A program made the translations under genes and the position numbers. Positions 1-64,000 of a stretch of DNA of 64,000 nucleotides are shown here, piece by piece. Positions within the stretch are counted from its first letter, which is position 1. Every line of letters begins with the position of its first letter. Below the pieces are notes generated by a model. That model searched no databases and was not told the DNA's origin. It saw only the letters and a program-made list of their open reading frames with translations. Source of the DNA: Candidatus Tayloriibacteriota bacterium (GTDB taxonomy: Bacteria; Patescibacteriota; Minisyncoccia; Phycocordibacterales; PALSA-1337); NCBI GenBank assembly GCA_003151615.1, contig PLXZ01000001.1, positions 67,795 through 131,794 on the forward strand, in the 5' to 3' direction.

Positions 1-252
1 GGTGAAAGAAATATTCCGCAAAGCAATTGAATTTCTGCGATGGGACAAAATGACGATTACTTCGAGGATAAACCAATACCAGTGACTCGCCATGCCGCCC
101 CACTGTGCAATCCACATTGGTGCGGGCATGACAATATAGGCATACAGAAATATCACCACTCCGAATGTTAAGACGATTGTCGGAACGAATTTGACGATTG
201 AAAATTTCTCCCCAACCGTCTGCGGAATTTCTTCCGCAGTTTCATTTTTCAT
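1..252 (-). CDS. hypothetical membrane protein, N-terminal part; gene continues beyond window start
   Basis: ATG at 252-250 on - strand; translation MKNETAEEIPQTVGEKFSIVKFVPTIVLTFGVVIFLYAYIVMPAPMWIAQWGG... hydrophobic and open to window edge; not in supplied ORF track because truncated. Confidence 0.35.
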   Translation of the reverse strand, partial: MKNETAEEIPQTVGEKFSIVKFVPTIVLTFGVVIFLYAYIVMPAPMWIAQWGGMASHWYWFILEVIVILSHRRNSIALRNISFT

Positions 253-342
253 ATGAATTTGGGTTGAGTTGTTAGAGTTTGTTTTACAAAGAACGGATCG
301 AAATCCGAAGTAAGTATAACACGCACGTTCGCCACATTTGCA

Positions 343-378
343 CAAAAAAAGAGGCCTCCGTTAGAAGGCCTCTTTGCG
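343..378. terminator. bidirectional intrinsic terminator (GAGGCCTCC-gtta-GAAGGCCTC hairpin, A-run 5' and T-run 3')
   Basis: perfect GC-rich stem flanked by aaaaaaa / tttg; lies directly downstream of stop of - strand gene 414..1907 and of the - strand partial gene 1..252 start region. Confidence 0.6.
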
Positions 379-413
379 TGACACTTTTGTTTCAGTGTCT
401 CTGAACTGCAGGA

Positions 414-1907
414 TCAGAAACGACGAACGGTTTTTTCGGGCCGTTCTTCGCTCTTCTCCGCACCGACGTTTTCGAGCACTGCAGCGAGATCCGGAATGAG
501 TTGCGCAGGAGTTTTTTCCTCCGATTTGTTCCGGTGTTTTTCCTCACGCATTGCCGCCTTGATTTGGGCAACTTTTTTCGGGTTCATTATGATACACCGA
601 TCGTTGCACCACATCTTGACGTAGCCCGGATCAAACGCGTATTTGATCGCCTCGATCAACGCCTGCATGGCGATTGTTGAGGCTTTTGCCGGATGCGTCA
701 GCGAACCGTTGTAAACCGCCTCGGCAACCTTGTGGTAGTGGATGCCTTCCACGTCCGGATGGTCACCCGCACAACCTAGCGCCTGCCAATCCGCCTTTGC
801 CTTTTGATCGGCCGGCAGACTCAGCCAACGGATCATGCGGACCAGATTCGCTAGAGACAAGCCCTGGTCGTTGAACACCCGTTTGTCGGTGAAGATTTGG
901 AAATTCCCTTCGGAATTCCGGACCAAAACAATATGATTGCCGAGCATACGCGCCGCTTTCGAGGCTTGAAGCGCGTCTGATTTGCAAACAAGGAGTTTAA
1001 TGATGTCCTTCCGGTTATAGAGGAGAGCCCTCACTTCAACCGGCTTCACTTTCTTGAGTTCTTCGATAACCGCCTGAAATTCCACAATGTCATTCTTCAG
1101 GCAGGCCAGGTAAAACTCGAACTGGGGCTCGACAACTTTTTTGTAGTCGTGAGGCGCACGGAACAGAGCCTTGATCACAAATGAAAACTCCGTCACGAGG
1201 TTGCCCTCGTTTTTGGCGCTTTCCCCGACAAGCTGTCCGATCCTGCTGACGACGCGCTGCATAGCCTTCAATTCCTCGTCAGCCTGCAACGCTTCCGCCC
1301 ACATAACCTTCAATGACTTTTCATCGGAGTTTTGGGCATAACGCAGGCGTTCGAGGTTGATGATCGCAATCACGGCAGTCGAGACGGTGCTGAACACAAC
1401 GTATGAATCCTTCTTCAGACTGCGATAGCCCACTTTCATGAGTTCCGCAAGCTGGGTCGGGGTATTGGTCGCATTCATGTCGCCTTCGAGAGTTTCGGCC
1501 AGAAGTTTTTTCAGTTCCGGCCTGTTCTCAATCCCGAGATATTTCGCAGCGAGTGTCGCCGCGCATTTCCCCTTGATCCGGCCGTTTTTAATGCCATCGC
1601 GATGTTCATCGAAACGGCCCTTGCAAACGCCGATGGGAAGTTCTCCGTTTTTGTCCCATTCGCTTTCGATGCCGACGATGTCGGCCTCGACGAAACGGAG
1701 TTGCGCTTTTCCGATTCCCGGAAACAAGGCCTCGCCATACATGCGAAGTATTGTGACCGCGACAACCTCATCGAGATGCGGTTGCTGGTGCAAAATGATC
1801 GTGTTGATCGGAATTGCTATTTTGGGCGCCGGTGTTTGGGTTGTTGCTGATGTTGTTTGTGCTGCTGGTGCCGTGCTGTCATTTTCTGTTTTTGTGCTCG
1901 AGTTCAT
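414..1907 (-). CDS. hypothetical protein, 497 aa; N-terminus has HxxxHxDEVVAVxIL motif resembling MYG1/UPF0160 metal-dependent hydrolase signature
   Basis: long uninterrupted ORF; motif HQQPHLDEVVAVTIL near N-terminus; no other recognisable motif. Confidence 0.5.
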   Translation of the reverse strand: MNSSTKTENDSTAPAAQTTSATTQTPAPKIAIPINTIILHQQPHLDEVVAVTILRMYGEALFPGIGKAQLRFVEADIVGIESEWDKNGELPIGVCKGRFDEHRDGIKNGRIKGKCAATLAAKYLGIENRPELKKLLAETLEGDMNATNTPTQLAELMKVGYRSLKKDSYVVFSTVSTAVIAIINLERLRYAQNSDEKSLKVMWAEALQADEELKAMQRVVSRIGQLVGESAKNEGNLVTEFSFVIKALFRAPHDYKKVVEPQFEFYLACLKNDIVEFQAVIEELKKVKPVEVRALLYNRKDIIKLLVCKSDALQASKAARMLGNHIVLVRNSEGNFQIFTDKRVFNDQGLSLANLVRMIRWLSLPADQKAKADWQALGCAGDHPDVEGIHYHKVAEAVYNGSLTHPAKASTIAMQALIEAIKYAFDPGYVKMWCNDRCIIMNPKKVAQIKAAMREEKHRNKSEEKTPAQLIPDLAAVLENVGAEKSEERPEKTVRRF

Positions 1908-2108
1908 TTAAGAACCTTTCGTTTTGTAGAGGCCGATAAGCCCCGGAGTTTGTGTTTTTTGTTTACTGTTTTACTTTCTGCAGTCCAATTTTCAAAGGAC
2001 ACTTACCAGGCCTTATTATAGCACATTTATAGCCTAAAAGTCAATAGTGCTAAATGGGTCTATTTTAAGTAGTATCAACGACAGAAACCCCAGAAAATAG
2101 GCTTTATT

Positions 2109-2396
2109 ATGATAAAAACACGCATCAACCTCGTTCTTTCGAAAGACGGCTGGGAACAGGAAATCAAGTCGGCGAAAATCTCCCCTCGCACGCAAAACCT
2201 GCTCATTTTGGCCATTCGGGCCCGGCGCGCAGGAAAAAAGACAATCGGTTACCCACAAATTGATCCCGCGCGGTTCGAAGACATCCTGCTCTACGAAATC
2301 GAAAGTATCGTCTTTGACGGAAAACACCTGGCCTTGGAATTAAAACTTGACCGGAACAACAGGTATATGTGCCTGCGTCGGACCCGTGCACCCTAG
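2109..2396 (+). CDS. hypothetical protein 95 aa
   Basis: ORF with ATG start; overlapped by antisense ORFs of similar size, so strand assignment uncertain. Confidence 0.3.
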   Translation: MIKTRINLVLSKDGWEQEIKSAKISPRTQNLLILAIRARRAGKKTIGYPQIDPARFEDILLYEIESIVFDGKHLALELKLDRNNRYMCLRRTRAP

Positions 2397-2436
2397 TGCA
2401 TGCAGTCCGGCTTTTTTTATTGTATAATTCTGGGAT

Positions 2437-2898
2437 ATGACGGAACCTATCATCGGATGGAATGCGCCCGAGCATTACTACTACGAAAAAAGTTCGGACT
2501 GGTATTGGGCGGTCGGCATCATCGCCGCGACGGCGACGGCTCTCGCCCTCATTTTCGGCCAGGTTATTTTTGGCATTTTTATCGTCGTTGCGACAATTAC
2601 ACTTTGCCTGCACGCGGGAATGAAACCGCGCATCGTCCGCTACGAAATCAATGACCGCGGGATTGCGATCAACGATGTGCTCTACCCTTTTCTCACCCTC
2701 GAATCATTTTGGATCGACACACTCCATCCCGAGCCGAAAATTTTGCTCAAATCAAGCAAGATGTTCATGACATATATTTCCGTGCCAATTGAAGAAGTCG
2801 ATCCCGAAGACGTGCGCACTGTTTTGTTGCGCTACATCGCCGAGACCGAACACGTCGAGCCTTTTTCGCAAAAACTGCTCGAAATCTTGGGCTTTTAA
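2437..2898 (+). CDS. small membrane protein, bacterial PH-domain (YdbS/DUF304-like) architecture: two TM helices then about 80-aa soluble domain
   Basis: YWAVGIIAATATALALIFGQVIFGIFIVVATITLCL hydrophobic pair followed by RYEINDRGIAINDVLYPFLTLESF. Confidence 0.45.
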   Translation: MTEPIIGWNAPEHYYYEKSSDWYWAVGIIAATATALALIFGQVIFGIFIVVATITLCLHAGMKPRIVRYEINDRGIAINDVLYPFLTLESFWIDTLHPEPKILLKSSKMFMTYISVPIEEVDPEDVRTVLLRYIAETEHVEPFSQKLLEILGF

Positions 2899-2948
2899 AA
2901 AAAGTATGGTACTGTGTGCGGGCGTCGGGGATTCACACTCGGCGCAAT

Positions 2949-2972
2949 TTCGTAAACAAATTCGTAAACAAA
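2949..2972. repeat. tandem direct repeat TTCGTAAACAAA x2 immediately upstream of tRNA
   Basis: exact 12-mer duplicated at 2949-2960 and 2961-2972. Confidence 0.6.
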
Positions 2973-2976
2973 AATC

Positions 2977-3048
2977 GCTCTTGTCGTTCAATGGATAGGA
3001 CACTCCCCTGCGAAGGGAGAAATGCAGGTTCGATTCCTGCCGGGGGCA
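2977..3048 (+). tRNA. tRNA-Arg, anticodon GCG as read from loop CTGCGAA; 72 nt, CCA not encoded
   Basis: cloverleaf: acceptor GCTCTTG/CGGGGGC (three G-U pairs), D-stem GTTC/GGAC with A20, anticodon stem CTCCC/GGGAG, variable AAAT, T-arm GCAGG-TTCGATT-CCTGC, discriminator A. Confidence 0.6.
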
Positions 3049-3130
3049 CACGCTAGTGCTAAGTCAAGTGACCTAGCAACCCTATGACTCAGACAGTTGA
3101 AAATCGTCCGCGTCAAGGTTCAGTTAAAGC

Positions 3131-3162
3131 AAAATATCACTCAATAATTGAGTGATATTTTG
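3131..3162. repeat. perfect inverted repeat AAAATATCACTCAAT/AATTGAGTGATATTTT followed by TTG; terminator or operator downstream of tRNA
   Basis: 15-bp perfect palindrome arms read directly. Confidence 0.5.
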
Positions 3163-3271
3163 TTAAAAGATCGATCATATGGTGATTATAAGATGCATTT
3201 CGGAAATAAAAATAGCCCGGCAAGTTTTTGCTTGCAGGGCTGCGTCTTCCCGAGGGAAGTGTTGGACTGTT

Positions 3272-3664
3272 TTAGCAGTCCGAATGGGCGATCGGTCCAG
3301 CTTGACACTGGATCTGGACAAGCATCGGCTGTGCCGGTGGCGTTCCCACTACACCTTTACAGCAGTTGAAGAAACTGAGCTGCAAGCCGTGACAGAAGTG
3401 CTTCGACGCCAAAGCGCGGAGCGTATCACCAGCATGGATACGGGTAAGCATCTTGCCGATCTCTGATGCCGGATCTTCCAGCCAATCGGCACTTCCACCG
3501 TTCTTCTGGGCTTCATGAGCTTTGGTGTGGAGTATATCGAGCGCTGGCTTGAGGTCGCGGCGCATGGCACCGACGAGCACCTGTTCCTGTTGTTCGGGAG
3601 AGATTGCCTCGCCGAGATTGATACCCAATTCCTGGGCGACTGTCTTGATGGATGGTAACGACAT
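3272..3664 (-). CDS. hypothetical protein (up to 130 aa; C-terminal part of ORF may be read-through)
   Basis: ORF immediately upstream of, and co-oriented with, the P-loop ATPase gene. Confidence 0.3.
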   Translation of the reverse strand: MSLPSIKTVAQELGINLGEAISPEQQEQVLVGAMRRDLKPALDILHTKAHEAQKNGGSADWLEDPASEIGKMLTRIHAGDTLRALASKHFCHGLQLSFFNCCKGVVGTPPAQPMLVQIQCQAGPIAHSDC

Positions 3665-3742
3665 AAAGAACTCCTTTTGTTGAATGAACTATTGCTAACC
3701 GCACCATGCGATCAGCGTTTAATTTTGCTCAAGTGAGCAGAA

Positions 3743-4435
3743 CTAAACGGTGACAACATTAAGTGGCCGTACTGCAAAGATAGCTTCTATGGCACGAGCA
3801 GTATCTATTTCTATCCCAGCATGTTTGTTATTGACAATGATGTGCGGAATATTTGTTAACCTTAATTCGCTTTTTATCTGTTCGGCGACACGAGCGCTGT
3901 TGACTGTCAGTTCCTGAACGATGACTGCTAAATCAACACCAGAGAGTATACCGGTCGCTACAGGATCAGTACCGGCGCGTTCGTCTATCACTACCACTTC
4001 ATTTTTATTGAGGTGAAGCAATGGCAAGTACACCTTGAGTGGAGCTGCGAGCGAATGGCTGCATGCTTCCTGGGAACGTACTCGATCCGTGTGAGGTCCG
4101 GCAGTTATAAGACGAAGACCATCCTCCAATTCAATTGATACGCTTGCAGTATATTGGTCGGCCGGGGTGAGGGCGAATACGATGTCGTGATCCTTTGCGA
4201 TTTTGAGTGCATTCAAATATGTGTCAGTTCGAGTTGAACCGACATGTTCCTTGATACGTTCGGGATCGTTACCCAAGAAAATGGCAGGCTCTGCTCCTAG
4301 GTTGTATGAAAGGTCCATATTGTGATCGGCATCTATAGCAAGTACACGTACCCCGCGTGCACGAAGCTCTTGGACGAATGCCGTCGCCATCGTCGATTTG
4401 CCTGACCCTCCTTTTCCCAAGAATGCTATTTTCAT
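3743..4435 (-). CDS. P-loop ATPase of ParA/MinD/CooC/ArsA (SIMIBI) class, 230 aa
   Basis: deviant Walker A MKIAFLGKGGSGKST with signature lysine; LAIDAD motif; no CooC CxC nickel motif. Confidence 0.7.
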   Translation of the reverse strand: MKIAFLGKGGSGKSTMATAFVQELRARGVRVLAIDADHNMDLSYNLGAEPAIFLGNDPERIKEHVGSTRTDTYLNALKIAKDHDIVFALTPADQYTASVSIELEDGLRLITAGPHTDRVRSQEACSHSLAAPLKVYLPLLHLNKNEVVVIDERAGTDPVATGILSGVDLAVIVQELTVNSARVAEQIKSELRLTNIPHIIVNNKHAGIEIDTARAIEAIFAVRPLNVVTV

Positions 4436-4516
4436 AGATGTAAGTAGTTTGCATCTATAATATACGCTATGCCATATATAATTGCAAATCGTTTACATTT
4501 GGTATATTATTACACC
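4436..4516. promoter_or_regulatory. divergent promoter region with imperfect palindrome TGCAAA-tcg-TTTACA (candidate Fur/Zur-type operator) and TATAAT-like hexamers
   Basis: ttgcaaatcgtttacatt between divergent ATPase and Fur-family genes; tataat at about 4457 and tatataat at about 4480. Confidence 0.3.
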
Positions 4517-4933
4517 ATGAAAAAAGACTATTCACTCATGCTCAAAAAGGTAGGGCTTAAGATCACTCCGGCGCGACAACATATCCTCGAGGCTTTTTCC
4601 GCTGACTGCAAGCCGGTCAATGCGGAATACATCCATGAGAGACTCAAAGGAAAAGATATTAATCTCGTGACTATATACCGCACTTTTACGTCCCTTGAAA
4701 AGGTTGGCATCCTCAAGAGAGTCGACCTTCGAAAGGGTTCGGTATATTACGAACTGGCCGACCATCATCACCATCATGTTGTTTGTACCGAATGCGGTAA
4801 GACGGAAAGTTTTGAAGTATGCGATGTTGATAAAATATCCCAAGGCGTACTGCGAAAGTCTCCGCTTTTTGAAACCATCGACCAGCACTCACTTGAACTC
4901 TATGGTATGTGTAAATCTTGCTCCAAGGTCTAG
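4517..4933 (+). CDS. Fur-family metal-dependent transcriptional regulator (Fur/Zur-like), 138 aa
   Basis: LKITPARQHIL DNA-recognition helix, HHHHH metal-binding run, CTECGK and CKSC CxxC pairs; start chosen at MKKDYS (4517), not the upstream in-frame ATG of the ORF track. Confidence 0.8.
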   Translation: MKKDYSLMLKKVGLKITPARQHILEAFSADCKPVNAEYIHERLKGKDINLVTIYRTFTSLEKVGILKRVDLRKGSVYYELADHHHHHVVCTECGKTESFEVCDVDKISQGVLRKSPLFETIDQHSLELYGMCKSCSKV

Positions 4934-4941
4934 ATTCACAC

Positions 4942-6096
4942 ATGAAGAAATTACTGCCGATTTTTATACTAGGTCTCATCATATCGCAGCCACTCTTTGC
5001 ACATGCTCAACAGTCGACTCCAGATCAAATAACTATCGTAAAAGCCCAGGTGATAAAAGTTGTAAGCCAGCAAGTTGAAGCGGTTCCGGGTACTCCCGTC
5101 AAAGATACGGATCAGTCACTCAATGCAGAGATTCTCGAAGGTGCTCAAAAAGGTCAAACTATAATTGTCGATGATGATCGGGTAATTCTAAACCCAGGCG
5201 ATATTTTTTATTTGACGATTGATGTTAGCTCAGTCGATGGTTCTGTCACATACTCTATCTCTGATGCATACCGCCTACCGTGGCTTGAAGGCCTTGTCGG
5301 ACTTTTTATTGTCTGTGTCCTCATCTTTGGCGGCAAGCAGGGGTTCAGAGGTTTGATCGCACTTGCGATAAGTTTTCTGGCGATTGGATATATTTTATTT
5401 CCAGGAATACTCAATGGCTATTCTCCAGTCCTCATGAGTATCGGGGTGGCATCGGTGATGATTATTCTTGGCTCGTATATTACACATGGTTTTAACAAGG
5501 TAACAACTTCTGCAGTCATTGGAATGGTCGTGACCATTATAGTCACAGGTTTACTCGCGTATGTGTCAATCCACGGAGCAAAACTGACGGGATTTGCGAA
5601 CGATGAATCAGTATCTCTGAATATGAATACAAATGGAACGATAGATTTTGCAGGACTTCTTTTGGGAGGAATAATTATCGGACTCCTCGGCGTACTCTAT
5701 GATGCCTCTATCGGTCAAGCTGTGGCAGTCGATGAACTGAGTCATATCGGTCCGCACTTACCGCGTGTTGTCATATTTCGCAGGGCATTACGCATGGGAC
5801 GTGAACATATCGGTGCTCTCGTTAACATCCTTGCTATTGCCTATGTCGGTGCTTCATTGCCTTTACTTCTTCTTTTTTATCAATCATCGGCAAATTTCGG
5901 TATGACTGTCAACAGTGAGATTTTCGCCACTGAAATAGTCCGTGCGATGGTCGGTTCAATAGGACTGATCTTGGCAGTTCCCGTCACGACACTGATTGCA
6001 ATACTTATGCTTATGAATAAAAAAGATAGTCAGACTGATGCAACAGTTGTTGCAGGTGAACTACGTAAAGTTGAAGAATTGGAACATCATCACTGA
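4942..6096 (+). CDS. YibE/F-family multi-pass membrane protein with N-terminal extracytoplasmic domain
   Basis: signal/TM MKKLLPIFILGLIISQPLFAHA, then soluble domain, then at least 6 hydrophobic helices with YDASIGQAVAVDEL motif typical of YibE/F. Confidence 0.55.
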   Translation: MKKLLPIFILGLIISQPLFAHAQQSTPDQITIVKAQVIKVVSQQVEAVPGTPVKDTDQSLNAEILEGAQKGQTIIVDDDRVILNPGDIFYLTIDVSSVDGSVTYSISDAYRLPWLEGLVGLFIVCVLIFGGKQGFRGLIALAISFLAIGYILFPGILNGYSPVLMSIGVASVMIILGSYITHGFNKVTTSAVIGMVVTIIVTGLLAYVSIHGAKLTGFANDESVSLNMNTNGTIDFAGLLLGGIIIGLLGVLYDASIGQAVAVDELSHIGPHLPRVVIFRRALRMGREHIGALVNILAIAYVGASLPLLLLFYQSSANFGMTVNSEIFATEIVRAMVGSIGLILAVPVTTLIAILMLMNKKDSQTDATVVAGELRKVEELEHHH

Positions 6097-6173
6097 TCGG
6101 GTCTACTACTGTAGCGATATTTCCCTATCCTTAAAGAGGGTGGAAAAACTCTCATACTTTGGGCAAATGTTAA

Positions 6174-6359
6174 TTATTTCCATCGATAAAGATGCACGGC
6201 AATATACATGGCGAGCATCCCAATCCAGAAGCCTCCGCACACTGTGACAACATCATGGAAGGGTGTCCAGATGACCCCAAACCATGAGAGCATTAGAATA
6301 ATTGCCCATACGACAGCGGCACCGATCACATATACATATAAAGGTCTTTTTTCTAGCAT
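6174..6359 (-). CDS. small membrane protein 61 aa
   Basis: two hydrophobic helices (VYVIGAAVVWAIILMLSWFGVIW..., GGFWIGMLAMYIAVHLY). Confidence 0.35.
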   Translation of the reverse strand: MLEKRPLYVYVIGAAVVWAIILMLSWFGVIWTPFHDVVTVCGGFWIGMLAMYIAVHLYRWK

Positions 6360-6473
6360 GGATTTTATTTATGTTTGAAGGTAACCCCTAGAGGGACTTA
6401 TCTCACAGTAGACGTGACACTTCGCATGCCATTACATAGACACCGAAAGTATACCAAGAAAGTTCGATTCCTG

Positions 6474-7554
<1,081 letters not shown>

Positions 7555-7556
7555 AT

Positions 7557-7907
7557 ATGAATGAATTAGACATACCCATCTTCAAAAAAAGTTACGATCT
7601 CTACAAAGATTTCTATAACCTGCGCCTATCCGTTCCCAAGCAAGACCGCTATACGCTTTGGCAGAAATGCGAAAGCCTACTGATTGAAGTTTTGGAAGGC
7701 ATCCTTCTCGCAAGTCAGCAGTCAAAGTCGGAAAAACTACCGACCCTAGAAAAGACGAGCGTCAAGTTGAATTTCCTTCGAGTCTGTATCCGCCTCATGA
7801 AAGACATTAAGGCGATTGACTCCAAGAAATATATCATCATCGAAGCGAATCTCGACGAAATCGGGAGAATGCTCGGGGGATGGATACGGTCAACAAAGGA
7901 GCGTTAA
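7557..7907 (+). CDS. avd: Avd-like accessory variability determinant (four-helix-bundle / 23S rRNA IVS protein family), 116 aa, on the opposite strand to RT, TR and target
   Basis: KSYDLYKDFY...PKQDRYTLWQKCESLLIEVLEGIL and C-terminal EANLDEIGRMLGGWIRS closely resemble the Bordetella phage Avd ...AEVGRILGSWIAR motif; start ATG 7557 lies 2 bp from the RT start codon (7554, opposite strand). Confidence 0.6.
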   Translation: MNELDIPIFKKSYDLYKDFYNLRLSVPKQDRYTLWQKCESLLIEVLEGILLASQQSKSEKLPTLEKTSVKLNFLRVCIRLMKDIKAIDSKKYIIIEANLDEIGRMLGGWIRSTKER

Positions 7908-7953
7908 CAGAAACTTCCGCTTTTGTGGCGGAAGTTTCTTTGGATAGAGTTTG

Positions 7954-8072
7954 ACTGCCTGGCAGCCGAAACACCGATATTGTCGTTGCGATTGTCGTCG
8001 TTCCAGTTGTTGACGTTGAGACCTGTGGAATCGAAGTTGCCGACGTTGACGTGGTTACCGTCCGAATCGAGA
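7954..8072 (-). repeat. DGR template repeat (TR), 119 bp, AAC-codon rich (LDSDGNHVNVGNFDSTGLNVNNWNDDNRNDNIGVSAAR in the VR frame)
   Basis: 119/119 alignable to 8424-8542; every internal difference is at an adenine of this copy (- strand). Confidence 0.85.
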
Positions 8073-8354
8073 TATTGCCCGTTCCCGTCCGCGTCACCGA
8101 GAATCGAGGTTTACTAGCTTTTCAGCTCTATATCCTCTCATCCCTGAATTGTATTCGAGAGCAGTTTTTTCAAAACACCTCCTCTAAAAACGGGCAAGAA
8201 GTTCTCTCTATCCTTAATCGCGCTCTGCCGTGATCCGTAAACCACTGGCACTCCGGCGATATCTCAAGGCGAGATATCTCGCGAGCTTGAACCGTGATCC
8301 AAGCTACAGTAGCAAGATGGAAATATCATATCGTTTTTTGTATATAAAAGAAAG

Positions 8355-8384
8355 AGCCTCCGCGAAAAAATTCGCGGAGGCTCA
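8355..8384. terminator. perfect 13-bp hairpin GAGCCTCCGCGAA-aaaa-TTCGCGGAGGCTC, about 40 nt downstream of VR and target gene stop
   Basis: read directly; on - strand followed by T-rich tract; position matches the hairpin/cruciform element required downstream of VR in characterised DGRs. Confidence 0.55.
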
Positions 8385-8421
8385 AGTGTTCAAGAGGGAC
8401 AAGCCCTCAAGGGATCAAGAA

Positions 8422-9225
8422 TCACTTCCTGGCAGCCGAAACACCGAGAGAGTCGTGGCGACTGTCGTCGTACCAGTGGCTGACGTAGAGACCTGTGGAA
8501 TCGAAGCGGCCGACGCGGACGCGGTAACCGTCCGAATCGAGACTGGACGTCCGAACGTAAACGCCTTCGAAGAGTCGGACACCACGAACCTCGAAATAGG
8601 TCGTGATGAACCAGCTCATCTCGGCAGCGTTCGGCACCTTCTCGAGTGCGGAGAGAAGCTTGTTCTGCTCGTTCCAGTTTTTGCTGGTCGAGTTCGAAAC
8701 AGGCGTCTTCTTGATCAGGAGCCAGCCGAAGGACGTCTTGTCCTCGCGGGCGAACTTCTGATCGGCATACCATCCACCAGTCTTCGAGTAGAAGTGGGCG
8801 GACTGGATCTCCCGAACGTCGAGCGTGGAGCACGCTTGCGGCGGTGCAGGCATGACGGCGTAACCGTTGTCCTTGCACCACTTGAGAATGTCCTCCGACG
8901 GCAGACTTTCAGCGAGTGCCGTGATCTGTTCGACGGTGTAAACGATGCTCGGGCGAGCCTTGGTGACTTCCTCGGGCGTAATGAAATCCGCGCCGAGGAT
9001 TGACTGAGCCAGACCGTAGTCGGGCGCTTTCGCTCCGAAGCGACGGATGCCTTCTGCGAGATACACGGCGAAGCCGGGATGCTCGTTCAGGATCTGTGCG
9101 CTTTCGTCGTTGAGTCCCGCCTTGTTGTATTGGGCGCGGAACGTTTCGGTAGCTCTCTGTCCTTTCGGACTGTCTGCGGTTACCAGTGCAGACGTGTTCA
9201 ATGTTTTCATCGACATCATCTCCAT
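8422..9225 (-). CDS. DGR target (variable) protein, 267 aa, C-terminal ligand-binding region encoded by VR (...GYRVRVGRFDSTGLYVSHWYDDSRHDSLGVSAARK*)
   Basis: VR occupies last 39 codons and ends 2 codons before TGA stop; antisense ORFs 8230..9003(+) and 8390..8881(-) judged spurious. Confidence 0.75.
   Translation of the reverse strand: MEMMSMKTLNTSALVTADSPKGQRATETFRAQYNKAGLNDESAQILNEHPGFAVYLAEGIRRFGAKAPDYGLAQSILGADFITPEEVTKARPSIVYTVEQITALAESLPSEDILKWCKDNGYAVMPAPPQACSTLDVREIQSAHFYSKTGGWYADQKFAREDKTSFGWLLIKKTPVSNSTSKNWNEQNKLLSALEKVPNAAEMSWFITTYFEVRGVRLFEGVYVRTSSLDSDGYRVRVGRFDSTGLYVSHWYDDSRHDSLGVSAARK
8424..8542 (-). repeat. DGR variable repeat (VR), 119 bp, forming the 3' end of target gene 8422..9225
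   Basis: 15 substitutions relative to TR, all at TR adenines (TR AAC to VR TAC/CGC/AGC/CAC; AAT to AGT/TCT); one extra non-A difference at the 3' end (IMH versus IMH*-like). Confidence 0.85.
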
Positions 9226-9453
9226 TTGCTGATTTACCGAGAACGCTCGGAACGACTTGCCTCAGTTTGAGACGAGCTTTCTAGGCCCTGATTTAAGGCT
9301 CAAAAAGCTCGTCTCAATGTCTATTGAATCTTGAATTACAAGGAACTTTACAGCTCGATAATAACATATTTGAGTAGCAAAGTCAATGGTTTGGGCATCT
9401 AGCTACTGTAGCAAGAGTATTTTTGAGTTCGAACTTGTGATATGCTTTGGGGT

Positions 9454-10140
9454 ATGAAAAAAATAATTTCAATTACCATTTCCGTGGCGCTCGTTATAGT
9501 AGTCGGTATTATTACATCTTCTGTCTTTGGTAATCATTCCTCGTATCCATTTACAGTGCCGCCACTTAGTCAAGGTGGCACCTCCACTACCACTTCTTCT
9601 GTTATGGCACCCACTCCACAAAAAATTACTGCAACAAGTTCTCGATCAGCTCAAAGTCCAGTCAGTAACAATAATAGCGGTATAGTTCAGTCTCAGGCAA
9701 CAACGACTGCGGCTGATGATTTTACCATTGATTTTCCTGGCCAACCAACACACACCACACAAACATTAACATCTCCGTATCAGGGTCTTCCGATTCAAAG
9801 TGACTCATATCAGTATGACGGATCGGAAACGTTGACTTACATTGTGAATCATATTCAGTATTCCTCAGATATTAATATTTCTGTTCCAAAAAATAATTTA
9901 CAAGGTGTGATGAATGGCGTGTTAAGTTCCGTTAAAGGGGCAGTCATAGCAACATCTACATTTGAGACTTTTGGAGGGTATCCTGCACTTCAATACGAAT
10001 TATACGCAAGCGAAACTGGTACATATGTTTATAGCAAAGCTATATTAATAGGAAATCAGTTGTATCAAATTTCTGTTTTTTACCAAGGTTCTGCACCAAG
10101 CAATATTAATGAATTCATAAATTCATTCAGACTTAAATAA
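9454..10140 (+). CDS. secreted/membrane-anchored protein of a paralogous family (shared FPGxP...YxLxxxxG...IGNQLY domain with 32308..32901 and 32908..34272)
   Basis: N-terminal TM MKKIISITISVALVIVVGIITS; Thr/Ser-rich linker; conserved C-terminal domain. Confidence 0.5.
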   Translation: MKKIISITISVALVIVVGIITSSVFGNHSSYPFTVPPLSQGGTSTTTSSVMAPTPQKITATSSRSAQSPVSNNNSGIVQSQATTTAADDFTIDFPGQPTHTTQTLTSPYQGLPIQSDSYQYDGSETLTYIVNHIQYSSDINISVPKNNLQGVMNGVLSSVKGAVIATSTFETFGGYPALQYELYASETGTYVYSKAILIGNQLYQISVFYQGSAPSNINEFINSFRLK

Positions 10141-10227
10141 AATAGTGAAAGCCTTCTAAGGGAATTTAACCCGACGTGTCTGTGTTATAATTTAACCGTC
10201 ACAATTTAACATAATATATCAATTTTT

Positions 10228-10593
10228 ATGGCTGAAAATGTAATGGTTGGTGGAGCTGTCGATGTGCTTACAGTCGCAAAAGCACAAAAAGGTATACTCT
10301 GGTGTGTCGTCGCAGCGATTGTTATCTTTGGCTTAGGAGCTGTTGTTGCGTGGGCATTTAATCTCTTAGATTTGCCGCTTGCAGTGGTTGAAATTTATTT
10401 TGCATATAAACTCCTTGTTGCGCTTAAATCGAAGTATTGGATTCTTTGGCTGATTGGAATGCTTGTTCCATTTCTTAGTTTCATACTGTTGCTTGTTCTG
10501 AATGACCGAGCTACAAAAGCGATTCGAGCGCAAGGATATAAAGTTGGTTTGATGGGCGCCAACTTGGCAAATATTAGAACCAAGACATCCTAA
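10228..10593 (+). CDS. small membrane protein 121 aa
   Basis: three hydrophobic helices. Confidence 0.4.
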   Translation: MAENVMVGGAVDVLTVAKAQKGILWCVVAAIVIFGLGAVVAWAFNLLDLPLAVVEIYFAYKLLVALKSKYWILWLIGMLVPFLSFILLLVLNDRATKAIRAQGYKVGLMGANLANIRTKTS

Positions 10594-10598
10594 CACTT

Positions 10599-11000
10599 AT
10601 GCCGTTATTGGAAACATTAGGAGTGATTGTTGGGATCTTCTTACTTGTCCTAATCATTCTCTTGATTTGCAACTTGCCCTACATGATAAGATCCCGCCGA
10701 ATGGCTAAGGTAGCGAAAGAATTTAATTTATCTTTCTCAAAAGGCAAAGGACGTTTTCAGTTGCTCGTCGATACTGGCACAAAGAGAAATATCATCTCTG
10801 GAAATATTAAAGGACACACTATCGAGGCTTATGATTTCGATGCGTTTGTCTGGGCAACTCGCGGACTCATTAATCATGAATGGGTTTTAGTAGTCGATAG
10901 TAATGAGCAGCAAATAAAATCATTTCCTATAAAAATCCTCGGAACAAGAACGTCTGTTCACAAGATACGCAATATTCTAAGGCAAATTTCTCATAGCTAG
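10599..11000 (+). CDS. membrane-anchored protein 133 aa
   Basis: single N-terminal TM LGVIVGIFLLVLIILLICNLPYMI then soluble domain; 6 bp after previous gene. Confidence 0.4.
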   Translation: MPLLETLGVIVGIFLLVLIILLICNLPYMIRSRRMAKVAKEFNLSFSKGKGRFQLLVDTGTKRNIISGNIKGHTIEAYDFDAFVWATRGLINHEWVLVVDSNEQQIKSFPIKILGTRTSVHKIRNILRQISHS

Positions 11001-11079
11001 TTCCGACCCAAATGCGAACGTGATACGGATTCGGTTGAGTAATTACGACATCACACCGAACATAAAAAAATACCACCGA

Positions 11080-12420
11080 CTACTCCAGGGATATTTTCCT
11101 GTCTTTGAGCACCACTTTGCTCTTGAGACATGACAGGAGTTCGCGCTTTTCAGTAATCGTCCCTTCCTTGAGAAGATACTTTGCATACTCGCGCGTATCG
11201 ACGTCAGCCTTGCGATCTTTTGTTTTCATTCCGAGTACACCCATGCGGAATTTGTTGTACCGGATAATCTCCTCCTCGATCTTACCCTTCATGCCAATTT
11301 CATCAAGGTCGATGGTGTCGAGAAGATTGGTCAGCTCATCGATGAGGTCTTTTTCATTGATCGGCTGATTGGTGCAGTCGGTATTCCGTGCTTTGGTACA
11401 CATATAGTAGACATGGCGATTGACGCCGCCATCTTTCAGTTTTTTGAACTTTTCGTCGGCGGTGATGCCGGACTGACAGTATCCGCAAGTGATGAGCTTG
11501 GTGAAGGCGAATTCCTTGCTTTCAGTCTTTGGTATGTACTGCTCTTGGAGTGACGCTTGTACTTTGTCGAAGAGCTCCTTGGTAATGATGGGTTCATGCT
11601 TTCCTTGATACCACATGCCACCACCGGTGGGGTATTCAAACTCTCCGTAGTAGAAGGTATTGCGGAGAATGGTATATAGATTGGCTAAGGAGAGCTTCTT
11701 GTTATTTTTCGTTTTGAAGCCAGTTTGGCTGAGCCACCGATATGTCTGCCGTCCGCTCCATCCACCTGCGACCTTCTCAAATATCTGCCGGATGACAATC
11801 GATCGCCTCGGATCAAGCCGTACCTGACACTTTTTGTCGACATGCTTTTCATTGAGGTAGCCAGTCGGTGCCGTCGACGGTCGCCAACCCATCTCGCATC
11901 GAGCGCGAAGACCGCGCTTCACGTTGATGATCTTTTGGTCGTTTTCGAGCTTTGCTTGCGATCCGAGAATCATGAGCATGAATTTCTCGTTCGGGTTGTT
12001 AGTAAATTTCTGCGTATAGGTGCGTATCTCAAGAAGCTTACCCTGATCGAAAAGGTCGACGACCGCTCCTAGGTCTCCGGCGTTGCGGCTAAGTCTGTCC
12101 GGTGCCCAAGTGAGGATGCCATTAAACTTTCCGGCTCTGATTTCAGAAAGGAGTTCATTGTACACCGCACGCTGTCCAACTTCCTTTGAAGAGTGCGACT
12201 CTCGCTTCACCTCTGTTATTGCAAGCCCTTCTTTTTCGGCAAGTTGCGTCATCTCGCGCACTTGAGATTCGATTGAAAGGGCTTGCTTGTCTTCCTCCTC
12301 AGTCGACTTTCTTGCATACAGGCAGTAGCTCACCTTTATGGGCGCTTGGACGGCCTGCCTGTTAACGCCGCCCAAGGGAGCCCTTAATATTGTATTCATA
12401 CAGGCACCAAGGTACCGCAA
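11080..12420 (-). CDS. large serine recombinase (resolvase catalytic domain + recombinase domain + zinc ribbon), 446 aa
   Basis: YCLYARKSTEEEDKQALSIESQ catalytic Ser region; ...WAPDRLSRN; C-terminal CGYCQSG...YYMCTKARNTDC zinc ribbon. Confidence 0.85.
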   Translation of the reverse strand: MRYLGACMNTILRAPLGGVNRQAVQAPIKVSYCLYARKSTEEEDKQALSIESQVREMTQLAEKEGLAITEVKRESHSSKEVGQRAVYNELLSEIRAGKFNGILTWAPDRLSRNAGDLGAVVDLFDQGKLLEIRTYTQKFTNNPNEKFMLMILGSQAKLENDQKIINVKRGLRARCEMGWRPSTAPTGYLNEKHVDKKCQVRLDPRRSIVIRQIFEKVAGGWSGRQTYRWLSQTGFKTKNNKKLSLANLYTILRNTFYYGEFEYPTGGGMWYQGKHEPIITKELFDKVQASLQEQYIPKTESKEFAFTKLITCGYCQSGITADEKFKKLKDGGVNRHVYYMCTKARNTDCTNQPINEKDLIDELTNLLDTIDLDEIGMKGKIEEEIIRYNKFRMGVLGMKTKDRKADVDTREYAKYLLKEGTITEKRELLSCLKSKVVLKDRKISLE

Positions 12421-12519
12421 CGGTTGGGGGTGTCTAGTGCGTACTAGAGGCCTCGAAGTAGGTAACTTTATGTCCCGAAATACCCTTGTGTGGCTTCATA
12501 TATTCCGTATATCTGACAT

Positions 12520-14382
12520 TTACGGCATGGTAAACTCATCCCCGAAAATATCCTTCAATTTTTCGCCATGCTCCTCTGTAACCGCCGGATCAGGGACGAT
12601 TTTGCCGATATCAATGAACAGGTCTTTCTTCACCTGTAAAGGAACCTTACTTATGAATATATTTCTTTTTAATTTTTTGTCATTTTTATCGTCATCATCG
12701 GGAAGCGTCCGTCCCAAAGCCCTGCGAAGCGCCGAGTTGTGCTGATCGATGCACTCCTTGAGCCTTGCAAGCATGATTTTAATCCGATCATCTATGTCGA
12801 CTTCGTAGATGGCCGACAATTTTGTAAAAAGTACATCGAAAGCCAGGAGCTTTGCATAGCCGTCGATGACGGTCTGCCGTTCATTGACGAATACTTCCTC
12901 GTATCGGGGATTCTTGAACTCCAAGAATGTTTCGTCACCCTGCTTAATCTCCTTAAACATCATCTCTCCCTCGGATATTCCCGAAACGAGTGCCATCGAC
13001 ATGCCATATACGCTAAAAAAGTTCGGTTCACCTTTATCCGTCAGGCCACAGATGAGAAGCTCCTGATCGAGGTGATTGCCTTTTTGCTCCGGATCGTCGT
13101 CTGCGTAGACGAGACCGAGATTCGGTTCATATTCGTCGATCCGCTTTTTGAATTCCTTGACGAACTCATAGTCGGACGCGAAAGCGTAGAGGCTCTCTCC
13201 GGTTATGACTACACCCTCAAACGTCTCGAATGCAACCTTTTCATCAAGCTCTCCTTTCTCCGGAATTTCCATGCCGGAAATTTCCAAAGCTCTGCGGGCA
13301 TTTTCAAGCTCGCTGTCGCAGAGGCCTTTGCTGTAAAGTTTGTCCTGCATCGTTTCATGTTCCGTCCGTTCTCGTGTTGTAAGGGTGCCAGCAGATACGA
13401 GTTTGTTCAGAGTCGTACGGGCGAGAATTTTTTCACGAAGCCATCTTTCGAGAAGCTCTTTGCCATTACTGACGGCAAGCGGCGTGTACTGCTCAAGCAG
13501 ATCGCCGTCAAGCCAGTCCAAGCAGGCATTTTTAAGCATCGCCTCGATCGTGATTCGATGATCCTTCGCATACACTTCTACGGCATCCTTAATTTCATCA
13601 AATGTGACATCGTCCTCATCGTCCGATTCCTGATTTTTCGCCAATGATTTCCCTTTGACTGTAATGCCTTTACCAATGAGGAAGTGCCTTGCTATTTCGG
13701 CGAGAGGAATACAGGCGAAATAGTGGAAGATCTGATATTCTTTGGCGAATTTGTTATAGCAACGCTCGACGACAAGAGTGGCAAGCTTCTCTTTGGCTTC
13801 TGGAGTCAATTTGTCCTGGCCGTCAAAAAGGTTGGCGATGATTTCTTCCTGATCAAGGTACTGATGATCAACTTCGACCTCGGCGTATAGTTCATTGAAT
13901 GATTTTTTGTCCTCGGCGGTGAGATTCTCAAACGCGAGCCGGTAGACGGCGTAGTCGAAATCCATGCCGTCTTTGAGCTTGACAGCTCTCTGTTTTCCTG
14001 CGATTTCCATCGCTCCTTTCACGCTGACCTTCTTAATACGCTCAAGGCTTTCTATGCATTTCTTCATTTGACGTTGATGAGGATATGAGAGCAGGGCAAA
14101 CATCATCGTCGTTTTCCTGAAGTGTCCTGACTGAGCTTCGAGAAGAACGATTTCTGCTTCGATGCCCATACGTCCGGAATATTTCCAGCCTTCATTGAGG
14201 CGGTTCCATTCATGGGATTCAGTATTGTTCTTGGCCTGCCAATTTTCGAGTGCATTTTTGTCCGCTTCAGTCAGAACATCCTTGCCTGTCTTTGCGCGAT
14301 GAACGTCGTTTTGAATGAGCATGAGATAGCGCTCTTTAGGAGTGAGGTTTCCGCGCTGTAGATTTGTTGCGAAGTTTTTCAT
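12520..14382 (-). CDS. hypothetical acidic, largely helical protein, about 620 aa (start taken at MKNFATNL)
   Basis: long ORF; no Walker A or nuclease motif recognised; last gene of - strand operon 12520..17033. Confidence 0.5.
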   Translation of the reverse strand: MKNFATNLQRGNLTPKERYLMLIQNDVHRAKTGKDVLTEADKNALENWQAKNNTESHEWNRLNEGWKYSGRMGIEAEIVLLEAQSGHFRKTTMMFALLSYPHQRQMKKCIESLERIKKVSVKGAMEIAGKQRAVKLKDGMDFDYAVYRLAFENLTAEDKKSFNELYAEVEVDHQYLDQEEIIANLFDGQDKLTPEAKEKLATLVVERCYNKFAKEYQIFHYFACIPLAEIARHFLIGKGITVKGKSLAKNQESDDEDDVTFDEIKDAVEVYAKDHRITIEAMLKNACLDWLDGDLLEQYTPLAVSNGKELLERWLREKILARTTLNKLVSAGTLTTRERTEHETMQDKLYSKGLCDSELENARRALEISGMEIPEKGELDEKVAFETFEGVVITGESLYAFASDYEFVKEFKKRIDEYEPNLGLVYADDDPEQKGNHLDQELLICGLTDKGEPNFFSVYGMSMALVSGISEGEMMFKEIKQGDETFLEFKNPRYEEVFVNERQTVIDGYAKLLAFDVLFTKLSAIYEVDIDDRIKIMLARLKECIDQHNSALRRALGRTLPDDDDKNDKKLKRNIFISKVPLQVKKDLFIDIGKIVPDPAVTEEHGEKLKDIFGDEFTMP

Positions 14383-14383
14383 A

Positions 14384-14599
14384 TCATTTTCGCTTTTTAA
14401 GCGACTGCTCGATGAATTTGACCCGTTCTTCGAGATCAGCGACCTCGATGACTTTCGACAAGGCAAGCGCCACGCGCGAAATGGCAAGGGCGCGGCGCAG
14501 AGTTATTTTCCTCTCGGCCACGTCTTTCAAGGTTTCCGACAGGATTATAGCCGCTTCATCGGCAGTCATATGTTTGTTTGTGATGTTTATATTTTCCAT
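14384..14599 (-). CDS. small helical protein, 71 aa (MENINITNKHMTADEAAIIL...)
   Basis: stop separated by 1 nt from downstream ATG (14382); internal start chosen over upstream Arg-rich extension. Confidence 0.4.
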   Translation of the reverse strand: MENINITNKHMTADEAAIILSETLKDVAERKITLRRALAISRVALALSKVIEVADLEERVKFIEQSLKKRK

Positions 14600-14615
14600 A
14601 TTATTTTTATGTGTG

Positions 14616-14990
14616 TTACATGTTCTCGACAATCTCGTACCACGCCTTAACCTCCGCCGCCTTACCATCTTTCGTTATCCTTTTATACAAAGCCATGAGT
14701 ACGTTTGGCGTGAGTTTCCGCGCCCATGCGTTTATGCCTGGGACAAGACCATCCTTCTCAATCTTTTTGTTCCAATCAGAAAGGGTGGCGATATTAACGT
14801 TGAACCGTTTGGCGAATTCCGTTTGGGTCTTGATCGACAGAAGGTCAATTGCGACTTCGTCATCGATGCCGAATTTTTCGAGCAATTGTCGAGGCTGCCC
14901 ACGCAGTATCGACGGCATAGCCTTCCACATGAGGTAGGAGTCGAAATCCTGCTTTTTATAGACCTCCTGATTTGCAGAATCCTTAGCCAT
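14616..14990 (-). CDS. HTH DNA-binding protein, phage terminase-small-subunit-like, 124 aa
   Basis: LSIKTQTEFAKRFNVNIATLSDWNKK helix-turn-helix; position immediately after MTase genes as in prophage packaging modules. Confidence 0.4.
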   Translation of the reverse strand: MAKDSANQEVYKKQDFDSYLMWKAMPSILRGQPRQLLEKFGIDDEVAIDLLSIKTQTEFAKRFNVNIATLSDWNKKIEKDGLVPGINAWARKLTPNVLMALYKRITKDGKAAEVKAWYEIVENM

Positions 14991-14991
14991 T

Positions 14992-15750
14992 TCAGTTTAT
15001 CTTCTCAGCTTTTATGCCGGTCAGTTTCTCCCATCGGGCAATGGTGGTTGAGACATATTCCGGATCAATGTCAATGCCCACGCATCTTCGACCAAGATGC
15101 TCGCACGCGATCAAGGTGCTGCCACTACCGAGGAATGGGTCGTATATGCATTCGCCCATTTTCGTGGAATTTGGTATGAGCTTTCGCAAGAGTCCGACAG
15201 GTTTTTGTGTCGGGTGCAGTTTAGACTTTGATGGCTTCGGATGAAATATGATACTTTTAGCTTTTGTCCGCTCCATTTTGTGCCGACCCTTCCATCCGTA
15301 TGCGATGAGCTCGAATTGGGGAAGGTAATCCTTGCGCCCGAGAACGACATGATTTTTCACCCAGACGATCATTTGGCTGTAGTAGAAACCTGCCTGCTTC
15401 ATTCCCGCGCGGAGTGCCGGAAACATCATGTCACCGTTAAAAATGTAGCAGGCGTTGTAGGACTCAAGATGCGGTATGATCGCTTCAAGCCACGTTTTGG
15501 TAAAAGCGGCATATTCGTCATCGCTCTGGAGTTGATCTCCGATGATCACCCTGCCTGTATCGACGCCAAGTTTGCTCAGGTCTCTTTTACCCTCGACGTA
15601 GGCAACTCCGTACGGCGGATCCACTAGTACGCATCTTATTTTTCTGTCGCCAACGACCTTGCTTACAAACGCCGAATCGAGGGAACTGCCGCAGGCAACG
15701 ATATGATTGCTGAGCTTGTATATATCACCTTGTTTAATTTCGGTTTTCAT
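14992..15750 (-). CDS. DNA N6-adenine/N4-cytosine methyltransferase (N6_N4_Mtase family), complete
   Basis: motif IV VLVDPPYGVAY and C-terminal motif I DPFLGSGSTLIACE; start ATG overlaps upstream stop as ATGA. Confidence 0.85.
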   Translation of the reverse strand: MKTEIKQGDIYKLSNHIVACGSSLDSAFVSKVVGDRKIRCVLVDPPYGVAYVEGKRDLSKLGVDTGRVIIGDQLQSDDEYAAFTKTWLEAIIPHLESYNACYIFNGDMMFPALRAGMKQAGFYYSQMIVWVKNHVVLGRKDYLPQFELIAYGWKGRHKMERTKAKSIIFHPKPSKSKLHPTQKPVGLLRKLIPNSTKMGECIYDPFLGSGSTLIACEHLGRRCVGIDIDPEYVSTTIARWEKLTGIKAEKIN

Positions 15751-17033
15751 ATGAGTTTTGCTTTTTTGTTGGTAAAGGCCTCCCACCGGTCGATGATCAC
15801 AGTGGCGAAGATGAGATCCTGTTCAACGCCGCGCCATTTTCGATTGAGCTGCTCGCAGGCGATTAAGTCGCTGCCACTTCCCGCGAAGCCAGAAAAGACG
15901 ATGTGCCCAGGAGCACTGCACCGCTTCAATGGCTTTTCATTAAGCGACACCGGCTTCTGTGTCGGGTGAGCATAATCCTGGGCGTTGTCGCGTTTCTCGA
16001 GCCAGAGATTAATCATGTCGAAAATTTCCTCATGAACTTGGTTGCCGCTCCCGACTTCCTGATTAAGAATTTCGTTCAGATTCTTCATGTTGCTGTTGAG
16101 GTACGGCTTGCCTCGGATGCCATGAACGCAGGGCTCGTATACTTTATTCCACGCCACTTGCGGGGTCATGTTGAAATTATTTTTAATCCAAAGACAGACA
16201 CGCTTACTATCGATATCATTCTCACGAAAAAGCGTCTGCGTGAGCCATATGAACCGCTCATCGCACCAGTAAAAGAGATGACAGTCTGGCTTCGCTATCG
16301 TGAGCGCTGTCTTTATGCTTGCGTCCAAGAATGCCCCATACTCCACATCTTTTTTCGAGTCCTTTTTGCCGGTAAACGATCCCTCATACTTGCCGGATGT
16401 GCTGACGCCGTTTGAATAGTCCATGCCGATATTAAATGGAGGGTCGCAATATATGATGTCGGCAAGATCGTTGCCCATGAGTTTTTTTACCTGATCCGGC
16501 AGGGTTGAATCGCCGACAAGAAATCGGTGATCGCCAAGTTCCCATATTTCGCCGGGCTTTACTCGCGGTACTTTCGTTTCCTTTAGCGCTTTTTCGATAT
16601 CGTATTGATCGTCGATGACGTCGACATCGTCGAACAATGCTTGTAGTTCATCGTCTCCGAAGCCGACTTCAAGAAGAAGATCCATGTCCATGTCTTTTAG
16701 AAGCTCCTGATCCCACGAGCCGGTGTTCTGATTTTCGCGCAGAGCTGCTTCCTTGTATTCTGATTCCGTCAGCGGTCGATTTGGAATGCGCACATCGATG
16801 ACTTCATCTCCGCGACCCAAAAGATGAAGTATCTTTATTCGTTGATGGCCTGAAATTATCCGATCATCCGTGTTTATAACCGGTATGGACATCAAATTGA
16901 ATTTCTCCAAACTGGCTCGCAGATTACGTTCCTCGGCTTCGGTCAACTTGCGGGGATTTTTGTCCCAGGGCACAAGACCGGATACCTTCCGCTTGACTGT
17001 TGACCATGTCAGGTCCGTTTTTTCTTTTTTCAT
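15747..17033 (-). CDS. ParB-like nuclease N-terminal domain fused to DNA methyltransferase (phage/plasmid-type ParB-MTase)
   Basis: N-terminal ...NPRKLTEAE...IISGHQRIKIL (ParB/Srx fold); IIYCDPPFNIG and FSGFAGSGSDLIACE MTase motifs. Confidence 0.85.
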   Translation of the reverse strand: MKKEKTDLTWSTVKRKVSGLVPWDKNPRKLTEAEERNLRASLEKFNLMSIPVINTDDRIISGHQRIKILHLLGRGDEVIDVRIPNRPLTESEYKEAALRENQNTGSWDQELLKDMDMDLLLEVGFGDDELQALFDDVDVIDDQYDIEKALKETKVPRVKPGEIWELGDHRFLVGDSTLPDQVKKLMGNDLADIIYCDPPFNIGMDYSNGVSTSGKYEGSFTGKKDSKKDVEYGAFLDASIKTALTIAKPDCHLFYWCDERFIWLTQTLFRENDIDSKRVCLWIKNNFNMTPQVAWNKVYEPCVHGIRGKPYLNSNMKNLNEILNQEVGSGNQVHEEIFDMINLWLEKRDNAQDYAHPTQKPVSLNEKPLKRCSAPGHIVFSGFAGSGSDLIACEQLNRKWRGVEQDLIFATVIIDRWEAFTNKKAKLI

Positions 17034-17164
17034 TTTTATAATAAATTAGTTTATAAATTCACATCGACATTATTAATGCGTGCGTATCTGTCGACCGGAA
17101 ACGCACTGTCAACATCAAAGCGTTAACCAAATTAAAGACACAAGTGAGTGGTTAGGGAAAAGAA

Positions 17165-17192
17165 AAAAGCCTGATTTTTCAGGCTTTTTCAC
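17165..17192. terminator. bidirectional intrinsic terminator AAGCCTGA-tttt-TCAGGCTT flanked by A-run/T-run
   Basis: read directly; downstream of stop of 17249..18220 (-). Confidence 0.6.
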
Positions 17193-17248
17193 TGTCTGAT
17201 GTCAGGTTATCCCCATCACCGACCAATTTTGGTTAACGACTTGGACAA

Positions 17249-18220
17249 TCATTCGGAATACTTCAATCGATGATTGATACCCCATTTATTACCAGTGTAT
17301 TTGTGAAGTATTTCGGGAAGATTGTTTTTCTTGCACACGTTGCTTATACGTTTAATCTCTTTCGATATGACCTGCTTGGAATGTCCTAGGTCAGTCACAA
17401 GCTCAGAAAGAGTTTTTGAATTTTGGGAATATTTCCTGATGCCATACAGATGTTCAATAATGATGCACGCAAGCGGGGGAAGTTTTTCTTCCGATGTTTT
17501 CTTAAACACACCTCTCGTTGACTGATCGGATAGAAGATAGCCTTTTTCAAGAGCTAGATTGTCGTCAAGCATGATTGATCCGTCTTCTGTCGCGTACGTA
17601 TTTCGGGAAAAAAATTGTTCAACGGCTTCTTTTTTAAGAAAAAGTCCTTTCTCTGTTATTTTCTGGAATAAATCAATTATCGGCACCAGGAGTACTTTAT
17701 CCGGCAAGGAGATTTGCGGCGTTCCAGTATAGAAGACAGCACTTCGAGGTAAATGCGTGATAATGCTGAGTTTCGGCTTCTCGATGTCGTTTATGTCACG
17801 ACAGAAAAAAAGATGATAGTCCGCTCCATTTATCGTTTGCGTGCCCAAACTCCACAGTAAGCTGTCGATACTCTCGGAAATCGTTGGAGACAGAATATCC
17901 ATAGATTTCTGAAATGCACTAAGAAAATTTTCGATATTGAATTGCCACTGCTGTATTTCCGCCGGATTGAAATAATCACGTTTGGCATGTTCATTTTGGG
18001 TACACATTGTGTACGCACGGTCTTTTGAGACGTGATGAACTTCGACGTCTTCATTGTGGCAGGTCACGCACCATATGTTTTTCGGATCGCTCGTCTTTTC
18101 AAGTAAAGCCAAAGCAGGCAGGATATCAAAATCCCTTTTTCGTTTGTTGGCATCGTCGACGGTGATTACGATAGGAAAAAGACGTGCTTGTTTATTGAGT
18201 ATTTCAATTAGAAAATCCAC
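17249..18220 (-). CDS. hypothetical protein 323 aa with N-terminal Cys/His cluster (WCVTCHNEDVEVHH...CTQNEH) and C-terminal HTH-like segment
   Basis: ORF; overlaps upstream gene by 17 nt (operon). Confidence 0.45.
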   Translation of the reverse strand: MDFLIEILNKQARLFPIVITVDDANKRKRDFDILPALALLEKTSDPKNIWCVTCHNEDVEVHHVSKDRAYTMCTQNEHAKRDYFNPAEIQQWQFNIENFLSAFQKSMDILSPTISESIDSLLWSLGTQTINGADYHLFFCRDINDIEKPKLSIITHLPRSAVFYTGTPQISLPDKVLLVPIIDLFQKITEKGLFLKKEAVEQFFSRNTYATEDGSIMLDDNLALEKGYLLSDQSTRGVFKKTSEEKLPPLACIIIEHLYGIRKYSQNSKTLSELVTDLGHSKQVISKEIKRISNVCKKNNLPEILHKYTGNKWGINHRLKYSE

Positions 18221-18536
18221 GGTCTATTTTTGATTTTTTAAGCACTTGTCCGGCCTTTACGTCGAGATCGTCAAGGTCGTTAAGAGAACTTGTGTCTTTC
18301 CATGTGACGTAAAAGGTCTTCGTCCCGCGCGGATGTTTTTTCGTTGGCTTGAACTTTATTTTCATATCCACACGATTGAGTCGCAAGGAATCGATCTTGT
18401 CGGCGAGTTTTAAAGAATCCAATGTCCGCCAAATCATGTCCGTCCCGGATATACTTTCATTTTTTGTATAAATTTTCATCTGTGTCTGCCCATCTGGTGT
18501 CTTTAAATCAAAGCCTTTGAGCCACCAACCGTCCAC
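18204..18536 (-). CDS. hypothetical protein 110 aa
   Basis: ORF begins 2 nt after stop of truncated MTase gene. Confidence 0.4.
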   Translation of the reverse strand: MDGWWLKGFDLKTPDGQTQMKIYTKNESISGTDMIWRTLDSLKLADKIDSLRLNRVDMKIKFKPTKKHPRGTKTFYVTWKDTSSLNDLDDLDVKAGQVLKKSKIDRGFSN

Positions 18537-18537
18537 T

Positions 18538-19296
18538 TCAGACTATGAAATCTTTCCATCTTTGTGCATCGACAGTATCTTCTTGGTTATCACTATATAT
18601 CAAATTAAATTTTGGATGGTCGATATTTCGATACCAATAAATAACATTGTGTTTGCGAGGATAATAACTTTTAACTTGTCCCTGGTATGTCCTAAAATGC
18701 CAAATAATTTCATTGACCAGGTTTCCCTCACCGAATATCTCATCCAAAACCATTTTTACATAGTGCCCTTTTTTTTGATCAAGCTGTACAAAGATAGAGC
18801 CATCGGGTGCAAGCAATTCTTTTGCAACGACCAACCTTCTGCGTAAAAATTCAATAAATTCCGCGCCTTTCTTTTTGTCTACATAAGCCCTACTTCCCGA
18901 GGTCGTGGTAGTGAATTCTTCATCAGAAGCAAAGGGTGGGTCAATGTAGATAAGTTTTACCTTACCCTTAACTTTTCCTTTGACAAGCTCGTCTTCATTT
19001 TTATAAAAAGTTTTGAGAATTTGTAGGTTGTCACCGAATACCAAAAGATTATGCCAATCTTTAGCGGCAAGAGGATATTTTTCACCATTAAAGACTTTTT
19101 CAATTTGGAGGGGTACGGCTTTTGCCTCCTCGTTGTCTGCCAAGATATCCTCCTTTCGTGCCTTACCGGCATACACAAGTTCATACTCTTTTTGTTTAGT
19201 TGGAAAAAGAGCATACTTATACTCGGCAGGTATATCCTTACCGTTTTTTAAGCACTCAATTAAATATTCTTTATCGTATGAATTAAGATTCAGCAT
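18538..19296 (-). CDS. N-terminal catalytic half of a type III Mod-like / beta-class adenine DNA methyltransferase; truncated, lacking C-terminal AdoMet FxGxG motif
   Basis: LIYIDPPF motif IV, ...HYVKMVLDEIFGEGNLVNEIIWHF, ...RKHNVIYWYRN...KFN typical of Mod N-domain; ORF ends at 252 aa with no FxGSG downstream in any adjacent ORF. Confidence 0.65.
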   Translation of the reverse strand: MLNLNSYDKEYLIECLKNGKDIPAEYKYALFPTKQKEYELVYAGKARKEDILADNEEAKAVPLQIEKVFNGEKYPLAAKDWHNLLVFGDNLQILKTFYKNEDELVKGKVKGKVKLIYIDPPFASDEEFTTTTSGSRAYVDKKKGAEFIEFLRRRLVVAKELLAPDGSIFVQLDQKKGHYVKMVLDEIFGEGNLVNEIIWHFRTYQGQVKSYYPRKHNVIYWYRNIDHPKFNLIYSDNQEDTVDAQRWKDFIV

Positions 19297-19530
19297 AGGG
19301 TACAGCTATGCCGACTAAGATCCCCTTATTAAAAACAAGAAAGGGCACTCCCAGACGGTGTACCCATTCACGAATAGCCAAAGCCATCGATCCTGCCCGC
19401 TGAGAATGCCCTTTCAGGGCGGGATAGATGGACGACATAAAATGCCGAGCTACTCGAATGTAAATGGGTACATTTCATACTGTAACAAAAAAACTAAAAT
19501 TTTGCTAGGTCAAAATAGTCCTCTGTGTTT

Positions 19531-19556
19531 TAAACCATATTGTTTGAGTGTATAAT
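19531..19556 (+). promoter_or_regulatory. candidate sigma70-type promoter: TTAAAC, 15 nt spacer, extended -10 TGTATAAT, 7 nt before ATG 19564 (leaderless-like)
   Basis: ttaaaccatattgtttgagtgtataatagcaactATG. Confidence 0.35.
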
Positions 19557-19563
19557 AGCAACT

Positions 19564-20124
19564 ATGTCAAAAGATCTCTCCATAGAATATGCCCATATAT
19601 ACTCTAATAACAAGATCGGGGAGGAGCATAAGCTTTCGCTTGATATTCTAGGTAGCCTCCGTGACGAAGAAAAAGCTAAAGGCCACAGTATCTCCCTTGT
19701 AGTTCTTGTCGACGATTATTCCTTCCCTGATCCTGCATTTGACTACACGACCTTTTCAGCATGGCTCAGTGAGAACGGCTTCAAGCCAGACCTGGTACTA
19801 CGAGAATCACAGCTCATTCCACTCTGTGATGAGACGCTCAAGCTTGTGAATGACCCTAAACTCAAGGATCAGATCGGAGACTACGTCCGTCAGAAAAAAT
19901 ACCCATGTTCGTTATTCGTCGCTACATGGTATCTCCTTAGGCTCGGTTATCTTTCATCCCCGATCTTCAACGCCGAACTGGCAGCAAAAAATGTCATCAA
20001 TATATTACCCTTGAGTTTCAAACCGTTTGAAGAAAAAGCGTTGGAAATTATTGCGGCCACCAAATATGTGGATGCGGTTAAGAAAATCGATTGGCGATAC
20101 TTCGAAGGAAGATTGGTAGTATAA
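19564..20124 (+). CDS. hypothetical protein 186 aa
   Basis: ORF; start at MSKDLS directly after the candidate promoter. Confidence 0.5.
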   Translation: MSKDLSIEYAHIYSNNKIGEEHKLSLDILGSLRDEEKAKGHSISLVVLVDDYSFPDPAFDYTTFSAWLSENGFKPDLVLRESQLIPLCDETLKLVNDPKLKDQIGDYVRQKKYPCSLFVATWYLLRLGYLSSPIFNAELAAKNVINILPLSFKPFEEKALEIIAATKYVDAVKKIDWRYFEGRLVV

Positions 20125-20129
20125 TTTTA

Positions 20130-20558
20130 TTCATCATAGAGGTGGATAACCTCGTTGACACGACAAGGGCGGAGGTATAGCATGCTACTTCAGAGCTTAC
20201 TGCTCTCCTTAACAATGCAGTTGACCACTCCGTAGCAATACGGGGTACATAGGGCGACAACAATCGCCATCCTGTCGGTAGTGCGAGAGACGGTTCTTTT
20301 TCAGAACACCTGACGATGCTTGTGACGGATCAAAACAAAAGTCCAAACGAGCGCGTTTGTCGTGTCTGCGGACACACCGGGTTTGCATTCTGAGAGATTG
20401 CTATGTATCAATCCATCGACTATCGAGGGGCCGATATGCGCGTGACTCGTTCACTGTCGCTGGCCCCTCCCTTTTCACTAGAGTAACGTCTCATTCCTCC
20501 GAGAACGTTTGATGCCGCCGGGGCCCGTTGCACTTTCGCAACGGGCCCTATATTTTTT
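20130..20558 (+). ncRNA. candidate structured non-coding RNA (about 430 nt) of unknown class, ending in strong intrinsic terminator
   Basis: no ORF of 60 aa or more; GC-richer than flanks; many local hairpins (GAGGT-ggata-ACCTC; AGAGC-ttactg-GCTCT; CCGTA-GCAA-TACGG GNRA loop; GGCGA-caacaa-TCGCC; GTGTC-tgcg-GACAC; GAGGGGCC...GGCCCCTC) and 11-bp terminator stem. Confidence 0.4.
20520..20558 (+). terminator. rho-independent terminator GGGCCCGTTGC-actttc-GCAACGGGCCC + TATATTTTTT
   Basis: perfect 11-bp GC-rich stem followed by T-run. Confidence 0.8.
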
Positions 20559-20622
20559 CCAGAAAATGTGGTATTTTGATCTCAAACATAGCAACTTGAA
20601 ACTTTAACCGAAAGGCTCCGAT

Positions 20623-20970
20623 ATGTCTGAATCCTCTGATTACACCTGGTATATTGATACCTGCGGTGACAGCCGCACTAACGAATGCATTGCTCAAATG
20701 CTTACCGGCACCTCTGATGAATGCGAATGCTGGGAACAGCTCTGCGAAGACGATAAACGTCGCGCATTGTGGAGATGCCCCGATCACGAATTCCTATCAC
20801 GTTTCGAACATCACATGAAACGCTACAAATATCGCTATGCTATCTACAAGAAGAAGGGCAAGTATGGTGAGATTCGTCTCTGGCAATTCAGTCGTCCCGC
20901 CACTGTCCTCCGTAAGAACAAGCATCAGGCTGTTCCTGAACAGAAGGGACATCATCTTGTCACTGCATAA
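20623..20970 (+). CDS. Cys-rich small protein 115 aa (CGDSRTNEC...CECWEQLC...CPDH)
   Basis: ORF 60 nt after terminator. Confidence 0.4.
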   Translation: MSESSDYTWYIDTCGDSRTNECIAQMLTGTSDECECWEQLCEDDKRRALWRCPDHEFLSRFEHHMKRYKYRYAIYKKKGKYGEIRLWQFSRPATVLRKNKHQAVPEQKGHHLVTA

Positions 20971-21017
20971 ATTACACGTCACCCTTTCCTTCGAGGACTG
21001 GGTGATTTTTTCTCGAC

Positions 21018-21500
21018 TTAGATTTTAGTGGTTAGAAAAACATTGAGCTTGGCGAGTTGCTGTGTAAATCCGCCTTCCATACCCTCAACAGCCATTGCCG
21101 GTGCGGTTGCGGGGTTGTTTATTATCGCCCTAACTTTTACCTTGGTCTTGCCATTTTCCTCAGTCAATGTTACTTCCGTGGTCTGATCGATCATGGTTTC
21201 TTTATCCTGTCCCTCAGTCCAAGCCTTGGCAGTATACGATAGCTTCGACGGCGGTTCCACGACCGTAAATTCCGCTTTCATCGGCCATTTTGTACCTTTA
21301 TATTGACCCATTGCTTCTCCCGCTTCCATGACGATATAAAATGTGCCGCCAACACGTAGATCGACTGTGCATTCAGGGATGGTGACGTTATCCGGCCCCC
21401 ACCATTGCTTGAGCATTTTGGGATCTGTCCAAGCTTTCCAAACTGATGCTAGGGGAGCGTCAAAAACGCGTTCGAGTGTCAATTCTTTTTTATTTTTCAT
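21018..21500 (-). CDS. SRPBCC-superfamily protein (AHSA1/activator of Hsp90 ATPase-like, polyketide cyclase fold)
   Basis: LERVFDAPLASVWKAWTDPKMLKQWWGP... typical AHSA1/SRPBCC N-terminus. Confidence 0.7.
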   Translation of the reverse strand: MKNKKELTLERVFDAPLASVWKAWTDPKMLKQWWGPDNVTIPECTVDLRVGGTFYIVMEAGEAMGQYKGTKWPMKAEFTVVEPPSKLSYTAKAWTEGQDKETMIDQTTEVTLTEENGKTKVKVRAIINNPATAPAMAVEGMEGGFTQQLAKLNVFLTTKI

Positions 21501-21501
21501 A

Positions 21502-21843
21502 TTATTTATCTTTGTTTACTCTTTTAACTTTTAATAGTGTATCTAATTTATCAAAACGTTTATTCCAGATATCCGTCATTTTGTGAGTCCATTGTTCGAT
21601 CTCATAGACGGCATTCATGTCGAGCTGATACATGCGTTGCTGGCCCTGCTTCTCAACGTACACCACATGTGCTTCGCGAAGAACTTTTAAATGCTGAGAG
21701 ATGGCGGCGGTGCTTTGACTGAATGTATCGCTGATGTCCGTTGCGGGTAGCCGACCTTTTTTCGCGAGCATCTCAATGATATGACGCCGGGTGGGCTCGG
21801 CAATTACATAAAATATATCCATGAAGATATAGTATGGCAACAA
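21502..21843 (-). CDS. ArsR/SmtB-family transcriptional regulator
   Basis: AEPTRRHIIEMLAKKG...ISQHLKVLREAHVV winged-HTH; likely true start at internal MDIFYV (21822). Confidence 0.75.
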   Translation of the reverse strand: MLPYYIFMDIFYVIAEPTRRHIIEMLAKKGRLPATDISDTFSQSTAAISQHLKVLREAHVVYVEKQGQQRMYQLDMNAVYEIEQWTHKMTDIWNKRFDKLDTLLKVKRVNKDK

Positions 21844-21944
21844 GATAATTAAGTCAACACTTAATTATCCACATATTGGTCATTCTCTGATTTTTGACAT
21901 TTGTTGACATTTCATACAACAGCACGAATTATGGAGCAAGACAA

Positions 21945-21973
21945 ATGGGACACGGATTTTCGGAGTGTCCCAT
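21945..21973. promoter_or_regulatory. inverted repeat ATGGGACAC-N11-GTGTCCCAT upstream of arsR-like gene (candidate operator); related GTGTCCCATTTGTCCCATT at about 22062
   Basis: read directly; about 100 bp upstream of - strand ArsR start. Confidence 0.35.
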
Positions 21974-22204
21974 TCTCAAATATCTATTTTGCCCTTATTA
22001 GGCTTACCTATTTTTGGTGATACTATCGAAAAATGGCACGATCTGAAATATGCCTAAAAGTGTCCCATTTGTCCCATTTTGTTTTTAGCACCCCCGACCT
22101 AGGTTCCTCGGTTTAGTATGCTAAAATATCCTCAAAGGCCCTTACGGGGTCTTGTCTCATAAGGTTCGAGACAGGGCGGGGGCACAAGGAAAAAATAGGG
22201 TAAA

Positions 22205-22233
22205 ACAAAAAATCGCCGCTTGGCGATTTTTTG
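22205..22233. terminator. bidirectional terminator AATCGCC-gctt-GGCGATT with A-run/T-run, downstream of rpsT
   Basis: read directly. Confidence 0.7.
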
Positions 22234-22249
22234 TTAGAGTCTGTTTTGC

Positions 22250-22513
22250 TTAAGCAATCTTCTTCAAAGCCTTCATGACACGCGATTTCGTCCGCGCCGC
22301 CGCATTCTTCTTTATGTAGTTTTTCTTGACCGCCTTGTCGAGAGCTTGATAAATGACGGAAACGAGAGCTTGCGCTTCCTTGTGGCTTTTTGCGGCGACA
22401 AGCTTTCGGAATTTTTTGATCGGAGCGTCAAAAGCCGCGCGGGTGCGGAGGTTGACGATGCGCTTTCTGTTTCCTGCGCGGAGGGCCTTTTTTGCTGAAG
22501 ATGTTATCGGCAT
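22250..22513 (-). CDS. rpsT: 30S ribosomal protein S20
   Basis: MPITSSAKKALRAGNRKRIVNLRTRAA... S20 signature, 87 aa. Confidence 0.9.
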   Translation of the reverse strand: MPITSSAKKALRAGNRKRIVNLRTRAAFDAPIKKFRKLVAAKSHKEAQALVSVIYQALDKAVKKNYIKKNAAARTKSRVMKALKKIA

Positions 22514-22614
22514 GTGTTATTTATGGTTTTAGTTTGTGAGAGCAACATTATCACAGCGCCGTTTAAAATACAAGGAAAAATACAAGAAATCGCCAAATCA
22601 TATATAATGAACGC

Positions 22615-23244
22615 ATGATATCGCGCCTGACCGGAACAATCGTGCACACCGACCTGAAATACGTCGTTTTGGATGTGAACGGGGTCGGCTATAAAGTTTA
22701 CACCACGGCTGACCTGGCCAGCCGTATTGGAAACAGCGGAGGCACGGGCGGAAAAGATTCAAAAACAGTCACCGTTTGGACCTATCTCGCAGTGCGCGAC
22801 GATGCCATGGATTTATATGGCTTCCCCACGCTGTCGGAACTTAATTTCTTCGAACTGCTCATCGGTATTTCGGGAATCGGTCCGAAAACAGCTCTCGGCA
22901 TTTTGAATGTGGCATCAGTCGGAGCAATCGATAATGCGATCAGAAGCGGCGATGCCAGTCATCTCGTGAAGGTCGGCGGCTTGAGCAAAAAAATGGCGGA
23001 AAAAATCGTACTGGAATTACGCGATAAAATGGATGACATGCCAGAATTCGGCGAGACCGGCGGCGGACTTTCAGGACAAACAAAAGAAACCCAACGAAGC
23101 GATTCCGACACGATTGAGGCGTTGAAATCGCTCGGCTACACTCCGGCTGAAGCGCGCGACGCCCTCAAACAGCTCGACAAGGGTCTGAAAAACGCCTCGA
23201 CCGGCGAAAAAGTAAAGGCGGCATTGAAAGTTCTGGGGATGTAG
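22615..23244 (+). CDS. ruvA: Holliday junction DNA helicase RuvA
   Basis: MISRLTGTIVHTDLKYVVLDVNGVGYKV..., HhH LIGISGIGPKTALGIL, C-terminal domain III. Confidence 0.9.
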   Translation: MISRLTGTIVHTDLKYVVLDVNGVGYKVYTTADLASRIGNSGGTGGKDSKTVTVWTYLAVRDDAMDLYGFPTLSELNFFELLIGISGIGPKTALGILNVASVGAIDNAIRSGDASHLVKVGGLSKKMAEKIVLELRDKMDDMPEFGETGGGLSGQTKETQRSDSDTIEALKSLGYTPAEARDALKQLDKGLKNASTGEKVKAALKVLGM

Positions 23245-23271
23245 AAAACGCCGTACAATAAAGTAACAAAA

Positions 23272-24618
23272 ATGGAAAAAATCCTCCGTTCAACCGAAAA
23301 AATAATACCGAAAAAAATATATCGGCTTGGCCAGCCCATGTACCATTTCGGCCTTGCATTTTTGAGCGCCCTCTACTACCGCTTCCCTTCACGAAAGATA
23401 AAGATAATCGCCATTACCGGAACAAAAGGCAAAAGCTCGACTGGCGAATTGGTGAGCGCCATTCTCGAAAAAGCGGGATATAAAACCGCGCTTTCCAACA
23501 CGATCCGATTTAAAATCGGCGAAAAATCCCGCGACAATCTCTATAAAATGTCGATGCCCGGCCGCGGCTTCATGCAAAAATTCATCCACGAGGCTGTTGA
23601 CGCGAAATGTGATTATGCGATTATCGAAATGACTTCGCAGGGTTCTCTGCTCTACCGTCACCGCTTCATACACATGGATACGCTCATCGTCACCAACATT
23701 TCACCGGAACATATCGAGGCTCACGGCTCCTACGAAAATTATATCGCTTCAAAATTCGCAATCGGAAAACAACTCCGGCGTTCGCGAAAAAATAATAAGA
23801 TACTCATCGTAAATGCTGATGATATGGAGGCGAAAAAATTCCTGACCTTGCGCGCGGACAAAAAAATCGCCTATCGTCTGGCCGAAACCAAACCGTACAG
23901 CCTTCTCGAAAACGGCCTCGAATTCAGCTATGACTGCGTCCGCATTCAGTCCCGACTTTCCGGAATCTTCAACATTTACAACATGCTTGCGGCAATAAAG
24001 GCCACAGAGAGCCGTGGTGTGGAGCTTGAAAAAATAGTCGCGGCCCTACGCAATTTCACCGTCATTCGCGGCCGCATGGAATACATAAAGGCCGGCCAGG
24101 ATTTCAATGTCATTGTTGACTACGCCCACACAATTGATTCGCTCCAAAAAGTGTACGTTGCCCTGACTACGACGCACGCGAATAAAACGATATCCGACGG
24201 CGGAACCGGCAAAAATAAAAAAACTGCACCAATTACTCCGAAACTCATCGGCATCCTCGGAGGTACGGGCGGTGGTCGCGACAAATGGAAGCGAAAGGAA
24301 ATGGGCGCGGTCGCCGACGCGTACTGTGACTATGTCGTCCTGACGAATGAAGATCCGTATGACGAAGACCCGATGCAAATTATTAATGATGTTGCCGCGG
24401 GCTTCACTAAAAACAAACCTGCAATAATTCTCGACCGCCGTCTTGCCATCCGCGATGCAATCGCCCATGCAAAAACCGGCGACACAATCATCATCACCGG
24501 CAAAGGCACCGATCCGTTCATCATGGGACCAAATGGCAATAACATGCCGTGGAGCGATGCGCGAATTGTCCGCGAAGAACTCGAACGGCAGAAACTCGAA
24601 AAAGTGCCGAAAAAGTAG
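23272..24618 (+). CDS. Mur ligase family protein (MurE/MurF-like UDP-N-acetylmuramoyl peptide ligase)
   Basis: ITGTKGKSST P-loop, ...DYAIIEMTSQG...TNISPEHIEAHGSYENYIASK central domain motifs. Confidence 0.7.
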   Translation: MEKILRSTEKIIPKKIYRLGQPMYHFGLAFLSALYYRFPSRKIKIIAITGTKGKSSTGELVSAILEKAGYKTALSNTIRFKIGEKSRDNLYKMSMPGRGFMQKFIHEAVDAKCDYAIIEMTSQGSLLYRHRFIHMDTLIVTNISPEHIEAHGSYENYIASKFAIGKQLRRSRKNNKILIVNADDMEAKKFLTLRADKKIAYRLAETKPYSLLENGLEFSYDCVRIQSRLSGIFNIYNMLAAIKATESRGVELEKIVAALRNFTVIRGRMEYIKAGQDFNVIVDYAHTIDSLQKVYVALTTTHANKTISDGGTGKNKKTAPITPKLIGILGGTGGGRDKWKRKEMGAVADAYCDYVVLTNEDPYDEDPMQIINDVAAGFTKNKPAIILDRRLAIRDAIAHAKTGDTIIITGKGTDPFIMGPNGNNMPWSDARIVREELERQKLEKVPKK

Positions 24619-24630
24619 TAAGGTATATTC

Positions 24631-25611
24631 ATGCCTGAACTCCCCGAAGTACAAACAACCGTCAGCGGCCTTAACTCACGCGTCAGCGGATTGACCATTA
24701 CCGATGTTTGGACCGATTACGGAAGCGCTTTTTATAAAGGCAAGGATTCGATAAAAAATCCGGTCTTCTTCAGGCGATTTAAAAAAGAAGTCGTCGGGGC
24801 GAAAATTACCGGCGTCACAAGGCGCGCGAAAAATATTTTGATTCATATTGAAAAACCCCACGGCAAAGCCGGCGACAAGGAAAAAATAATTCTCGTTCAC
24901 ATGAAAATGACTGGGCACATTTTATATGCGCGTTTTAATCTCGACGCGAAAAAATCCGCGAAAAAGCAACGGGATCCGTGGACTCCCGCAACAGACGAAT
25001 CGAAAGCATTCCATGACCCCTTCAACCGCTTCATCCATTTTGTCATGACACTTTCGAACGGTCGCCAAATAGCCTTGTCAGATATGCGTAAATTCGCGAA
25101 AGTTACCCTTATTGACGGAGCACACGCCGAAACAGGCCTTCTCCATTCGCTTCATTTGGCGAACATCGGACCGGAACCGCTCGAAAAAAGTTTCACCTTC
25201 GATATCTTCAAATCACGCATCAACCGCAAACCGAACGGGAAAATAAAAATGGTCCTGATGGACCAGTCGATCATTGCCGGCGTGGGAAACATTTACAGCG
25301 ACGAGGCTCTATGGCGAACAGGCCTTAACCCGGAAGAACGAGTAAAAAATATTCCGGATTCGCTTCTTAAAACGCTGTATGCCGACGTGAAAAAAGTTCT
25401 TGAAAAAGGAATCGATTTTGGCGGCGATTCCATGTCGGATTACAGAAACATTGACGGCGAACGCGGCAAATTCCAGGAACAGCATCAGGCGTATCGAAAA
25501 ACGGGCAAGCCCTGCGCGCGACCGGGCTGCAAAGGAATTATCCAGCGCAAAATTGTGGGGGGACGAAGCGCGCATTTCTGCAGTGTCCACCAACGACTGC
25601 GTAAAAATTAA
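24631..25611 (+). CDS. mutM: formamidopyrimidine-DNA glycosylase (Fpg/MutM)
   Basis: MPELPEVQTT N-terminus (catalytic Pro2), C-terminal zinc finger CARPGC...CSVHQ. Confidence 0.85.
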   Translation: MPELPEVQTTVSGLNSRVSGLTITDVWTDYGSAFYKGKDSIKNPVFFRRFKKEVVGAKITGVTRRAKNILIHIEKPHGKAGDKEKIILVHMKMTGHILYARFNLDAKKSAKKQRDPWTPATDESKAFHDPFNRFIHFVMTLSNGRQIALSDMRKFAKVTLIDGAHAETGLLHSLHLANIGPEPLEKSFTFDIFKSRINRKPNGKIKMVLMDQSIIAGVGNIYSDEALWRTGLNPEERVKNIPDSLLKTLYADVKKVLEKGIDFGGDSMSDYRNIDGERGKFQEQHQAYRKTGKPCARPGCKGIIQRKIVGGRSAHFCSVHQRLRKN

Positions 25612-25781
25612 CGAGCAAGGGGTGTTGGGCGTGCTTTTTATTGCGTCATCATGCAAATGCGAATGCGAAAATCTTAGGCTATATTTAGAGCCATTTTTTC
25701 TGCTAAAACAATATTAAATTCGCATTTGCATGATGGTGATGTATTTACTGATAAAATCCAGCGGGATTAGAAGCGAAAAAA

Positions 25782-26351
25782 TTAAACGCGAGCATGGTCG
25801 GCAACGAGCATAAATAAAGCAATTCCTGCCGCAACAGATACGTTCAGCGATTCTTTTTTTCCTTTCATCGGTATTTCGGCGATAACATTTGCTAAATCGA
25901 GCAGATTTTTATTAACCCCGCCAACTTCGTTGCCAGGCACAAGCAGAATTTCAGAAATACCCGAAATTTTCACGGCAACATCCTTGCACGGAATAGACCG
26001 TGCGTCCTGCTCCAGAACAACGACTGCTCCGCCCGACTTTTTAAATTTTTTGACAAAAGTTTCAGCGCCCGTCTCGCCATCCGCTTCATCGATTCGCTCC
26101 CACGGAACAGTCATTTCCGCGCCCAAGGCCACTTTCGCAACATCAGCGCGCATTCGGCCAAATCGATCCGTCGGCGACGGCGTATATCCTGAAATATATA
26201 TTTTCGATACTCCGAAAGCATCAGCTGTCCTGAAAATTGAGCCCACATTATAAACGCTCCTTATATCGTGCAGTAAAATCGAGACTCTGGCATTTTTTTG
26301 CATCTTATATATACTATACAGTATGTTAAGCATGATTCCATCGCTTCTCAC
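25782..26351 (-). CDS. SpoU/TrmH-family RNA 2'-O-methyltransferase
   Basis: ...IRSVYNVGSIFRTADAFGV...LVPGNEVGGV...ESLNVSVAAGIALF SPOUT motifs. Confidence 0.7.
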   Translation of the reverse strand: MRSDGIMLNILYSIYKMQKNARVSILLHDIRSVYNVGSIFRTADAFGVSKIYISGYTPSPTDRFGRMRADVAKVALGAEMTVPWERIDEADGETGAETFVKKFKKSGGAVVVLEQDARSIPCKDVAVKISGISEILLVPGNEVGGVNKNLLDLANVIAEIPMKGKKESLNVSVAAGIALFMLVADHARV

Positions 26352-26691
26352 CTATCAAATGGCCGGACCGCTCATTATCCGTATCGTCCTTGGCGTTACC
26401 CTTTTTCATTTCGGCTACAAGAAAATCAAGGGCCGCGGGGACAGCTCCGGCAGCAACAGCCTCACCTACGGCGCGATCGAGGTCTTCATTTCAATATTTC
26501 TCATCATCGGCCTCTTCACCCAGATTGCCGCTCTCCTGAACGTCATCATCCTCGTGATAAAGCTCGGTTTCAAGGCCAAAACCGGGCAGTTTCTTTCTGA
26601 TGGCGTCAATTATTATATTTTGCTGCTCGTCATGGCCCTCTCGCTCATGTTCACCGGCCCCGGTTTCTTTGCATTCGATTTGCCTCTTTAA
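26323..26691 (+). CDS. DoxX-family small membrane protein
   Basis: four hydrophobic helices, LIIRIVLGVTLFHFGYKK DoxX-like N-terminus. Confidence 0.5.
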   Translation: MLSMIPSLLTYQMAGPLIIRIVLGVTLFHFGYKKIKGRGDSSGSNSLTYGAIEVFISIFLIIGLFTQIAALLNVIILVIKLGFKAKTGQFLSDGVNYYILLLVMALSLMFTGPGFFAFDLPL

Positions 26692-26773
26692 GTAAAAATC
26701 GCCGAGCAAAACTTGTTAAAACGTGCTTTTGTATGATATTGTTTTCAGGCGATAAAAAATTTAATGAGTGGTT

Positions 26774-26846
26774 GCGCCTATAGCTCAGTTGGTAGAGCAT
26801 CTCCCTTTTAAGGAGTGGGTCGTTGGTTCGATTCCAACTAGGCGCA
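26774..26846 (+). tRNA. tRNA-Lys (anticodon UUU), 73 nt; followed by CC
   Basis: acceptor GCGCCTA/TAGGCGC, D-arm GCTC-AGTTGGTA-GAGC, anticodon loop CTTTTAA, T-arm GTTGG-TTCGATT-CCAAC. Confidence 0.85.
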
Positions 26847-28403
26847 CCTTTCAGTAGAATTTATAACCATGTTAGATACTATAGGCTTTTCGGTATTTTC
26901 GACTTTTTGAGTTGCCTGTTCGAGCTTCAAAAGTTGGTCGAAAAGTAGGGAGGGATTTGATTTTATTATAAGTCCGTCGGCTACTTCGAAGTGATTCCAA
27001 AAAAAGGCCAAAATCTGTCGCTTTAAAGCAGGAGAAGCTTTTTGGTAGGCATCGTAAATATTCCTCGTGAATTTCAGAATATCCTGCGCCTCACCGATAT
27101 TTACATTTTTCTGCTTTTCAAGCTCTATAAGCCGAGCGTCGATATTTTCAATTTCATGTTCGATCTGCTTTTTGACTTTCGTAAAGTCATCGTCGGATAT
27201 GACTTTTGCAAACAGCTTCTCCAAGACCACCTTTTGCTTCGATTCAAAAGCGGTGCGCTGATTGATGAAGTCCTTTCGCTTGCTATCGTAGGCTTTTTTG
27301 CGTTCATAGAATATGGCCTTGGCGTTATTTATGACTTCTTCAATAAATACAGGGCTGAATTCCAACGTCTTGAACTTGTCGGCCACCATTTCTTCGAGCT
27401 TGGCAACTTCAATGCACTTTCCGCAACCGCTTGGATTAGTACAGTGATAATAGGCCTTCTTTTTGTTCAAATGCCATTCGGCGGTGTATCTGCGGTCATG
27501 TTTGTAGCATCGGACGAAGCCACTTAAAAGCCATGAGTATTTACGCCGCCGACATGCGCTCTTATTTTTTGAAGTCATTATTTTTTGCACCTGATTGAAC
27601 ACCTCCTCGCTGACAAGGGCTTGATGTTTTGCATTTTTAACACATACGTCTTTCCAATTCACTTCGCCAAGATAGAATCTGTTCCTTAATGTGTTGAAAA
27701 GATGACTGTCAGATCGTTTGTTTCCATTTCGAGTACGCAGACCTTTTTCGTAAAGAATATCATTGAGTGCATAGACGTTGTAAGTCCCAGTCGCATATAA
27801 TTCAAACGCCTTTTTCACCAACGGCCCATCATTCGGATCAATGATTATGCTTTTCTGTCCCATGCGCTCTACTGACGCATCAGGATTTAAGATATTTTTA
27901 TATCCGACTGGAGCTTTTGAGGGAAAATAACCCGCTTTCGCTTTTTCTCTCATGGTCATGCTGACTTTTTCGGAAGTGATGTCTCTTTGAAACTGATTTG
28001 TGGAAGCCATGACAGTGCTAATCATTCGCGAAGTAGCGGAGTCGTCCATATTCGGCTGTTGTGTACAATTTAGAAACACCTCGTTTTTACGGAACAAGTC
28101 CATAAGATTGAGATGGTCTAACGTATTGCGGGCAAGTCGGTCGCTGTGGACGGTATAGATTGCGCCAATCTCTTTTGCTAGAACATATTTAATCAATTTC
28201 TGAATTCCCGGTCTTTTGAGATTGCCTCCGCTTCTGCCCTCGTCTTTGATAACTTCTAATATTGTGTATCCGTCTTTTTTAGCGGCTTCGACGCAGACAT
28301 TTTCTTGGGTTTCGATGGAAATTCCAGTAGTGGCTTGATCATCAGTGGAAACACGGCAGTAAACTATTGCTGGCTTAGAATTGTTGTAATTTTGAGTCTT
28401 CAT
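26838..28403 (-). CDS. large serine recombinase / integrase, 521 aa
   Basis: AIVYCRVSTDDQ catalytic motif, ...HSDRLARN, recombinase domain, Cys-rich zinc ribbon (CYKHD...CTNPSGCGKC), C-terminal coiled-coil. Confidence 0.85.
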   Translation of the reverse strand: MKTQNYNNSKPAIVYCRVSTDDQATTGISIETQENVCVEAAKKDGYTILEVIKDEGRSGGNLKRPGIQKLIKYVLAKEIGAIYTVHSDRLARNTLDHLNLMDLFRKNEVFLNCTQQPNMDDSATSRMISTVMASTNQFQRDITSEKVSMTMREKAKAGYFPSKAPVGYKNILNPDASVERMGQKSIIIDPNDGPLVKKAFELYATGTYNVYALNDILYEKGLRTRNGNKRSDSHLFNTLRNRFYLGEVNWKDVCVKNAKHQALVSEEVFNQVQKIMTSKNKSACRRRKYSWLLSGFVRCYKHDRRYTAEWHLNKKKAYYHCTNPSGCGKCIEVAKLEEMVADKFKTLEFSPVFIEEVINNAKAIFYERKKAYDSKRKDFINQRTAFESKQKVVLEKLFAKVISDDDFTKVKKQIEHEIENIDARLIELEKQKNVNIGEAQDILKFTRNIYDAYQKASPALKRQILAFFWNHFEVADGLIIKSNPSLLFDQLLKLEQATQKVENTEKPIVSNMVINSTERCA

Positions 28404-28416
28404 ATTTTTAATTTAG

Positions 28417-28623
28417 TTAATTTTGAGGCAGAAAACCTATGGGCGGTATTTCCTTGACGGTTTTCGTCTGAATATCGGAATCGTCGCCCATCGTTACCCT
28501 GCCTTGTTGGTAATTTTGTAATGCTATGCGGGTAGCCTCGCCTCGGCTTTTGGCTTCGACAACGACATGCCCATATTTAATTTCGGATAATAATACTTCG
28601 AATTTTTTGGTTAATTTTTTCAT
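28417..28623 (-). CDS. small protein 68 aa
   Basis: ORF; overlaps upstream small gene by 4 nt. Confidence 0.35.
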   Translation of the reverse strand: MKKLTKKFEVLLSEIKYGHVVVEAKSRGEATRIALQNYQQGRVTMGDDSDIQTKTVKEIPPIGFLPQN

Positions 28624-28823
28624 CTCATTAAAGAAGTGAAGTTAAACTTTGGAGCAGGTCGACGAAATTGTTTCGCAACCTTTTCCGCAGAGGCTTCCAT
28701 TTCCTGAATGAGTGGCGACGCTAACGCCTTAGCTTCGTCGAATGAGATTTGGCCTGCTTTGAGCAAGGCTTTTATTTCATTGATTTTGGCTATGGGTTTT
28801 TGAGGAGATATTGACATGTTCAT
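28620..28823 (-). CDS. small protein 67 aa
   Basis: ORF; first of an overlapping small-gene pair next to the recombinase. Confidence 0.35.
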   Translation of the reverse strand: MNMSISPQKPIAKINEIKALLKAGQISFDEAKALASPLIQEMEASAEKVAKQFRRPAPKFNFTSLMR

Positions 28824-28898
28824 ATATTCGTTTCATTTAATAATATAAACATAACAGCTTCACATCAACCGCAGTTATACACCCCCGACGCAACTTTT

Positions 28899-30146
28899 CT
28901 ATTTGAGAGAGTAGAAGTGCTTGTTGCTTTGTGCTTTCCTTACTTTTATATTCCCCTCTGGCTGTGTCGCTTTTTTGATGGCCGTATTTATTTGATTCTT
29001 GCTATATTCCTCAGAAAGCATGTCGGCCAAATCCTGCTTACCCAATTCACCTTTTTCTTTGAGAAGAGCAGTAATGGCAATTATTGCTTCATCGACGGCA
29101 ACCTTGTCGGGATCATACGCGCCCGCGTACTGGAATTTCATAGTCTTGTCGGCTTCGTTTACTTGAATGTTTACCTCGAACGGATCCTGCGCTTGGTCTT
29201 GCCGTAGTTTTGCCTGTTCTATAGCCAAGGATTTTCCGTCTTCGGTTTTTTCTACTATGAGCAGTGCGTCAACTCCCGCGACAATATCAGACGAACCTCT
29301 GAGGCTGTTGCCGGACTTCTTTCGCCCCGCAGGCTCTTTCCGGTAGTGGTGGATAAAGATTACATTCGCGCCGATGCTCGTAATTTGCTTGAACTTATTC
29401 ATAACAGCAGAAATGCTTTTAGCCTCATTTTCGTCGCCTTTGTGAATACGGACGAGAGAATCGAAGACTACGAGCTTTATATTTTTTTCCGTAATCATTT
29501 TTTTCAATGTCGCAAGGCTTTTATCTTCCTCAATGAAAAAGTCCTGCGCGTCCTGCTCAAGGTAGCAAATCGAGTGGTCTGAATTGATACCGAGCTGGCG
29601 GAATCTTTTTTGTAAGTGTCTGAAATTATTTTCCTTGTCAACAAACAGCACCGCACCTTTCGTAACTTTGAATTTTCCGAGAAAATCTTCACCTGATGCC
29701 ACGCACCGAGCTATGTCGAGCGTAAGCCAGGTTTTGAAGCTTCCAGGCGCTCCGCCGATTGCTGTTATTGACTGTTCAGGAATGAGACCTTCCACCGCCC
29801 ACACTTCCGGCCCGAAATCTTTAGCGAGAATTTCACCAACATCGACAATCTTGAAATCTACTGCAGGGATTTCCTGAAAGTTTCGTGTCTCTTTGACTGC
29901 CTTGTTGTCCGTTTCTTTACTTTCAATTTCTGGCTTATCAAGAGCGTCAAGCCATTCACCTTTTTCCCAAAACTTATGGCATTCACCACATTCCCCACGG
30001 CCTGTTTTGATGTCGATGTTGAAAGTACCCATTGGACGGCTTTGATTGTCCACCCTCCAACAAAATGGACACTGTATAGTTCTAACGTTTCCGTTCGGGG
30101 TATACAGCACACCCCTTTGTTTTAATTCTTGATCGATATCATTCAT
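28899..30146 (-). CDS. replication protein: N-terminal zinc-finger (primase-type CxxC...CxxC) + AAA_25/RepA/DnaB-like RecA-fold helicase domain
   Basis: CPFCWRVDNQ...CGECHKF; Walker A GGAPGSFKTWLTLDIA; Walker B LVVFDSL. Confidence 0.7.
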   Translation of the reverse strand: MNDIDQELKQRGVLYTPNGNVRTIQCPFCWRVDNQSRPMGTFNIDIKTGRGECGECHKFWEKGEWLDALDKPEIESKETDNKAVKETRNFQEIPAVDFKIVDVGEILAKDFGPEVWAVEGLIPEQSITAIGGAPGSFKTWLTLDIARCVASGEDFLGKFKVTKGAVLFVDKENNFRHLQKRFRQLGINSDHSICYLEQDAQDFFIEEDKSLATLKKMITEKNIKLVVFDSLVRIHKGDENEAKSISAVMNKFKQITSIGANVIFIHHYRKEPAGRKKSGNSLRGSSDIVAGVDALLIVEKTEDGKSLAIEQAKLRQDQAQDPFEVNIQVNEADKTMKFQYAGAYDPDKVAVDEAIIAITALLKEKGELGKQDLADMLSEEYSKNQINTAIKKATQPEGNIKVRKAQSNKHFYSLK

Positions 30147-30324
30147 AATTTTTCGTTAATTTGGTAATATGATTTCAGTTTCATGATTACTGGAAAGTAA
30201 AGCCTGCTCGTCTAGAAGAGCGACCACGATTTCAGCAAAAACTCTCGCCGCCTGATCAGTGTCGGAAGAAATTTTTTTGTCTAAATTGTTGCTCTCCGTA
30301 ATCATGGGGAGCAGGATAGCGCAA

Positions 30325-30349
30325 ACAAAAAAAGCCCGAAATTGGGCTT
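30325..30349 (-). terminator. intrinsic terminator AGCCC-gaaatt-GGGCT followed (on - strand) by TTTTTTTG
   Basis: read directly; downstream of stop of 30416..31165. Confidence 0.6.
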
Positions 30350-30415
30350 AGTAGGTGTCGATGTTTTTGTGCCTATAGAATTGAATTTTTCAGTCTTGAA
30401 AAGTCCTACTAGACC

Positions 30416-31165
30416 CTATTCATCTACCTTTCTTATTTCAAGAAGATACTTATTTTTACTAAAATTTTTTATAGTCATCGGTAGACCAGCTTCTTTAAGT
30501 TTTTTGCGTAATTTTTTCAATGCAGATCTAAAAGAATCCTCGTCATTGTACGGCACAGCCCTCTCAAGTTCTATCCGTTCAACGGGCGTACCTTTTTTCT
30601 GAACCTTTTCATTTGGGAGAATAATTGTCGGATTCTCAAAAAATATATTCATCATGACGCCATGCCCTCTCTCTACAGGAAGTTCAGTATCGCCCCAAAT
30701 GATTTTGTCGCCTACAAAAGTAGGTAAGCCGCGAATTCGATGAAATTGTTTGACGAACAGATTTAATTTTTTGGGTGAATCTATTAGCTCTTGTAATTTT
30801 TTCTCATCGGTCGCGAGAATATCGGATCTTTTAAAATCAACAAACTTAGCATCTTCCGTTGCGATGGCATTCGTCAATTGCTTTATAATTTCGCTATCTC
30901 CAATCACAAACCCACCAGTTCGATCTTCGATCATTTCTTTTGTGGGAAAAATGTCGTAGTCTTCATTATTCGGATTCCAAGGAATAGTATGATAGTCAAA
31001 AAATTTCGCCTTACGGAAAAGGTCGAGTATTTCAATAATTTCTATCTTGGTTATGCCCAGCTCTTTTTGTAGAGATTCAAAACTCCAAATAGGACCTATC
31101 TTCTGTGCTTTGATTGCAAAGTAGGCTACTTTTTTGATATTCTCTTTTATTTTCTCTGATGACAT
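30416..31165 (-). CDS. DNA-binding protein with C-terminal OmpR/PhoB-type winged-helix domain, about 249 aa
   Basis: C-terminal ...SFRSALKKLRKKLKEAGLPMTIKNFSKNKYLLEI resembles trans_reg_C wing; start taken at MSSEK (31165). Confidence 0.45.
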   Translation of the reverse strand: MSSEKIKENIKKVAYFAIKAQKIGPIWSFESLQKELGITKIEIIEILDLFRKAKFFDYHTIPWNPNNEDYDIFPTKEMIEDRTGGFVIGDSEIIKQLTNAIATEDAKFVDFKRSDILATDEKKLQELIDSPKKLNLFVKQFHRIRGLPTFVGDKIIWGDTELPVERGHGVMMNIFFENPTIILPNEKVQKKGTPVERIELERAVPYNDEDSFRSALKKLRKKLKEAGLPMTIKNFSKNKYLLEIRKVDE

Positions 31166-31576
31166 AATTTTTAGTTTTAGTTTTTTCCTTACCATAAGTA
31201 AGGAAAAAACTAGAAACTGCTAAATATAGGTTTAGAGCCGTATCCTTGATATCACTGCACATGCGGTTCTTTCGCGTAGAACCACGACCTAACACATACA
31301 AACCTATTTCCGTATTGAACAGTATTACTCTATCAGAAAAACGTCTGCTCGGCTTGTTCTGCCGATTGATGATTGCAAATACCTGTATCTATTGTACGAT
31401 TAAGCCACAATTGAATATATAAGTAGCCTAAACCATTTGAGCAATCAGTGGCATGGCGAAAATCCAGTCAAGGACAAAAACCCCATCGTGTGGGATTGCC
31501 TTGACTGGTCGTATCGGGAAACTGGTACGGGGAGCGCAAGCTCTCGCCCCGCGGTGGGATTTTTGTGTGCATTTTT

Positions 31577-32224
31577 ATGAAAACTATACTAGCTGATATA
31601 AAAAGTTTTTCAAAAAAGCCTGACTATGCAAAAGTCGGTAACAATATTCTGTATTCCATGTGTGAGAAATATCCAAGGCATGATAACGATTCTGAAATCT
31701 ATGCGAAATTTTGGCTTATTGGTAGAGCCTACGCTGTACAACTCGAAAGAAACAAAAGAAAAGTAAAAATTAAGGGCGATTTTTACAAACAAGTCGCAAA
31801 AACAGTTAAAAATAGATTCGACCAATTTTTGCTTCCTCTTAAAGGTAGAAATCTGACTACGAATGAAGACGTTCGTATCATTCTACAAATCCATAGGGCT
31901 GTAATGAAATTTATACGTAAAGAAATTACCGAGGATGACAAGAGGTCATTCGTATCAAAATATCTACATTTTCATTTTCGTGATCTATTTTTTATATACG
32001 ATTCAAAAGCTAGCAGTGTTATAAACAGTATAATTTCTCAATGTGGTTACGACGAAGAAAAAAGAGACTACAAAAAAATTATTAACGACACCGAATATGA
32101 CAAACCCTACGCTGATTTTTTTATAAAGTGTTTTTTCCTAAAAAAATATCTTGAAAAAAATGGTTGCAATTTTTCTTTGAGAGAGATTGATAGCTATCTG
32201 CTTGAGCGTGCGAACGCGGAGTAG
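31577..32224 (+). CDS. hypothetical Lys-rich protein 215 aa
   Basis: ORF divergent from regulator gene. Confidence 0.45.
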   Translation: MKTILADIKSFSKKPDYAKVGNNILYSMCEKYPRHDNDSEIYAKFWLIGRAYAVQLERNKRKVKIKGDFYKQVAKTVKNRFDQFLLPLKGRNLTTNEDVRIILQIHRAVMKFIRKEITEDDKRSFVSKYLHFHFRDLFFIYDSKASSVINSIISQCGYDEEKRDYKKIINDTEYDKPYADFFIKCFFLKKYLEKNGCNFSLREIDSYLLERANAE

Positions 32225-32307
32225 CTATTCACACGAAGGTTTATTTTTTGAAGCGCAGTATTTAATATAAGGATAACGTCGGTTGAAATTTAATAATAAA
32301 AAATCAA

Positions 32308-32901
32308 ATGAAAAAATATTTTATCGCAATTACCGCTTTAGTTTTTGTCCTTTTGGTTGCTTTCGTTGTATGGTTAAATCCATTTTCATGGAATTGGAAT
32401 GCCTTATCTAATGCTCATACATCAACACTAGCGCAACAAGACAATATTTGGCAAGCCTACACTTCGACAGCAGATCATTTCAGTATTTTGTTTCCCGGTT
32501 ATCCTATTACCAGTTCGAAAACTTCTACGACAATTGGTCTAGGGCCGTGTACGATTGACACTACGTATGTTGTTGAACAAAATCAAAATGCTTTTCTTGT
32601 CCAAGATTATATTTTTAAAAATTCTATAAAGTCTTATAACCCTCAAACATTTCTTGAGTATATCTTAGATAACGAGGATACGGGACAGAATTTGCAACTC
32701 GTGTCATCAAGCTCTAGTACTTATAATTCCTATCCAACATTGGATTACATAACTAGAGGACCTGGGGGCGTGTTCTTTAAGGGACGCATGCTTTTAATAG
32801 GTCAAATAGTATACGACTTGTCCTATGAATATCAGGTGAACATTACGCCTCGTGTCGATGCGGATTATCAGAAATTTATTTCTTCGTTCCAAGTTCAATA
32901 A
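32308..32901 (+). CDS. secreted paralog-family protein 197 aa
   Basis: N-terminal TM; FPGYPITSS...IGQIVYDLSYEY domain shared with 9454..10140 and 32908..34272. Confidence 0.5.
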   Translation: MKKYFIAITALVFVLLVAFVVWLNPFSWNWNALSNAHTSTLAQQDNIWQAYTSTADHFSILFPGYPITSSKTSTTIGLGPCTIDTTYVVEQNQNAFLVQDYIFKNSIKSYNPQTFLEYILDNEDTGQNLQLVSSSSSTYNSYPTLDYITRGPGGVFFKGRMLLIGQIVYDLSYEYQVNITPRVDADYQKFISSFQVQ

Positions 32902-32907
32902 AATAAT

Positions 32908-34272
32908 ATGTATAAAAAATTAAAATCTAATATGGTGTTAAAGGTCATTTTAGGGGCATTGTTTATCATTGCATTAGTTTTTATATTTAAATTTTCCGCC
33001 AGAAATAATGACAATAGCGACAATAACACAGAAATCAGCGGACAAAGTTATAACTTGGCACAAGGTGGTTTCTCCCTATTTTTTCCAAGCCAACCAACGT
33101 TTTCTACTTCAACCCAAGATTTTTTTGGAAGTGGAAACATGGCATTGGATGATACTTATGACTTTAGTAGCACGGATGGAAGTATCTATTTGGCGGCTAC
33201 CTACGCAAATTCGGTATTTGCGGGTCTAACATCTTCTCCTGAAGAAAATCTGAAAAGTGAGTTATCCCATACATCGCTTGGTTATAATTTAATTTCTTCA
33301 AACATTACAGAGTACGATGGTTTACCGGCAATAGATTATTTGATGTATGGTACGACTACCAACATGTATGTATCTGGGAGGGACATTGCGAAAGGTGGTG
33401 ATATATACATGATTGAATATAGTTATCCACCTGGAAAAGAAAACAAACAGCTTGAGCAAAATTTCTTTGGCTCATTAACCTTTTCAGCTGTTGCACAAGA
33501 TTCCTCCGATAAGAGTACTGTACAACCTCAGTCAGAAACACAGCCTACTCAGACTGTACCACCTGCGAAATTAACTAGTCCGTCTGTCAGTCTTTCGCCT
33601 TCTCTCATTAACCAAATAGAGCCGACAATTGTTGAAATAAACTGTTGGTCAGGCGAGAACGCGACCACAGTAGGAACAGCGGGATCAGGTGAAGCTCTTA
33701 TGGCAAAAGGGTCTATCGTATTCCTTAGTAATTATCACGTCTACGCCGAGGCGTACACAGGAACACAACCACCTAATTGCTACGCTACTTTCCCCGAACC
33801 TCCTAATTTTTCAGACAATCCTTACTATGGAGATTATCAGATAAGTTTGTTGGCTTATAAATATAATCCTGACACATATCAAGATGAAGCTCTTTTTGTT
33901 CTCGGGGCACCACTTACTTCAACTAGTACATTGGATCAAATTCCCACACTAACAAGTCTACCCCTCTCAGGGCTAACATCTGATTGTTCTAATGTAGAAG
34001 TCGGCGATAAATTAACTATTTTTGGCTATCCAGCATCAGGTAACGCACTAGGGATTTCAGAAACTGTAACACAAGGAATAGTGAGCGGCATCGTACCTGG
34101 GCCAATCTATAAAACAGATGCTCCGATTGACCACGGCAATTCTGGCGGTATTGCCATAAGAGATTCTGATTCTTGTATCCTCGGTATACCGACATTAGGC
34201 GTATCGGGTCTTACGGCGGGTATAGGATATATACAGTCGACATATCTTCTTGGTGAACCGACGACTGATTAA
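32908..34272 (+). CDS. secreted protein: paralog-family N-domain + C-terminal trypsin-like (S1/chymotrypsin-fold) serine protease domain
   Basis: N-terminal TM; FFPSQPTFS...YMIEYSYP domain; C-terminal His (SNYHVY), Asp, and DHGNSGGIAIRD catalytic Ser motif. Confidence 0.6.
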   Translation: MYKKLKSNMVLKVILGALFIIALVFIFKFSARNNDNSDNNTEISGQSYNLAQGGFSLFFPSQPTFSTSTQDFFGSGNMALDDTYDFSSTDGSIYLAATYANSVFAGLTSSPEENLKSELSHTSLGYNLISSNITEYDGLPAIDYLMYGTTTNMYVSGRDIAKGGDIYMIEYSYPPGKENKQLEQNFFGSLTFSAVAQDSSDKSTVQPQSETQPTQTVPPAKLTSPSVSLSPSLINQIEPTIVEINCWSGENATTVGTAGSGEALMAKGSIVFLSNYHVYAEAYTGTQPPNCYATFPEPPNFSDNPYYGDYQISLLAYKYNPDTYQDEALFVLGAPLTSTSTLDQIPTLTSLPLSGLTSDCSNVEVGDKLTIFGYPASGNALGISETVTQGIVSGIVPGPIYKTDAPIDHGNSGGIAIRDSDSCILGIPTLGVSGLTAGIGYIQSTYLLGEPTTD

Positions 34273-34498
34273 ATTAATTATCAATAAATAACAAAAAAAT
34301 GAAAATAGCACTTGGATATATTTTTGTTTCAGTTGGTTTATTTTTCTGGATTCTATCAGTCCCTAATAACTACAACTCTTGGGTAGAGGCAATATCGTTT
34401 GCAGTCTTCATTGTGGGGTTAGGATTGTTGATTGACGGAAAGATTGAAGCTAATAATAAGGCTAAGGGTAATTAAATATATTATTTCCATAAAAAAAT

Positions 34499-35056
34499 AT
34501 GAAAAAATACGCATGGATTTGGATAGTGATTATAATAATATTTTTGATGATAGTTGCCTTTTCAATTGGACAAAATTCAAATAATTTAACTCAGCCCGTA
34601 GCAACAGCGAGCGATAATTCGTCCCAATCGCAAGTTACGAAACAGTCAATAACACCGCCAACTACAGATAATACGACAAAAAACATGAACCCTGTCTCAG
34701 ACGCTCAAAATAATTGTACTTTACAAAATTGGGAATCAATAGTCGAAGTAAACAATCCAAACACAGTCGAGGCTAATTCGCAGTTTTCCATACATTACAA
34801 TAGTACCTTAGGAAAATGTTTTGTGGAGATAACATCTGTAGATCCAGCTACCAGTAATAATGATTATGTTTCGTCTACATATGATGCCATTGCTGACACA
34901 TCAGGGGTAAATACACCAGAAATCTTGTTTCGAGACACATGGGATTCCTTATCGTCTGGTCAAGGTGGTTACGCCGCAACTAAAAGTCCTGCGGGTGTAG
35001 TACCGATATCAAATGATGAGTTTGGGACACTTCGACAAGAATACATGGAGAATTAG
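34499..35056 (+). CDS. secreted hypothetical protein 185 aa
   Basis: N-terminal TM MKKYAWIWIVIIIIFLMIVAF; Thr/Asn-rich. Confidence 0.45.
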   Translation: MKKYAWIWIVIIIIFLMIVAFSIGQNSNNLTQPVATASDNSSQSQVTKQSITPPTTDNTTKNMNPVSDAQNNCTLQNWESIVEVNNPNTVEANSQFSIHYNSTLGKCFVEITSVDPATSNNDYVSSTYDAIADTSGVNTPEILFRDTWDSLSSGQGGYAATKSPAGVVPISNDEFGTLRQEYMEN

Positions 35057-35453
35057 ATAATATAAAAATATTAATTCGGTAGACATCTCTATGTCCCATA
35101 TGCCAACAACCTCCCAGTTACGGGAGGTTGCGAGCGTTCATCAGATCAGCACACCTAATAATTAACCACATATGAAAAACGTAATAATCAGACATACCGC
35201 ATGCGGGGGCCGAAACCCGCACCGCTATTCTAGTCCCATGCATATTTTTATGCAAGTCTACCCTTATAAATCCACATGTTCGACTGTGTTACTTCGCGTT
35301 AAACAGTCGTAAATCATAAAACAGGTAACGGTACAACCTCACGCTGTAGCGACTAAGAGCGCATGTGTTTTACGCGAATAACGCGATAGCAGAGGTTGAT
35401 TGTCAAACAGGTTCCGCATACAATGAGCATATTATTAGCCATTATTAACGATT

Positions 35454-35975
35454 ATGCGCATGTCTCAACACACAAAAACTGTTAACAGCACACACCCACG
35501 CATTGATATCCGCAACTATGTTACGAATTTCTTACAGTGCATCAGGGAAAAAGAGGGGCGAACATTCAGAACCAACCACGACGGCGAAGTCGCCTATATG
35601 AAACAGCTACTCAATGATCCGAAGTATACGGCATTCAAATCAATGGACGATTTTCGAACAGGCATTCCGTTTTGGCATAAACAGGAAGTAGACTGTGTAC
35701 CCTCAAATCTCGGAGGCGGTCGCGGATCCATTTTTTACTTTATCTGCAACTGCTGTAATAGACGAATGAAATATCTCTATAGGTACAGCGAGCTTGAATC
35801 GCCCCTCTGCCGTGTATGTTGCAGATTGAAGTACGAAGCACCGACGAGAAAGGCAAGGATGTTTTCAAAACTGCTACGGAAAACGTATCTTTCATCAGAG
35901 GACAAGTATTTAATCATACAGCGAGCAGGTATCACGCTAGATGACTTAAACTACCAAGCAAACACCGCGTTCTAA
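35454..35975 (+). CDS. hypothetical protein 173 aa with Cys cluster (FICNCCNRR...CRVCCR)
   Basis: ORF. Confidence 0.4.
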   Translation: MRMSQHTKTVNSTHPRIDIRNYVTNFLQCIREKEGRTFRTNHDGEVAYMKQLLNDPKYTAFKSMDDFRTGIPFWHKQEVDCVPSNLGGGRGSIFYFICNCCNRRMKYLYRYSELESPLCRVCCRLKYEAPTRKARMFSKLLRKTYLSSEDKYLIIQRAGITLDDLNYQANTAF

Positions 35976-36848
35976 GCGCGAGAGCCATCCGCCCTTGCGT
36001 TCTTTTTCGTAAACCAATGAAATGTATACTTACTCGGCTTCTGTCGCTATCTGCCGCGTTCCGTTTTTTTTCAGTTTCTAGTTTCTTGGGCTATATAGTG
36101 GACAAAAAACTAAAAACTACACCATATGGAAAAAATTTCCAACAAAAAACACCCTGGCAAAAGAGTGTTTTTATTTTTACTGCGCTATACTATCCGATCG
36201 ACACCAAGAGCCAATTGATGCTCTTGTGGCAGTGAGGACACGGCGGAAAAGTTTTCCCCGCGGTCATGTGAATGACTCGGTGATGACCGCATTGTCCCTG
36301 AGACTGATAGTTACCCGTTGTCGAGCACTTCTGGCCTGTATGGTTCACTGTTTTTTAAATTCACTTTTATAACCGAGCTGATGCACCTGTGGATACCGTA
36401 GTCATTGTCCCCGACGGCCGTCTAGGGTACAATTGAAATGTTCGAGTTTCAAGACATCTGAGTGTGTCTAGCTAGGTACCTCTGCCACACAGGGGTATTT
36501 TGCTTTTTGGAATTTCCAGTGAATTTGATTAGAGTGGGACTTTTCTATCGGTTTTACCCGCGCAACTACTACCACTTTCATAGAAGGACTACTGTACAGC
36601 TAGTCCTAGGAATACTATCATATTTGGTAGACATTGAGAAGTAAAATTGCGTCATTTTGAATACAAAGATATAAAAAATAGCGTATGTAAATCCATAGGT
36701 GAAAAGTAGGCTCTTACAGAGCCATAAAAATGGCATTAAAATTAAATTTTAATGAGTAAATTAAACATTAAATATAGGAAAATCAAACTAAGCTATAATT
36801 TACACGGAAGCATGTTGACAAGAAGTAATGGCTTGATATGATAGCCGT

Positions 36849-37235
36849 ATGGATAAATACAAGTTCGTAGAATTCAAATCTACAGGTAGTCGTTTCAACC
36901 TAGTTATCACTCTTGGAAAAGCCGAGAGGTTTTATCTTGGCAGTTCCTTTTGTACCAAGTACGATATTTTTTCAATGGTCGGGGTCAAACTTTTTTACGA
37001 CAAGACTAATAACGCCGTCGGTTTTCGATTTGTAAAAGAAGCCGAGGAGGGCATGGTCGGTATTAAGAGCTTGGATGATAAATCGGCGTACATAAACGCA
37101 AAGGCATTTTTGGGCATCAACGATATTGATCCGCAAAAATATATCGGAAGATACCATCCTGTAGAAGTTACAGACGACGGTGGCAGAAAAGTTTTTGTTG
37201 TCGAGCTTAAGGAAGCTGATAAAAAAACCGTTTAA
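36849..37235 (+). CDS. hypothetical protein 128 aa
   Basis: ORF after 600-nt non-coding stretch. Confidence 0.4.
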   Translation: MDKYKFVEFKSTGSRFNLVITLGKAERFYLGSSFCTKYDIFSMVGVKLFYDKTNNAVGFRFVKEAEEGMVGIKSLDDKSAYINAKAFLGINDIDPQKYIGRYHPVEVTDDGGRKVFVVELKEADKKTV

Positions 37236-37265
37236 CAAAAATCTCTTCCCCCTCCCTCCCGTATT

Positions 37266-38123
37266 TTAATTAGATTTCTTTGACCGTTTCTTGCTTGGGA
37301 GCAAATTCTTTTTTGCTTGCTTCTCCATGAGTTTCATCTCTTTTTTAATCTCCTTAATATGCTTTTCTGGCTTGAGATTTTCGGGTAAATCACCGCCTAT
37401 ATCCTTTATTGTCTGTCTGACTTTTCCACCAACCATGTTGTGTGTCCTCTGCGCGGCGCTATCACCCCTTACTCTGTCTTTTTTTAACTTTTCATCAGTC
37501 TGAGTAATGCGAAATAAATTGGCGGCAAGTTCAGTTGCGCCGGCTCGATCAAGCAGTTCGCCTTTTTTGATACCCTTTTTTACTTCTACGTCTGAGAGAG
37601 GAGCGCCGTACAAGCCACGATAACCAGCGTCGTTGAAAAGTCCAAAATGAGAAACCCCCGCCTCTTTCGCTGTTTTAAAAAGTTTTTTATTTTCACTAGT
37701 AACTTCTCCCCGAATGAATAATCTTTTTTCTGCATCGGGCAGTTTATCAAAAATTTCTTGTCTTCTCGTCTGAACGGCAAAATAGGTTTGAGCCAAAGCT
37801 ATTTGTGGTATTTTAGGATCTCCATTTTGAGCTATCAAATAACAAGCGTATCGGTCTAATTTCCAGTCTTTGACAGCTCTTTTTCCACCAGACCCAATAT
37901 CTACCAATTTAGTCAATTGGCTAAAATGGTTCTCGACTATTTGACCGCTATTTAGAGCGGCACGAGCGGCACGAGTTACGACCTCATTAAAGGCTTGCCA
38001 TGTTGCGTATCCAAGCAAAGGAAACAACTCTCGAGCCGTCCAAAACTCGATACCATTTTCATCAACTTCTTTAATCTCCTCGAACCCTTTGTTCGGCCCG
38101 CTTATAATAATTTCTTCTGGCAT
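37266..38123 (-). CDS. dinD: DNA-damage-inducible protein D (DinD)-like, Bro-N domain
   Basis: EFWTARELFPLLGYATWQAFNEVVTRAARAA...HFSQLTKLVDIGSGGKRAVKDWKLDRYACYLIAQNGDPKIPQIALAQTYFAVQTR closely matches E. coli DinD N-terminus. Confidence 0.8.
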   Translation of the reverse strand: MPEEIIISGPNKGFEEIKEVDENGIEFWTARELFPLLGYATWQAFNEVVTRAARAALNSGQIVENHFSQLTKLVDIGSGGKRAVKDWKLDRYACYLIAQNGDPKIPQIALAQTYFAVQTRRQEIFDKLPDAEKRLFIRGEVTSENKKLFKTAKEAGVSHFGLFNDAGYRGLYGAPLSDVEVKKGIKKGELLDRAGATELAANLFRITQTDEKLKKDRVRGDSAAQRTHNMVGGKVRQTIKDIGGDLPENLKPEKHIKEIKKEMKLMEKQAKKNLLPSKKRSKKSN

Positions 38124-38258
38124 ACCGCAATTATAAACTTTTTGTTCATGACGCGCTACCCATTGATTTAATAAAAAGTAACCTATTGTACAAGCCTTGC
38201 ATGTATTCTGTGTCAGACAAAATAGTTATAATAATCTCCTGAAGGCGGCACAAAGTTT

Positions 38259-38765
38259 TTACATCAAATACTCCTTATGAAGAGTGACGGATAATCCGGC
38301 TTTTTTGGCCTTGTCTATGGTGTCCTGCGTGCCGACGCTTTTGTTTACCTGAAAGGCATAGACCTCGTCGGAAACTTTGACTTCTTCGGTGTCCCTCATG
38401 AAATAATGCTCCTGCGTAATGGTGTGATAGGGCATTTCGACAAGACTGGCGGGATTAATTTTTTTGATTTTCCTTAAAACTGAAGCCATGCCGTCTATAT
38501 CTTTTTTGGTGATCGGTTCGTGACACCAGTTGAGGTAGTAGTCACTGATAAAATCTTCAAGATAAGCGGGAATGATTACTTTCAACCTTGAAGCATCCGG
38601 CTGGAGTTTCATAGCTTCATCCATTGCAAAATAATCAACGCCGGTACCCCCCCCTGTGAGCACAGCGTCACCGCGGCCGATAACTTCGCGCACCGAATTT
38701 CTGACGTCTTCTTCAACCTGTCTGTTTGTCAGTCTCCATGTTCCCGTGAATAGAATCCATTTCAT
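38259..38765 (-). CDS. hypothetical Rossmann-fold protein, SLOG/LOG/DprA-like (GGGTGVD motif)
   Basis: VLTGGGTGVDYFAMDEAM. Confidence 0.35.
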   Translation of the reverse strand: MKWILFTGTWRLTNRQVEEDVRNSVREVIGRGDAVLTGGGTGVDYFAMDEAMKLQPDASRLKVIIPAYLEDFISDYYLNWCHEPITKKDIDGMASVLRKIKKINPASLVEMPYHTITQEHYFMRDTEEVKVSDEVYAFQVNKSVGTQDTIDKAKKAGLSVTLHKEYLM

Positions 38766-38798
38766 GGGTGGATTATAGCAGAAAATGAACCGGGTATT

Positions 38799-39524
38799 TT
38801 ACGCAAAACGCGTCACGATGAAAATAAATATGGTACCAGTAATCGTGAGCGCCACGATTTTCCACGAACTTTGATTGCGGTGTGCTTCGGGCAAAATGTC
38901 GCTTGCTCCTATATACAGGAGAAATCCTGCGAAAAATCCGAGGTACAGGACAAGGAAACTTTCCGGCAGATGAAAGAAGAGTGTTGAAACAACGCCGACA
39001 ACCGGGGCAACGGCATCGAGAAGAAGAAACGACTTCGCCTTTTTCTCCGTGTTTTTATTCGTGAGCATCAAAATGACCGTATTCATGCCGTCGGTAAAAT
39101 CGTGGGCGATGACGGCGATTGCGACAATAACGCCGACCGCCGGGCTAATCTGAAAACCAAGGCCGATTCCCACTCCGTCCATAAAACTATGCCCTGCCAA
39201 TGCCAATGCGGACAAGACGCCGACATGCGGATGCTTGTGGTCGGCATAATCCTCCTCGTGGGCGTGATGAATGACGATGAGCTTTTCGACGATATGAAAA
39301 AGCATAAAGCCGACGACGAGAGCGACCATTGCGCCGATTGGATTGAAATTATTATCCTTAATCAGATTGATAATTTCCGGAAAAATATCGAAAGAGACGA
39401 CGCCAATAAGAACGCCGGCGGTGAATCCCATCACTAAATGAAGCCGATTTTTATGCTTGACCGCAAAGAGGCCGCCGAATGATGTCGACAAAAATGTGGC
39501 TACGGACAGGAGAATTGCTTCCAT
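38799..39524 (-). CDS. ZIP-family divalent metal (Zn) transporter (ZupT-like)
   Basis: 8 TM helices; His-rich loop HHAHEEDYADHKHPH; HSFMDGVGIGLGF and HDFTDGM motifs. Confidence 0.8.
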   Translation of the reverse strand: MEAILLSVATFLSTSFGGLFAVKHKNRLHLVMGFTAGVLIGVVSFDIFPEIINLIKDNNFNPIGAMVALVVGFMLFHIVEKLIVIHHAHEEDYADHKHPHVGVLSALALAGHSFMDGVGIGLGFQISPAVGVIVAIAVIAHDFTDGMNTVILMLTNKNTEKKAKSFLLLDAVAPVVGVVSTLFFHLPESFLVLYLGFFAGFLLYIGASDILPEAHRNQSSWKIVALTITGTIFIFIVTRFA

Positions 39525-39563
39525 GGCGATAAGGATAGCACAATTAAATCCAATATTCCAAAA

Positions 39564-40361
39564 TTAATACTCGAGTATAAACCGTTCCATCGCTGTCTCA
39601 AATTCATGAATGCCGCGGTGCGAATCGTGATAGACGGAAACAAGGCGTTCGAGCAGTAAACTCAATTCCTTTTCATCGAAATTTTCGGCGTAGCGTTTTG
39701 ATTTTTGATATACAAAAGGATTGAGTCCGGCTTCGCCCGCGGATTTTGTCCGCGCGGCAAGTGCCATGCATTTTGCCTGCCAAAACAAAATGCCGTGGAT
39801 TTCCTCGGGAGCCTTTCCTTCTTCAATCGCCTGGCGGTATAAAACCCAAAGCGTTTTCTTGTCGCGAGCACCGAGAGCGTCGGCCATTGCGAACACCGAA
39901 TTGCCTGTCGAACCCCCTTGGCCGAAACCGCCTGATTTTTTTGCATTCTCAGGCACATCGCCCGACGCCGACAAAACTTCCTGAACTTTCTCCGCATGCT
40001 TTTCAATTTTCTTCAGCGACGCTTTGTCGATCGAGCCGGCTGAAATGATGAAAATATTGGGCGATTCCGAAAAAAGTTCTAGTTTTTCGAGAAACGATTC
40101 CTTCAATTCCTTTTTCGCCGCGGCAGTAGCCGTTCCCCCTCCATCAAGGATTCCCCGCACCAAAACAACGTATTTATTGGCAAAAAGACCCTGACCACCG
40201 GTATATTCATCGACGGCCGAGTCATTCCAATTTTCTTCGGTCAAAGAAAAAAGACTGGCATCGGGCTTTTTTTTGAGAAGATCAGCCGCCAAGGCCGCCG
40301 CTTTTTTCGCCGCCGTCTGCGCCCCGTCATTTTTTCCGTCACTGTATAAAAAATAAATCAT
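39564..40361 (-). CDS. holA: DNA polymerase III delta subunit (HolA)-like
   Basis: size and motifs (...IFIISAGSIDKASLKKIEK...LWVLYRQAIEEG...ILFWQAK...LLERL) consistent with delta; start at MIYFLYSDG (40361) avoids overlap with polA. Confidence 0.55.
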   Translation of the reverse strand: MIYFLYSDGKNDGAQTAAKKAAALAADLLKKKPDASLFSLTEENWNDSAVDEYTGGQGLFANKYVVLVRGILDGGGTATAAAKKELKESFLEKLELFSESPNIFIISAGSIDKASLKKIEKHAEKVQEVLSASGDVPENAKKSGGFGQGGSTGNSVFAMADALGARDKKTLWVLYRQAIEEGKAPEEIHGILFWQAKCMALAARTKSAGEAGLNPFVYQKSKRYAENFDEKELSLLLERLVSVYHDSHRGIHEFETAMERFILEY

Positions 40362-40384
40362 AAAAATAAAATCCGTACGCCAAA

Positions 40385-42829
40385 TTAAATGTCTCCCCAG
40401 TTTTTGCCGGCGGCATATTCCGCCACGCATTTCACTCCGGAAGTTTTTTCAGGATCGAGAACCGCTTCCATAAGCGCTTTTATTTTGGGAGCAATTTTTG
40501 AAGCCTGCCCTTCGCGAATTTCAAACAGCAGTTCGTCGTGCACCTGAAGCAGCATGCGGACGTCGTCGGATAAATTTTCTTTTTGAATATAATTGTCAAT
40601 CGCAATCATGGCCAGCTTCACGATATCCGCTTCAGTTCCTTGAATCGGAGCATTCACGGCCATGCGTTCGGCCATTGCGCGGATGAAAGGCACCTTTGAA
40701 CGGATGCCCTCGAAATAGCGGCGTCGGCCAAAAAACGTCTCTGTATAGCCGTCCCGCGCCGCTTCTCCTTTTATCCTATCAATGTATGCGGCGAGTCCCG
40801 AAAATGTGGCGAAGTAATCATTGTAAAATTTTTGCGCTTCGGCGCGGTCGGTGCCGAGATTTCCGCGCAAGGCATTCACGCCCATTCCATACATCACGCC
40901 GAAGTTGATGACCTTCGCGCGACGGCGCATTTCATAATCGACTTTTTCCTCGGGCACGCCAAAAACCGCGGCCGCGACTGACTTGTGGAAATCGCCGCCG
41001 CTCGTGAACATGTCAATCATTTTTTTGTCGCCGGAAAGAAATGCGGCGACACGCAATTCGATTTGCGAATAATCAAACGATACGAGGTCAAAACCCTTTT
41101 CGGCGATGAATGCCGTGCGAATCCTTTTTCCGAGCTCCGTTTTTATCGGAATATTCTGGAGATTAGGATTTGTCGAAGACATTCGCCCTGTCGCCGCGCC
41201 GGTTTGGACAAGAGTCGTGTGTAAACGTCCATTTTTATCAACCTGCTCCGGCATCGTATCAATATAGGTACCGAGCAATTTCTGCAATTCGCGATATTCC
41301 AAAATAAGCTTGGCAATTGAAGGTTTTCCTTCAGCCTCTTCGGTTTCGGCGAGCTTTAAAAGCTCCGACTCCTTCGTCGAGCGCGTTCCGCCGGCCGTTT
41401 TTTTGGCATTTTTAATTGTCAGGCCGAGTTTGTCGAACAGAACTTCGCCAAGCTGTTTCGGCGAATTGATGTTGAATTCTCCTCCGGCAATGGCCCATAT
41501 TTTTTTCTCAAGTTCATGCGCGGTCGCATGATACTCCTTGCCGAGTTTTTTCAAATAGGCGACGTCGATTTGCACGCCATATTTTTCCATGCGGTCGATG
41601 ACGGGAAGGAGCGGCAATTCTATATCCTCGTACACTTTTTCCTGCTTGCGTTCCGCGAGTTTTTGAAAAACGATTTTTTTCGCTTCCTCAAAATGTTCGG
41701 TTCCGGTAAAAGCGTATAAATCTTCCAAGGTCGGATTTGTAAGATCGGATTTTACCAGCCATAACGCAATTAAAACTTTTTTAAAATCCGAAGGGTCAAT
41801 TTTTTCGGCAGCGACTTTGTCGGCCTTCTCTTTTTCCATTTTTGCCTCTTTTGCCGCTTTGCCCGCAACCTTGCCTTCCAAAACCTGGCTCAACCTGGGC
41901 GCCAAAGTGCGAAAGTCCAATTCCGTAAAAAGCGCCGTCAGTTTTTGCATATCGAGTCCCGCACGAAATTCCTGCGCGGGCAATTTGAAATTAATCGGTG
42001 CGTCCCTGCGAATGGTCGCGAGCATTTTGCTGAATTCCGCTTCTTCTTTTCCTTCTTCCAATAATTTAATGATTCGATCGGTAATACCCGCCTTTTTGAA
42101 AGCAGCATAACTATTTTTTTTATCTTTTTCGAGAGCTTTATAAATATCTTCAACCGAACCGAATGTCGTTATCAAAATAGTGCCGGTTTTTTCGCCGATG
42201 CCCGCAATGCCGATAATATTGTCGGAAGGATCACCGCGCAATCCCTTATAATCCGGCAAAAGTTCCGGACCGAAACCAAATCGCATGCGCACCGCATCTT
42301 CATCATACAAAATCGTATCGTTAATTCCTTTTTTCAGCGTATAGACCTGAACTTTTTTGTCCGAAACCAATTGCAAGGTGTCCATGTCGCCTGAAGCTAT
42401 GACAATATCGACAACGCCTCCGATTTTTTTAGGATTTTTTGCCTCTTCAACAATGGTTCCCAGCATATCATCCGCCTCAAATCCCGGCTTGTCATATATA
42501 GGTATATTGAAAGCGGCAAAGACATCGCGCGAACGTTTCATCTGGGAAACCAGGGCATCATCGGCCTTTTTTCGGCCGGCTTTATATTCCTTGTATGCTT
42601 CATGCCGATACGTCGGTCCCGGCAAATCGTAACAGGCGACAATGTAGTCCGGCTTCAAATCCGCGATGATTTTTATGAGCATCGTCGAAACGCCGTATAG
42701 ACCGCCGGTCGGTTCGCCTTTCGAGGAAACAAAATCGGGCAAAGCATGATACGCACGGTGCAAAATGGCGTGCGCGTCAAGAAGTACAAGTTTTTTCGGC
42801 AATTCTTTAGTTTCCTTTGATTCTTTCAT
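40385..42829 (-). CDS. polA: DNA polymerase I (5'-3' exonuclease + polymerase domains)
   Basis: N-terminal 5' nuclease LVLLDAHAILHRAYHAL; polymerase motifs DYSQIELR, ...RRRAKVINFGVMYGM, QVHDELLFE. Confidence 0.9.
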   Translation of the reverse strand: MKESKETKELPKKLVLLDAHAILHRAYHALPDFVSSKGEPTGGLYGVSTMLIKIIADLKPDYIVACYDLPGPTYRHEAYKEYKAGRKKADDALVSQMKRSRDVFAAFNIPIYDKPGFEADDMLGTIVEEAKNPKKIGGVVDIVIASGDMDTLQLVSDKKVQVYTLKKGINDTILYDEDAVRMRFGFGPELLPDYKGLRGDPSDNIIGIAGIGEKTGTILITTFGSVEDIYKALEKDKKNSYAAFKKAGITDRIIKLLEEGKEEAEFSKMLATIRRDAPINFKLPAQEFRAGLDMQKLTALFTELDFRTLAPRLSQVLEGKVAGKAAKEAKMEKEKADKVAAEKIDPSDFKKVLIALWLVKSDLTNPTLEDLYAFTGTEHFEEAKKIVFQKLAERKQEKVYEDIELPLLPVIDRMEKYGVQIDVAYLKKLGKEYHATAHELEKKIWAIAGGEFNINSPKQLGEVLFDKLGLTIKNAKKTAGGTRSTKESELLKLAETEEAEGKPSIAKLILEYRELQKLLGTYIDTMPEQVDKNGRLHTTLVQTGAATGRMSSTNPNLQNIPIKTELGKRIRTAFIAEKGFDLVSFDYSQIELRVAAFLSGDKKMIDMFTSGGDFHKSVAAAVFGVPEEKVDYEMRRRAKVINFGVMYGMGVNALRGNLGTDRAEAQKFYNDYFATFSGLAAYIDRIKGEAARDGYTETFFGRRRYFEGIRSKVPFIRAMAERMAVNAPIQGTEADIVKLAMIAIDNYIQKENLSDDVRMLLQVHDELLFEIREGQASKIAPKIKALMEAVLDPEKTSGVKCVAEYAAGKNWGDI

Positions 42830-42847
42830 GAGCCTATTGTAACACTT

Positions 42848-43402
42848 CTATAAGCTCTCTATCTCACGCGTCGTCTCGTCAATGAAAGTAAACTTCAACC
42901 GCGCGTGATCCGCGGGCAACAGATCTGCAATTCGCTCCGGCCATTCGATAATAATAAGGTTACCCGGATTGGCCGCGATTTCATCCCAACCCAAATGCTT
43001 CATTTCATCCGAACTTTCCAGACGATATGCATCAATGTGAATAAGATGTGTAAAAACACCAAAATTATGTGAAGAACTTTGGGGAGAAGCCTGTGTATAT
43101 GCTGTGCCGAAGTCAGAATGTGCAAAAGACTGTGCGGAAGCCTGTGAATCTGGCGTGGATAAGCTGTGCGTCAACGGGTATATCTTTTCTATGACAAACG
43201 TCGGGCTTGTCATAGAATCCTGAATGCCCAAAGCGGCCCCAACTGCCTTGGTAAAAGCAGTTTTGCCGGAACCAAGATTTCCATACAGTCCCAAAACAAA
43301 AGCTCTGGTTGATTCCGCGGATTTTCGCGCCGCCAAAAGAGCGGTGACATATTTTTTGGCAAAATCCTCAGTTTCAAACACAGAATGGCTGACGAATTTC
43401 AT
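42848..43402 (-). CDS. tsaE: tRNA threonylcarbamoyladenosine biosynthesis protein TsaE
   Basis: LGLYGNLGSGKTAFTKAV P-loop, TSPTFVIEKIY. Confidence 0.8.
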   Translation of the reverse strand: MKFVSHSVFETEDFAKKYVTALLAARKSAESTRAFVLGLYGNLGSGKTAFTKAVGAALGIQDSMTSPTFVIEKIYPLTHSLSTPDSQASAQSFAHSDFGTAYTQASPQSSSHNFGVFTHLIHIDAYRLESSDEMKHLGWDEIAANPGNLIIIEWPERIADLLPADHARLKFTFIDETTREIESL

Positions 43403-43405
43403 ATA

Positions 43406-44050
43406 TTATTGCAGGCCTTCGGAAAAAAGTCCGAGATCCTTCTTGAAAAAGCGCATGGCGATATGATAAATGCTGTACGTGATGAAGAAAGCCGACGCGA
43501 CGTCAATTGAATAGTGCAGATGTCCCATGAGTACGATGATGCCGAAAAAAACTGAAAGAATGATGAAAAAATAACGCCAGAATTTTTCATTCCAAAATAT
43601 AAGCGCAAGAAGAAACGGAATTCCCGTATGTCCCGAGAAGAACAAATCGTTTCCGGAGGTAAAAAAACTGATAATGTCGGATGCCTGAACGCCGATTCGG
43701 GTTGGAAACGGGGCAATGTGGGTCAAACTGACAAAACCGGAACGAATTATGACAAAAAGTGCCAGACTTTTACATATAAACGGCAATCGCTTCGGCTCGG
43801 AAAAACAAAGCCAGACTATGACGGCAATCAGGACCAATGGCCCGTAAATGAAAATGCCGTCAACGTCATATACCGGAATATTTGAAAGGATAATGTCGGT
43901 CACCGAACTGCTGACCCGGTCGGTGGCATAAATGCCTGCGCCAAAATTAATAATGGCGCTGGCAAGCAGAAACAGGAACGACAATCCGGCGGACGTCAAA
44001 TATTCCTTATTATGGAGATAGGGGCGCCATTTTGCCGCAATGGATTTCAT
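43406..44050 (-). CDS. integral membrane protein, PAP2-superfamily-like (SGH and HxxxD motifs)
   Basis: FFSGHTGIPFLL and MGHLHYSIDVASAF. Confidence 0.4.
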   Translation of the reverse strand: MKSIAAKWRPYLHNKEYLTSAGLSFLFLLASAIINFGAGIYATDRVSSSVTDIILSNIPVYDVDGIFIYGPLVLIAVIVWLCFSEPKRLPFICKSLALFVIIRSGFVSLTHIAPFPTRIGVQASDIISFFTSGNDLFFSGHTGIPFLLALIFWNEKFWRYFFIILSVFFGIIVLMGHLHYSIDVASAFFITYSIYHIAMRFFKKDLGLFSEGLQ

Positions 44051-44087
44051 GCTTCAAATACTATCATAAAAAGGCTATACTTATGCC

Positions 44088-45791
44088 ATGATTCAATTCG
44101 ACGAAGACAAGCAGAATAAAAAACTCGGCGATTTGCTGAAGAAAGAAGAGGAGGATCTCGTCCAGTCCCTCTCTGCAAAATATGGCCTCGAATACATTGA
44201 TCTTGCGACTACAAACATTACGAGTGATGCCCTGCGTCTGATAGAAGAACCGGTTGCGCGCGATGCAAAAATCGCGGCATTCGGCCTTACCGACAGAAAA
44301 ATAAAAGTAGCTGCGCGAAATCCGGACGATCCGAAGGTAACCGAAATTATTGAAGGCCTCAAGGCAAAAGGCTACGTCCCCACTCTTTATATCACTTCAA
44401 ATACGGATCTTGAAAAAGCCTGGACAAATTACAAGGACCTTTCATTCGCGATTGAATCAAAAGCCGGATCACTCGATATTTCAAGCGACGAAATCAGCGC
44501 CCTCATTGAAAAAGCAAAGGGGCTTCCGACGGTTGCTTCAATTTTGCAAAATACCCTTACCCTCAAAAAAAGCTACCGCATTTCGCGCATTTTGGAAACA
44601 ATCATTGCCGGAGCGCTCGGCACCAGGGCATCCGACATACACATCGAGCCTGAGGAAGAATTCGTGCGCATCCGTTATCGTCTGGACGGAGTGCTTGTTG
44701 AAGTCATTACCTTTGACAAGGAAACCTACAATCTCGTGCTTTCGCGCATCAAGCTTCTCTCAGGCCTCAAACTTAACATCAAAAAAGATTCGCAGGACGG
44801 ACGCTTCAGCGTGAATATCGGCGACAGGGACATAGAAATCCGTACTTCGGTCCTGCCCGGCGCATATAATGAATCGGTCGTTATGCGTATTCTCGATCCG
44901 AAATCCATCAGCGTGCCGCTGGAGTCGCTCGGCATCCCGGACAAGCTTTTGAAAATCCTTTTGAAAGCAATCGATCTGCCAAACGGCATGATCCTGACGA
45001 CGGGACCGACGGGTTCGGGAAAAACCACGACTCTCTACGCCTTTTTGAAAAAAGTAAAAGATCCGGGCATTAAAATAATAACCATTGAAGATCCAATTGA
45101 ATACCATCTACCCGGAATCGTGCAGACGCAGACAAACGACAAGGGCTACACTTTCCTCGAGGGCCTTCGCGCCGCAGTCCGCCAGGATCCCGACATAATT
45201 ATGGTCGGTGAAATCCGCGACAATGAAACAGCTGCAATCGCCATAAACTCGGCGCTGACGGGACACCTTGTGTTTTCAACGCTTCACACCAATGACGCGG
45301 CTGGAACGTTTCCGCGCCTCGTCGACCTCGGCATCAATCCGAAAATTCTAACGTCTGCACTGACAATCGCGTTGGCACAGCGACTCGTGCGAAAACTTTG
45401 CGAATTTTGCAAAAAAGAAGTTCCGGTGGACGAAAATTCAAAAAAGATCGTCGAAGGAATTCTGACGACAATCGTGGATAAGAATGAAATTCCGACGCAG
45501 GACGGACTGCCTGCGGGCATAATCGGAAAAATCTGGCAAAGCGTCGGCTGTGAAAAATGCAATCATACCGGCTATAAAGGCCGCATCGGCGTATATGAAG
45601 GCATTTTGGTCAACGATCCTGCCATAGAAAAAGTCATCGACTATGGATCGAGCGACCGTGAAATTGCAGAGGCGGCCGCACACCAAGGCATTCTGACCAT
45701 GAAGCAAGATGGCATTATAAAAGTATTCAAAGGCGTCACGTCGATCGATGAACTTCGCCGCGTCATCGAGATCGACGCGGCAATAAAATAA
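44088..45791 (+). CDS. type IV pilus / type II secretion assembly ATPase (PilB/GspE family)
   Basis: Walker A LTTGPTGSGKTTTLYAFL, Asp box, His box, CxxC...CxxC tetracysteine. Confidence 0.85.
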   Translation: MIQFDEDKQNKKLGDLLKKEEEDLVQSLSAKYGLEYIDLATTNITSDALRLIEEPVARDAKIAAFGLTDRKIKVAARNPDDPKVTEIIEGLKAKGYVPTLYITSNTDLEKAWTNYKDLSFAIESKAGSLDISSDEISALIEKAKGLPTVASILQNTLTLKKSYRISRILETIIAGALGTRASDIHIEPEEEFVRIRYRLDGVLVEVITFDKETYNLVLSRIKLLSGLKLNIKKDSQDGRFSVNIGDRDIEIRTSVLPGAYNESVVMRILDPKSISVPLESLGIPDKLLKILLKAIDLPNGMILTTGPTGSGKTTTLYAFLKKVKDPGIKIITIEDPIEYHLPGIVQTQTNDKGYTFLEGLRAAVRQDPDIIMVGEIRDNETAAIAINSALTGHLVFSTLHTNDAAGTFPRLVDLGINPKILTSALTIALAQRLVRKLCEFCKKEVPVDENSKKIVEGILTTIVDKNEIPTQDGLPAGIIGKIWQSVGCEKCNHTGYKGRIGVYEGILVNDPAIEKVIDYGSSDREIAEAAAHQGILTMKQDGIIKVFKGVTSIDELRRVIEIDAAIK

Positions 45792-46116
45792 AAGTTACGA
45801 ACCACAAATATTGGGCTGTCAATTGAACTTTTAAAAAAGAGGAGTACTATTTAGCAAGAGAAAACGACAGCGAACGAAAAAGTTTGGACGTCAATCGAGT
45901 GCACAAATCTCCAAGCAATACTTTCAATGCGATCACCGAAAGTTAAACATAGCTTCAAGGATAACCCCAGTAAAACGCACCGGGGTGGCAAACCAGAATG
46001 TCCTCAAGGCTATGTCAGATACGGGGAGTTAACCCCTTATATTGCTTAGAGATTTATGAACTTGATTTCGAATATACCTGGCTTTTCATCGAGTATCCTA
46101 GCATAAAATAATTTCT

Positions 46117-47154
46117 ATGTCAAGTATCCCTAAAACAGCAGAATCAGAGCCGACAGAAGCAAAACACCTTGATCAAACACTGCGTCCGGGCACCTGGAAT
46201 GAATATATAGGCCAAAAAAACATAAAGGATAACCTCCATATCCTTCTGACTGCGGCCCAGCAGCGAAAACATCCCCCGGAACACCTTCTTTTCTATGGAC
46301 CGCCCGGTCTCGGAAAAACCACCCTCGCCCATCTGATTGCGAAGGAAACCGGCGCGCAGATGAAAATAACTTCCGGACCGGCTATTTTGAAGGTTGGCGA
46401 TCTCGCATCAGTTCTCACGAACTTATCGCACGGCGATATTCTTTTCATAGACGAAATACACCGGCTCAACAAGGCCATCGAGGAAGTCCTCTACCCTGCC
46501 ATGGAATCGGGCAAGCTCGATATCATCATCGGCAAAGGTCCCTCCGCCCGCACCATCCAGCTGGATTTGCCGCAGTTCACCTTGATAGCGGCAACGACGC
46601 GAATCGCCATGATTTCGTCTCCGTTGCGATCGCGCTTTTCAGGCGGCGTATTCAAGCTGGAATTTTACAGCGAAAACGAGATACATGAAATCATAACGCG
46701 GTCTGCCAAAATCCTTGGCATTGCGATTGAGGATTCAGCAGCCCGGGAAATCGCCCACCGCAGCCGCTTCACTCCGCGAACTGCCAACTATTTCCTGAAA
46801 CGCTGCCGTGATTTCGCGGAGGTTCACGTAATGGAAAAGAAAAATGACAAAAAAAATGTCATTCTGACGAAAGATATTGTCGAAAAAGCCCTGTCCATGC
46901 TCGGCGTCGACATTCTCGGACTTAACAGTGCCGACCGCGACATATTGCGCGTTCTGATTGAAAAATTCGGAGGCGGACCGGTCGGACTGAACACTCTCGG
47001 CGCGGCGTTGTCGGAGGAGCAGGCAACCATTGAAGAAGTCTATGAACCCTATTTGATTCAGCTTGGACTTCTGGAGCGAACGCCCCGCGGACGCACAGCC
47101 ACCGACAAAGCTTACGCGCACCTCAACATAAAAGGATCGCAAAAATTGCTTTAA
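46117..47154 (+). CDS. ruvB: Holliday junction branch migration helicase RuvB
   Basis: GPPGLGKTTLAHLIA, DEIHRL, sensor motifs. Confidence 0.9.
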   Translation: MSSIPKTAESEPTEAKHLDQTLRPGTWNEYIGQKNIKDNLHILLTAAQQRKHPPEHLLFYGPPGLGKTTLAHLIAKETGAQMKITSGPAILKVGDLASVLTNLSHGDILFIDEIHRLNKAIEEVLYPAMESGKLDIIIGKGPSARTIQLDLPQFTLIAATTRIAMISSPLRSRFSGGVFKLEFYSENEIHEIITRSAKILGIAIEDSAAREIAHRSRFTPRTANYFLKRCRDFAEVHVMEKKNDKKNVILTKDIVEKALSMLGVDILGLNSADRDILRVLIEKFGGGPVGLNTLGAALSEEQATIEEVYEPYLIQLGLLERTPRGRTATDKAYAHLNIKGSQKLL

Positions 47155-47157
47155 AAG

Positions 47158-47490
47158 CTAGACTGCCGCTTTTTCTTTTGGACTTGGACGACGGGTAAAC
47201 TGCCGCGCTCCCAAAAAAATCAGGATTGAACCGACAATGTAGAGAAGGAAGAAAACAACCTGAAGCGGAATGCCGAAATAGACGAACGAAACGCCAAGTT
47301 GCGCTTCAAACGAAAGGAATGCCGCGAGGAGCACGCAGGCGGCAATCGTCATGATTCCCGTTGAAATGAACTTCAAGGGACGCTTCAGTATGCTGACAAA
47401 AATATCGGCCGACCGGTACAAATACGTTGCAGACAGAACCCCGCACAGAACCGAAAAAAATATAAGCCCGAGTTCAAATTGATTTGTCAT
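47158..47490 (-). CDS. small membrane protein 110 aa
   Basis: three hydrophobic helices. Confidence 0.4.
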   Translation of the reverse strand: MTNQFELGLIFFSVLCGVLSATYLYRSADIFVSILKRPLKFISTGIMTIAACVLLAAFLSFEAQLGVSFVYFGIPLQVVFFLLYIVGSILIFLGARQFTRRPSPKEKAAV

Positions 47491-47599
47491 GTTTTTATAT
47501 TATGGGTACAATTATAGCATTAGAACATGTTTATTGTAATATAGGCTTAATAACCTCGTCTTAACGGGCGTAAGTGATGATTAATAATCAATAAAAACT

Positions 47600-48271
47600 A
47601 TGAAAAAATATCGCATTGTTTCGGTTTCCGCAGTTTCGGCTACAATCGCATGTTTGTTTATAAGTGCCTCATCTTCCTTGGCGGCGACTTCCTTGACGAG
47701 CGTCGTGCAGACGAATATATATGGCGGCGGAGCAAGCGCTTCATCGAGCGCAAATGTAAATGTCGGCATCAACGGAAGCTACAACTCGAATAATGATGCG
47801 ACTTCAACTTCAGAAATGAATACCGGGGACAATGGCATCATTAACGCTAACGTCAATATCGGATCAAATGACGCGCAATTGAATGCCTATGCGCAGGCGA
47901 TTGCGGAAAATGACCCTTCAGTCAGCGCAGTTTCGACAACTGATAATAATGTATCAATATCCTATAAAGTTCCGGTGAAACTTTTTGGATTCATTCCGGT
48001 ATATGAAACCGAAACAATATCGGTAGACACTTCTGTTCAAGGATCAGCTCCCCATGCCAGCGTTCACCGCTCATGGTGGAGCTTCCTCGCCGCAGGAAAT
48101 AACAGCGGCAATGTGGCTGCTTTCTCTTCAAATTTGAATGATAGTCTCAGCGCCTCAGCTTCAGGTTCTTCCCAGACCCAAATCATGGCGGAAATAGAAG
48201 CGGCGGCCCGTTCATCAATGTCCGCATCCGCGACGGCATCGGCTTCCGGTTCAGCTTCAACAGGTTACTAA
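47600..48271 (+). CDS. secreted low-complexity (Ser/Ala/Asn-rich) protein
   Basis: signal peptide MKKYRIVSVSAVSATIACLFISASSSLAA. Confidence 0.4.
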   Translation: MKKYRIVSVSAVSATIACLFISASSSLAATSLTSVVQTNIYGGGASASSSANVNVGINGSYNSNNDATSTSEMNTGDNGIINANVNIGSNDAQLNAYAQAIAENDPSVSAVSTTDNNVSISYKVPVKLFGFIPVYETETISVDTSVQGSAPHASVHRSWWSFLAAGNNSGNVAAFSSNLNDSLSASASGSSQTQIMAEIEAAARSSMSASATASASGSASTGY

Positions 48272-48353
48272 TAGGCAGTCTCAAAAAACCAAAACAAATA
48301 TGCAAAAACGGAGGGTTCAAAACTTTCCGTTTTTATGTTATAACTTAAACATC

Positions 48354-48884
48354 ATGTCCGGACACAATAAATATTCAAAAATCAAGCATCAGAAGGCGAA
48401 AACGGATGCCCAGAAAAGCAAGATTTTCACGAAAATGGTGAAGCTCATTTCGGCCGAAGCCAAAAAAGCCCATGGAAATCTCCAATCCCCCGGCCTTGCC
48501 AATGCCATTGCGAAAGCCAAGAAGGAAAATGTACCGAACGACACGATCGATCGCGCAGTCAAAAAAGCGAGCGCCGACAATGCCGCGGCAATGGAAGCAA
48601 TAACCTATGAATCGTACGGACCGGGAGGAGTTGCGATCATCATCGAAGCTCTCACCGACAACAGAAACAAAGCGGCTCAGGAAATAAAACACATTTTGTC
48701 GCAAAACGGTTCTGAACTTGCCGCACCCGGCAGCGCATCATGGGCTTTCACAAAAACGCACGAAGGATGGGTTCCGCAGACGATGATTCCGATAGAAGAA
48801 GCCGACATCGCAACATTGGAAAAAATAGTCGAGGCTCTCGAAGAAAACGACGAGGTGCAGGATGTTTACACCAATGCGGAGTAG
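48354..48884 (+). CDS. yebC: YebC/PmpR-family transcriptional regulator (short form)
   Basis: MSGHNKYSKIKHQKAKTDAQKSKIFTKMVK... conserved YebC N-terminus. Confidence 0.7.
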   Translation: MSGHNKYSKIKHQKAKTDAQKSKIFTKMVKLISAEAKKAHGNLQSPGLANAIAKAKKENVPNDTIDRAVKKASADNAAAMEAITYESYGPGGVAIIIEALTDNRNKAAQEIKHILSQNGSELAAPGSASWAFTKTHEGWVPQTMIPIEEADIATLEKIVEALEENDEVQDVYTNAE

Positions 48885-48896
48885 TATACTTAGCAT

Positions 48897-49403
48897 ATGA
48901 CAATCATCGGCATAGATCCCGGATACGAACGCGTCGGCATCGCCGTCATTGAAAAAAGTTCTCCTAAGGAAAAGGAAATTCTCCTTCATTCGGAATGTTT
49001 TACGACGTCCTCGAAAACCGAAATATATGACCGGTTGACATCGGTCGGTTTGCGCGTACGGACTTTGATCCAGGAATTCAAACCCGACATGCTGGCAATG
49101 GAAACACTCTTCATAACAAAAAACCAAAAAACGGCGATGCATGTTTCCGAATCAAGGGGCATTATCGCCTACGAAGCGCGGCTGGGAGGCATCCCTATTT
49201 TTGAATATTCGCCGCCGCAGATAAAAATCGCGGTCACCGGCCACGGAAAAAGCGACAAAATTCAGATCATCAAGATGATTCCCCTCCTACTGAAAATGCC
49301 TCCCGAAAAATTGTCTGGTAAAATTCTCGACGACGAATACGACGCAATCGCCGTCGCCCTGACATGTTTGGCAAGTGACGCAAAAACGCCCAAGCGAGCT
49401 TAA
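48897..49403 (+). CDS. ruvC: crossover junction endodeoxyribonuclease RuvC
   Basis: MTIIGIDPGYERVGIAVIE..., catalytic acidic residues, 168 aa. Confidence 0.85.
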   Translation: MTIIGIDPGYERVGIAVIEKSSPKEKEILLHSECFTTSSKTEIYDRLTSVGLRVRTLIQEFKPDMLAMETLFITKNQKTAMHVSESRGIIAYEARLGGIPIFEYSPPQIKIAVTGHGKSDKIQIIKMIPLLLKMPPEKLSGKILDDEYDAIAVALTCLASDAKTPKRA

Positions 49404-49520
49404 AATAAGGCTAAATGGAAGCCTGAAACCGGGTTGAGTTTTCCACACCCGCCTCTATTTGCAAAATATTTTTATTTTGTTACAAATACACGTATCGACG
49501 GTATAAGCGACAAAATAAAA

Positions 49521-49697
49521 ATGCCAAAAACAAAAGTTAGGGAGAAACAAATCGAAATTCCTTCGGAAGAAAAAATAATCGAACCTGATCTCGTCGTGCC
49601 GGCAACGCTCGACGAAGACACGCCCGAGGAACCGGAAGACGACGAAACTCTCGATGATGACGAAGTCGATCCGTTCCACGACAAATGGGAGGAATAA
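49521..49697 (+). CDS. small acidic protein 58 aa
   Basis: MPKTKVREKQ... DEDTPEEPEDDETLDDDEVD. Confidence 0.3.
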   Translation: MPKTKVREKQIEIPSEEKIIEPDLVVPATLDEDTPEEPEDDETLDDDEVDPFHDKWEE

Positions 49698-49720
49698 AAA
49701 GCCCGGCATATCCGGGTTTT

Positions 49721-50935
49721 TTATCTGACAGTAATTTTTATAAAGCGCTTCTTGCCGATGCGAAGGGAGATTGCCCGTTCGATTTTATAATTGAAGTCGC
49801 CTATCGCGGCATTGTTTTCTATTTCAGTAACCGCGTTTGCTTCAATTAATCTCCGAAGTTCGCCTTTTGACTCCACAATTTTTTCCCGAAGAAGAATGTC
49901 CGCGAGAGCTGCACCTTTTTCGACAACAACCTCTTTAACATCTTCGGGTAATTCGCCTTTTTTGAACGTATTCGTGAAATTTTGCTCGGCTTCGTCCGCT
50001 GCGGATGCTCCGTGGTACATGGCAACGATTTCTTTTGCCAATCGGACTTTTAAATCTTTTGGATTCGCGCCAGCTTCCAGCATTTTTTTCATTTCCGCAA
50101 TTTTTACTATGGAAACATTAGTGCACAATTCAAATGCCGGTAAAATAAGCTCATCCGTCCACGACAAAATTTTTCCGAACATTTCCTGAGCTGACTGGTT
50201 AAGACTCACCATGTTGCCTTCGGTCTTTCCCATTTTTTTGCCGGATGGATCGACGAGCAGTTTCGTGGAAATGACGAATTTTTCCTTGTTCAAAATAGTT
50301 TTCGATAGATCGCGCCCCATGAGCATGTTAAATGTCTGGTCGTTTCCCCCGATTTCGCCGTCAACGTTCATGGCGACGCTGTCATATCCCTGCAAAAGCG
50401 GGTACATTATTTCGTGAATATAGAGCGGCTTTGATTCCTGCATTCTTTTTTCAAACATATCGCGCTTCAGCATCTGGTCAACGGTTACTTTCGAAGCGAG
50501 CTCGAGAACTTCGGCGAATTTCATTCTTGAAAGCCACTTTGAATTGTAGACGAGCTTTGCCTTGTTTGCGCCGGAAAATTTTAAAAAAGTTGAAGCCTGT
50601 TTTTTGTAAAACTTGGCATTTGTCAGAACTTCTTTTTTGGTCAACTTCTTGCGCAACGCCATTTTATCCGTCGGATCCCCAATCATAGCCGTAAAATCAC
50701 CGATAAGGAGGATGGCCTGATGACCCAAAGCTTGGAAATCAGCCAATTTTTTGAGAATAATTGCATGACCCAAGTGCAAAGTAGGACCAGTCGGATCAAT
50801 GCCGAGATACATTGAAAGGCGTTCGCCGCGGAGCATTTTAGCCCGGATGAAGTCTTTGCTCGGATATGCCACTTCAACGGCACGCGAGAGAAATTCATCT
50901 ACCTTTACCGGGTCAGTGACCGTTTTCATACCCAC
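49721..50935 (-). CDS. tyrS: tyrosine--tRNA ligase
   Basis: HIGH-type motif HLGHAI, KMSKS-type KMGKT, C-terminal S4-like domain. Confidence 0.9.
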   Translation of the reverse strand: MGMKTVTDPVKVDEFLSRAVEVAYPSKDFIRAKMLRGERLSMYLGIDPTGPTLHLGHAIILKKLADFQALGHQAILLIGDFTAMIGDPTDKMALRKKLTKKEVLTNAKFYKKQASTFLKFSGANKAKLVYNSKWLSRMKFAEVLELASKVTVDQMLKRDMFEKRMQESKPLYIHEIMYPLLQGYDSVAMNVDGEIGGNDQTFNMLMGRDLSKTILNKEKFVISTKLLVDPSGKKMGKTEGNMVSLNQSAQEMFGKILSWTDELILPAFELCTNVSIVKIAEMKKMLEAGANPKDLKVRLAKEIVAMYHGASAADEAEQNFTNTFKKGELPEDVKEVVVEKGAALADILLREKIVESKGELRRLIEANAVTEIENNAAIGDFNYKIERAISLRIGKKRFIKITVR

Positions 50936-50963
50936 AATTTAACATGTATGGTACAATTTTGCC

Positions 50964-53621
50964 ATGTTTCGATCTCTCGCACATAAAATTCGCCACGCGC
51001 GGCGGCGCTTCCAGGCGGCCCGCCATAATTTCCGGAGAAAGTTCCATAAAAAATGGTGGTACCGTCATTTTGAAGGGATAGTCCTCACCCTAATCTCGCT
51101 CTGCTTCATCATGGGCGGCTTACTCGCGGTTTGGGTCGCGAACCTGAAAATTCCCGATTTGAGCGCTTTTGAAAATATACAAGTTTCCCAGTCAACCAAA
51201 ATTTACGACCGTACCGGCACGGTTTTGCTCTATAGCATCAACCCGAACACGCGGCGAACCGTTGTTCCTTTCGACCAAATTTCTCCGTACATAAAAAACG
51301 CCACGATCGCAATCGAAGACTCCGATTTTTATACCAACATCGGCATCAAGCCCCTTTCCATCATCCGTTCCGGCATAGTCGATGTTTTTCACGCTGGCTA
51401 TGATCAGGGCGGATCGACAATTACCCAGCAGGTCATAAAAAACTCCCTTCTCACTTCAAACAAAACGATCTCGCGAAAGATAGAAGAGCTTGTGCTGGCA
51501 GTAAAACTGACGCGCGAAATGCCGAAAGACGATATTCTCGACACCTATTTGAATGAAATATCATACGGGGGAACGCTCGACGGAGTTGAATCGGCGAGTC
51601 AGGCATTTTTCGGAGTCGATGCAAGCAATGTTGACCTCGCGCAGGCGGCATACATAGCCGCGCTTCCCCAGGCGCCGAGCTTTTACTCTCCATATGGCCA
51701 GAATAAAGCGGCGCTGGATGCCAGACAAAAATTGGTTCTCCAGAGAATGCTCGTGAATAAATTAATTACGCAGGACCAGTACAATCAGGCGGTTGCTGAA
51801 ACAGTCACGTTCCTGCCCCAGAATAGCGGCGGAATTCTCGCGCCCCACTTCGTTTTTTACGTCGAAAATTTGCTCGAACAGCAATACGGCGACGATGCAA
51901 TTCTCAATGGCGGACTGAAAGTCATAACTACTCTCGATTATAGCCTACAACAGAAAATGGAAGGCGTTGTGTCAACATTTGGACCTCAAATCGAACAGCA
52001 ATATGAAGCAAGCAACACAGCCGCAGTCGCCATTAACCCTCAAAACGGAGATATACTGGCCATGATCGGTTCCCGGGATTACAATGACCAGAGCATCCAG
52101 GGTAATTATAATGACGCCACAGCCGAACGCCAGCCTGGTTCAACATTCAAACCTTTCGTATATACGACCCTTTTTGAAAAGGGATTTACACCCGACACAA
52201 TTCTGTTTGACGTCCCTACGGAATTTTCAACTTCATGCACCGTTGAAGGAATGCCGATTAACCCGACTGCGGCATCGAGTACTTGCTACCATCCGCAGGA
52301 TTATGACAGTAAATGGATGGGTCCGATTCCGATTCGCGTGGCGCTTGCCCAATCGCGAAACGTTCCCGCGGTTGAATCTCTGTATATGGCCGGAATTCCA
52401 CAATCAATTACGACGGCTCAAGCTATGGGTATAACAAGCCTGACTGATGCAAACCGTTACGGACTGACTCTCGTGCTGGGAGGAGGAGAAGTTTCGCTTC
52501 TTGAAATGACCAGCGCTTACGGCGTATTCGCGAATGACGGTGTTCGAAATCCATACCGTTCGATATTGGAAGTGCAGGACAGCAACGGAAATATTCTTCA
52601 GCAGGCAGCATCAACAACTGACGGCGTTCAGGTTATTCCGGCCCAGAATGCGCGCCAGATAAGCGATATTCTTTCCGACCAGACTCCCGGCATCATGATG
52701 TCGAGCATCAAAGCTCTCGTCCAGCCGATGAACCGTCCCGTTGCCATAAAAACAGGAACGACGAACGACGACCGCGACGTATGGGCAATCGGTTATGCGC
52801 CGAATCTCGTCATCGGAGTTTGGGGTGGTAAAAATGACAACACCCCGATGGATACTTCCGGTACTGCCGGACTTATCATTACGCCTACATGGGCCGCGTT
52901 GATGACTGTTGCATTGCCGGGATTGCCTGTCGAAAATTTTAAGGCGCCAAATCCAACCCCGGCGACTGATAAACCTATACTACGCGGCATATGGCAGGGC
53001 GGAGTGTCATATAAAATAGACACGGTCTCAGGAAAAGTGGCTACGCAATACACGCCGGCCGCGACAACAAAAGAAATTGTCTTTGACGATGTTCATTCAA
53101 TATTAAATTGGCTTGATCCGAATGATCCTCTCGGTCCTGCGCCGACCAATGCTTCGAGTAGTTCACAATACCCGTATTGGGAATATGCCGTCTCGCAATG
53201 GATGACAACTACGTATTTACCGGCACATCCTGATTTCAAGGAAGTTCCGGCAGCCGCTCAAATCATACCGACTGCAACCGATGACGTGCATGTGCCTGCG
53301 AATTTTCCCATGGTGACAATCACTTCTCCTTTAAATGGAACGACTGTCGACCCGAGCCAAAGAATGACTGTCAATTTCACCGAGAGCGGCAAGTATCCCC
53401 TTCAAAAAGCCGATTTATACGTGAACGGCAATTATATTACTACAAACAATACAAGTTTGGCGACATTCTCATTCACACCGAATGACGTAGGAGCCACTGC
53501 GGGCATTAATACCATCGAAATTGATGCGTACGACTCCGTCCTTAACCAAGGACAAGGCACGACCACATTCACGATAGCGGGCGCCGCCAACTCCACTTCT
53601 ACTGGAGATCAGACACAATAA
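50964..53621 (+). CDS. class A penicillin-binding protein (PBP1A-type transglycosylase/transpeptidase)
   Basis: N-terminal TM; GT51 motifs (EDSDFYTN..., GGSTITQQ); transpeptidase STFKPF, KTGTTND. Confidence 0.85.
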   Translation: MFRSLAHKIRHARRRFQAARHNFRRKFHKKWWYRHFEGIVLTLISLCFIMGGLLAVWVANLKIPDLSAFENIQVSQSTKIYDRTGTVLLYSINPNTRRTVVPFDQISPYIKNATIAIEDSDFYTNIGIKPLSIIRSGIVDVFHAGYDQGGSTITQQVIKNSLLTSNKTISRKIEELVLAVKLTREMPKDDILDTYLNEISYGGTLDGVESASQAFFGVDASNVDLAQAAYIAALPQAPSFYSPYGQNKAALDARQKLVLQRMLVNKLITQDQYNQAVAETVTFLPQNSGGILAPHFVFYVENLLEQQYGDDAILNGGLKVITTLDYSLQQKMEGVVSTFGPQIEQQYEASNTAAVAINPQNGDILAMIGSRDYNDQSIQGNYNDATAERQPGSTFKPFVYTTLFEKGFTPDTILFDVPTEFSTSCTVEGMPINPTAASSTCYHPQDYDSKWMGPIPIRVALAQSRNVPAVESLYMAGIPQSITTAQAMGITSLTDANRYGLTLVLGGGEVSLLEMTSAYGVFANDGVRNPYRSILEVQDSNGNILQQAASTTDGVQVIPAQNARQISDILSDQTPGIMMSSIKALVQPMNRPVAIKTGTTNDDRDVWAIGYAPNLVIGVWGGKNDNTPMDTSGTAGLIITPTWAALMTVALPGLPVENFKAPNPTPATDKPILRGIWQGGVSYKIDTVSGKVATQYTPAATTKEIVFDDVHSILNWLDPNDPLGPAPTNASSSSQYPYWEYAVSQWMTTTYLPAHPDFKEVPAAAQIIPTATDDVHVPANFPMVTITSPLNGTTVDPSQRMTVNFTESGKYPLQKADLYVNGNYITTNNTSLATFSFTPNDVGATAGINTIEIDAYDSVLNQGQGTTTFTIAGAANSTSTGDQTQ

Positions 53622-53865
53622 AACCGGGTAGTTGCGTTCGAATTTCAGCCAGAATCACCTCTTTTTTCATAAAGATATGGTTTCGCGCGGCCGGACCGCC
53701 TTGAATCCTGATAATTTTGTTTTTCATCTCAATTTCCTTCAAATCAAGCTTCACTCCGGCAATTTTTTCTATTGAATCGACAATAATTTGCCTCGTGCCC
53801 ATCTCTTTCAATGCCGCATTTTTGAATTTATCGAAAAAACCGCCGATATTGAAGTTAATTGGCAT
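53599..53865 (-). CDS. small protein 88 aa, possibly DUF721/DciA-like (located next to dnaN)
   Basis: position between dnaN and next gene; size; no strong motif. Confidence 0.3.
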   Translation of the reverse strand: MPINFNIGGFFDKFKNAALKEMGTRQIIVDSIEKIAGVKLDLKEIEMKNKIIRIQGGPAARNHIFMKKEVILAEIRTQLPGFIVSDLQ

Positions 53866-53880
53866 ATAAAAAACCTGTTA

Positions 53881-54987
53881 TTAGCGGTTCATCGGCATCA
53901 CAAGATACAAAAAGCTGTTGTCGGCAACTGGGCGGATGACAAGAGGTTTGTTGGGACCGCTGAAATCGAGCGAAATGCTGTCTGTGTCAATTGATTGGAG
54001 GCAATCGACGATATACCGATGGTTGAAATTGATTTCTGTCTCGTCCCCAGAAACTGTTGCGTCTATTTTCTGGAGATTTTCACCGATATCGTTGTTTTTT
54101 GTCTGAATTTCAAAGACACCTTTGTTCGGGACAATTTTGAAATGTATCTGATTGAACTTATCCGAGAAAATATGGGAAATTTTCATGGCATCCGCGAAAT
54201 CCTGCTTCAAAATAACGGAGTTTGTCTTTACTTCCTTCGGGATGATCTGGCGATAGTCCGGAAATACCCCGTCGATGACGCGGGATACCAGATATACACC
54301 ATTATATGAAAGTGAAATTTGATTTTTATTGAAGCTAATCGACATTTCCGCATTTATTCCTTCAAAAATCCTGACAATCTCGCTGATGTTCTTGAATGGA
54401 ACGAGGATTTGCCCGAAATCAACCGCTTTTTTCAGTTTTATCTTCTTTTCGGCAAGGCGGAATGAGTCTGTCGCGGCAAATATGATATATCCGTCATCTT
54501 GGTATACGTAAACACTCGAAAGTTCCGGTTTTACGCCTGAAATAGAGGCACTGTACCAGACATTTTTCAGACCTTTTATGAAATCATTTGAAGAAATATT
54601 GAATTCCTTACCTGCCACAACCCTCGGAATATTTGGAAACTCCTCATGCGACATGGTTTTGATGGTTCCATTGGAATGTTGCGTCTTTATAAGGAGATTA
54701 TTGCCGTCAACCTCAAGTTTTATGTCTTTTCCTCCTGTAGTGAGACTTGATAGAAATGAATACGCAACTGCCGCAGGTACGGCAACAGTTCCTTCTTTTA
54801 ATACCTTTGCAGGTATGACGATTTCAACCCCTAAATCAAGGTTTGTAGCCTTAATTACCAGAGTATTGTTCTTTTTAGCTTCCAAAAGAAGACAAGAAAG
54901 GACGGGCAACGTCGGGTGTCTTCCGGCGATCCGTTGGGCTTTGTGAATTCCATCTATTATTTTATCTTGTCCACATTCTATGTTCAT
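53881..54987 (-). CDS. dnaN: DNA polymerase III beta sliding clamp
   Basis: three-domain 368 aa, N-terminus MNIECGQDKIIDGIHKAQRIAG...LPVLSCLLLEA. Confidence 0.9.
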   Translation of the reverse strand: MNIECGQDKIIDGIHKAQRIAGRHPTLPVLSCLLLEAKKNNTLVIKATNLDLGVEIVIPAKVLKEGTVAVPAAVAYSFLSSLTTGGKDIKLEVDGNNLLIKTQHSNGTIKTMSHEEFPNIPRVVAGKEFNISSNDFIKGLKNVWYSASISGVKPELSSVYVYQDDGYIIFAATDSFRLAEKKIKLKKAVDFGQILVPFKNISEIVRIFEGINAEMSISFNKNQISLSYNGVYLVSRVIDGVFPDYRQIIPKEVKTNSVILKQDFADAMKISHIFSDKFNQIHFKIVPNKGVFEIQTKNNDIGENLQKIDATVSGDETEINFNHRYIVDCLQSIDTDSISLDFSGPNKPLVIRPVADNSFLYLVMPMNR

Positions 54988-55209
54988 GATTTTTATTTTT
55001 AAAAAAGAAATTTTACTACTATTAGCGGTGTGGATATGGTGATAACTTTTTTAAGTCATATTCTTCAATGCGCCTTTTAAAGAATTATTTACATAACCTG
55101 TTGATATCTCCGGGATGATTGTGGAGTAAAACTTGTCATAAAAATCTTTCCACAACGTCTCCATGACTTTTCCTTGTCTTATCCCCAAAACTATTCCCAA
55201 TCCGCGCGA
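54988..55209. promoter_or_regulatory. dnaA-dnaN intergenic region with DnaA-box-like 9-mers (TTATCCCCA, TTTCCACAA, TGTGGAGTA): oriC half
   Basis: 9-mers within 1-2 mismatches of TTATCCACA read directly; AT-rich. Confidence 0.5.
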
Positions 55210-56571
55210 TCAGATCATGCCGCGGATCTGGGAGATTTCTTCGAGGAGGATTGGATTTGTTTTCAAATCATTTTTTACTTTTTCATACGAGTGTATGGCT
55301 GTTGTGTGGTCGCGGCCGCCCAATTTATCTCCAATCGAAGGAAAAGAGATGTTGAAGTCCTCGCGAAGGATGTACATGATGATCTGTCGCGGCTTCACAA
55401 CCTCTTTTCTTCGCGTTTTATCGTAAACACTGTCTTCTTTTATATTATAGAAGTCGGAAATAACCTTCACGATGTCTTTCACTGAGGCATTTTTCTTCGG
55501 TTTGGTGCTGTTTTTGACTAAAGCCTTTATTTCCATCAAACTCAACTCTTTTCCTTTGAATTGAATTTGGTGGACGATGGTGTTAACGAGGCCTTCAATC
55601 TCTCGGATGCTTCCGTCGATGTTTTCAGCGATAAATTCGACGATTTCCTTTGGCAGTGAAATCGAATATGTTTCCAATTTAGCCTTTAATATAGCCATTC
55701 TGGACTCATAATCAGGTTCGGGAATATCAATAATCATTCCGGCTGAAAAACGGGTCTTTAAACGTTCTTCGAGATTGGGAATGAAGTTCGGATGACGGTC
55801 CGAAGAGAAAACAAGCTGGCGGTTCGTGTCATGGAAGGTGTTAAAGAGATGAAAAAGCTCTTCTTGCATTTTTTCCTTGCTCGAAAAGAACTGAACGTCG
55901 TCCATGACGATGACATCATATTTGCGATACTTGTCTTTGAACTGCTGAGCCTTGTTTTCCTGGAGGGATGTGAGGTATTCCGATCCAAAACGCTCCGACG
56001 TCAGGTAAAAAACTTTTTTATCGGGAAAAGCTTTCTTGATGTGGTTGCCTACTGCCTGTATAAGGTGCGTCTTGCCGTGTCCAGTGCCTCCATATATGAA
56101 GAGAGGGTTGTAGGAGTGTCCCGGGTTCTTTACGACGGTCTGCGCGGCACTGTGGGCTATCTCGTTGAACGGCCCGACGATGAAATTTTCAAAAATATAG
56201 CGCGGATTGAGATTGTCGTCCTTGTTGATGTAATAATTTTCGAGCGGCATTGAAATAGTGGGAGTGAGATCCTGCACTTTCTTCTTTTCCTCGACTTTTT
56301 TACGCGAATCTTCCTTTACGATGGTATATTCAAGCGCACGGACATGGTCATTGAGCTTGCGGAGAGCTCGCAAGATCTCGTTATGGAACTTCCCTGACAG
56401 CCAATCATAGGCGAACGGGCTTGGAACCCCCAAATGCACCACTCCCTCCTCGATTTTGATGATGCGGGTGCCGCCAAACCATGTGGAAAAGTTGTTTTTT
56501 GAGGTGGCTCCCTGGACCTCTACCAGTACCCCTTCCCACAGTTGCGCAAAGTCATTCATAGGTGAAAGCAT
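55210..56571 (-). CDS. dnaA: chromosomal replication initiator DnaA
   Basis: Walker [17 protein letters not shown]+ sensor motifs, C-terminal DNA-binding domain ...[11 protein letters not shown]. Confidence 0.95.
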
Positions 56572-56598
56572 TATATACTGCCTTATATTTTATGGAAC

Positions 56599-56638
56599 TT
56601 GTGGAAAGTTTATAACTATGTTGATAACCTGTGGATTG
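56599..56638. promoter_or_regulatory. cluster of DnaA boxes upstream of dnaA (TGTGGAAAG 56600-56608, TGTTGATAA 56619-56627, TGTGGATTG 56630-56638): oriC / dnaA promoter region
   Basis: three 9-mers within 1-2 mismatches of TGTGGATAA within 40 bp. Confidence 0.6.
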
Positions 56639-56746
56639 TCCGGAAACTATTTTCGAAATTTTTTAAAGGACAATTTTTTCCGGAAAGATCCGCACTATTG
56701 CCTTTCCCTTGTCTTTTTTGCGACTTTGCTATATAGTTGCTCCACT

Positions 56747-56893
56747 ATGTCATTCACATACAACCCAAAGAAACGAAAGCGCGCGAAGTCCCACGGATTT
56801 TTGGTGCGCAAGCGCACGCCCGCAGGCAAACGAGTTCTCAAGCGCCGCCGCCAGAAGGGCCGCAAGAACGTTTCGATCAAGAAGACGAAATAA
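56747..56893 (+). CDS. rpmH: 50S ribosomal protein L34
   Basis: [40 protein letters not shown]; internal start of the ORF-track ORF chosen. Confidence 0.9.
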
Positions 56894-56907
56894 ATAAAGC
56901 CAAAGCC

Positions 56908-57282
56908 ATGCTTCCGGCAAACAGACGACTGACCACCGAGTTTTTTGAAGAAACGATCGCTGGTCGGTCGTTTCATTCTCCTTTGCTGAGTATAAAAGTC
57001 ATTTTGTCCTCGAAAATTTCGGAAAATTTGTCGAAAAAAAGCCGCTTCGCGGTTGCAGCCTCAAAAAAGTATTTCAAGACGGCAATTTCGAGAAATAATG
57101 CCCGGCGCCGGGTGTATGCGACAATATCTTCCCTTCTTTCCCATATTGCCGATGGATTTTTTGTAGTCATTCTCATAAAACCTGAAGCTTTGAAATTAAA
57201 ACCGGCTGAATTACGGTCAGCCGTCGGAACTATTTTCGACAAAGCCGGAATTATGAAAAAAGGCCAATCTAAAGTAGAATAA
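56908..57282 (+). CDS. rnpA: ribonuclease P protein component
   Basis: RNR motif region NNARRRV, size 124 aa, position after rpmH. Confidence 0.85.
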   Translation: MLPANRRLTTEFFEETIAGRSFHSPLLSIKVILSSKISENLSKKSRFAVAASKKYFKTAISRNNARRRVYATISSLLSHIADGFFVVILIKPEALKLKPAELRSAVGTIFDKAGIMKKGQSKVE

Positions 57283-57304
57283 GCAGTACATTATTGTCGC
57301 ACAT

Positions 57305-58093
57305 ATGTTTGGCTACCTCTATAACACAGTTATTTTTTGGCCCCTCTATAACGGCCTCATCGGCCTCATATCATTGGCACCGCATATTATCGACGCGGGA
57401 ATAGCGGTTATTCTCTTCACTATAATAGTACGGCTCATCCTGTTCCCTCTTTCGCGAAAGGCAATCATTGCCCAGATAAAAATGCGCGAGATTCAACCTG
57501 AACTCGATGCTATAAAGGTTACCTATAAAAACGACAAACAACTCCAAGGCACAAAAACGCTTGAAGTTTACAAGAAGAACGGCGTAAACCCTTTCTCAAG
57601 CGTCCTTCTGCTTTTCATCCAACTGCCGATCATGTACGCATTGTATTCGGTTTTTATCCGTTCCGGCCTGCCGGTTGTTGATACGACAATTCTCTATCAT
57701 TTCGTCACGATTCCGGTCATAAATATCCATTTCCTCGGATTTTTTGACGTGACAAAAAGCAGCATCATCCTTTCCTTGGGTGCGTCAGTTGCGCAATATT
57801 TGCAATTGGAATTTTCGCTCAACCAGATGAAGAAGACCGCGCCGGCAAAAAGCGGCAACAATGTCAAAGGCGCTTCTTCGCAGGCAGACATGGCTCAGAA
57901 CATGACGAAGCAAATGAAATACATCTTTCCCGTCATCATTTTCGTCATTTCCTACCGGCTTTCAGGCGTATTGTCGCTCTACTGGATAACCACGAACCTT
58001 TTCACGCTCGGACAGGAATTTTATGTACGCCGCCGCATTGCAAAGGAAGGCGAACGAAAGGTTCTCGCGGAACTTGAGGCCGAGAAATTCTAA
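57305..58093 (+). CDS. yidC: membrane protein insertase YidC (short, Gram-positive/CPR type)
   Basis: 5 TM helices, conserved ...IIVRLILFPL... and C-terminal basic tail. Confidence 0.85.
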   Translation: MFGYLYNTVIFWPLYNGLIGLISLAPHIIDAGIAVILFTIIVRLILFPLSRKAIIAQIKMREIQPELDAIKVTYKNDKQLQGTKTLEVYKKNGVNPFSSVLLLFIQLPIMYALYSVFIRSGLPVVDTTILYHFVTIPVINIHFLGFFDVTKSSIILSLGASVAQYLQLEFSLNQMKKTAPAKSGNNVKGASSQADMAQNMTKQMKYIFPVIIFVISYRLSGVLSLYWITTNLFTLGQEFYVRRRIAKEGERKVLAELEAEKF

Positions 58094-58101
58094 GGGGACA
58101 C

Positions 58102-59403
58102 TTATATCGCGTTCAGATCAAAGGACCACAACGAAAGGTCTTTTTTGTTTACGAAATAGATGAAATTTTCAGTAGGGCTGAGCTCTAAATTTTCGGCGTC
58201 TATCGACTGTCTGGCGGTTTTTGTCAGGTCCACCAATTCATGGACATCACCTGTTATTGTGTCTATTTCCCATATTGAATCGCTGAATGAAACAGTTCCC
58301 TGGTACCAGGCGTCCGGATAGTTTGCGGCAGGTATGCTCGAAGGAATTGCGCAATACAAGTCGTTTGTCTGAAGCCTGCTCCAGAAGCATTTTTCGGCAA
58401 GGGTATCGAAAGGAAGATCCTGGCTCTGTCCGGTTGCAAGATTGTAGACGGATGTCGTCATTCCATTGCCTGCCGGATTGGTATGCGAGTACAAAACTTT
58501 GGACGCATCGTTGTTGGTCAGCGTCGCCAATCCGTTAACGCCGCCGATAATTTTATTGAACGTGCCGGTTTTCGGATTTATGAAATAGAGGAAACCTGTC
58601 CCAAAAGCCGTTCCCTTTGTGGTGAGAGTTATCATGTTAGCGTTCGGCCATTGTACATTGAGCTGTTGCAGTGGCGTATTGAATATTTGGGTCTTTTTGG
58701 TACCGTCGAAATTCGATACATAACCAGTCGCTCCGCCACTTCCGTCCTTGACGAGGGTAAATACCTGATTTCCCGTTTTTCCGGATACCGGAGATATTGC
58801 CATTGCCAATGTTCCAGACGGAAGAGGCGAACCTGTAAGCGAGTACGGAGTCAATTGGGCTGTTGAAGAGCTTGTGGAGGCGGTTACAGGAGAAGCAGGG
58901 CTTAAGGTCGCGTAGAAGCTCGTCACAGCGTCGCTGTTTTCGGTGAGTGATTGGAAGATGAAGGCTGTTGCCGGAATGTTCCAGTACGATTCGTATATCA
59001 TTGGTATTGTCGTATTGGAAATTTCTTCTATTGCCGTGTCGTCGCCATATGCCTGGTATATGTGGCCGGTTCCGCGGTCTATCCAACGCAGGATTGTCGT
59101 GCTCGCAGTTGTCGAAGACATCATGCCGCCTACGGGCATTGCGGAAAGTTCCCGTAGGGCCGGAACGGCCAATGCCGTCGGAGCTGTTGATCTCGTGTTT
59201 GTCGAAGAAGCCGATGTTTTGCCGCCACTATTTGATTGACCCGTTTGTCCAAACGACGCAAATATGCCGTTGCCGGAACTTCCATTGCTTCCGGACCCTG
59301 TATTTACGGACAAAGACGGGACTCTCACAAAAAACCAATAATATCCGCCGCCAAGAGCGATCAGAATGATGAGTACTATTAATGTGAAGGTTTTCTTGGA
59401 CAT
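58102..59403 (-). CDS. secreted/membrane-anchored protein 433 aa, Ser/Thr-rich linker then beta-rich domain
   Basis: N-terminal TM after start MSKKTF (59403); last gene of - strand T4SS-like operon. Confidence 0.45.
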   Translation of the reverse strand: MSKKTFTLIVLIILIALGGGYYWFFVRVPSLSVNTGSGSNGSSGNGIFASFGQTGQSNSGGKTSASSTNTRSTAPTALAVPALRELSAMPVGGMMSSTTASTTILRWIDRGTGHIYQAYGDDTAIEEISNTTIPMIYESYWNIPATAFIFQSLTENSDAVTSFYATLSPASPVTASTSSSTAQLTPYSLTGSPLPSGTLAMAISPVSGKTGNQVFTLVKDGSGGATGYVSNFDGTKKTQIFNTPLQQLNVQWPNANMITLTTKGTAFGTGFLYFINPKTGTFNKIIGGVNGLATLTNNDASKVLYSHTNPAGNGMTTSVYNLATGQSQDLPFDTLAEKCFWSRLQTNDLYCAIPSSIPAANYPDAWYQGTVSFSDSIWEIDTITGDVHELVDLTKTARQSIDAENLELSPTENFIYFVNKKDLSLWSFDLNAI

Positions 59404-59407
59404 TTTA

Positions 59408-60706
59408 TTATTGAACCGGCGTTCCCCCGACTGCTTTAATGGCGTTTTGAAGGACGGTAATTCTGGCTTTATTGTCGGCGGCATATTGCGTTCCCAAAGT
59501 TGAAGTAGGGCTGAGCGTTCCGAGCGGTCCGGTAATGAGGCCGTTGCTGTTAGTTTGGTTGGGGATCGCGTTTGTTTTTAATGTTTTGATGAGGGCGTTC
59601 GCCGCGGCTATGTCATCGGTGGGATCTATATTTTTTACGGTATACCGATCTCTTATTAAATTATTCCCAACCACGTTGGTATTATAAGTATTAACGACAC
59701 TTGCTTCGCTGTACGCCATTTGGTCGGTGATTGCCTGTTTATCGGTTGCATCGCCGTTGGGTATCGTGGGCCATGTTTGTTCAAAAGCATTGTTTATTGT
59801 TTGTATTGCGGTCTGAGCGTCACTAACATTCGTGTCTCCCTCCGCAACAGTTGTACCGCTCAAGAATCCATAATTATAATTAACTGTTGTATTAAGAGCA
59901 TTCGCGGCATTAGCCATTTTACTTATTGCCGCCTGTGTATTCTGCGTGGCGATGGTTGTATCTACGGTATTTTGGTCATCCAGATATTGATTTTCCATAG
60001 CAAAGCAGTTTGGATCTCCCTGGGATATGTCATTCCCATTCGCATCTACGCAGCCGTCCGCATATAACTGACCGGCCAATGCGTTCATGTCTTGTTGCGC
60101 CGTTTGTCCCGCCGCTATCGCCGCGGCATTCGCGTCATTGGCTGAAAAGACTGCGGAATTACCGGCTAAATATTGTTGATTATTTAAAGCATTAATACTA
60201 TTTTGCACGCCTTGACTGGCCTTCACATTCAATTTCGGAACGGCGACTTTGCTTATGTTTACGAAGTTTGGATTTATGGTATAGAGGATGATATAGGATG
60301 CAAGAGCGAGAAGAAGGCCTTTGAGGGCGTCTTCAATTGTTTTTCGCGCGTCGCTTTTCCCCATTACCGCTTCCGTCGTCATATATTTGAATCCTCCGAA
60401 TATGGTCATAACCACCGAAAGAAAGACAGCCAAAGCAATGAGCAGTTTGAATAAATACAGAAGATAACCTTGTATGCCGATGCTTGTTATTTCACTGCTT
60501 CCGTTGGAGGTCGTGCACGTCGTCCCATTTTGGCCACTGGTAACTCCGACGCATGGTAAGGGAGTAAGCAATACGTACGAAACTGATTTTGGCGCTCCGA
60601 ACTCAGGAGTGCCTGATGCAACAGCTGTATCGGCAAATACTGCAACCGGAACAAGGACCGGCGAGAATGTGAGTGCGAGTATTAATGTATAAAAGATTTT
60701 TTTCAT
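59408..60706 (-). CDS. TrbC/VirB2-type pilin-like protein with long Gln/Asn/Ala/Thr-rich C-terminal extension
   Basis: signal peptide; two adjacent hydrophobic helices LLYLFKLLIALAVFLSVVMTIFGGFKY / LLLALASYIILYTI. Confidence 0.45.
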   Translation of the reverse strand: MKKIFYTLILALTFSPVLVPVAVFADTAVASGTPEFGAPKSVSYVLLTPLPCVGVTSGQNGTTCTTSNGSSEITSIGIQGYLLYLFKLLIALAVFLSVVMTIFGGFKYMTTEAVMGKSDARKTIEDALKGLLLALASYIILYTINPNFVNISKVAVPKLNVKASQGVQNSINALNNQQYLAGNSAVFSANDANAAAIAAGQTAQQDMNALAGQLYADGCVDANGNDISQGDPNCFAMENQYLDDQNTVDTTIATQNTQAAISKMANAANALNTTVNYNYGFLSGTTVAEGDTNVSDAQTAIQTINNAFEQTWPTIPNGDATDKQAITDQMAYSEASVVNTYNTNVVGNNLIRDRYTVKNIDPTDDIAAANALIKTLKTNAIPNQTNSNGLITGPLGTLSPTSTLGTQYAADNKARITVLQNAIKAVGGTPVQ

Positions 60707-60712
60707 GAATAT

Positions 60713-61750
60713 TTAAAAGATGGCACTACTTGTCGTCGCGGCAGACTTGCTTGCAAATATGGCCGTAAATGATGATTCGGCCCCTTGCAAAATATCATTT
60801 CCGGTATTTTGCAAGCTCAGGTCGATATTTGAACTTCCCTGCTGGCCTCCGTTTACGCCCAACACGGCACTTCTGCTTCCCGACAAATTGCTCTGTGCCG
60901 CGCCGTTTATGCTCCAATTATAGACAAGCCCCTGAGCCGCAACATCGAATCCATAGGGTGCGGCGATAACTTTTGTCTGGTTATGAATGAGCCTCAACGT
61001 TCCGGTTATGGCGCTATTATACAGTACCCCGTAGAGAGGATCGTCCTGGTAAAAGAGGATTGATGGGGATCCCGGCTGCAGTTTAATTTGAGCTTCGGCA
61101 TGCGCCGATCCGTCAGCGGAAGACACTGTAACGTCAATTGTGAGCGGTTCGGCTATGACGGAACCTGTTACCGTGAGACGTTGTTTTCCGTATCCCGATT
61201 GGCTGCCCAAAACAAATGTATTTTTCTTCCACTGATATATGAGGTTTTTAGGATTGATCGGATTTCCGCTTCCGTCAACCAGTTGCGGCATTGCTATAAA
61301 GGTAACCGTATTTTGATACGCATATGGGGTCTTCCCTTCATATAAAGGAGGAACATATCCACTCGTTTCCCACACGATATCAACAGATCCTGAAGTCACA
61401 GAAATCAATTTTTGTATGTTTGCCCCTTCGACTGTGACTATGGTCGCCATAACCTGAAGGGTTTTTCCCGTTATCGGCGCCTGCACGGTTATCGATTCCA
61501 TTCCGACCCCGCTGGTCATTGTTTTTCCGTTGACGCTCCATGAAATGCTTGCGCCGCTCAAGTTTGTCGAGAAACTGTCGAGACTGACAGTCACATTTGA
61601 TCCTGGAGCAGGATTGGCGGGGCTTGAACTTATGTCAATTCCGTCGATTGAATTCGTGCCGATTGTCTGGGCAAAGGTCAATGGAGAGTGCGAGAAAGAA
61701 AAAATCCCGCAAAAGAAGATTAAAACACTTATGGAAATAGCCTTTTTCAT
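60713..61750 (-). CDS. secreted hypothetical protein 345 aa
   Basis: signal peptide MKKAISISVLIFFCGIFSFSHSPLTFA. Confidence 0.45.
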   Translation of the reverse strand: MKKAISISVLIFFCGIFSFSHSPLTFAQTIGTNSIDGIDISSSPANPAPGSNVTVSLDSFSTNLSGASISWSVNGKTMTSGVGMESITVQAPITGKTLQVMATIVTVEGANIQKLISVTSGSVDIVWETSGYVPPLYEGKTPYAYQNTVTFIAMPQLVDGSGNPINPKNLIYQWKKNTFVLGSQSGYGKQRLTVTGSVIAEPLTIDVTVSSADGSAHAEAQIKLQPGSPSILFYQDDPLYGVLYNSAITGTLRLIHNQTKVIAAPYGFDVAAQGLVYNWSINGAAQSNLSGSRSAVLGVNGGQQGSSNIDLSLQNTGNDILQGAESSFTAIFASKSAATTSSAIF

Positions 61751-61802
61751 TGGCTTTATTTTATCACACTTGTTTGGCAGTTTATATGCGGTTTATGCCC
61801 AT

Positions 61803-62288
61803 TTAAACGCTTGGCGGCCGTTTACTAACCCCGTTTTCCTTTATGTTGAGGGGTTTTTGTGCCGCATTTCCGGGAATTCGTATTTTTTGTCTGTTGATAT
61901 TTTGATGGAGCGGACCTTCCGGATCATATGCGAGATTCTCGGCATTATTTTTAGCCACGTATGAACCGCCCACGGCAATCCCTTGTTCCTCTTCTGATGG
62001 TGGGGCACCTCTTTGCGTGTACCAAACATCAAGCACCCACAAAGGTGCTGCAGCTGCCGTTACTTCCTCTCCAAAAAATGACATAAGAAGGGCGATCAGA
62101 GCTGACAGTGTGATTGCTCTTTTAAGCCAGTAAATCAGAGCCAAAACGATTCCGATAGCTATGTCAATGACTTCATTCGCTGCTTCGCCGTAGCCGGGAA
62201 CGAAATCAATGATTATTTGTAAGCCGTCAAAACAACCGGCGATAATTTTGAAAATTGTCCAGCCCTTTGGGGTAAGTGGTTTTCGCAT
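61803..62288 (-). CDS. membrane protein 161 aa
   Basis: hydrophobic helices; immediately downstream of VirB4-like gene. Confidence 0.4.
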   Translation of the reverse strand: MRKPLTPKGWTIFKIIAGCFDGLQIIIDFVPGYGEAANEVIDIAIGIVLALIYWLKRAITLSALIALLMSFFGEEVTAAAAPLWVLDVWYTQRGAPPSEEEQGIAVGGSYVAKNNAENLAYDPEGPLHQNINRQKIRIPGNAAQKPLNIKENGVSKRPPSV

Positions 62289-62299
62289 GATAGTTAAGT

Positions 62300-64000
62300 C
62301 TACTTGGAAGCAGCCGCCGCTGTAGCCTGTGCGGAATTGTTCATCTCCAAATCCATTTTTGATTTTTTCATGGCCAAAAGTTGTGCGGGATTTGTCGTGA
62401 CGATCTGGTCCTCGGTGTATGAGGCAATAATTTTTATGGCCACGTGTTTGAGTCCAACGAAGAATATGCCTTCACCAACACCGGATTCAAGCAGGAGATA
62501 TTTTTCCTCGTCCGTGAGGTTGAATGTTTTCTGAATTTTGTCCATCGACGTCGGCGACTGTCGCATGAGCATCTGGATCGAAGAGTTGGTGATGATCGGC
62601 ATTCCGTACGGAGAGCTGAGGAAGTCGTCCACGTCCTGCGTGATTGTTGCAAGACCAAGATAGTATTTTCGGCCTCGTTTCGCCAAACTGAGAAGGAACG
62701 AAGCCGTATCTTCGGATTTCATCATCCACCATGCCTCGTCGATGACGAGCAGGCGTTTCTTTAATTCGCGGCGCACGGCATTCCATATATAGTGCGTGAC
62801 GATATACATTGCCACCGGCTTCAATTCGTCTTCCATGTCGCGGATTGAGAAAACAACCATCTTTTTATTGATGTCCACGTTTGTAGGTCTGTTTATGAAT
62901 CCTGCCCACGTTCCCTTTGTATATTTTGTCAGACGTTCAACCAGAGATTCTGCGCCTTCCATGCCGGCTAGTACCAGTTCAAAATCCGAAAGAAGTGGTG
63001 GGTCCACGTTTTTGAAATCAGATTCAGCTGTAATATCCTTCAATGCATATGTTTCCGTGATTGCGCGGTCGACGATTGCGTCTTCTTCCTGGGTCAGTCC
63101 GCCGAACATAATGCGGAACAAGCCGACAAGGTTAATGATGTTTGAACGGAGAATATCCGCGGAAGATTCGTCTTCGCGTGCAATCGGCAAATCAAAAGGG
63201 TTGATGTGGTTTTCAGAGTTTAGGGAAATGTTGAATGATTTTCCGCCCACAGCCTCAGCCATGTATTCATATTCACGTTCAGGATCGATGACGAGTACGT
63301 CGGTATCGAACATGAGTGTTCGCAGGATTTCCAGTTTCGTCGCGTAGGATTTTCCGGAGCCGGATTTCGCGAATGTCACGGAATTGTAGTTTTCGAGCAA
63401 AAATCGGTCAAAAAGTACAAGCGACGAATTATGCCTGTTGATTCCGTACAAAATCCCTTTGTCTGAAGTGAGATCGAACGATACGAACGGAAAAAGTGAA
63501 GAGAGCGGTGACGAATTGAGCTTCGAATGAACCATCAATTTGTCGTCACCTATCGGCAGAACGCTCTTGTAGCCGTCTTCCTGTTGGAACAGCGCAGGTT
63601 TTACATACACCAGTTTTGATTCCAGAATAGATTTGATTTCTGATTCCGTTTTGTCGAGTTCAGCGTCGCTGTCGCCATAAATTGTCAGGTATACGCCCAC
63701 GTCGAATATTTTTTCCTGAGCCTGCATCAGGCTGTCGCGGAGGGATTCCAAATCCTGGTACGCGGTATCGAGCATCGGGTCGCGGACGAGGCCTTTTTCT
63801 TCGCGCTGGTTAATCTGGCTCTGCACTTCGGCCACTTTCTTCTGGAAATGATGGAGGATTTTTGCCGTGTCGACCGGATGGATGAAAATCGAAATATTGA
63901 AAATCTTGTCGAGGTTGATGATTGGAGCAAACCACGAATCGGTCAAAAATCGCGGGTATGAAATGACGAAGAATGTACGTGCCACTTTTTCTCCCAAATT
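62300..64000 (-). CDS. VirB4/TrbE/CagE-family T4SS ATPase, C-terminal about 565 aa (N-terminus beyond window end)
   Basis: Walker A FAKSGSGKSYATK, Walker B LLVIDEAWWMM, ORF open to window edge. Confidence 0.8.
   Translation of the reverse strand, partial: NLGEKVARTFFVISYPRFLTDSWFAPIINLDKIFNISIFIHPVDTAKILHHFQKKVAEVQSQINQREEKGLVRDPMLDTAYQDLESLRDSLMQAQEKIFDVGVYLTIYGDSDAELDKTESEIKSILESKLVYVKPALFQQEDGYKSVLPIGDDKLMVHSKLNSSPLSSLFPFVSFDLTSDKGILYGINRHNSSLVLFDRFLLENYNSVTFAKSGSGKSYATKLEILRTLMFDTDVLVIDPEREYEYMAEAVGGKSFNISLNSENHINPFDLPIAREDESSADILRSNIINLVGLFRIMFGGLTQEEDAIVDRAITETYALKDITAESDFKNVDPPLLSDFELVLAGMEGAESLVERLTKYTKGTWAGFINRPTNVDINKKMVVFSIRDMEDELKPVAMYIVTHYIWNAVRRELKKRLLVIDEAWWMMKSEDTASFLLSLAKRGRKYYLGLATITQDVDDFLSSPYGMPIITNSSIQMLMRQSPTSMDKIQKTFNLTDEEKYLLLESGVGEGIFFVGLKHVAIKIIASYTEDQIVTTNPAQLLAMKKSKMDLEMNNSAQATAAAASK

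Follow-up and report, generated by a model that had tools for sequence, protein, structure and literature searches.

Gene content of the locus

The window, the whole 64,000-nucleotide stretch of DNA analysed here, carries a large serine recombinase gene and a five-gene operon on the − strand. The recombinase (11080..12399, −; 439 aa) has a catalytic domain (PF00239, Resolvase, E 1e-20, residues 34-178) with a YARKS motif in its translation, followed by PF07508 (Recombinase, E 7e-19) and the zinc beta-ribbon PF13408 (Zn_ribbon_recom, E 4e-8). It matches the integrases of PHROG 95 with an E value of 4e-64. The best NCBIfam match is CcrB (E 1e-34), where the score of 120 bits lies so far under the 900-bit family cut-off that the protein is not considered a Ccr orthologue.

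The core operon encodes, in order, a ParB-methyltransferase, a second methyltransferase, and the proteins p124, p71, and p620. Its junctions are tight, with an ATGA overlap at 15747-15750 and then gaps of 1, 16, and 1 nt. The first gene (15747..17033, −; Pfam, PHROG, PADLOC) fuses a ParB-like domain to an N6_N4 DNA methyltransferase and contains the motifs GHQR, DPPF, and FAGSGS. Its N-terminus is ParB/Srx-like with a GxxR box (PHROG 620, 8071, and 723 match at residues 11-150, and PF02195 is found in orthologues), and the methyltransferase portion (PF01555, residues 192-407) is of the beta class, with motif IV before motif I. The second gene (14992..15750, −) encodes a complete beta-class N6_N4 DNA methyltransferase by Pfam, PHROG, and PADLOC, covering profile positions 1-218 of 221, with DPPY and FLGSGS motifs in the translation. 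No endonuclease lies beside these two enzymes, as PADLOC returns methyltransferase models only and Pfam likewise finds only methyltransferases. The original prediction had described this recombinase, the operon junctions, the ParB fusion, the completeness of the second enzyme, and the missing cognate endonuclease correctly, with every named gene on the − strand at the coordinates it gave.

The remaining operon products are of a different kind. Protein p124 (14616..14990, −) is helical with a weak helix-turn-helix signal in profile searches. Weak HTH_28 matches occur in 24 of 32 members of its family, no terminase family is matched, and Foldseek finds no structural match in the PDB; its earlier designation as TerS-like is not supported. 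Protein p71 (14384..14599, −) is small and basic (pI 9.5) and is kept in all loci covering its position. Protein p620 (12520..14382, −), the hallmark of the family described below, is mildly acidic (pI 5.1) and confidently predicted to be almost all-helical, as had been anticipated. Sequence and structure searches of p620 give no match in Pfam, PHROGs, the PDB, or BFVD; it belongs to no housekeeping family, in keeping with the original view, and is absent from IMG/VR (2.9 million contigs), INPHARED, and PLSDB. Judged by sequence, the three hallmark proteins appear to resemble nothing known.

Upstream of the operon, a terminator-like hairpin (17163..17190, −; hairpin search) ends the p323 transcription unit and parts it from the core genes. 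Protein p323 (17249..18220, −), from a family of 32 proteins, is the remnant of a different recombinase-bearing element type. In the related loci L120 and L123, such elements are laid out as type III R-M, p400, p322, DUF5659, primase, and recombinase, and the p323 homologues come after the 400-aa gene. The neighboring p110 (18204..18536, −) corresponds to the final 110 codons of a gene of the p400 family and is a truncation product, 72% identical to residues 291-400 of the L120 p400 (E 3e-57). Fused to this C-terminus of an unrelated 400-aa protein family is a truncated type III Mod-like methyltransferase (18538..19296, −; Pfam, frame check, PADLOC), which covers profile positions 1-128 of 221, has motif IV and lacks motif I, and ends in a +1 frame break into p110. 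It is predicted to be inactive because only the N-terminal half is present. Of the three methyltransferases originally counted, two are therefore intact and the third is a pseudogene fragment from another element type. A restriction-modification pair at the locus was considered and rejected, given that no cognate endonuclease is found by PADLOC or Pfam and that p323 belongs to an element-backbone family.

Beyond this remnant lie a p186 gene segment and a strong terminator (19546..20558, +), with 95.7% nucleotide identity to the island of a different species (L035), and left-arm cargo (20623..21843; precomputed Pfam) comprising a 115-aa ORF, an AHSA1/SRPBCC protein, and an ArsR-type HTH_20 regulator. 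L035 lacks that cargo in the interval from its p186 segment to its terminus. On the other side of the recombinase gene are three small ORFs (9442..11000, +; 232, 121, and 133 aa by ORF calls), hydrophobic by eye and with no Pfam match among the precomputed calls. They separate the recombinase gene from a diversity-generating retroelement (6474..9225; RVT_1, bAvd, and TR/VR comparison) composed of a reverse transcriptase (RT), bAvd (7512-7907), a template repeat (TR, 7942-8072), and a target gene (8422-9225) with a variable repeat (VR, 8412-8542). TR and VR are 131 nt long and 84% identical, differing at 21 positions, 17 of which are adenines in TR. A (GA)13 run (6978-7003) splits the RT frame; since a change from 13 to 14 or 11 units restores the frame, the break may be reversible. 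Closest to the end of the island is further cargo (3272..6096; precomputed Pfam) encoding a 130-aa ORF, a ParA/CbiA-like ATPase, a Fur-family regulator, and a YibE_F membrane protein, within the region absent from relatives.

Island boundaries and integration target

These genes lie within a mosaic island of 19.1 kb (3051..22186), delimited by flank synteny with five related loci (L040, L041, L042, L044, and L045). At one end is a tRNA-Arg(GCG) gene (2977..3049, +; ARAGORN, Rfam), the integration target, with its 3' end toward the island. A repeat search finds that the tRNA 3' end forms the first copy of a direct repeat, AGGTTCGATTCCTGCCGGGGGCACA (3026..3050, +), with the layout AGGTTCGA-N7-CGGGGGCACA, that brackets the island. 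The element arm adjoining this copy is CGCTAGTG. The 25-nt repeat is present only at 3026-3050 and 22162-22186, two matches against 0.08 expected by chance. The second copy closes a conserved left terminus of the element family (21870..22186, +; nhmmer, alignments), which carries GTGTCCCATT motifs at 21944-22078. Matches to this terminus in L035, L011, L021, L002, and L006 all stop at the same base, which is also where homology between the L006 and L021 elements starts. Past 22186 there is an A-rich stretch and a hairpin, as after the tRNA in empty sites.

The tRNA junction has counterparts elsewhere. After the recombinase gene, L002 and L010 carry a conserved ~130-nt arm that leads into a tRNA 3' end. 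The end portion of that arm is retained in the window beside the tRNA, and the junction resembles these right arms and not the empty site of L042. In L013, both element ends carry an 18-nt repeat derived from the 3' end of tRNA-Ser; a search of the left end of L002 found no tRNA-end repeat.

In the five empty loci, the distance from tRNA-Arg to rpsT/ruvA is 0.3-1.5 kb, compared with 19.1 kb in the window. Their RuvA proteins are 60-90% identical, and flank identity ranges from ~80% (L040, L041, and L042) down to 64%. The empty relatives establish that the island is accessory and, given that some at ~80% flank identity are without it, its gain or loss is recent on that scale. The comparison bears out the original view of an accessory, recombinase-associated region and revises its limits. 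The island is not 8.2 kb long and the recombinase is not at its edge. The statement that att repeats and a tRNA are missing holds around the 8.2-kb interval; the real ends are marked by the tRNA-Arg(GCG) gene and the 25-nt repeat. The flagged genes thus probably make up the core of a mobile island of 19 kb, inserted at the tRNA-Arg gene in the chromosome of an ultra-small bacterium of the Patescibacteria.

An element family across Patescibacteria

The serine recombinase and the five-gene operon form the backbone of a family seen in 26 species-representative Patescibacteria genomes, and wherever a locus covers the five core genes, they are colinear. It is apparently a previously undescribed family of integrating elements carrying defence genes. 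The elements are roughly 9-15 kb in size, and their cargo is rich in defence functions, including type I, type III-like, and type ISP R-M systems, GmrSD, AAA_21 and AAA_5/VWA proteins, and retroelements. An XRE repressor and M78 peptidase pair is found at one end in 12 related loci. The family layout probably begins with a left terminus ending in GGGGCAC, followed by an optional regulatory (XRE and M78 peptidase) or replication (primase-helicase) module, the core operon, a first cargo slot, the large serine recombinase, a second cargo slot, and a short right arm at the tRNA 3' end.

The recombinase is 55-80% identical to those of L002, L004, L006, L010, L011, L013, and L025. The gene is absent within 10 kb in about half of the related loci, and L021 has none at the position where L006 has one. 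In L038, p124 is 81% identical to the window protein and the recombinase 30%; in L011 the values are 62% and 80%. Divergence of the core proteins does not follow that of the recombinase, so none looks like a recombinase-specific partner. A retroelement homologue adjoins the recombinase gene in L011. By sequence similarity, the window copy appears to be a mosaic, with an operon closest to one lineage, a recombinase and retroelement closest to another, and a broken piece of a third type.

The surroundings of p620 in other genomes tie it to mobile-element backbones. In L038, a Toprim-AAA_25 primase-helicase precedes p620 in one gene string, and the operon start overlaps the end of the primase-helicase gene. 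It adjoins PrimPol and a recombinase in L031, and ParA, RHH, and a tyrosine integrase in L032. Among the family loci, the only circular contig is that of a distantly related element with a tyrosine integrase, L028 (10,212 bp, 55-nt terminal overlap), which encodes a relative 47% identical to p620; there p620 and a small upstream partner occur without any methyltransferase.

Nature of the element

The flagged stretch is most plausibly the backbone of a 19.1-kb mosaic integrative element at the 3' end of tRNA-Arg(GCG). Large serine integrases recombine attP with attB, and the anatomy of the island suggests that the serine recombinase would join the fused ends of the element (attP) with the tRNA 3' end (attB). 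The two orphan N6-adenine-type methyltransferases may mark element DNA to survive restriction, including that imposed by the family's own R-M cargo. From their gene neighbors, p124, p71, and p620 could have a backbone role, perhaps most likely in DNA processing, replication, or transfer of the excised circle. Several observations sit less easily with this explanation, among them the pseudogenes in the window copy and the missing tRNA-end repeat at the left end of L002. The window copy lacks both the XRE/M78 and the primase modules of its relatives, and the recombinase gene, missing near about half of the loci, is 8 kb away from the tRNA in the window.

It is possible, though the less probable course, that the island arose by integration and is now a decayed, immobilized remnant, a fixed mosaic kept for its cargo and methyltransferases. 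The split RT and truncated methyltransferase are pseudogenes, by which this copy may no longer move. A Pfam search of the window genes finds neither an XRE/M78 nor a primase module ahead of the core operon, there are 8 kb and 5 kb of extra DNA within the two arms, and all three contigs with an identical p620 share one and the same context. Set against such decay are the intact recombinase gene, five core genes, and both termini, along with the potentially reversible RT break and the recent gain or loss indicated by the empty relatives. Far less probable is that the operon is a methylation-based defence system, with p620 as effector, XRE/M78 as a damage-responsive regulator, and the recombinase as an unrelated neighbor in a defence island. 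The adjacent cargo is mostly defence systems, two methyltransferases beside large uncharacterized proteins recall modification-dependent systems, and XRE and M78 pairs control some immune operons. However, PADLOC recognizes the methyltransferases alone, p620 and its partner occur without a methyltransferase on the circular contig, and p620 is also found beside primases, ParA, and integrases. The primase-helicase overlap in L038 and the co-occurrence of the operon with conserved element termini likewise argue for an element backbone.

The original prediction also offered a degenerate prophage or satellite. A tailed prophage is rejected, as no large terminase, portal, or major capsid gene is found among the window genes (Pfam, PHROG) or, by precomputed Pfam calls and family scans, in related loci. 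Large terminases are expected to have an ATPase and nuclease fold, which the almost all-helical model of p620 does not appear to resemble. It is unlikely, in the broader version that includes phage satellites, that the operon is the tail of a phage replication/modification module in which p124 would act as a small terminase or redirect packaging and p620, as a diverged structural or packaging protein, would work together with a helper phage. Prophage regions are enriched in ParB-methyltransferase fusions (PMC12704722), and the window enzyme has full-length homologues in 215 phage records at ~30% identity. The positions of the core genes are mirrored in Streptococcus phage Javan117, where a ParB-methyltransferase is followed by proteins of 259 and 131 aa, TerL, and portal. 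Relatives have XRE/M78 pairs and primases, and element sizes of ~9-15 kb suit satellites. Nevertheless, profile comparison links neither p124 nor p620 to the Javan117 proteins that occupy the TerS, TerL, and portal positions, p124 lacks any terminase family or Foldseek match, and p620 is missing from the viral collections (IMG/VR, INPHARED, BFVD). The ParB-methyltransferase is the only core operon product with phage homologues. Terminase, portal, capsid, and tail genes are absent throughout ~25 related loci. As to satellite features, the window copy has an integrase and no primase (Toprim-AAA_25 and PrimPol occur in L038 and L031, respectively), and no small terminase or Sid/Psu/Cpm-like gene for helper packaging or capsid redirection is recognizable in the window.

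Comparison with known systems

The integrative element shares features with several known systems. Like P4-like and PICI satellites, the family consists of small integrative elements with an integrase, defence systems in a variable slot, and, in some relatives (L038, L031), a primase-helicase. It differs in having no identified capsid-size or packaging-redirection gene, no known helper phage, and in its absence from viral collections. The ParB-N6_N4 methyltransferase fusions of phages and plasmids (PHROG 498 and similar) have the same two-domain architecture and are likewise orphans without an adjacent endonuclease. The window enzyme aligns over its full length with proteins in those phage and in 58 plasmid records, at ~30% identity. 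It is found outside any phage genome or known plasmid, within a fixed five-gene operon that includes three proteins of no known family.

With tRNA-integrated islands and ImmR/ImmA-regulated integrative mobilizable elements such as ICEBs1, the element shares a tRNA 3' end site and a repeat of that end, the XRE and M78 pair at one end of the 12 related loci, cargo, and absence from sister genomes. The window integrase is a serine recombinase instead of the usual tyrosine type, the XRE/M78 pair is absent in this copy, and genes for a relaxase, a coupling protein, or type IV secretion were not recognized.

Staphylococcal SCC cassettes differ in target and host. SCC elements integrate at the 3' end of rlmH with flanking repeats, whereas the window target is a tRNA gene, and the host phylum is different. 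The core operon is unrelated to the Cch/CCPol operons, and a CcrA/CcrB/CcrC orthologue is absent. In SCC, the genes upstream of the recombinase gene form a conserved operon whose products, some with primase and helicase functions, are poorly understood and have been proposed to support replication after excision (PMC7581432). The window element shares with SCC and SCCmec a conserved operon of little-understood proteins in that position, large serine recombinases as movers, a mosaic or composite structure, variable cargo, and site-specific, repeat-flanked insertion at a conserved gene's 3' end. By analogy, the island is best regarded as an integrative element comparable to the SCC cassettes and not as a prophage.

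Boundaries and insertion site

The island is real, well bounded, and integrative. It spans 3051-22186 (19.1 kb) and abuts the 3′ end of a tRNA-Arg(GCG) gene at 2977-3049. The original prediction had placed a phage-like island at 11080-19296; the core of that claim stands, while its extent was too small. Accessory status, which the prediction left to a comparison with related genomes, is borne out by five relatives that lack the island. These close relatives were retrieved by a metagenome scan with RuvA. In three of them (loci L040, L041, and L042), RuvA is 89-90% identical and the flanks are ~80% identical to those of the window; flank identity is ~67% in L044 and ~64% in L045. The relatives' segment matching 2415-3050 consists of an ORF and tRNA-Arg(GCG), and that matching 22208/22255 onward holds rpsT, ruvA, and a Mur ligase gene. 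The gap between these two flank segments is 1.5, 0.27, or 1.1 kb in all five relatives vs 19.1 kb in the window. The closest relatives carry purD between tRNA-Arg and rpsT, and in L042 purD is the only gene between the two sides (L042 8322-9635 vs 3051-22250 in the window). Since purD is present at the relatives' site and undetectable across the whole 64-kb window, the island occupies the place of purD.

No att repeats or tRNA had been noticed originally. This holds for 10500-20200, where only chance-level short matches occur, and fails for the true ends, as a real repeat lies at 3026 and 22162. The motif AGGTTCGA-N7-CGGGGGCACA has exactly two copies in 64 kb, in the same orientation, one at the tRNA 3′ end (3026-3050) and the other at 22162-22186. 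Chance predicts 0.08 matches, and two copies were seen in 0 of 100 shuffles. Directly after 22186 come an A-rich stretch, a hairpin, and a T-run, as behind the tRNA in empty sites. The repeat and what follows it are the classic signature of integration at a tRNA 3′ end. The acceptor 3′ strand of tRNA-Arg (3041-3050) reads CGGGGGC with the island and CGGGAGC or CAGGAGC in empty-site relatives (L042, L044). The G of CGGGGGC agrees with the consensus of the element terminus, so the tRNA end may have been rewritten by the element.

Conserved termini

The noncoding left terminus (21870-22186) has homologues at the left ends of five loci in other genomes: L035 (E 8e-41), L011 (9e-7), L021 (1.5e-6), L002 (1e-4), and L006 (4e-4). 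All five matches stop at one position, 22186/7. In the alignment of left termini GGGGCAC is the final invariant block, and likeness ceases right after it. Between L006 and L021, the end of GGGGCAC coincides with the onset of element-to-element homology, with nucleotide identity of 79% in the element vs 65% in the host purD. Searches for structured RNA in the left terminus gave no Rfam match and no covariation support from RNAalifold. Within it, GTGTCCCATT occurs four times in a cluster at 21944-22078 (three exact, one of them inverted); the motif resembles the terminal GGGGCAC core read as its reverse complement. L011, L021, and L035 have tandem motifs of a comparable kind, and the copies may be protein-binding sites.

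At the right end of L002 and L010, the recombinase stop codon is followed by a conserved arm of 120-150 nt and then the tRNA 3′ end. Beside tRNA-Arg, the window reads CACTAGCG and, across the junction, TGTGCCCCC, like L002 (CACTAGTG, then TGTGC) and unlike the empty site. Left terminus and right-arm likeness together give the window island the canonical termini of its family. The two ends of L013 carry an 18-nt repeat (1 mismatch) taken from the 3′ end of a tRNA-Ser; tRNA-end repeats were found in none of L002, L011, L012, L020, and L026, with L011 giving an inverted terminus-like match only. DNA just downstream of the window recombinase gene has no nhmmer match to other loci. Extra genes separate the operon from the left terminus by ~5 kb and the tRNA from the recombinase gene by ~8 kb. 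The 8-kb stretch holds three small ORFs, a retroelement, YibE_F, a Fur-family regulator, a ParA-like ATPase, and a 130-aa ORF.

Genes of the island

The genes named in the prediction are present, all on the minus strand. The core operon encodes a ParB-methyltransferase, a second methyltransferase, and three proteins denoted by their lengths in amino acids, p124, p71, and p620. Its junctions are as noted: the first two genes overlap in the ATGA at 15747-15750, and the later ones are spaced 1, 16, and 1 nt apart. The large serine recombinase (11080-12399, minus strand, 439 aa) contains Resolvase, Recombinase, and Zn_ribbon_recom domains and matches the integrase family PHROG 95. The 428-aa ParB-methyltransferase joins a ParB-like N-terminus (PHROG 620, 8071, 723) to an N6_N4_Mtase domain, and PF02195 is found in its orthologues. 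The second operon enzyme (252 aa) is a complete N6_N4_Mtase. By inspection, motif IV (DPPF, DPPY) precedes motif I (FAGSGS, FLGSGS) in both. As originally noted, these enzymes lack a cognate endonuclease, and PADLOC returned methyltransferase models only.

Two of the three methyltransferases originally counted are intact, and the third (18538-19296) is a pseudogene. It covers profile positions 1-128 of 221 and ends at a +1 frame break. A 110-aa ORF (p110) after the break is 72% identical (E 3e-57) to the final 110 residues of a 400-aa protein, which in other genomes precedes a p323 homologue within a different element type, [ResIII][Mod][HTH_17] followed by [p400][p322][DUF5659][p61][Toprim primase] and, further on, [serine recombinase]. 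As p110 and p323 have their kin in another element type, 17249-19296 is a broken piece of it. The source is a recurrent serine-recombinase element type seen in loci L120 (1-12969) and L123 (1-12966), with a divergent type III restriction-modification (R-M) system and HTH_17, then p400, p322, DUF5659, a 61-aa protein, Toprim primase, and recombinase. The third methyltransferase, p110, and p323 were also considered as a single frameshifted gene and as an R-M pair, and both readings were rejected. A terminator-like hairpin (17163-17190) separates the remnant from the core operon, and G+C falls from ~0.47-0.50 to ~0.40 near 17 kb.

A family of elements with variable cargo

Homologues of p620 number at least 229 (~45-57% identity, ~560-625 aa), all annotated as hypothetical; those with an organism name are labelled as Patescibacteria lineages. 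A p620 profile found 235 among 1.84 billion cluster representatives, and 26 loci were recovered among 185,579 species-representative genomes. The five core genes are colinear in every locus covering those positions. Upstream of the operon, 12 loci carry an XRE HTH protein and an M78 peptidase. The closest relative, L038, has a 489-aa protein and a Toprim-AAA_25 primase-helicase there, the gene end of which overlaps the ParB-methyltransferase start. Identities of L038 to the window are 71% for the ParB-methyltransferase, 78% for the methyltransferase, 81% for p129, and 57% for p617. Downstream lies variable cargo, and about 10 of 21 informative loci have a large serine recombinase 55-80% identical to that of the window. 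Retroelements are found in ~8 loci; other cargo includes type I, type III-like, and type ISP R-M systems, GmrSD with an EcoRI-type methylase, and AAA_21 and AAA_5/VWA proteins. No description of this element family turned up in searches of the literature.

The island is a mosaic, and its pieces have separate affinities. The window operon is closest to L038, yet the L038 recombinase is just 30% identical to that of the window. L011 holds the closest counterparts of the window recombinase (79.5% amino-acid identity) and retroelement (65-85%), and nucleotide identity to that locus is higher in the recombinase and retroelement (~74%) than in the operon (64.5%). The order in L011 is target-Avd-RT-recombinase, and the window has the recombinase gene ahead of the others. 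To account for this circular permutation, an att site separating RT from the recombinase gene was considered and set aside, as no convincing shared site was seen. In the window, a perfect (GA)13 run (6978-7003, translated RERERE) breaks the RT (6474-7554) into two ORFs. Setting the run to 14 or 11 units gives a single RT ORF of 358-360 aa, and the L011 homologue is intact. The split could reflect slipped-strand on/off switching of hypermutation, or an assembly error.

L035 comes from a different species, with housekeeping genes ~67% identical. It has the left terminus in common with the window (~93% over the last 90 nt) and otherwise carries a type III R-M system, a ParB_N protein, and an unrelated recombinase. 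A 1-kb segment, 19546-20558 (a 186-aa ORF and a strong terminator), matches L035 9983-10994 at 95.7% identity, which against ~67% for housekeeping genes points to recent exchange of just that piece.

Elsewhere in the window, a second island lies at 26774-38160. L041 and L042 span from tRNA-Lys (26774-26848) to the match of 38160 in ~1.6 kb, compared to 11.3 kb in the window. A 521-aa serine recombinase gene (26838-28403) abuts the tRNA-Lys 3′ end, and an AAA_25 protein (28899-30146) is encoded behind it; this island yielded no repeated copy of the tRNA-Lys end. The tRNA-Arg(TCT) gene at 53567-53656, as called by ARAGORN, is 90 nt with the anticodon at position 32. It exceeds the usual length, perhaps because of an insertion or intron.

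The conserved proteins p620 and p124

The AlphaFold2 model of p620 is confident (pLDDT 82, pTM 0.60) and almost all-helical. The original description of an acidic helical protein holds, though p620 is only mildly acidic; its pI of 5.1 is ordinary, and the idea of a DNA mimic was rejected on that ground. The fold has no Foldseek match in PDB or BFVD (best E 0.055), and a PDB sequence profile search gave nothing. No Pfam, PHROG, PADLOC, or NCBIfam match was found, distant members included, and p620 is absent from IMG/VR, INPHARED, and PLSDB. The distribution of p124 (238 homologues) is as narrow, and its model is confident and all-helical. The proposed TerS-like identity of p124 is not upheld: there are weak HTH_28 matches only, no Foldseek match, and no homology to the phage protein at the matching position. 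Nor is p124 homologous by hhalign to the 130-aa partner of p620 in distant variants.

Three of these variants show the company that p620 keeps. L031 encodes PrimPol-PriCT, 102-aa and 129-aa proteins, a p620-like protein, and a serine recombinase, then host ychF. L032 encodes a tyrosine integrase, ParA, an RHH protein, a 124-aa protein, and p620. L028, binned as 'Planctomycetia', is a 10,212-bp contig that is probably circular given its 55-nt terminal overlap, and is a candidate plasmid or excised element. Its genes encode HTH_17, Fic, a 131-aa protein, p620 (47% identity), a 367-aa protein, a DnaG-like primase, a membrane protein, a tyrosine integrase, and a MerR-like protein. A search for iterons near p620 gave short repeats in L028 only, which are uninformative. 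Thus, integrases, primases, and partition genes accompany p620 whether or not methyltransferases are present. From this company we infer that p620 serves the backbone of mobile elements, in preference to its being a defence effector or virion protein.

Proposed mechanism and significance

By analogy, the left terminus and right arm would form attP, which the recombinase would join to the tRNA 3′ end through the GGGGCAC core that both share. This step follows the established behavior of large serine integrases. The two orphan methyltransferases would guard element DNA from restriction, a role suggested by their orphan status and by phage and plasmid parallels. Perhaps p124, p71, and p620 process or replicate DNA or help the excised circle to transfer. 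Variation in the core proteins does not track recombinase lineage, so none of them looks like a lineage-specific directionality factor.

A tentative and broader reading, possible rather than probable, is that p620, p124, p71, and the GGGGCAC terminus define an undescribed class of Patescibacteria-specific integrative, partly plasmid-like elements, analogous to the staphylococcal SCC cassette, that shuttle defence systems and diversity-generating retroelements among ultra-small bacteria of this phylum. In the same reading p620 would be a new-fold protein for an essential life-cycle step, for instance starting replication or transferring the circle after excision. The family is concrete and bounded, with recognizable termini, a cognate serine integrase, and a tRNA target. 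It suggests a route by which R-M systems, other defence genes, and retroelements may pass among the reduced genomes of Patescibacteria. If active, the recombinase with reconstructed att sites could be a genetic tool for a phylum that has few. The conserved proteins p124, p71, and p620, with confident models and without known relatives, are nominated for study.

Relation to phages and known systems

The original prediction leaned toward a phage origin, which is not supported by the evidence. The ParB-methyltransferase does belong to a phage and plasmid family, with ~30% identity to 215 phage and 58 plasmid records. Fusions of this kind are reported to be enriched in prophages (PMC12704722). Streptococcus phage Javan117 carries ParB-methyltransferase, 259 aa, 131 aa, TerL, and portal in an order that mirrors that of the core, but its proteins at the matching positions have no homology to the methyltransferase, p124, or p620. 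Hallmark genes of tailed prophages were looked for and not found, so the island is not a tailed prophage. A satellite lifestyle may still apply to the element. Nor is the island an SCC member, because its recombinase scores 120 bits with the CcrB model vs a 900-bit cut-off and the conserved operons are unrelated. In how the element would work, however, the SCC cassette is the closest analogue. SCC relies on a large serine recombinase, inserts site-specifically at a conserved gene's 3′ end, and forms mosaic composites; upstream of its recombinase gene lies a conserved operon with primase and helicase among its functions (PMC7581432).

Follow-up and report, generated by a model that had tools for sequence, protein, structure and literature searches.

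A GC-rich, hairpin-rich non-coding stretch closed by a strong terminator and restricted to one Parcubacteria-like species

A gap of 498 nt without genes separates the stop codon of a 186-aa gene (20124) from the ATG of a Cys-rich ORF (20623) in a Candidatus Tayloriibacteriota contig. We hold with moderate confidence that this gap is a species-restricted non-coding spacer, transcribed as the 3' tail of the 186-aa gene and closed by a strong terminator. The terminator is, in our reading, the one part of the stretch with a clear job; the remaining 390 nt are predicted to fold somewhat above average, with no evidence of conservation of, or selection on, that fold. The stretch is at most an orphan RNA candidate, unproven. 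All positions refer to the window, the whole stretch of 64,000 nt that was analysed, which is part of a metagenomic contig of 563 kb (ena:ERZ27254241:k141_1990104), and the features discussed below are as follows.

19564-20124, plus strand: 186-aa gene of a conserved Patescibacteria/Parcubacteria family
20125-20519, plus strand: GC-rich, hairpin-rich non-coding stretch, with no homologue detectable beyond one species
20155-20183, plus strand: promoter-like TTGACA-17-TAGCAT
20227-20246, plus strand: hairpin ACUCCGUA-GCAA-UACGGGGU, 8 pairs, GNRA tetraloop
20244-20409, plus strand: imperfect rod of 166 nt in the minimum free energy (MFE) fold, with many G-U pairs (z=-3.9 on the plus strand, -0.8 on the minus strand)
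20362-20375, plus strand: hairpin GUGUC-UGCG-GACAC, UNCG-type loop
20425-20469, plus strand: strongest internal hairpin, GAGGGGCCG...UGGCCCCUC
20520-20558, plus strand: Rho-independent terminator, with a 12-pair stem, a 6-nt loop, then ATA and T6
20553-20622, plus strand: the Cys-rich ORF's own upstream region, where homology with copies in other contexts starts
20623-20970, plus strand: Cys-rich ORF of 115 aa

The sequence-only reading had described 20130-20558 as free of ORFs and richer in GC than its flanks, and both statements stand. The largest ORFs overlapping these positions reach at most 61 aa, and none has gene-like codon usage: the log-likelihood per codon of the stop-free stretches runs from -0.37 to +0.10, compared with a mean of +0.26 and a 5th percentile of +0.05 for the genes of this genome. 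The GC content of 20125-20622 is 49.0% against a window mean of 44.9%, a modest excess that nevertheless makes this the GC-richest among gaps of at least 150 nt, the remaining ones lying between 29 and 48% on a rough gene map. Tandem repeats and TIGR or CRISPR-like arrays are absent from the stretch, and no terminal or direct repeats bracket it.

A short coding gene, the finding that would have explained the region otherwise, was looked for and none is credible, with homology, codon usage and start signals all negative. Stop-free stretches of 76 aa occur in two frames. The one at 20282-20509 has no protein match at E<=0.001 among 1.84 billion representative proteins, and twelve other stop-free stretches of at least 30 aa, taken from six frames and concatenated, have none at E<=10 among 5.8 billion proteins, which also means that nothing similar has been called as a spurious ORF elsewhere. 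Recoding UGA opens no long frame. Two small ORFs remain, a 17-aa ORF (MLLQSLLLSLTMQLTTP) at 20182-20235 with GGAGG 6 nt 5' of its ATG (20182), and a 16-codon ORF at 20436-20486. Small ORFs led by a Shine-Dalgarno sequence were nevertheless rejected, since the genes of this genome are mostly leaderless; the GGAGG carries little weight because most genes place a -10 box 5-8 nt ahead of the ATG and lack a Shine-Dalgarno sequence. This arrangement is seen at most genes of the window as a TATAAT-like box 5-8 nt 5' of the ATG (e.g. 19551-19566, 22603-22617 and 38772-38780), which suggests that leaderless mRNAs are widespread in the organism.

The right end of the stretch is its clearest element. The terminator stem GGGGCCCGTTGC-ACTTTC-GCAACGGGCCCT occupies 20520-20549, with 9 of its 12 pairs being G-C, and T6 follows at 20553-20558; the hairpin alone has a folding z of -5.5, and 20520-20558 is the top terminator-like site of a 3-kb scan. 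Since no T-run follows the hairpin on the minus strand, the terminator is directional. The earlier claim of a near-ideal intrinsic terminator shortly before ORF 20623 was accurate, the distance from the end of the T-run to the ATG being 64 nt. The same scan found no other terminator-like site on the plus strand between 20124 and 20520, and for this reason we infer that transcription reads through from the 186-aa gene. The plus strand of the stretch would thus be transcribed as a 3' tail of that gene, possibly with a contribution from a weak internal promoter, and the terminator would stop transcription arriving from the left and insulate the Cys-rich ORF, which brings a promoter-like box and a short leader of its own. 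The hairpins upstream of the terminator would, on the same reading, have no function.

The 186-aa gene itself is well conserved. Its product has 534 homologues that are 60-74% identical, some of them tagged PF28097, although it has no match in Pfam, NCBIfam, PHROGs or PADLOC, and homologues of the window's genes are annotated as Patescibacteria, Parcubacteria or Candidatus Taylorbacteria. With a TATAAT at 19551-19556, 7 nt 5' of its ATG, the gene looks leaderless from its sequence. The stretch is absent behind homologues at 62-74% identity, where unrelated genes start within 12-32 nt; a GATase, a pyrophosphatase, PspC and a 608-aa ORF are among these 3' genes, and the genomic neighbours of the family vary between genomes.

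The Cys-rich ORF is independent of the stretch. Among 5.8 billion proteins its homologues form only three clusters, none of them with the stretch, and the ORF sits in differing contexts in different contigs. In copies L003-L009 similarity to the window starts only at about 20553-20560, within the T-run or directly behind it, so that the shared upstream segment consists only of the 65-70 nt after the T-run (the L010 contig itself begins at 20559); the DNA further 5' in L003-L009 is unrelated to the window and has no terminator. All ORF copies carry in this segment a conserved TGnTATTTT box (TGGTATTTT, 20569-20577), which resembles an extended -10 element as a motif only, and a GAAAGG precedes the ATG within the same shared region. 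Because homology of the copies in other contexts begins only after the T-run, the Cys-rich ORF is a separate unit, and this contradicts the reading of the stretch as a leader, riboswitch or attenuator. The sequence-only reading had seen in the order of the elements the layout of a riboswitch, T-box or attenuator; this part of it is not supported, as no Rfam model matches and the ORF occurs elsewhere without the stretch, sharing only post-terminator DNA.

Start signals at the left end are less clear than the terminator at the other end. The TTGACA-17-TAGCAT element is not above chance in a scan of the 3-kb region, which counted 9 promoter-like sites with 6.0±2.4 expected. Every copy except the window's has two extra G in the G-run 20167-20170, which lengthens the spacer between TTGACA and TAGCAT to 19 nt in all other strains, so the element is weak evidence for a promoter. 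Its predicted -10 box (TAGCAT) also overlaps the ATG at 20182. A TATAAT at 20120 was rejected as a promoter, since the window has 51 copies of this hexamer, most of them not near gene starts, and it carries no weight.

The description of the region as structured survives in part. At least six local hairpins had been reported, including a GCAA tetraloop and an 8-bp closing stem, and every one listed was found in the sequence. Counting hairpins of at least 5 pairs with a loop of 3-8 nt gives 10, compared with 5.7±1.7 in 500 dinucleotide shuffles, of which 5 reach 10 or more (p ~0.01). The GNRA and UNCG-type tetraloops can be read as such on the plus strand only. The whole region folds better than shuffles (z=-5.5 on the plus strand, -3.2 on the minus strand), as does the region without its terminator (-3.6 and -1.2; -3.0 and -1.5 in a repeat run), and the plus strand is favoured in both cases. 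Calibration against this genome is more sobering: among 140 windows of 390 nt, 9% reach z<=-3.0 and 3% reach z<=-3.6, a strand difference as large as the region's is found in about 6%, and a composition-regressed folding score without the terminator falls to z=-1.96. Folding is thus unusual against shuffles and only moderately so against the genome, 3-9% of whose windows do as well.

No single architecture emerges from the predictions. The ensemble is diffuse, with a frequency of 0.0001 for the MFE structure, and only a few kcal separate two global folds that are incompatible. One contains the rod at 20244-20409, whose strand contrast is inflated because its boundaries were picked from the plus-strand fold; the other has a 10-pair long-range helix joining 20157-20166 with 20357-20366 (an inverted repeat), with local hairpins inside. 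The 20362-20375 hairpin competes with both the rod and the long-range helix. The domain 20414-20514 has z=-3.0 on the plus strand and -2.1 on the minus strand.

Conservation offers little to support the hairpins. Neither blastn against phages and plasmids nor a search for exact 18-20-mers of the stretch in viral contigs returned a match, and scans of viral contigs with six degenerate 24-nt patterns, derived from stop-free translations of the region, found nothing. The same kind of scan, again with six patterns, located a single copy in JGI metagenome contigs, 99.6% identical, and about ten ENA/JGI contigs reached through neighbouring-protein look-up are all at least 99% identical across 18541-21010; the JGI metagenomes 3300029908, 3300029986 and 3300031788 are among the samples with the region. 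No diverged homologue was therefore found by phage and plasmid blastn or, at the sensitivity of pattern-based searching, in viral and metagenome contigs. All copies in the collections are at least 99% identical and so offer no diverged homologue in which pairs could covary; as far as the data reach, conservation of the hairpins in related genomes, on which the earlier proposal depended, was not seen.

Variants within the species speak to the same point. Four variable sites occur in 434 nt, a density equal to that of the adjacent gene. Two of them, G20278A and G20427A, turn predicted G-C pairs into A-C: the first breaks the 20244-20409 rod without compensation, and the second, present in most other strains, places an A-C mismatch inside the 20425-20469 hairpin. 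Jointly the two destabilise the fold by 7.5 kcal/mol, a greater loss than 92% of random double G>A changes cause. The sole pair-preserving change is C20547T, which in some strains converts a terminator G-C to G-U. Strain L030 in addition carries 7 changes within 16 nt (20379-20394) that break the rod, with identical flanks and no compensating change; this patch falls within L030 positions 1-30 and could be gene conversion, the donor being a diverged copy absent from the data, or a contig-end artefact. Judged from these alignments, neither covariation nor structural constraint is apparent, although four variants among strains at least 99% identical are too few and too shallow to exclude either.

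Known RNA families do not account for the stretch. Rfam 15 at gathering scores, applied to the whole window, reports nothing there, and when both strands of 19900-20800 were searched at E<=10, all that appeared were chance matches of snoRNA type with E>5. The latter search took in GOLLD, ROOL, HEARO, raiA, OLE, tmRNA, RNase P and SRP as well as 6S, T-box and all riboswitches. Thus the scan that the sequence-only reading had proposed, large-RNA families included, matched no family even at E<=10: GOLLD, ROOL, HEARO, raiA and OLE are missing by both gathering score and the E<=10 covariance-model search, and riboswitch, T-box and leader models have no match at E<=10. ARAGORN finds no tmRNA in the stretch, and the impression by eye that it resembles none of tmRNA, RNase P, SRP, 6S or T-box is borne out by Rfam and, for tmRNA, by ARAGORN. 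6S RNA typically has a large central bubble, which the predicted rod 20244-20409 lacks.

The locus around the stretch is, from sequence comparison, mosaic and recombination-prone. An island at 11080-18541 encodes a large serine recombinase (11080-12420), unknown proteins of 655, 323 and 110 aa, and three phage-like N6/N4 DNA methyltransferases, one of them fused to a ParB-like domain. At the island's right end (18541) a methyltransferase is cut short to 252 aa, compared with at least 644 aa in strains L023 and L024, and the stretch at 20130-20558 lies outside the island. Further to the right, L002, L010, L018 and L023-L025 have a 474-bp insertion at 21010/21025 (L002 1907-2381) with a 52-aa ORF, placed between the Cys-rich ORF and an AHSA1-like gene. 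Identity to the insertion-bearing strains is 99.6% left of 21010 and 95% to the right, and divergence appears again after 22185. A reverse transcriptase on the minus strand (6474-7554) is split into two ORFs that overlap (6898-7554 and 6474-7061), as a frameshift or a pseudogene would produce; it is most similar to group II intron RT/maturase and to the defence RTs UG17 and Drt2. A tie of the stretch to the reverse transcriptase or to the serine-integrase island was rejected, the former being 13 kb away and the latter ending at 18541.

Several features sit uneasily with a 3' tail of the 186-aa gene. A gene-free gap of 500 nt is unusual, Patescibacteria-type genomes being compact, and this one is the most GC-rich of the window, with a hairpin excess at p ~0.01, a folding asymmetry between strands (-3.6 versus -1.2) seen in only about 6% of windows, GNRA and UNCG-type loops on the plus strand only and a perfect TTGACA box near the 5' end; moreover, the gap in homologues may mean merely that no genus-level relative has been sequenced. 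Much of this is also what would be expected of a lineage-restricted structured ncRNA of about 370-430 nt on the plus strand, ending at the terminator and acting in trans or binding a protein. It would arise from its own promoter (TTGACA-17-TAGCAT with a start at about 20190, or TATAAT 20120) or by processing of the 3' UTR, and we consider it less probable than the 3' tail. Its credit includes plus-strand folding at z=-5.5, or -3.6 once the terminator is left out (-3.2 and -1.2 on the minus strand), the hairpin excess, the top GC among gaps, the pairing of a promoter-like box with a strong terminator, the lack of coding signal, and tetraloops and many G-U pairs specific to the plus strand. The strain variants nevertheless break its predicted helices, the ensemble is diffuse with two incompatible folds, the folding score is shared by the top 3-9% of genome windows, and promoter spacing is spoiled in all other strains; there is also no Rfam match and no homologue outside strains at least 99% identical. 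It is doubtful that we are dealing with a structured RNA of 370-430 nt that is unrelated to 4227 Rfam families, belongs to one Parcubacteria-like species and lies beside a conserved core gene. The length had earlier been taken to suggest a stand-alone ncRNA, to be tested by Rfam matches and by conservation or covariation of the hairpins in related genomes; by these measures a stand-alone structured RNA is, as far as the data reach, currently unsupported.

The remaining explanations fare worse than either of these two. DNA of foreign origin left as junction or filler by cassette exchange, with inverted repeats that are incidental or serve as protein-binding sites, is unlikely: the mosaic locus suits it (island end at 18541, break of the ORF copies at about 20553, 474-bp insertion at 21010/21025, break at 22185), as do the step in identity from 99.6% to 95% at 21010 and a GC content unlike that of other gaps, whereas phage, plasmid and viral contigs give no match, terminal or direct repeats do not bracket it, and the strand asymmetry of folding suggests a feature of the RNA rather than of the DNA. 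A cis-regulatory leader (riboswitch, T-box or attenuator) controlling read-through into the Cys-rich ORF is quite unlikely and already largely contradicted. Leader, terminator and ORF do follow one another on one strand, and GGCCCC at 20462-20467 could have two alternative partners, GGGGCC at 20427-20432 and GGGGCC at 20520-20525 in the 5' arm of the terminator, a possible 6-pair antiterminator as read from the sequence; the 16-codon ORF 20436-20486 is present as well. With its 6 pairs this antiterminator is far weaker, however, than the hairpins of 9 and 12 pairs that it must displace, the small ORFs led by a Shine-Dalgarno sequence are not credible where genes are mostly leaderless, and 390 nt is far beyond the length of known leaders; family models find nothing at E<=10, ORF homologues elsewhere lack the stretch and share homology only after the T-run, and the conserved extended -10-like box lies between terminator and ORF. 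Least probable of all is a decayed gene or hidden small protein, such as the 17-aa ORF, possibly a type I toxin: the GGAGG 6 nt before ATG 20182 and the 76-aa stop-free stretches in two frames speak for it, against a six-frame protein search without match, codon usage like that of non-coding DNA, a genome that hardly uses Shine-Dalgarno sequences, a predicted -10 box overlapping the ATG and UGA recoding that does not help.

Comparison with known systems places the stretch at an early stage. The nearest likeness is to the unnamed GC-rich intergenic-region candidates from the GC/length screens of the Breaker laboratory (PMC6429828, PMC8632094, PMC11109978). Like them, the stretch is a long gap that is GC-richer than others in a lower-GC genome, with predicted hairpins and a terminator, picked out in a single genome. 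A motif is reportedly accepted in such screens only once homologues give covariation; unlike accepted motifs, the stretch has no diverged homologue in the collections searched and stands at the unvalidated stage. It resembles GOLLD, ROOL, OLE, raiA and HEARO in spanning several hundred nt, in having many hairpins and in lying near mobile or variable DNA, and differs from them in lacking multi-species conservation, a well-defined predicted architecture and a model match. Small RNAs derived from 3' UTRs that share the mRNA terminator include CpxQ and SroC of enterobacteria; RNAs of this type are 50-150 nt long, conserved across genera and equipped with defined seed regions. The stretch is like them in lying on the same strand as the upstream gene with no intervening terminator, in ending at an intrinsic terminator and in having a possible internal promoter, but it is 430 nt long, an orphan and known from sequence alone. 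With terminator-based leaders it shares the order of structured region, terminator and ORF, and it departs from them in having no family match and in preceding an ORF that has its own conserved upstream region and occurs elsewhere without the stretch.

If the hairpins were functional, this would join a very small number of large ncRNAs described in candidate-phyla-radiation bacteria, a group in which RNA biology has hardly been explored. Even so it would be an orphan entry, without homologues, partner or phenotype. The useful results are mostly negative, namely that the stretch is neither a riboswitch-type leader nor part of a known large-RNA family; the one function that can be demonstrated for it is transcription termination, at a locus that is mosaic and prone to recombination.

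Other parts of the window also show structure. The gap 21844-22249, from an ArsR-like gene to rpsT, folds strongly on both strands (composition-regressed z of about -3.3 to -3.7) and contains a perfect 14-nt inverted repeat (21940-21953 with 22060-22073) as well as a 26-nt inverted repeat at 22192-22247, just 3' of the rpsT stop codon. The interval 28404-28898 on the minus strand (z=-5.8) was rejected as a structured gap, as it holds two small ORFs. ARAGORN calls a 90-nt tRNA-Arg(tct) at 53567-53656 on the plus strand, overlapping the 3' end of ORF 50964-53621; the Rfam tRNA model does not report it at gathering score, and either the call is false or the tRNA may be of an unusual kind. The gathering-score search of the window identified two tRNAs and one LOOT RNA (RF03000), the latter a full-length match at 31425-31545 on the plus strand (88 bits, with the gathering score at 46.4; E=2.6e-15) located just 5' of ORF 31565-32224.

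Follow-up and report, generated by a model that had tools for sequence, protein, structure and literature searches.

An 11.4-kb element inserted at tRNA-Lys(UUU) in a Paceibacteria genome encodes a large serine recombinase and a LOOT RNA

The window (the whole analysed stretch of 64,000 nucleotides) derives from a host genome of the Paceibacteria (Patescibacteria/CPR) and contains the following features, given with coordinates, strand, and supporting evidence.

26774..26848, + strand: tRNA-Lys(UUU), integration target providing the left arm of attB (ARAGORN; Rfam tRNA, 73.8 bits), intact after insertion
26838..28403, - strand: large serine recombinase (LSR; integrase), 521 aa (Pfam Resolvase, Recombinase, Zn_ribbon; PHROG 95)
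26840..26873, no strand: attL, the tRNA 3' core AGGCGCAC (26840-26847), then the element arm P' CAGTAGAATTTATAAC (26852-26867) (conserved motif, inverted match)
28417..28823, - strand: pair of small genes (68 and 67 aa) that overlap and lie immediately 5' of the integrase gene (ORFs)
28899..30146, - strand: RepA-like replicative helicase, 415 aa, with AAA_25 (9.7e-33) and a Cys-rich, zinc-finger-like N-terminus
30416..31195, - strand: 259-aa protein whose C-terminus is modelled as an OmpR/PhoB-type winged-helix fold; its gene heads the leftward operon (AF2 model and Foldseek)
31175..31215, no strand: 18-nt inverted repeat, 94% complementary, with a 5-nt spacer, spanning the start codon of the 259-aa gene (repeat search)
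31392..31421, + strand: promoter-like TTGTAC-18-TATATA just 5' of LOOT (a consensus match only, read from the sequence)
31422..31566, + strand: LOOT RNA, the Rfam model (31425-31545) plus a 3' extension (RF03000; own covariance model)
31565..32224, + strand: opening gene of the rightward set, 219 aa if started at GTG 31565 and 188 aa as publicly annotated (ORF)
32237..32328, + strand: 92-nt segment, intergenic DNA and the opening codons of the following gene (near-identity in sister elements)
32308..35056, + strand: cargo genes for proteins of 197 and 454 aa, followed by others of 58 and 185 aa (Trypsin_2, paralogy, translations)
35454..35975, + strand: 173-aa four-cysteine zinc-ribbon protein, family-specific element gene (homologue alignment)
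36849..37235, + strand: 128-aa protein (ORF)
37266..38123, - strand: homologue of DinD (DNA-damage-inducible protein D) with a Bro-N domain (NF008573)
38161..38251, no strand: attR, the right end (38161-38241) with arm P GTTATAATAATCTCCTG (38225-38241), then AGGCGGCAC (38243-38251) (cross-element homology)

The element occupies approximately 26846-38249, roughly 11.4 kb, with a GC content of 0.40 compared with 0.46 outside. Its genes run from the LSR, which ends within the 3' end of tRNA-Lys(UUU), through the two small genes, the AAA_25 helicase, and the 259-aa protein to the secreted cargo and DinD. The integrase stop codon TAG (26838-26840) lies 9 nt inside the tRNA when the Rfam end (26846) is used, as an earlier note on this DNA had read it, or 11 nt when the ARAGORN end (26848) is used.

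The integrase contains Resolvase (1.9e-30) and Recombinase (7e-15) domains and a Zn_ribbon_recom match slightly below the cut-off (24.7 versus 25.3 bits), and its best family is the phage integrase PHROG 95 (2.4e-86). With its Resolvase, Recombinase, zinc ribbon, and long C-terminal region, it resembles phiC31, Bxb1, A118, SPbeta SprA, PHROG 95, and the Ccr recombinases of SCCmec, and it shares the catalytic motif YxRVS with phage, ICE, and Ccr large serine recombinases; residues Y15, R17, V18, and S19 are invariant across 41 homologues. However, its scores are far under the NCBIfam equivalog cut-offs (CcrB, 120 bits versus 900; XisF, 73 versus 375). A total of 370 homologues are found at E<1e-20, and all those with a taxon named by the source are patescibacterial. 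Of 63 homologous loci, 42 have a convergent tRNA abutting the integrase (tRNA-Asn in 18, His in 12, Lys in 10, and Phe and Thr in 1 each), compared with a background density of 0.1 tRNA per kb. Unlike the named LSRs, this clade has changed its target between tRNAs for Lys, Asn, His, Thr, and Phe. Targeting of a tRNA 3' end is a hallmark of tyrosine integrases, whose common organisation is a tRNA attB site with a core of 25-76 bp (PMC8092301), whereas the core shared in the window element is just ~4-9 nt.

Around the tRNA, the flank order polA-holA-tRNA-Lys-doxX-spoU-fpg-murligase is kept in ~25 GTDB relatives, and 23 of the 26 relatives scanned have a tRNA-Lys(UUU) flanked by holA on one side and by doxX or spoU on the other. 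In the ~25 relatives, the flank genes are contiguous or split by unrelated DNA, and therefore the element is an insertion. The gap on the 3' side of the tRNA ranges from ~8 nt to 8.4 kb and is <300 nt in five loci (L006, L035, L039, L043, L077; L numbers denote loci), while in L021 the tRNA is inverted with only short gaps on either side. The earlier note had proposed a comparison with relatives, where an empty site would favour a mobile element and the same genes in conserved synteny would count against one. The sites are empty or differently filled, and a search for the element genes in these relatives returned only a 26%-identical integrase in L008. Together with a sister element, the terminal inverted repeats, and the tRNA-abutting integrases of the homologous loci, these sites bear out the proposal of a mobile element placed at tRNA-Lys by a serine integrase.

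The right end, which the earlier note had left unlocated, is situated at 38225-38251 and carries the terminal motif GTTATAATAATCTCCTG. It shares homology with the far ends of the elements in L045 (two copies), L097, L128, and L132, with the homology stopping at 38241-38254, and the motif also occurs in L095, L096, L098, L112, and L165 (two copies), giving nine other distinct loci with two copies each in L045 and L165. The elements delimited in this way measure 8.4-11.4 kb. The motif is an inverted match to 26850-26873, beside the tRNA, where the arm P' falls in the final codons of the integrase gene; in 10 tRNA-Lys elements, the motif ...AGAATTTATAA keeps a constant spacing to the end of the tRNA, and the integrase residue I514, encoded in P', is almost invariant although the surrounding tail is variable. 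Beyond the right-end motif, ~10 nt resemble the 3' end of the target tRNA in five comparable elements (window, L096, L098, L128, L132). In the window, AGGCGGCAC reproduces the tRNA end AGGCGCAC over 9 nt with one indel, and the 22-nt direct repeat that had been suggested is absent. Longer repeats occur in other loci: in L108, 13 nt of the tRNA end recur at 11.8 kb, and in L161 a 30-nt repeat at 10.2 kb is a second complete tRNA-Asn. Taken alone, the inverted-repeat match does not reach significance in a 16-kb search (its score of 22 compares with 21 on average and at most 26 in shuffles), and a blind search recovered no such terminal inverted repeats in other loci. The ends are defined by their position and by conservation across elements.

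An element extending further, including the next 168-aa gene and a ZIP transporter and ending at ~39563 beside holA, is very improbable. Neither gene is detected at this locus in any of the relatives (tblastn 1e-5), in several of which the holA-tRNA interval is otherwise short, but unrelated short genes occupy that interval in other relatives too. Furthermore, GC3 is 0.36 in dinD and rises to a host-like 0.52 and 0.56 in these next two genes, against 0.30-0.50 in the element, and the terminal motif, the tRNA-like core, and all cross-element homology end at 38225-38251.

For the element bounded there, the target is the extreme 3' end of tRNA-Lys(UUU), with crossover placed in the shared core GCAC, at the acceptor-stem end and the discriminator base, so that the tRNA stays intact. 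The tRNA-like core at attR has an indel, and the exact crossover dinucleotide is therefore not pinned down. The reconstructed attP would be an imperfect palindrome of ~58 bp, GTTATAATAATCTCCTGAAGGCG | CACCTTTCAGTAGAATTTATAAC, the right arm of which would overlap the last codons of the integrase gene; the predicted attB contains …CTAGGCGCACAAAGTTTTTAC…, and the 3' flank of tRNA-Lys reads AAAGTTTTTAC. Large serine recombinases usually have short imperfect inverted-repeat att arms and a tiny shared core, a pattern that the window arms match. As with SCCmec at rlmH, insertion at the tRNA 3' end does not inactivate the housekeeping gene.

The element is presumably still mobile. None of its ORFs is disrupted, and the integrase keeps its catalytic residues. 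The sister element has a 95%-identical integrase and 86-90% DNA identity; the tRNA-Lys that it occupies is identical at 75/75 positions, but its upstream flank is unrelated and its regulatory genes have been swapped. In addition, the same 563-kb contig carries a second element, 52% identical, at another position; its small-gene pair has 85% DNA identity to that of the window and a 92-nt segment is 99% identical, which points to recent exchange. The exact identities of this segment (32237..32328) are 98.9% to the second element (L165) and 94.6% to L166, and the flanking genes differ. An old immobilised island, fixed in the lineage with an inactive integrase, would account for the three contigs with these exact proteins all showing the same integrated arrangement, for the indel in the attR core, and for the searches that returned no excised circle, attP junction, or same-species empty site, the attP pattern being absent from IMG/VR. 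Such a remnant is nevertheless quite improbable, given the intact genes, the different host flank and exchanged modules of the sister element, the recent exchange within the genome, and the empty sites in relatives.

Leftward, the operon encodes the winged-helix protein, the homologue of the RepA hexameric helicase, the two small proteins, and the integrase, and may serve to regulate the element, replicate its excised circle, and integrate or excise it. The 259-aa protein has no family match in Pfam, PHROGs, or NCBIfam and only 2 homologues in 5.8 billion proteins. Its AF2 model (pLDDT 70, medium confidence) matches the DNA-binding domains of SaeR and AdeR in Foldseek (probability score 1.0, TMt 0.64-0.76, E 0.02-0.05), so the winged-helix regulator claimed earlier gains support from the fold and none from the sequence; the protein is a candidate regulator or initiator, and the inverted repeat across its start codon is a candidate operator. 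The helicase, previously described as a zinc-finger primase/AAA_25 helicase, retains the AAA_25 domain and the Cys-rich N-terminus, while Pfam finds no primase domain and the PHROG primase/helicase families cover only the ATPase part. Its sole PDB sequence match is RSF1010 RepA (1G8Y, 1.2e-5); unlike RepA, it has the additional N-terminal Cys-rich motif and no associated primase or initiator is recognised. No origin, iterons, or primase were identified in the element, which may replicate autonomously. The overlap of the small ORFs (28417-28623 and 28620-28823), already noted, measures 4 nt, and they give only sub-threshold Pfam matches. Their homologues occupy the same place by the integrase in L086-088, L097, L115-117, L127, L135, L137, L157, L165, and L166, and the two proteins are candidate directionality factors or regulators.

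In size class and gene set (integrase, helicase, regulators, Bro-N/DinD), the element resembles PICI and P4-like elements, with which it shares an integrase by a tRNA, ~8-12 kb, a replication helicase, a divergent regulatory region, variable cargo, and several elements per genome. It could thus be a phage satellite or a defective or miniature prophage, moved in its own or helper-phage capsids and not as naked or plasmid-like DNA, and the phage-integrase family PHROG 95, the GP3_package gene (small-terminase-like HTH, Pfam 3e-18) after LOOT in L112, L113, and L141, and the three IMG/VR 'viral' contigs with LOOT, one of which has a 510-aa protein with a sub-threshold Terminase_6C match (E=4.7e-4), are in keeping with this. 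However, unlike PICI and P4-like elements, the recombinase is a serine enzyme, the tRNA end has no long direct repeat, the host is a CPR bacterium, and no packaging or capsid-remodelling genes are found in the window; capsid, portal, large-terminase, and tail genes are absent from it (Pfam, PHROGs, NCBIfam). The GP3_package domain is essentially an HTH, and the integrase and helicase are without close relatives in IMG/VR. None of 10 large sister-element cargo proteins matches capsid, portal, or terminase families; one matches lysis/endolysin-annotated families over ~60 residues, probably through a cell-wall-binding domain, although the top family is filed under PHROGs 'head and packaging', and the others match just unknown-function, methyltransferase, or clamp-loader families. 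Capsid-borne transfer is therefore unlikely.

Between the two divergent gene sets lies LOOT (RF03000), which matches full-length (model positions 1-121 of 121) at 88 bits, over the gathering score of 46.4, and at 122 bits with our own covariance model. The earlier note missed it; it lies in a third intergenic region, not flagged there. In the papers searched, LOOT is called just a 'metagenomic-based RNA' (PMC7779021), and PMC7657543 notes its unusual cross-covariation. Strand Z (31550-31565), 3' of the part covered by the Rfam model, pairs with the loop X of the second hairpin (31475-31490), forming a 16-bp pseudoknot helix that ends in a U-run. In this X:Z helix, 92.5% of cells are paired and 10 of 16 pairs show compensatory changes, with 0 of 500 shuffles as high; the local hairpin of the Rfam model using the same strand is poorly supported. 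The helices and GNRA-type loops are conserved over 30 copies, and the region 31369-31424 is DNA-conserved in L127, L097, and L085. Among the 30 loci with integrase identity of at least 43% and enough sequence, 26 have LOOT, which in every case stands on the strand opposite to the integrase and 0.9-3.8 kb upstream of it. Of 30 loci compared for the gene that follows LOOT, 28 have an ORF of at least 90 codons beginning within 60 nt of it; in 14 loci with LOOT, the helicase gene immediately precedes that of the integrase. In contrast, 1.28 Mb of control host DNA yields only one match, in another island near holA. The element belongs to a widespread, previously undescribed family that also carries LOOT, and this orphan metagenomic motif gains a host lineage, a mobile-element context, a fixed place at the 5' end of an operon, and the pseudoknot helix.

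LOOT would open the rightward transcript and may act as a cis-acting leader gating the rightward genes. An ATG lies exactly 8 nt past the GGG of Z in 7 loci, and the window GTG (31565) lies 6 nt past the Shine-Dalgarno-like GGUGGG of Z. In at least 16 of 30 loci compared in this way, the next start codon is 28-60 nt past LOOT and not inside the helix, so simple ribosome-binding-site occlusion is not the whole story. The sister element with the 95%-identical integrase is without LOOT, which is hence not essential to the backbone. LOOT could instead be a trans-acting small RNA, such as an immunity or copy-number RNA from the operon start, with the X:Z helix and U-run as its terminator. Operon-leader-derived RNA immunity is known in P4 and P1/P7, the Rfam class is sRNA, LOOT is kept while the downstream gene differs among loci, and many loci have an extra hairpin between LOOT and the next gene. 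This role is somewhat unlikely, as the U-run pairs with the A-run of X in the pseudoknot, which is unusual for a simple intrinsic terminator, and the start-codon spacing also speaks for a leader. An LSR-integrated mobile element with a leftward operon and a LOOT-led rightward transcript is, as a whole, likely.

The rightward transcript would carry secreted proteins with a protease, the family-specific zinc-ribbon protein, and the DinD-like candidate defence gene. The first gene product (31565..32224) has no family matches, and neither has the 128-aa protein, with PHROGs and NCBIfam included. The trypsin-like protease with paralogous N-domains described in the earlier note is upheld by Trypsin_2 at the C-terminus of the 454-aa protein (2.5e-8) and by 27% identity (tblastn 6.5e-6) between its N-domain and that of the 197-aa protein, a domain also found in the cargo of L088, L094, L095, and L107; the 58-aa and 185-aa proteins have hydrophobic segments at the N-terminus. 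The stretches 35057-35453 and 36236-36848, once put forward as attR, origin, or ncRNA, show no Rfam match, iterons, or conservation in sister elements. The 173-aa protein has only 15 homologues, with C98, C101, C119, and C122 invariant; homologues occur in L088, L126, and L127, and one in L165 is 69% identical. Its AF2 model (pLDDT 73) gives no fold match. The DinD assignment holds at 322 bits (NCBIfam NF008573, cut-off 242) with Bro-N at 7.4e-8, and the protein also matches a candidate anti-phage defence family (PADLOC PDC-S13, 335 bits).

At the left end of the element, a tRNA gene and a recombinase gene converge, and an RNA gene lies farther inside on the strand of the tRNA.

26774–26848, + strand: tRNA-Lys(UUU), called by ARAGORN; the Rfam tRNA model ends at 26846
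26838–28403, − strand: 521-aa ORF, the integrase; stop codon at 26838–26840
31425–31545, + strand: LOOT RNA (Rfam RF03000)

The integrase end lies inside tRNA-Lys, as the earlier note had read it: taking the Rfam end, the overlap is 9 nt, and the C-terminus of the ORF runs into the tRNA as ...STERCA followed by the stop. By its domain content, the 521-aa ORF is a large serine recombinase, containing the catalytic domain (Resolvase, PF00239, 1.9e-30, residues 12–158; Pfam), the Recombinase domain (PF07508, 7e-15; Pfam), and a zinc ribbon (PF13408) that scores 24.7 bits, slightly below the cut-off of 25.3. The zinc-ribbon columns C299, H302, C321, and C327 are invariant in the homologue alignment, and Y15, R17, V18, S19, R64, R89, and R92 are invariant across 41 integrase homologues. 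Furthermore, the protein matches PHROG 95 'integrase' at 2.4e-86. At E<1e-20, 370 homologues were found, and all those with a named taxon are patescibacterial; no close relative of the integrase or of the helicase was found in IMG/VR.

A metagenome scan with the alignment of the 41 homologues yielded 80 integrase loci, and 63 of them extend at least 170 nt past the integrase. In 42 of these 63, a convergent tRNA directly adjoins the integrase end or overlaps with it, namely Asn(GUU) in 18, His(GUG) in 12, Lys(UUU) in 10, and Phe and Thr in 1 each. Against a background density of 0.1 tRNA per kb, the integrase-at-tRNA layout is therefore a family trait, and the spread over five tRNA species indicates that the target tRNA has been switched within the integrase family. 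The 3' ends of tRNAs are classically targeted by tyrosine integrases, with common cores of 25–76 bp (PMC8092301); compared with those enzymes, the serine integrase of the window uses the tRNA 3' end with a very short core.

The GC content is 0.40 within the element and 0.46 outside. Through the flanking DNA polymerase I, 80 GTDB loci were retrieved, the closest at 65% identity, and all but one are labelled Patescibacteria/Paceibacteria-type MAGs or just uncultured bacteria. The gene order polA-holA-(tRNA-Lys)-doxX-spoU-fpg-Mur ligase is preserved in about 25 of the 80, and of 26 loci scanned, 23 have tRNA-Lys(UUU) between holA and doxX/spoU. The interval on the 3' side of the tRNA varies in these relatives from about 8 nt to 8.4 kb with unrelated contents; it is shorter than 300 nt in five of them (L006, L035, L039, L043, and L077; L-numbers denote retrieved comparison loci or contigs), and in L021 the tRNA is inverted with short flanks on either side. 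The same interval measures 12.7 kb in the window. No gene of the element was found at this interval in the relatives except an integrase homologue in L008, a 26%-identical serine recombinase that likewise runs into the 3' end of tRNA-Lys. The site in relatives is thus either empty or otherwise filled, which supports insertion, and the conserved synteny that the earlier note would have taken as a sign of ancient fixed content does not occur. This tRNA-Lys is an insertion hot spot. No empty site came to light within the same species: searches for exact copies of the doxX, spoU, ZIP, holA, and integrase proteins led only to three contigs, all with the identical arrangement.

Just beyond the element, at 38259–38765, a 168-aa protein is encoded that has a GGGTGVD motif, no Pfam match, and a weak match to PHROG 289. 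No relative was found to carry this gene or the neighbouring ZIP transporter at this locus, which makes the stretch from holA to the element itself variable. In three of the relatives (L032, L037, and L041), ARAGORN calls a tRNA with the anticodon UUA ('tRNA-Stop') at the position of tRNA-Lys(UUU), a possible suppressor-type tRNA or hint of recoding in those lineages.

The right end was not apparent from a direct repeat of the tRNA-Lys 3' end, for which the earlier note had proposed a search. The 22-nt end has no match with up to three mismatches, and neither a 12-mer search (up to two mismatches) nor generic repeat finding gave anything usable; the sole copy is AGGCGGCAC versus AGGCGCAC, 9 nt with one indel, at 38243–38251. 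A 30-nt local alignment over 29 loci found repeats of the tRNA end only in L108 (13 nt, at 11.8 kb) and L161 (30 nt, at 10.2 kb). The GC3 is 0.36 in dinD and 0.52 and 0.56 in the next two genes, a step that suggested a boundary between dinD and these genes. Within the 135-nt gap after dinD, 38219–38243 is an inverted copy of 26850–26873, the sequence immediately past the tRNA; taken alone, this match does not exceed shuffles in a 16-kb search, and a blind search for terminal inverted repeats in 29 other loci gave nothing consistent.

The ends were located by DNA homology across elements. The window sequence 38161–38241 is homologous to the distal ends of L045 (two copies), L097, L128, and L132. 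When up to two mismatches are allowed, the terminal motif, (G)TTATAATAATCTCCTG, is present also in L095, L096, L098, L112, and L165 (two copies), in each case at the end and on the strand expected. In these latter five loci, the far ends defined by the motif lie 8.4–11.2 kb from the integrase-proximal ends. In all cases, the cross-element homology ends directly after ...CTG, and the next 10 nt or so resemble, where comparable, the 3' end of each element's own target tRNA.

Sequence after the right-end motif and 3' end of the target tRNA, by element.
Window: after the motif AAGGCGGCAC; tRNA 3' end TAGGCGCAC
L098: after the motif TTCGGGGCAC; tRNA 3' end CTGGGCGCAC
L132: after the motif GGGGGAC; tRNA 3' end GGGCGGAC
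L096: after the motif GGGGGCTCCA; tRNA 3' end CCGGCTCCA

On the integrase side, ...CAGNAGAATTTATAA is common to ten tRNA-Lys elements at a constant distance from the tRNA, and I514, the codon under this sequence, is nearly invariant within the otherwise variable integrase tail. The sites of large serine recombinases, attP and attB, are about 40–50 bp long and form imperfect inverted repeats around a 2-bp crossover. When the two arms of the element are joined, an imperfect palindrome of about 58 bp results, with its centre in the shared GCAC core. The joined arms would represent attP, with the crossover at the extreme end of the tRNA, and this reading gives an element of 11.4 kb at approximately 26846–38249. 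In the reconstructed attP, 11 of 15 inner positions match in addition to GTTATAA/TTATAAC. The predicted junctions, both reconstructed, are GTTATAATAATCTCCTGAAGGCG(G)CACCTTTCAGTAGAATTTATAAC for attP and GGTTCGATTCCAACTAGGCGCACAAAGTTTTTACATC for attB. The core proposal of the earlier note, an integrative element at tRNA-Lys with a serine integrase, is supported, and both ends are now defined. The non-coding stretches 35057–35453 and 36236–36848, which it had put forward as attR, origin, or ncRNA, show no Rfam match at E<=1, no iterons or notable repeats, and no conservation in sister elements; the AT-rich patch 36601–36800 (GC 0.26) is, by composition, a candidate origin. In L045, a GTDB relative, two right-end motifs (12142–12198 and 13343–13416) lie 1.2 kb apart adjoining holA, as if elements had inserted in tandem or one after another at the same tRNA-Lys site, and a LOOT copy is also present at 17343–17467.

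Several gene assignments of the earlier note can be refined. The two small genes upstream of the integrase exist, with ORFs overlapping by 4 nt, and their homologues, where found, sit directly upstream of an integrase; a toxin-antitoxin reading of the pair is unsupported, with only sub-threshold DpnD/PcfM and SHOCT-like matches. In the 415-aa protein described as a primase/helicase, the AAA_25 helicase stands and a primase domain was not found: matches are limited to AAA_25, KaiC, and DnaB_C over residues 101–304, the N-terminal 100 residues have no match, and PHROG primase/helicase families align with the ATPase part only. Its sole PDB relative by sequence is the hexameric helicase RepA of RSF1010. 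For the 259-aa protein, named a winged-helix regulator, the structural model has a C-terminal OmpR/PhoB-type winged helix (pLDDT 70); two homologues were found among 5.8 billion proteins, and an 18-nt palindrome spans the start codon of the gene. The first leftward gene is highly variable among sister elements, and a HTH-like protein of about 150 aa is sometimes found in the helicase's place. Among the rightward genes, the trypsin-like protease is confirmed by a Trypsin_2 domain, and its N-domain is paralogous to that of the preceding protein. The 173-aa protein is a family-specific four-cysteine zinc ribbon without a fold match. The DinD-like gene is likewise borne out, with 322 bits against a cut-off of 242 for NF008573 (NCBIfam equivalog), and it has a second match in PADLOC, to the defence candidate PDC-S13.

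The leftward and rightward operons are separated by a divergent region in which LOOT is situated, scoring 88 bits against a gathering score of 46.4 over model positions 1–121 of 121. LOOT has been termed only a 'metagenomic-based RNA' (PMC7779021), with many cross-covariations remarked (PMC7657543), and no host, context, or function is given for it in the searchable literature (PMC7779021, PMC7657543). Our own covariance model, built from 16 copies, detects LOOT in 36 of the 80 integrase loci. In 30 loci, the integrase identity is 43% or higher and the upstream sequence extends for 4 kb or more; LOOT is present in 26 of these, always on the opposite strand and 0.9–3.8 kb from the integrase. 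As a control, 1.28 Mb of patescibacterial DNA gave one match, located in a separate island that adjoins holA and bears the right-end motif of the family. The window element is one member of a large group, hitherto undescribed, of compact CPR elements with LOOT as the hallmark RNA. LOOT was found also in three IMG/VR contigs with a distant serine recombinase. In the IMG/VR contigs L169, L172, and L173, LOOT adjoins a conserved gene block that encodes two N6/N4 methylases, a small HTH protein, and a protein of about 500 aa with a sub-threshold terminase-nuclease match; L169 additionally encodes a reverse transcriptase and an AAA_5 protein.

Directly 3' of the end of the Rfam model, LOOT carries a conserved tail strand (31550–31565), (Y)AUGUGGUGGGCUUUUUGU, which pairs with the conserved strand AAAAACCCAUCAU in the loop of the second hairpin (31475–31490). 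In this helix, 92.5% of 480 cells are paired and compensatory changes occur in 10 of 16 pairs, for example from CCCAUCA/UGGUGGG to CUCCUAG/CUAGGAG or CACCACG/CGUGGUG. The covariation score is 0.44 versus 0.08–0.14 in slid controls, and the observed values were reached by 0 of 500 shuffles. The local hairpin that Rfam places on the same strand is 71% paired, which is not above controls. LOOT therefore contains a pseudoknot that is missing from the Rfam model. The weak support for the local hairpin led us to drop the idea that LOOT switches between that hairpin and the new helix as two alternative states.

A promoter-like TTGTAC-18-TATATA ends a few nt 5' of LOOT, and on the other side an ORF of at least 90 codons begins within 60 nt at 28 of the 30 loci. 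The tail strand includes GGUGGG; an ATG stands exactly 8 nt past its GGG at seven loci, and in the window a GTG stands 6 nt past it. As for the role of LOOT, which we infer from this sequence context, the most economical reading would be a cis-acting leader that gates entry to the rightward operon. The main rival would make LOOT a discrete sRNA terminating at the U-run; the gene downstream varies, with one family at 12 loci and several others at the remainder. Extending the leader reading, it is conceivable, if rather doubtful, that LOOT is the master regulatory RNA of a widespread CPR mobile-element family, a signal-sensing pseudoknot leader that switches the element between silence and expression. 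The pseudoknot would then sense an element protein, a metabolite, or a host state, and the switch would operate between the silent integrated state and expression of the rightward genes.

Three contigs from other samples (L166–L168) carry sister elements whose integrase is 95% identical to that of the window. Their DNA is 86–90% identical from the tRNA to window position 30355 (L166 and L167) or to the end of the shorter L168, and their tRNA-Lys matches that of the window at all 75 positions, with unrelated upstream host flanks. In L166, the regulatory genes past the helicase differ from those of the window, and LOOT is absent despite the 95%-identical integrase; at 1408–1774, a 73-aa HTH_3 (Cro/CI-type) gene heads the operon on the integrase side, and a different protein, of 262 aa, comes next. 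L166 suggests that control modules based on RNA can be exchanged for modules based on protein, and vice versa.

A second element, L165, is located on the window's own 563-kb contig (ENA assembly ERZ27254241, record 156706–178325). Its integrase is 52% identical to that of the window, its two small proteins 93% and 78%, and its zinc-ribbon protein 69%, and it has its own LOOT (119 bits). No tRNA adjoins this integrase, only a GCGGAGCC remnant resembling the end of tRNA-Asn; on the far side, the right-end motif occurs twice, 0.9 kb apart. A truncated LOOT-like match at the end of L165 (21596–21620) hints at a third copy. Meanwhile, window 32237–32328, which covers intergenic sequence and the opening codons of the 197-aa gene, shares 99% identity with L165 and 95% with L166, with different flanking genes between elements; this 92-nt segment could serve as a promoter, encode another small RNA, or mark a hot spot of recombination. 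No excised form was found in the three contigs of the same arrangement or by a search of IMG/VR for the attP junction pattern. We infer that the element is mobile and self-replicating.

No capsid, portal, large terminase, or tail gene was found in the window with Pfam, PHROGs, or NCBIfam. A prophage was rejected: ten large cargo proteins of sister elements, compared with PHROGs, gave no capsid, portal, or terminase, and the only phage-function match among them was to endolysin-annotated families over about 60 residues of one protein. No ORF in 26838–38123 matches a relaxase, coupling protein, or type IV secretion gene in Pfam or NCBIfam. Compared with phage satellites (PICI or P4-like), the element is compatible in size and modules, but a packaging gene was not found in the window.

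The Patescibacteria (CPR) form a large share of bacterial diversity and are barely cultivable. To our knowledge, hardly any of their mobile elements have been characterised, hardly any genetic tools are available, and the mobile-element biology of these bacteria is almost unknown. The family context raises the window element above an ordinary island, since this locus delineates a family of compact elements, about 8–12 kb long and with readable ends, whose serine integrases target the 3' ends of Lys, Asn, His, Thr, and Phe tRNAs. We know of no system studied to date in which a serine integrase needs host factors; re-targeted integrases could therefore serve CPR genetics and genome engineering, and the family offers a set with predictable, naturally re-targeted attB sites. 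Simultaneously, the orphan Rfam motif LOOT can now be assigned to a host lineage and a genomic context, and its structure model is improved by the new pseudoknot; all this makes its function directly testable. If true, the LOOT switch would be an RNA-based counterpart, in CPR bacteria, to the phage repressor switch.

Elsewhere in the window, at 11395–12321, a second resolvase-type recombinase is encoded, a distant one that shares 24.5% identity with the integrase across 318 aa. Next to it, at 9646–10083, the cargo N-domain has a paralogue, and the GC content of this patch is low (0.375 at 10–11 kb); the region 9600–12400 may be another island or a remnant. At 53567–53656, ARAGORN alone calls a 90-nt tRNA-Arg(UCU), which is absent at the Rfam tRNA gathering score; its unusual length may reflect an intron or a false call. 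The 2 kb after it (54000–56000) have a low GC content (0.40) and could be a further tRNA-associated island.
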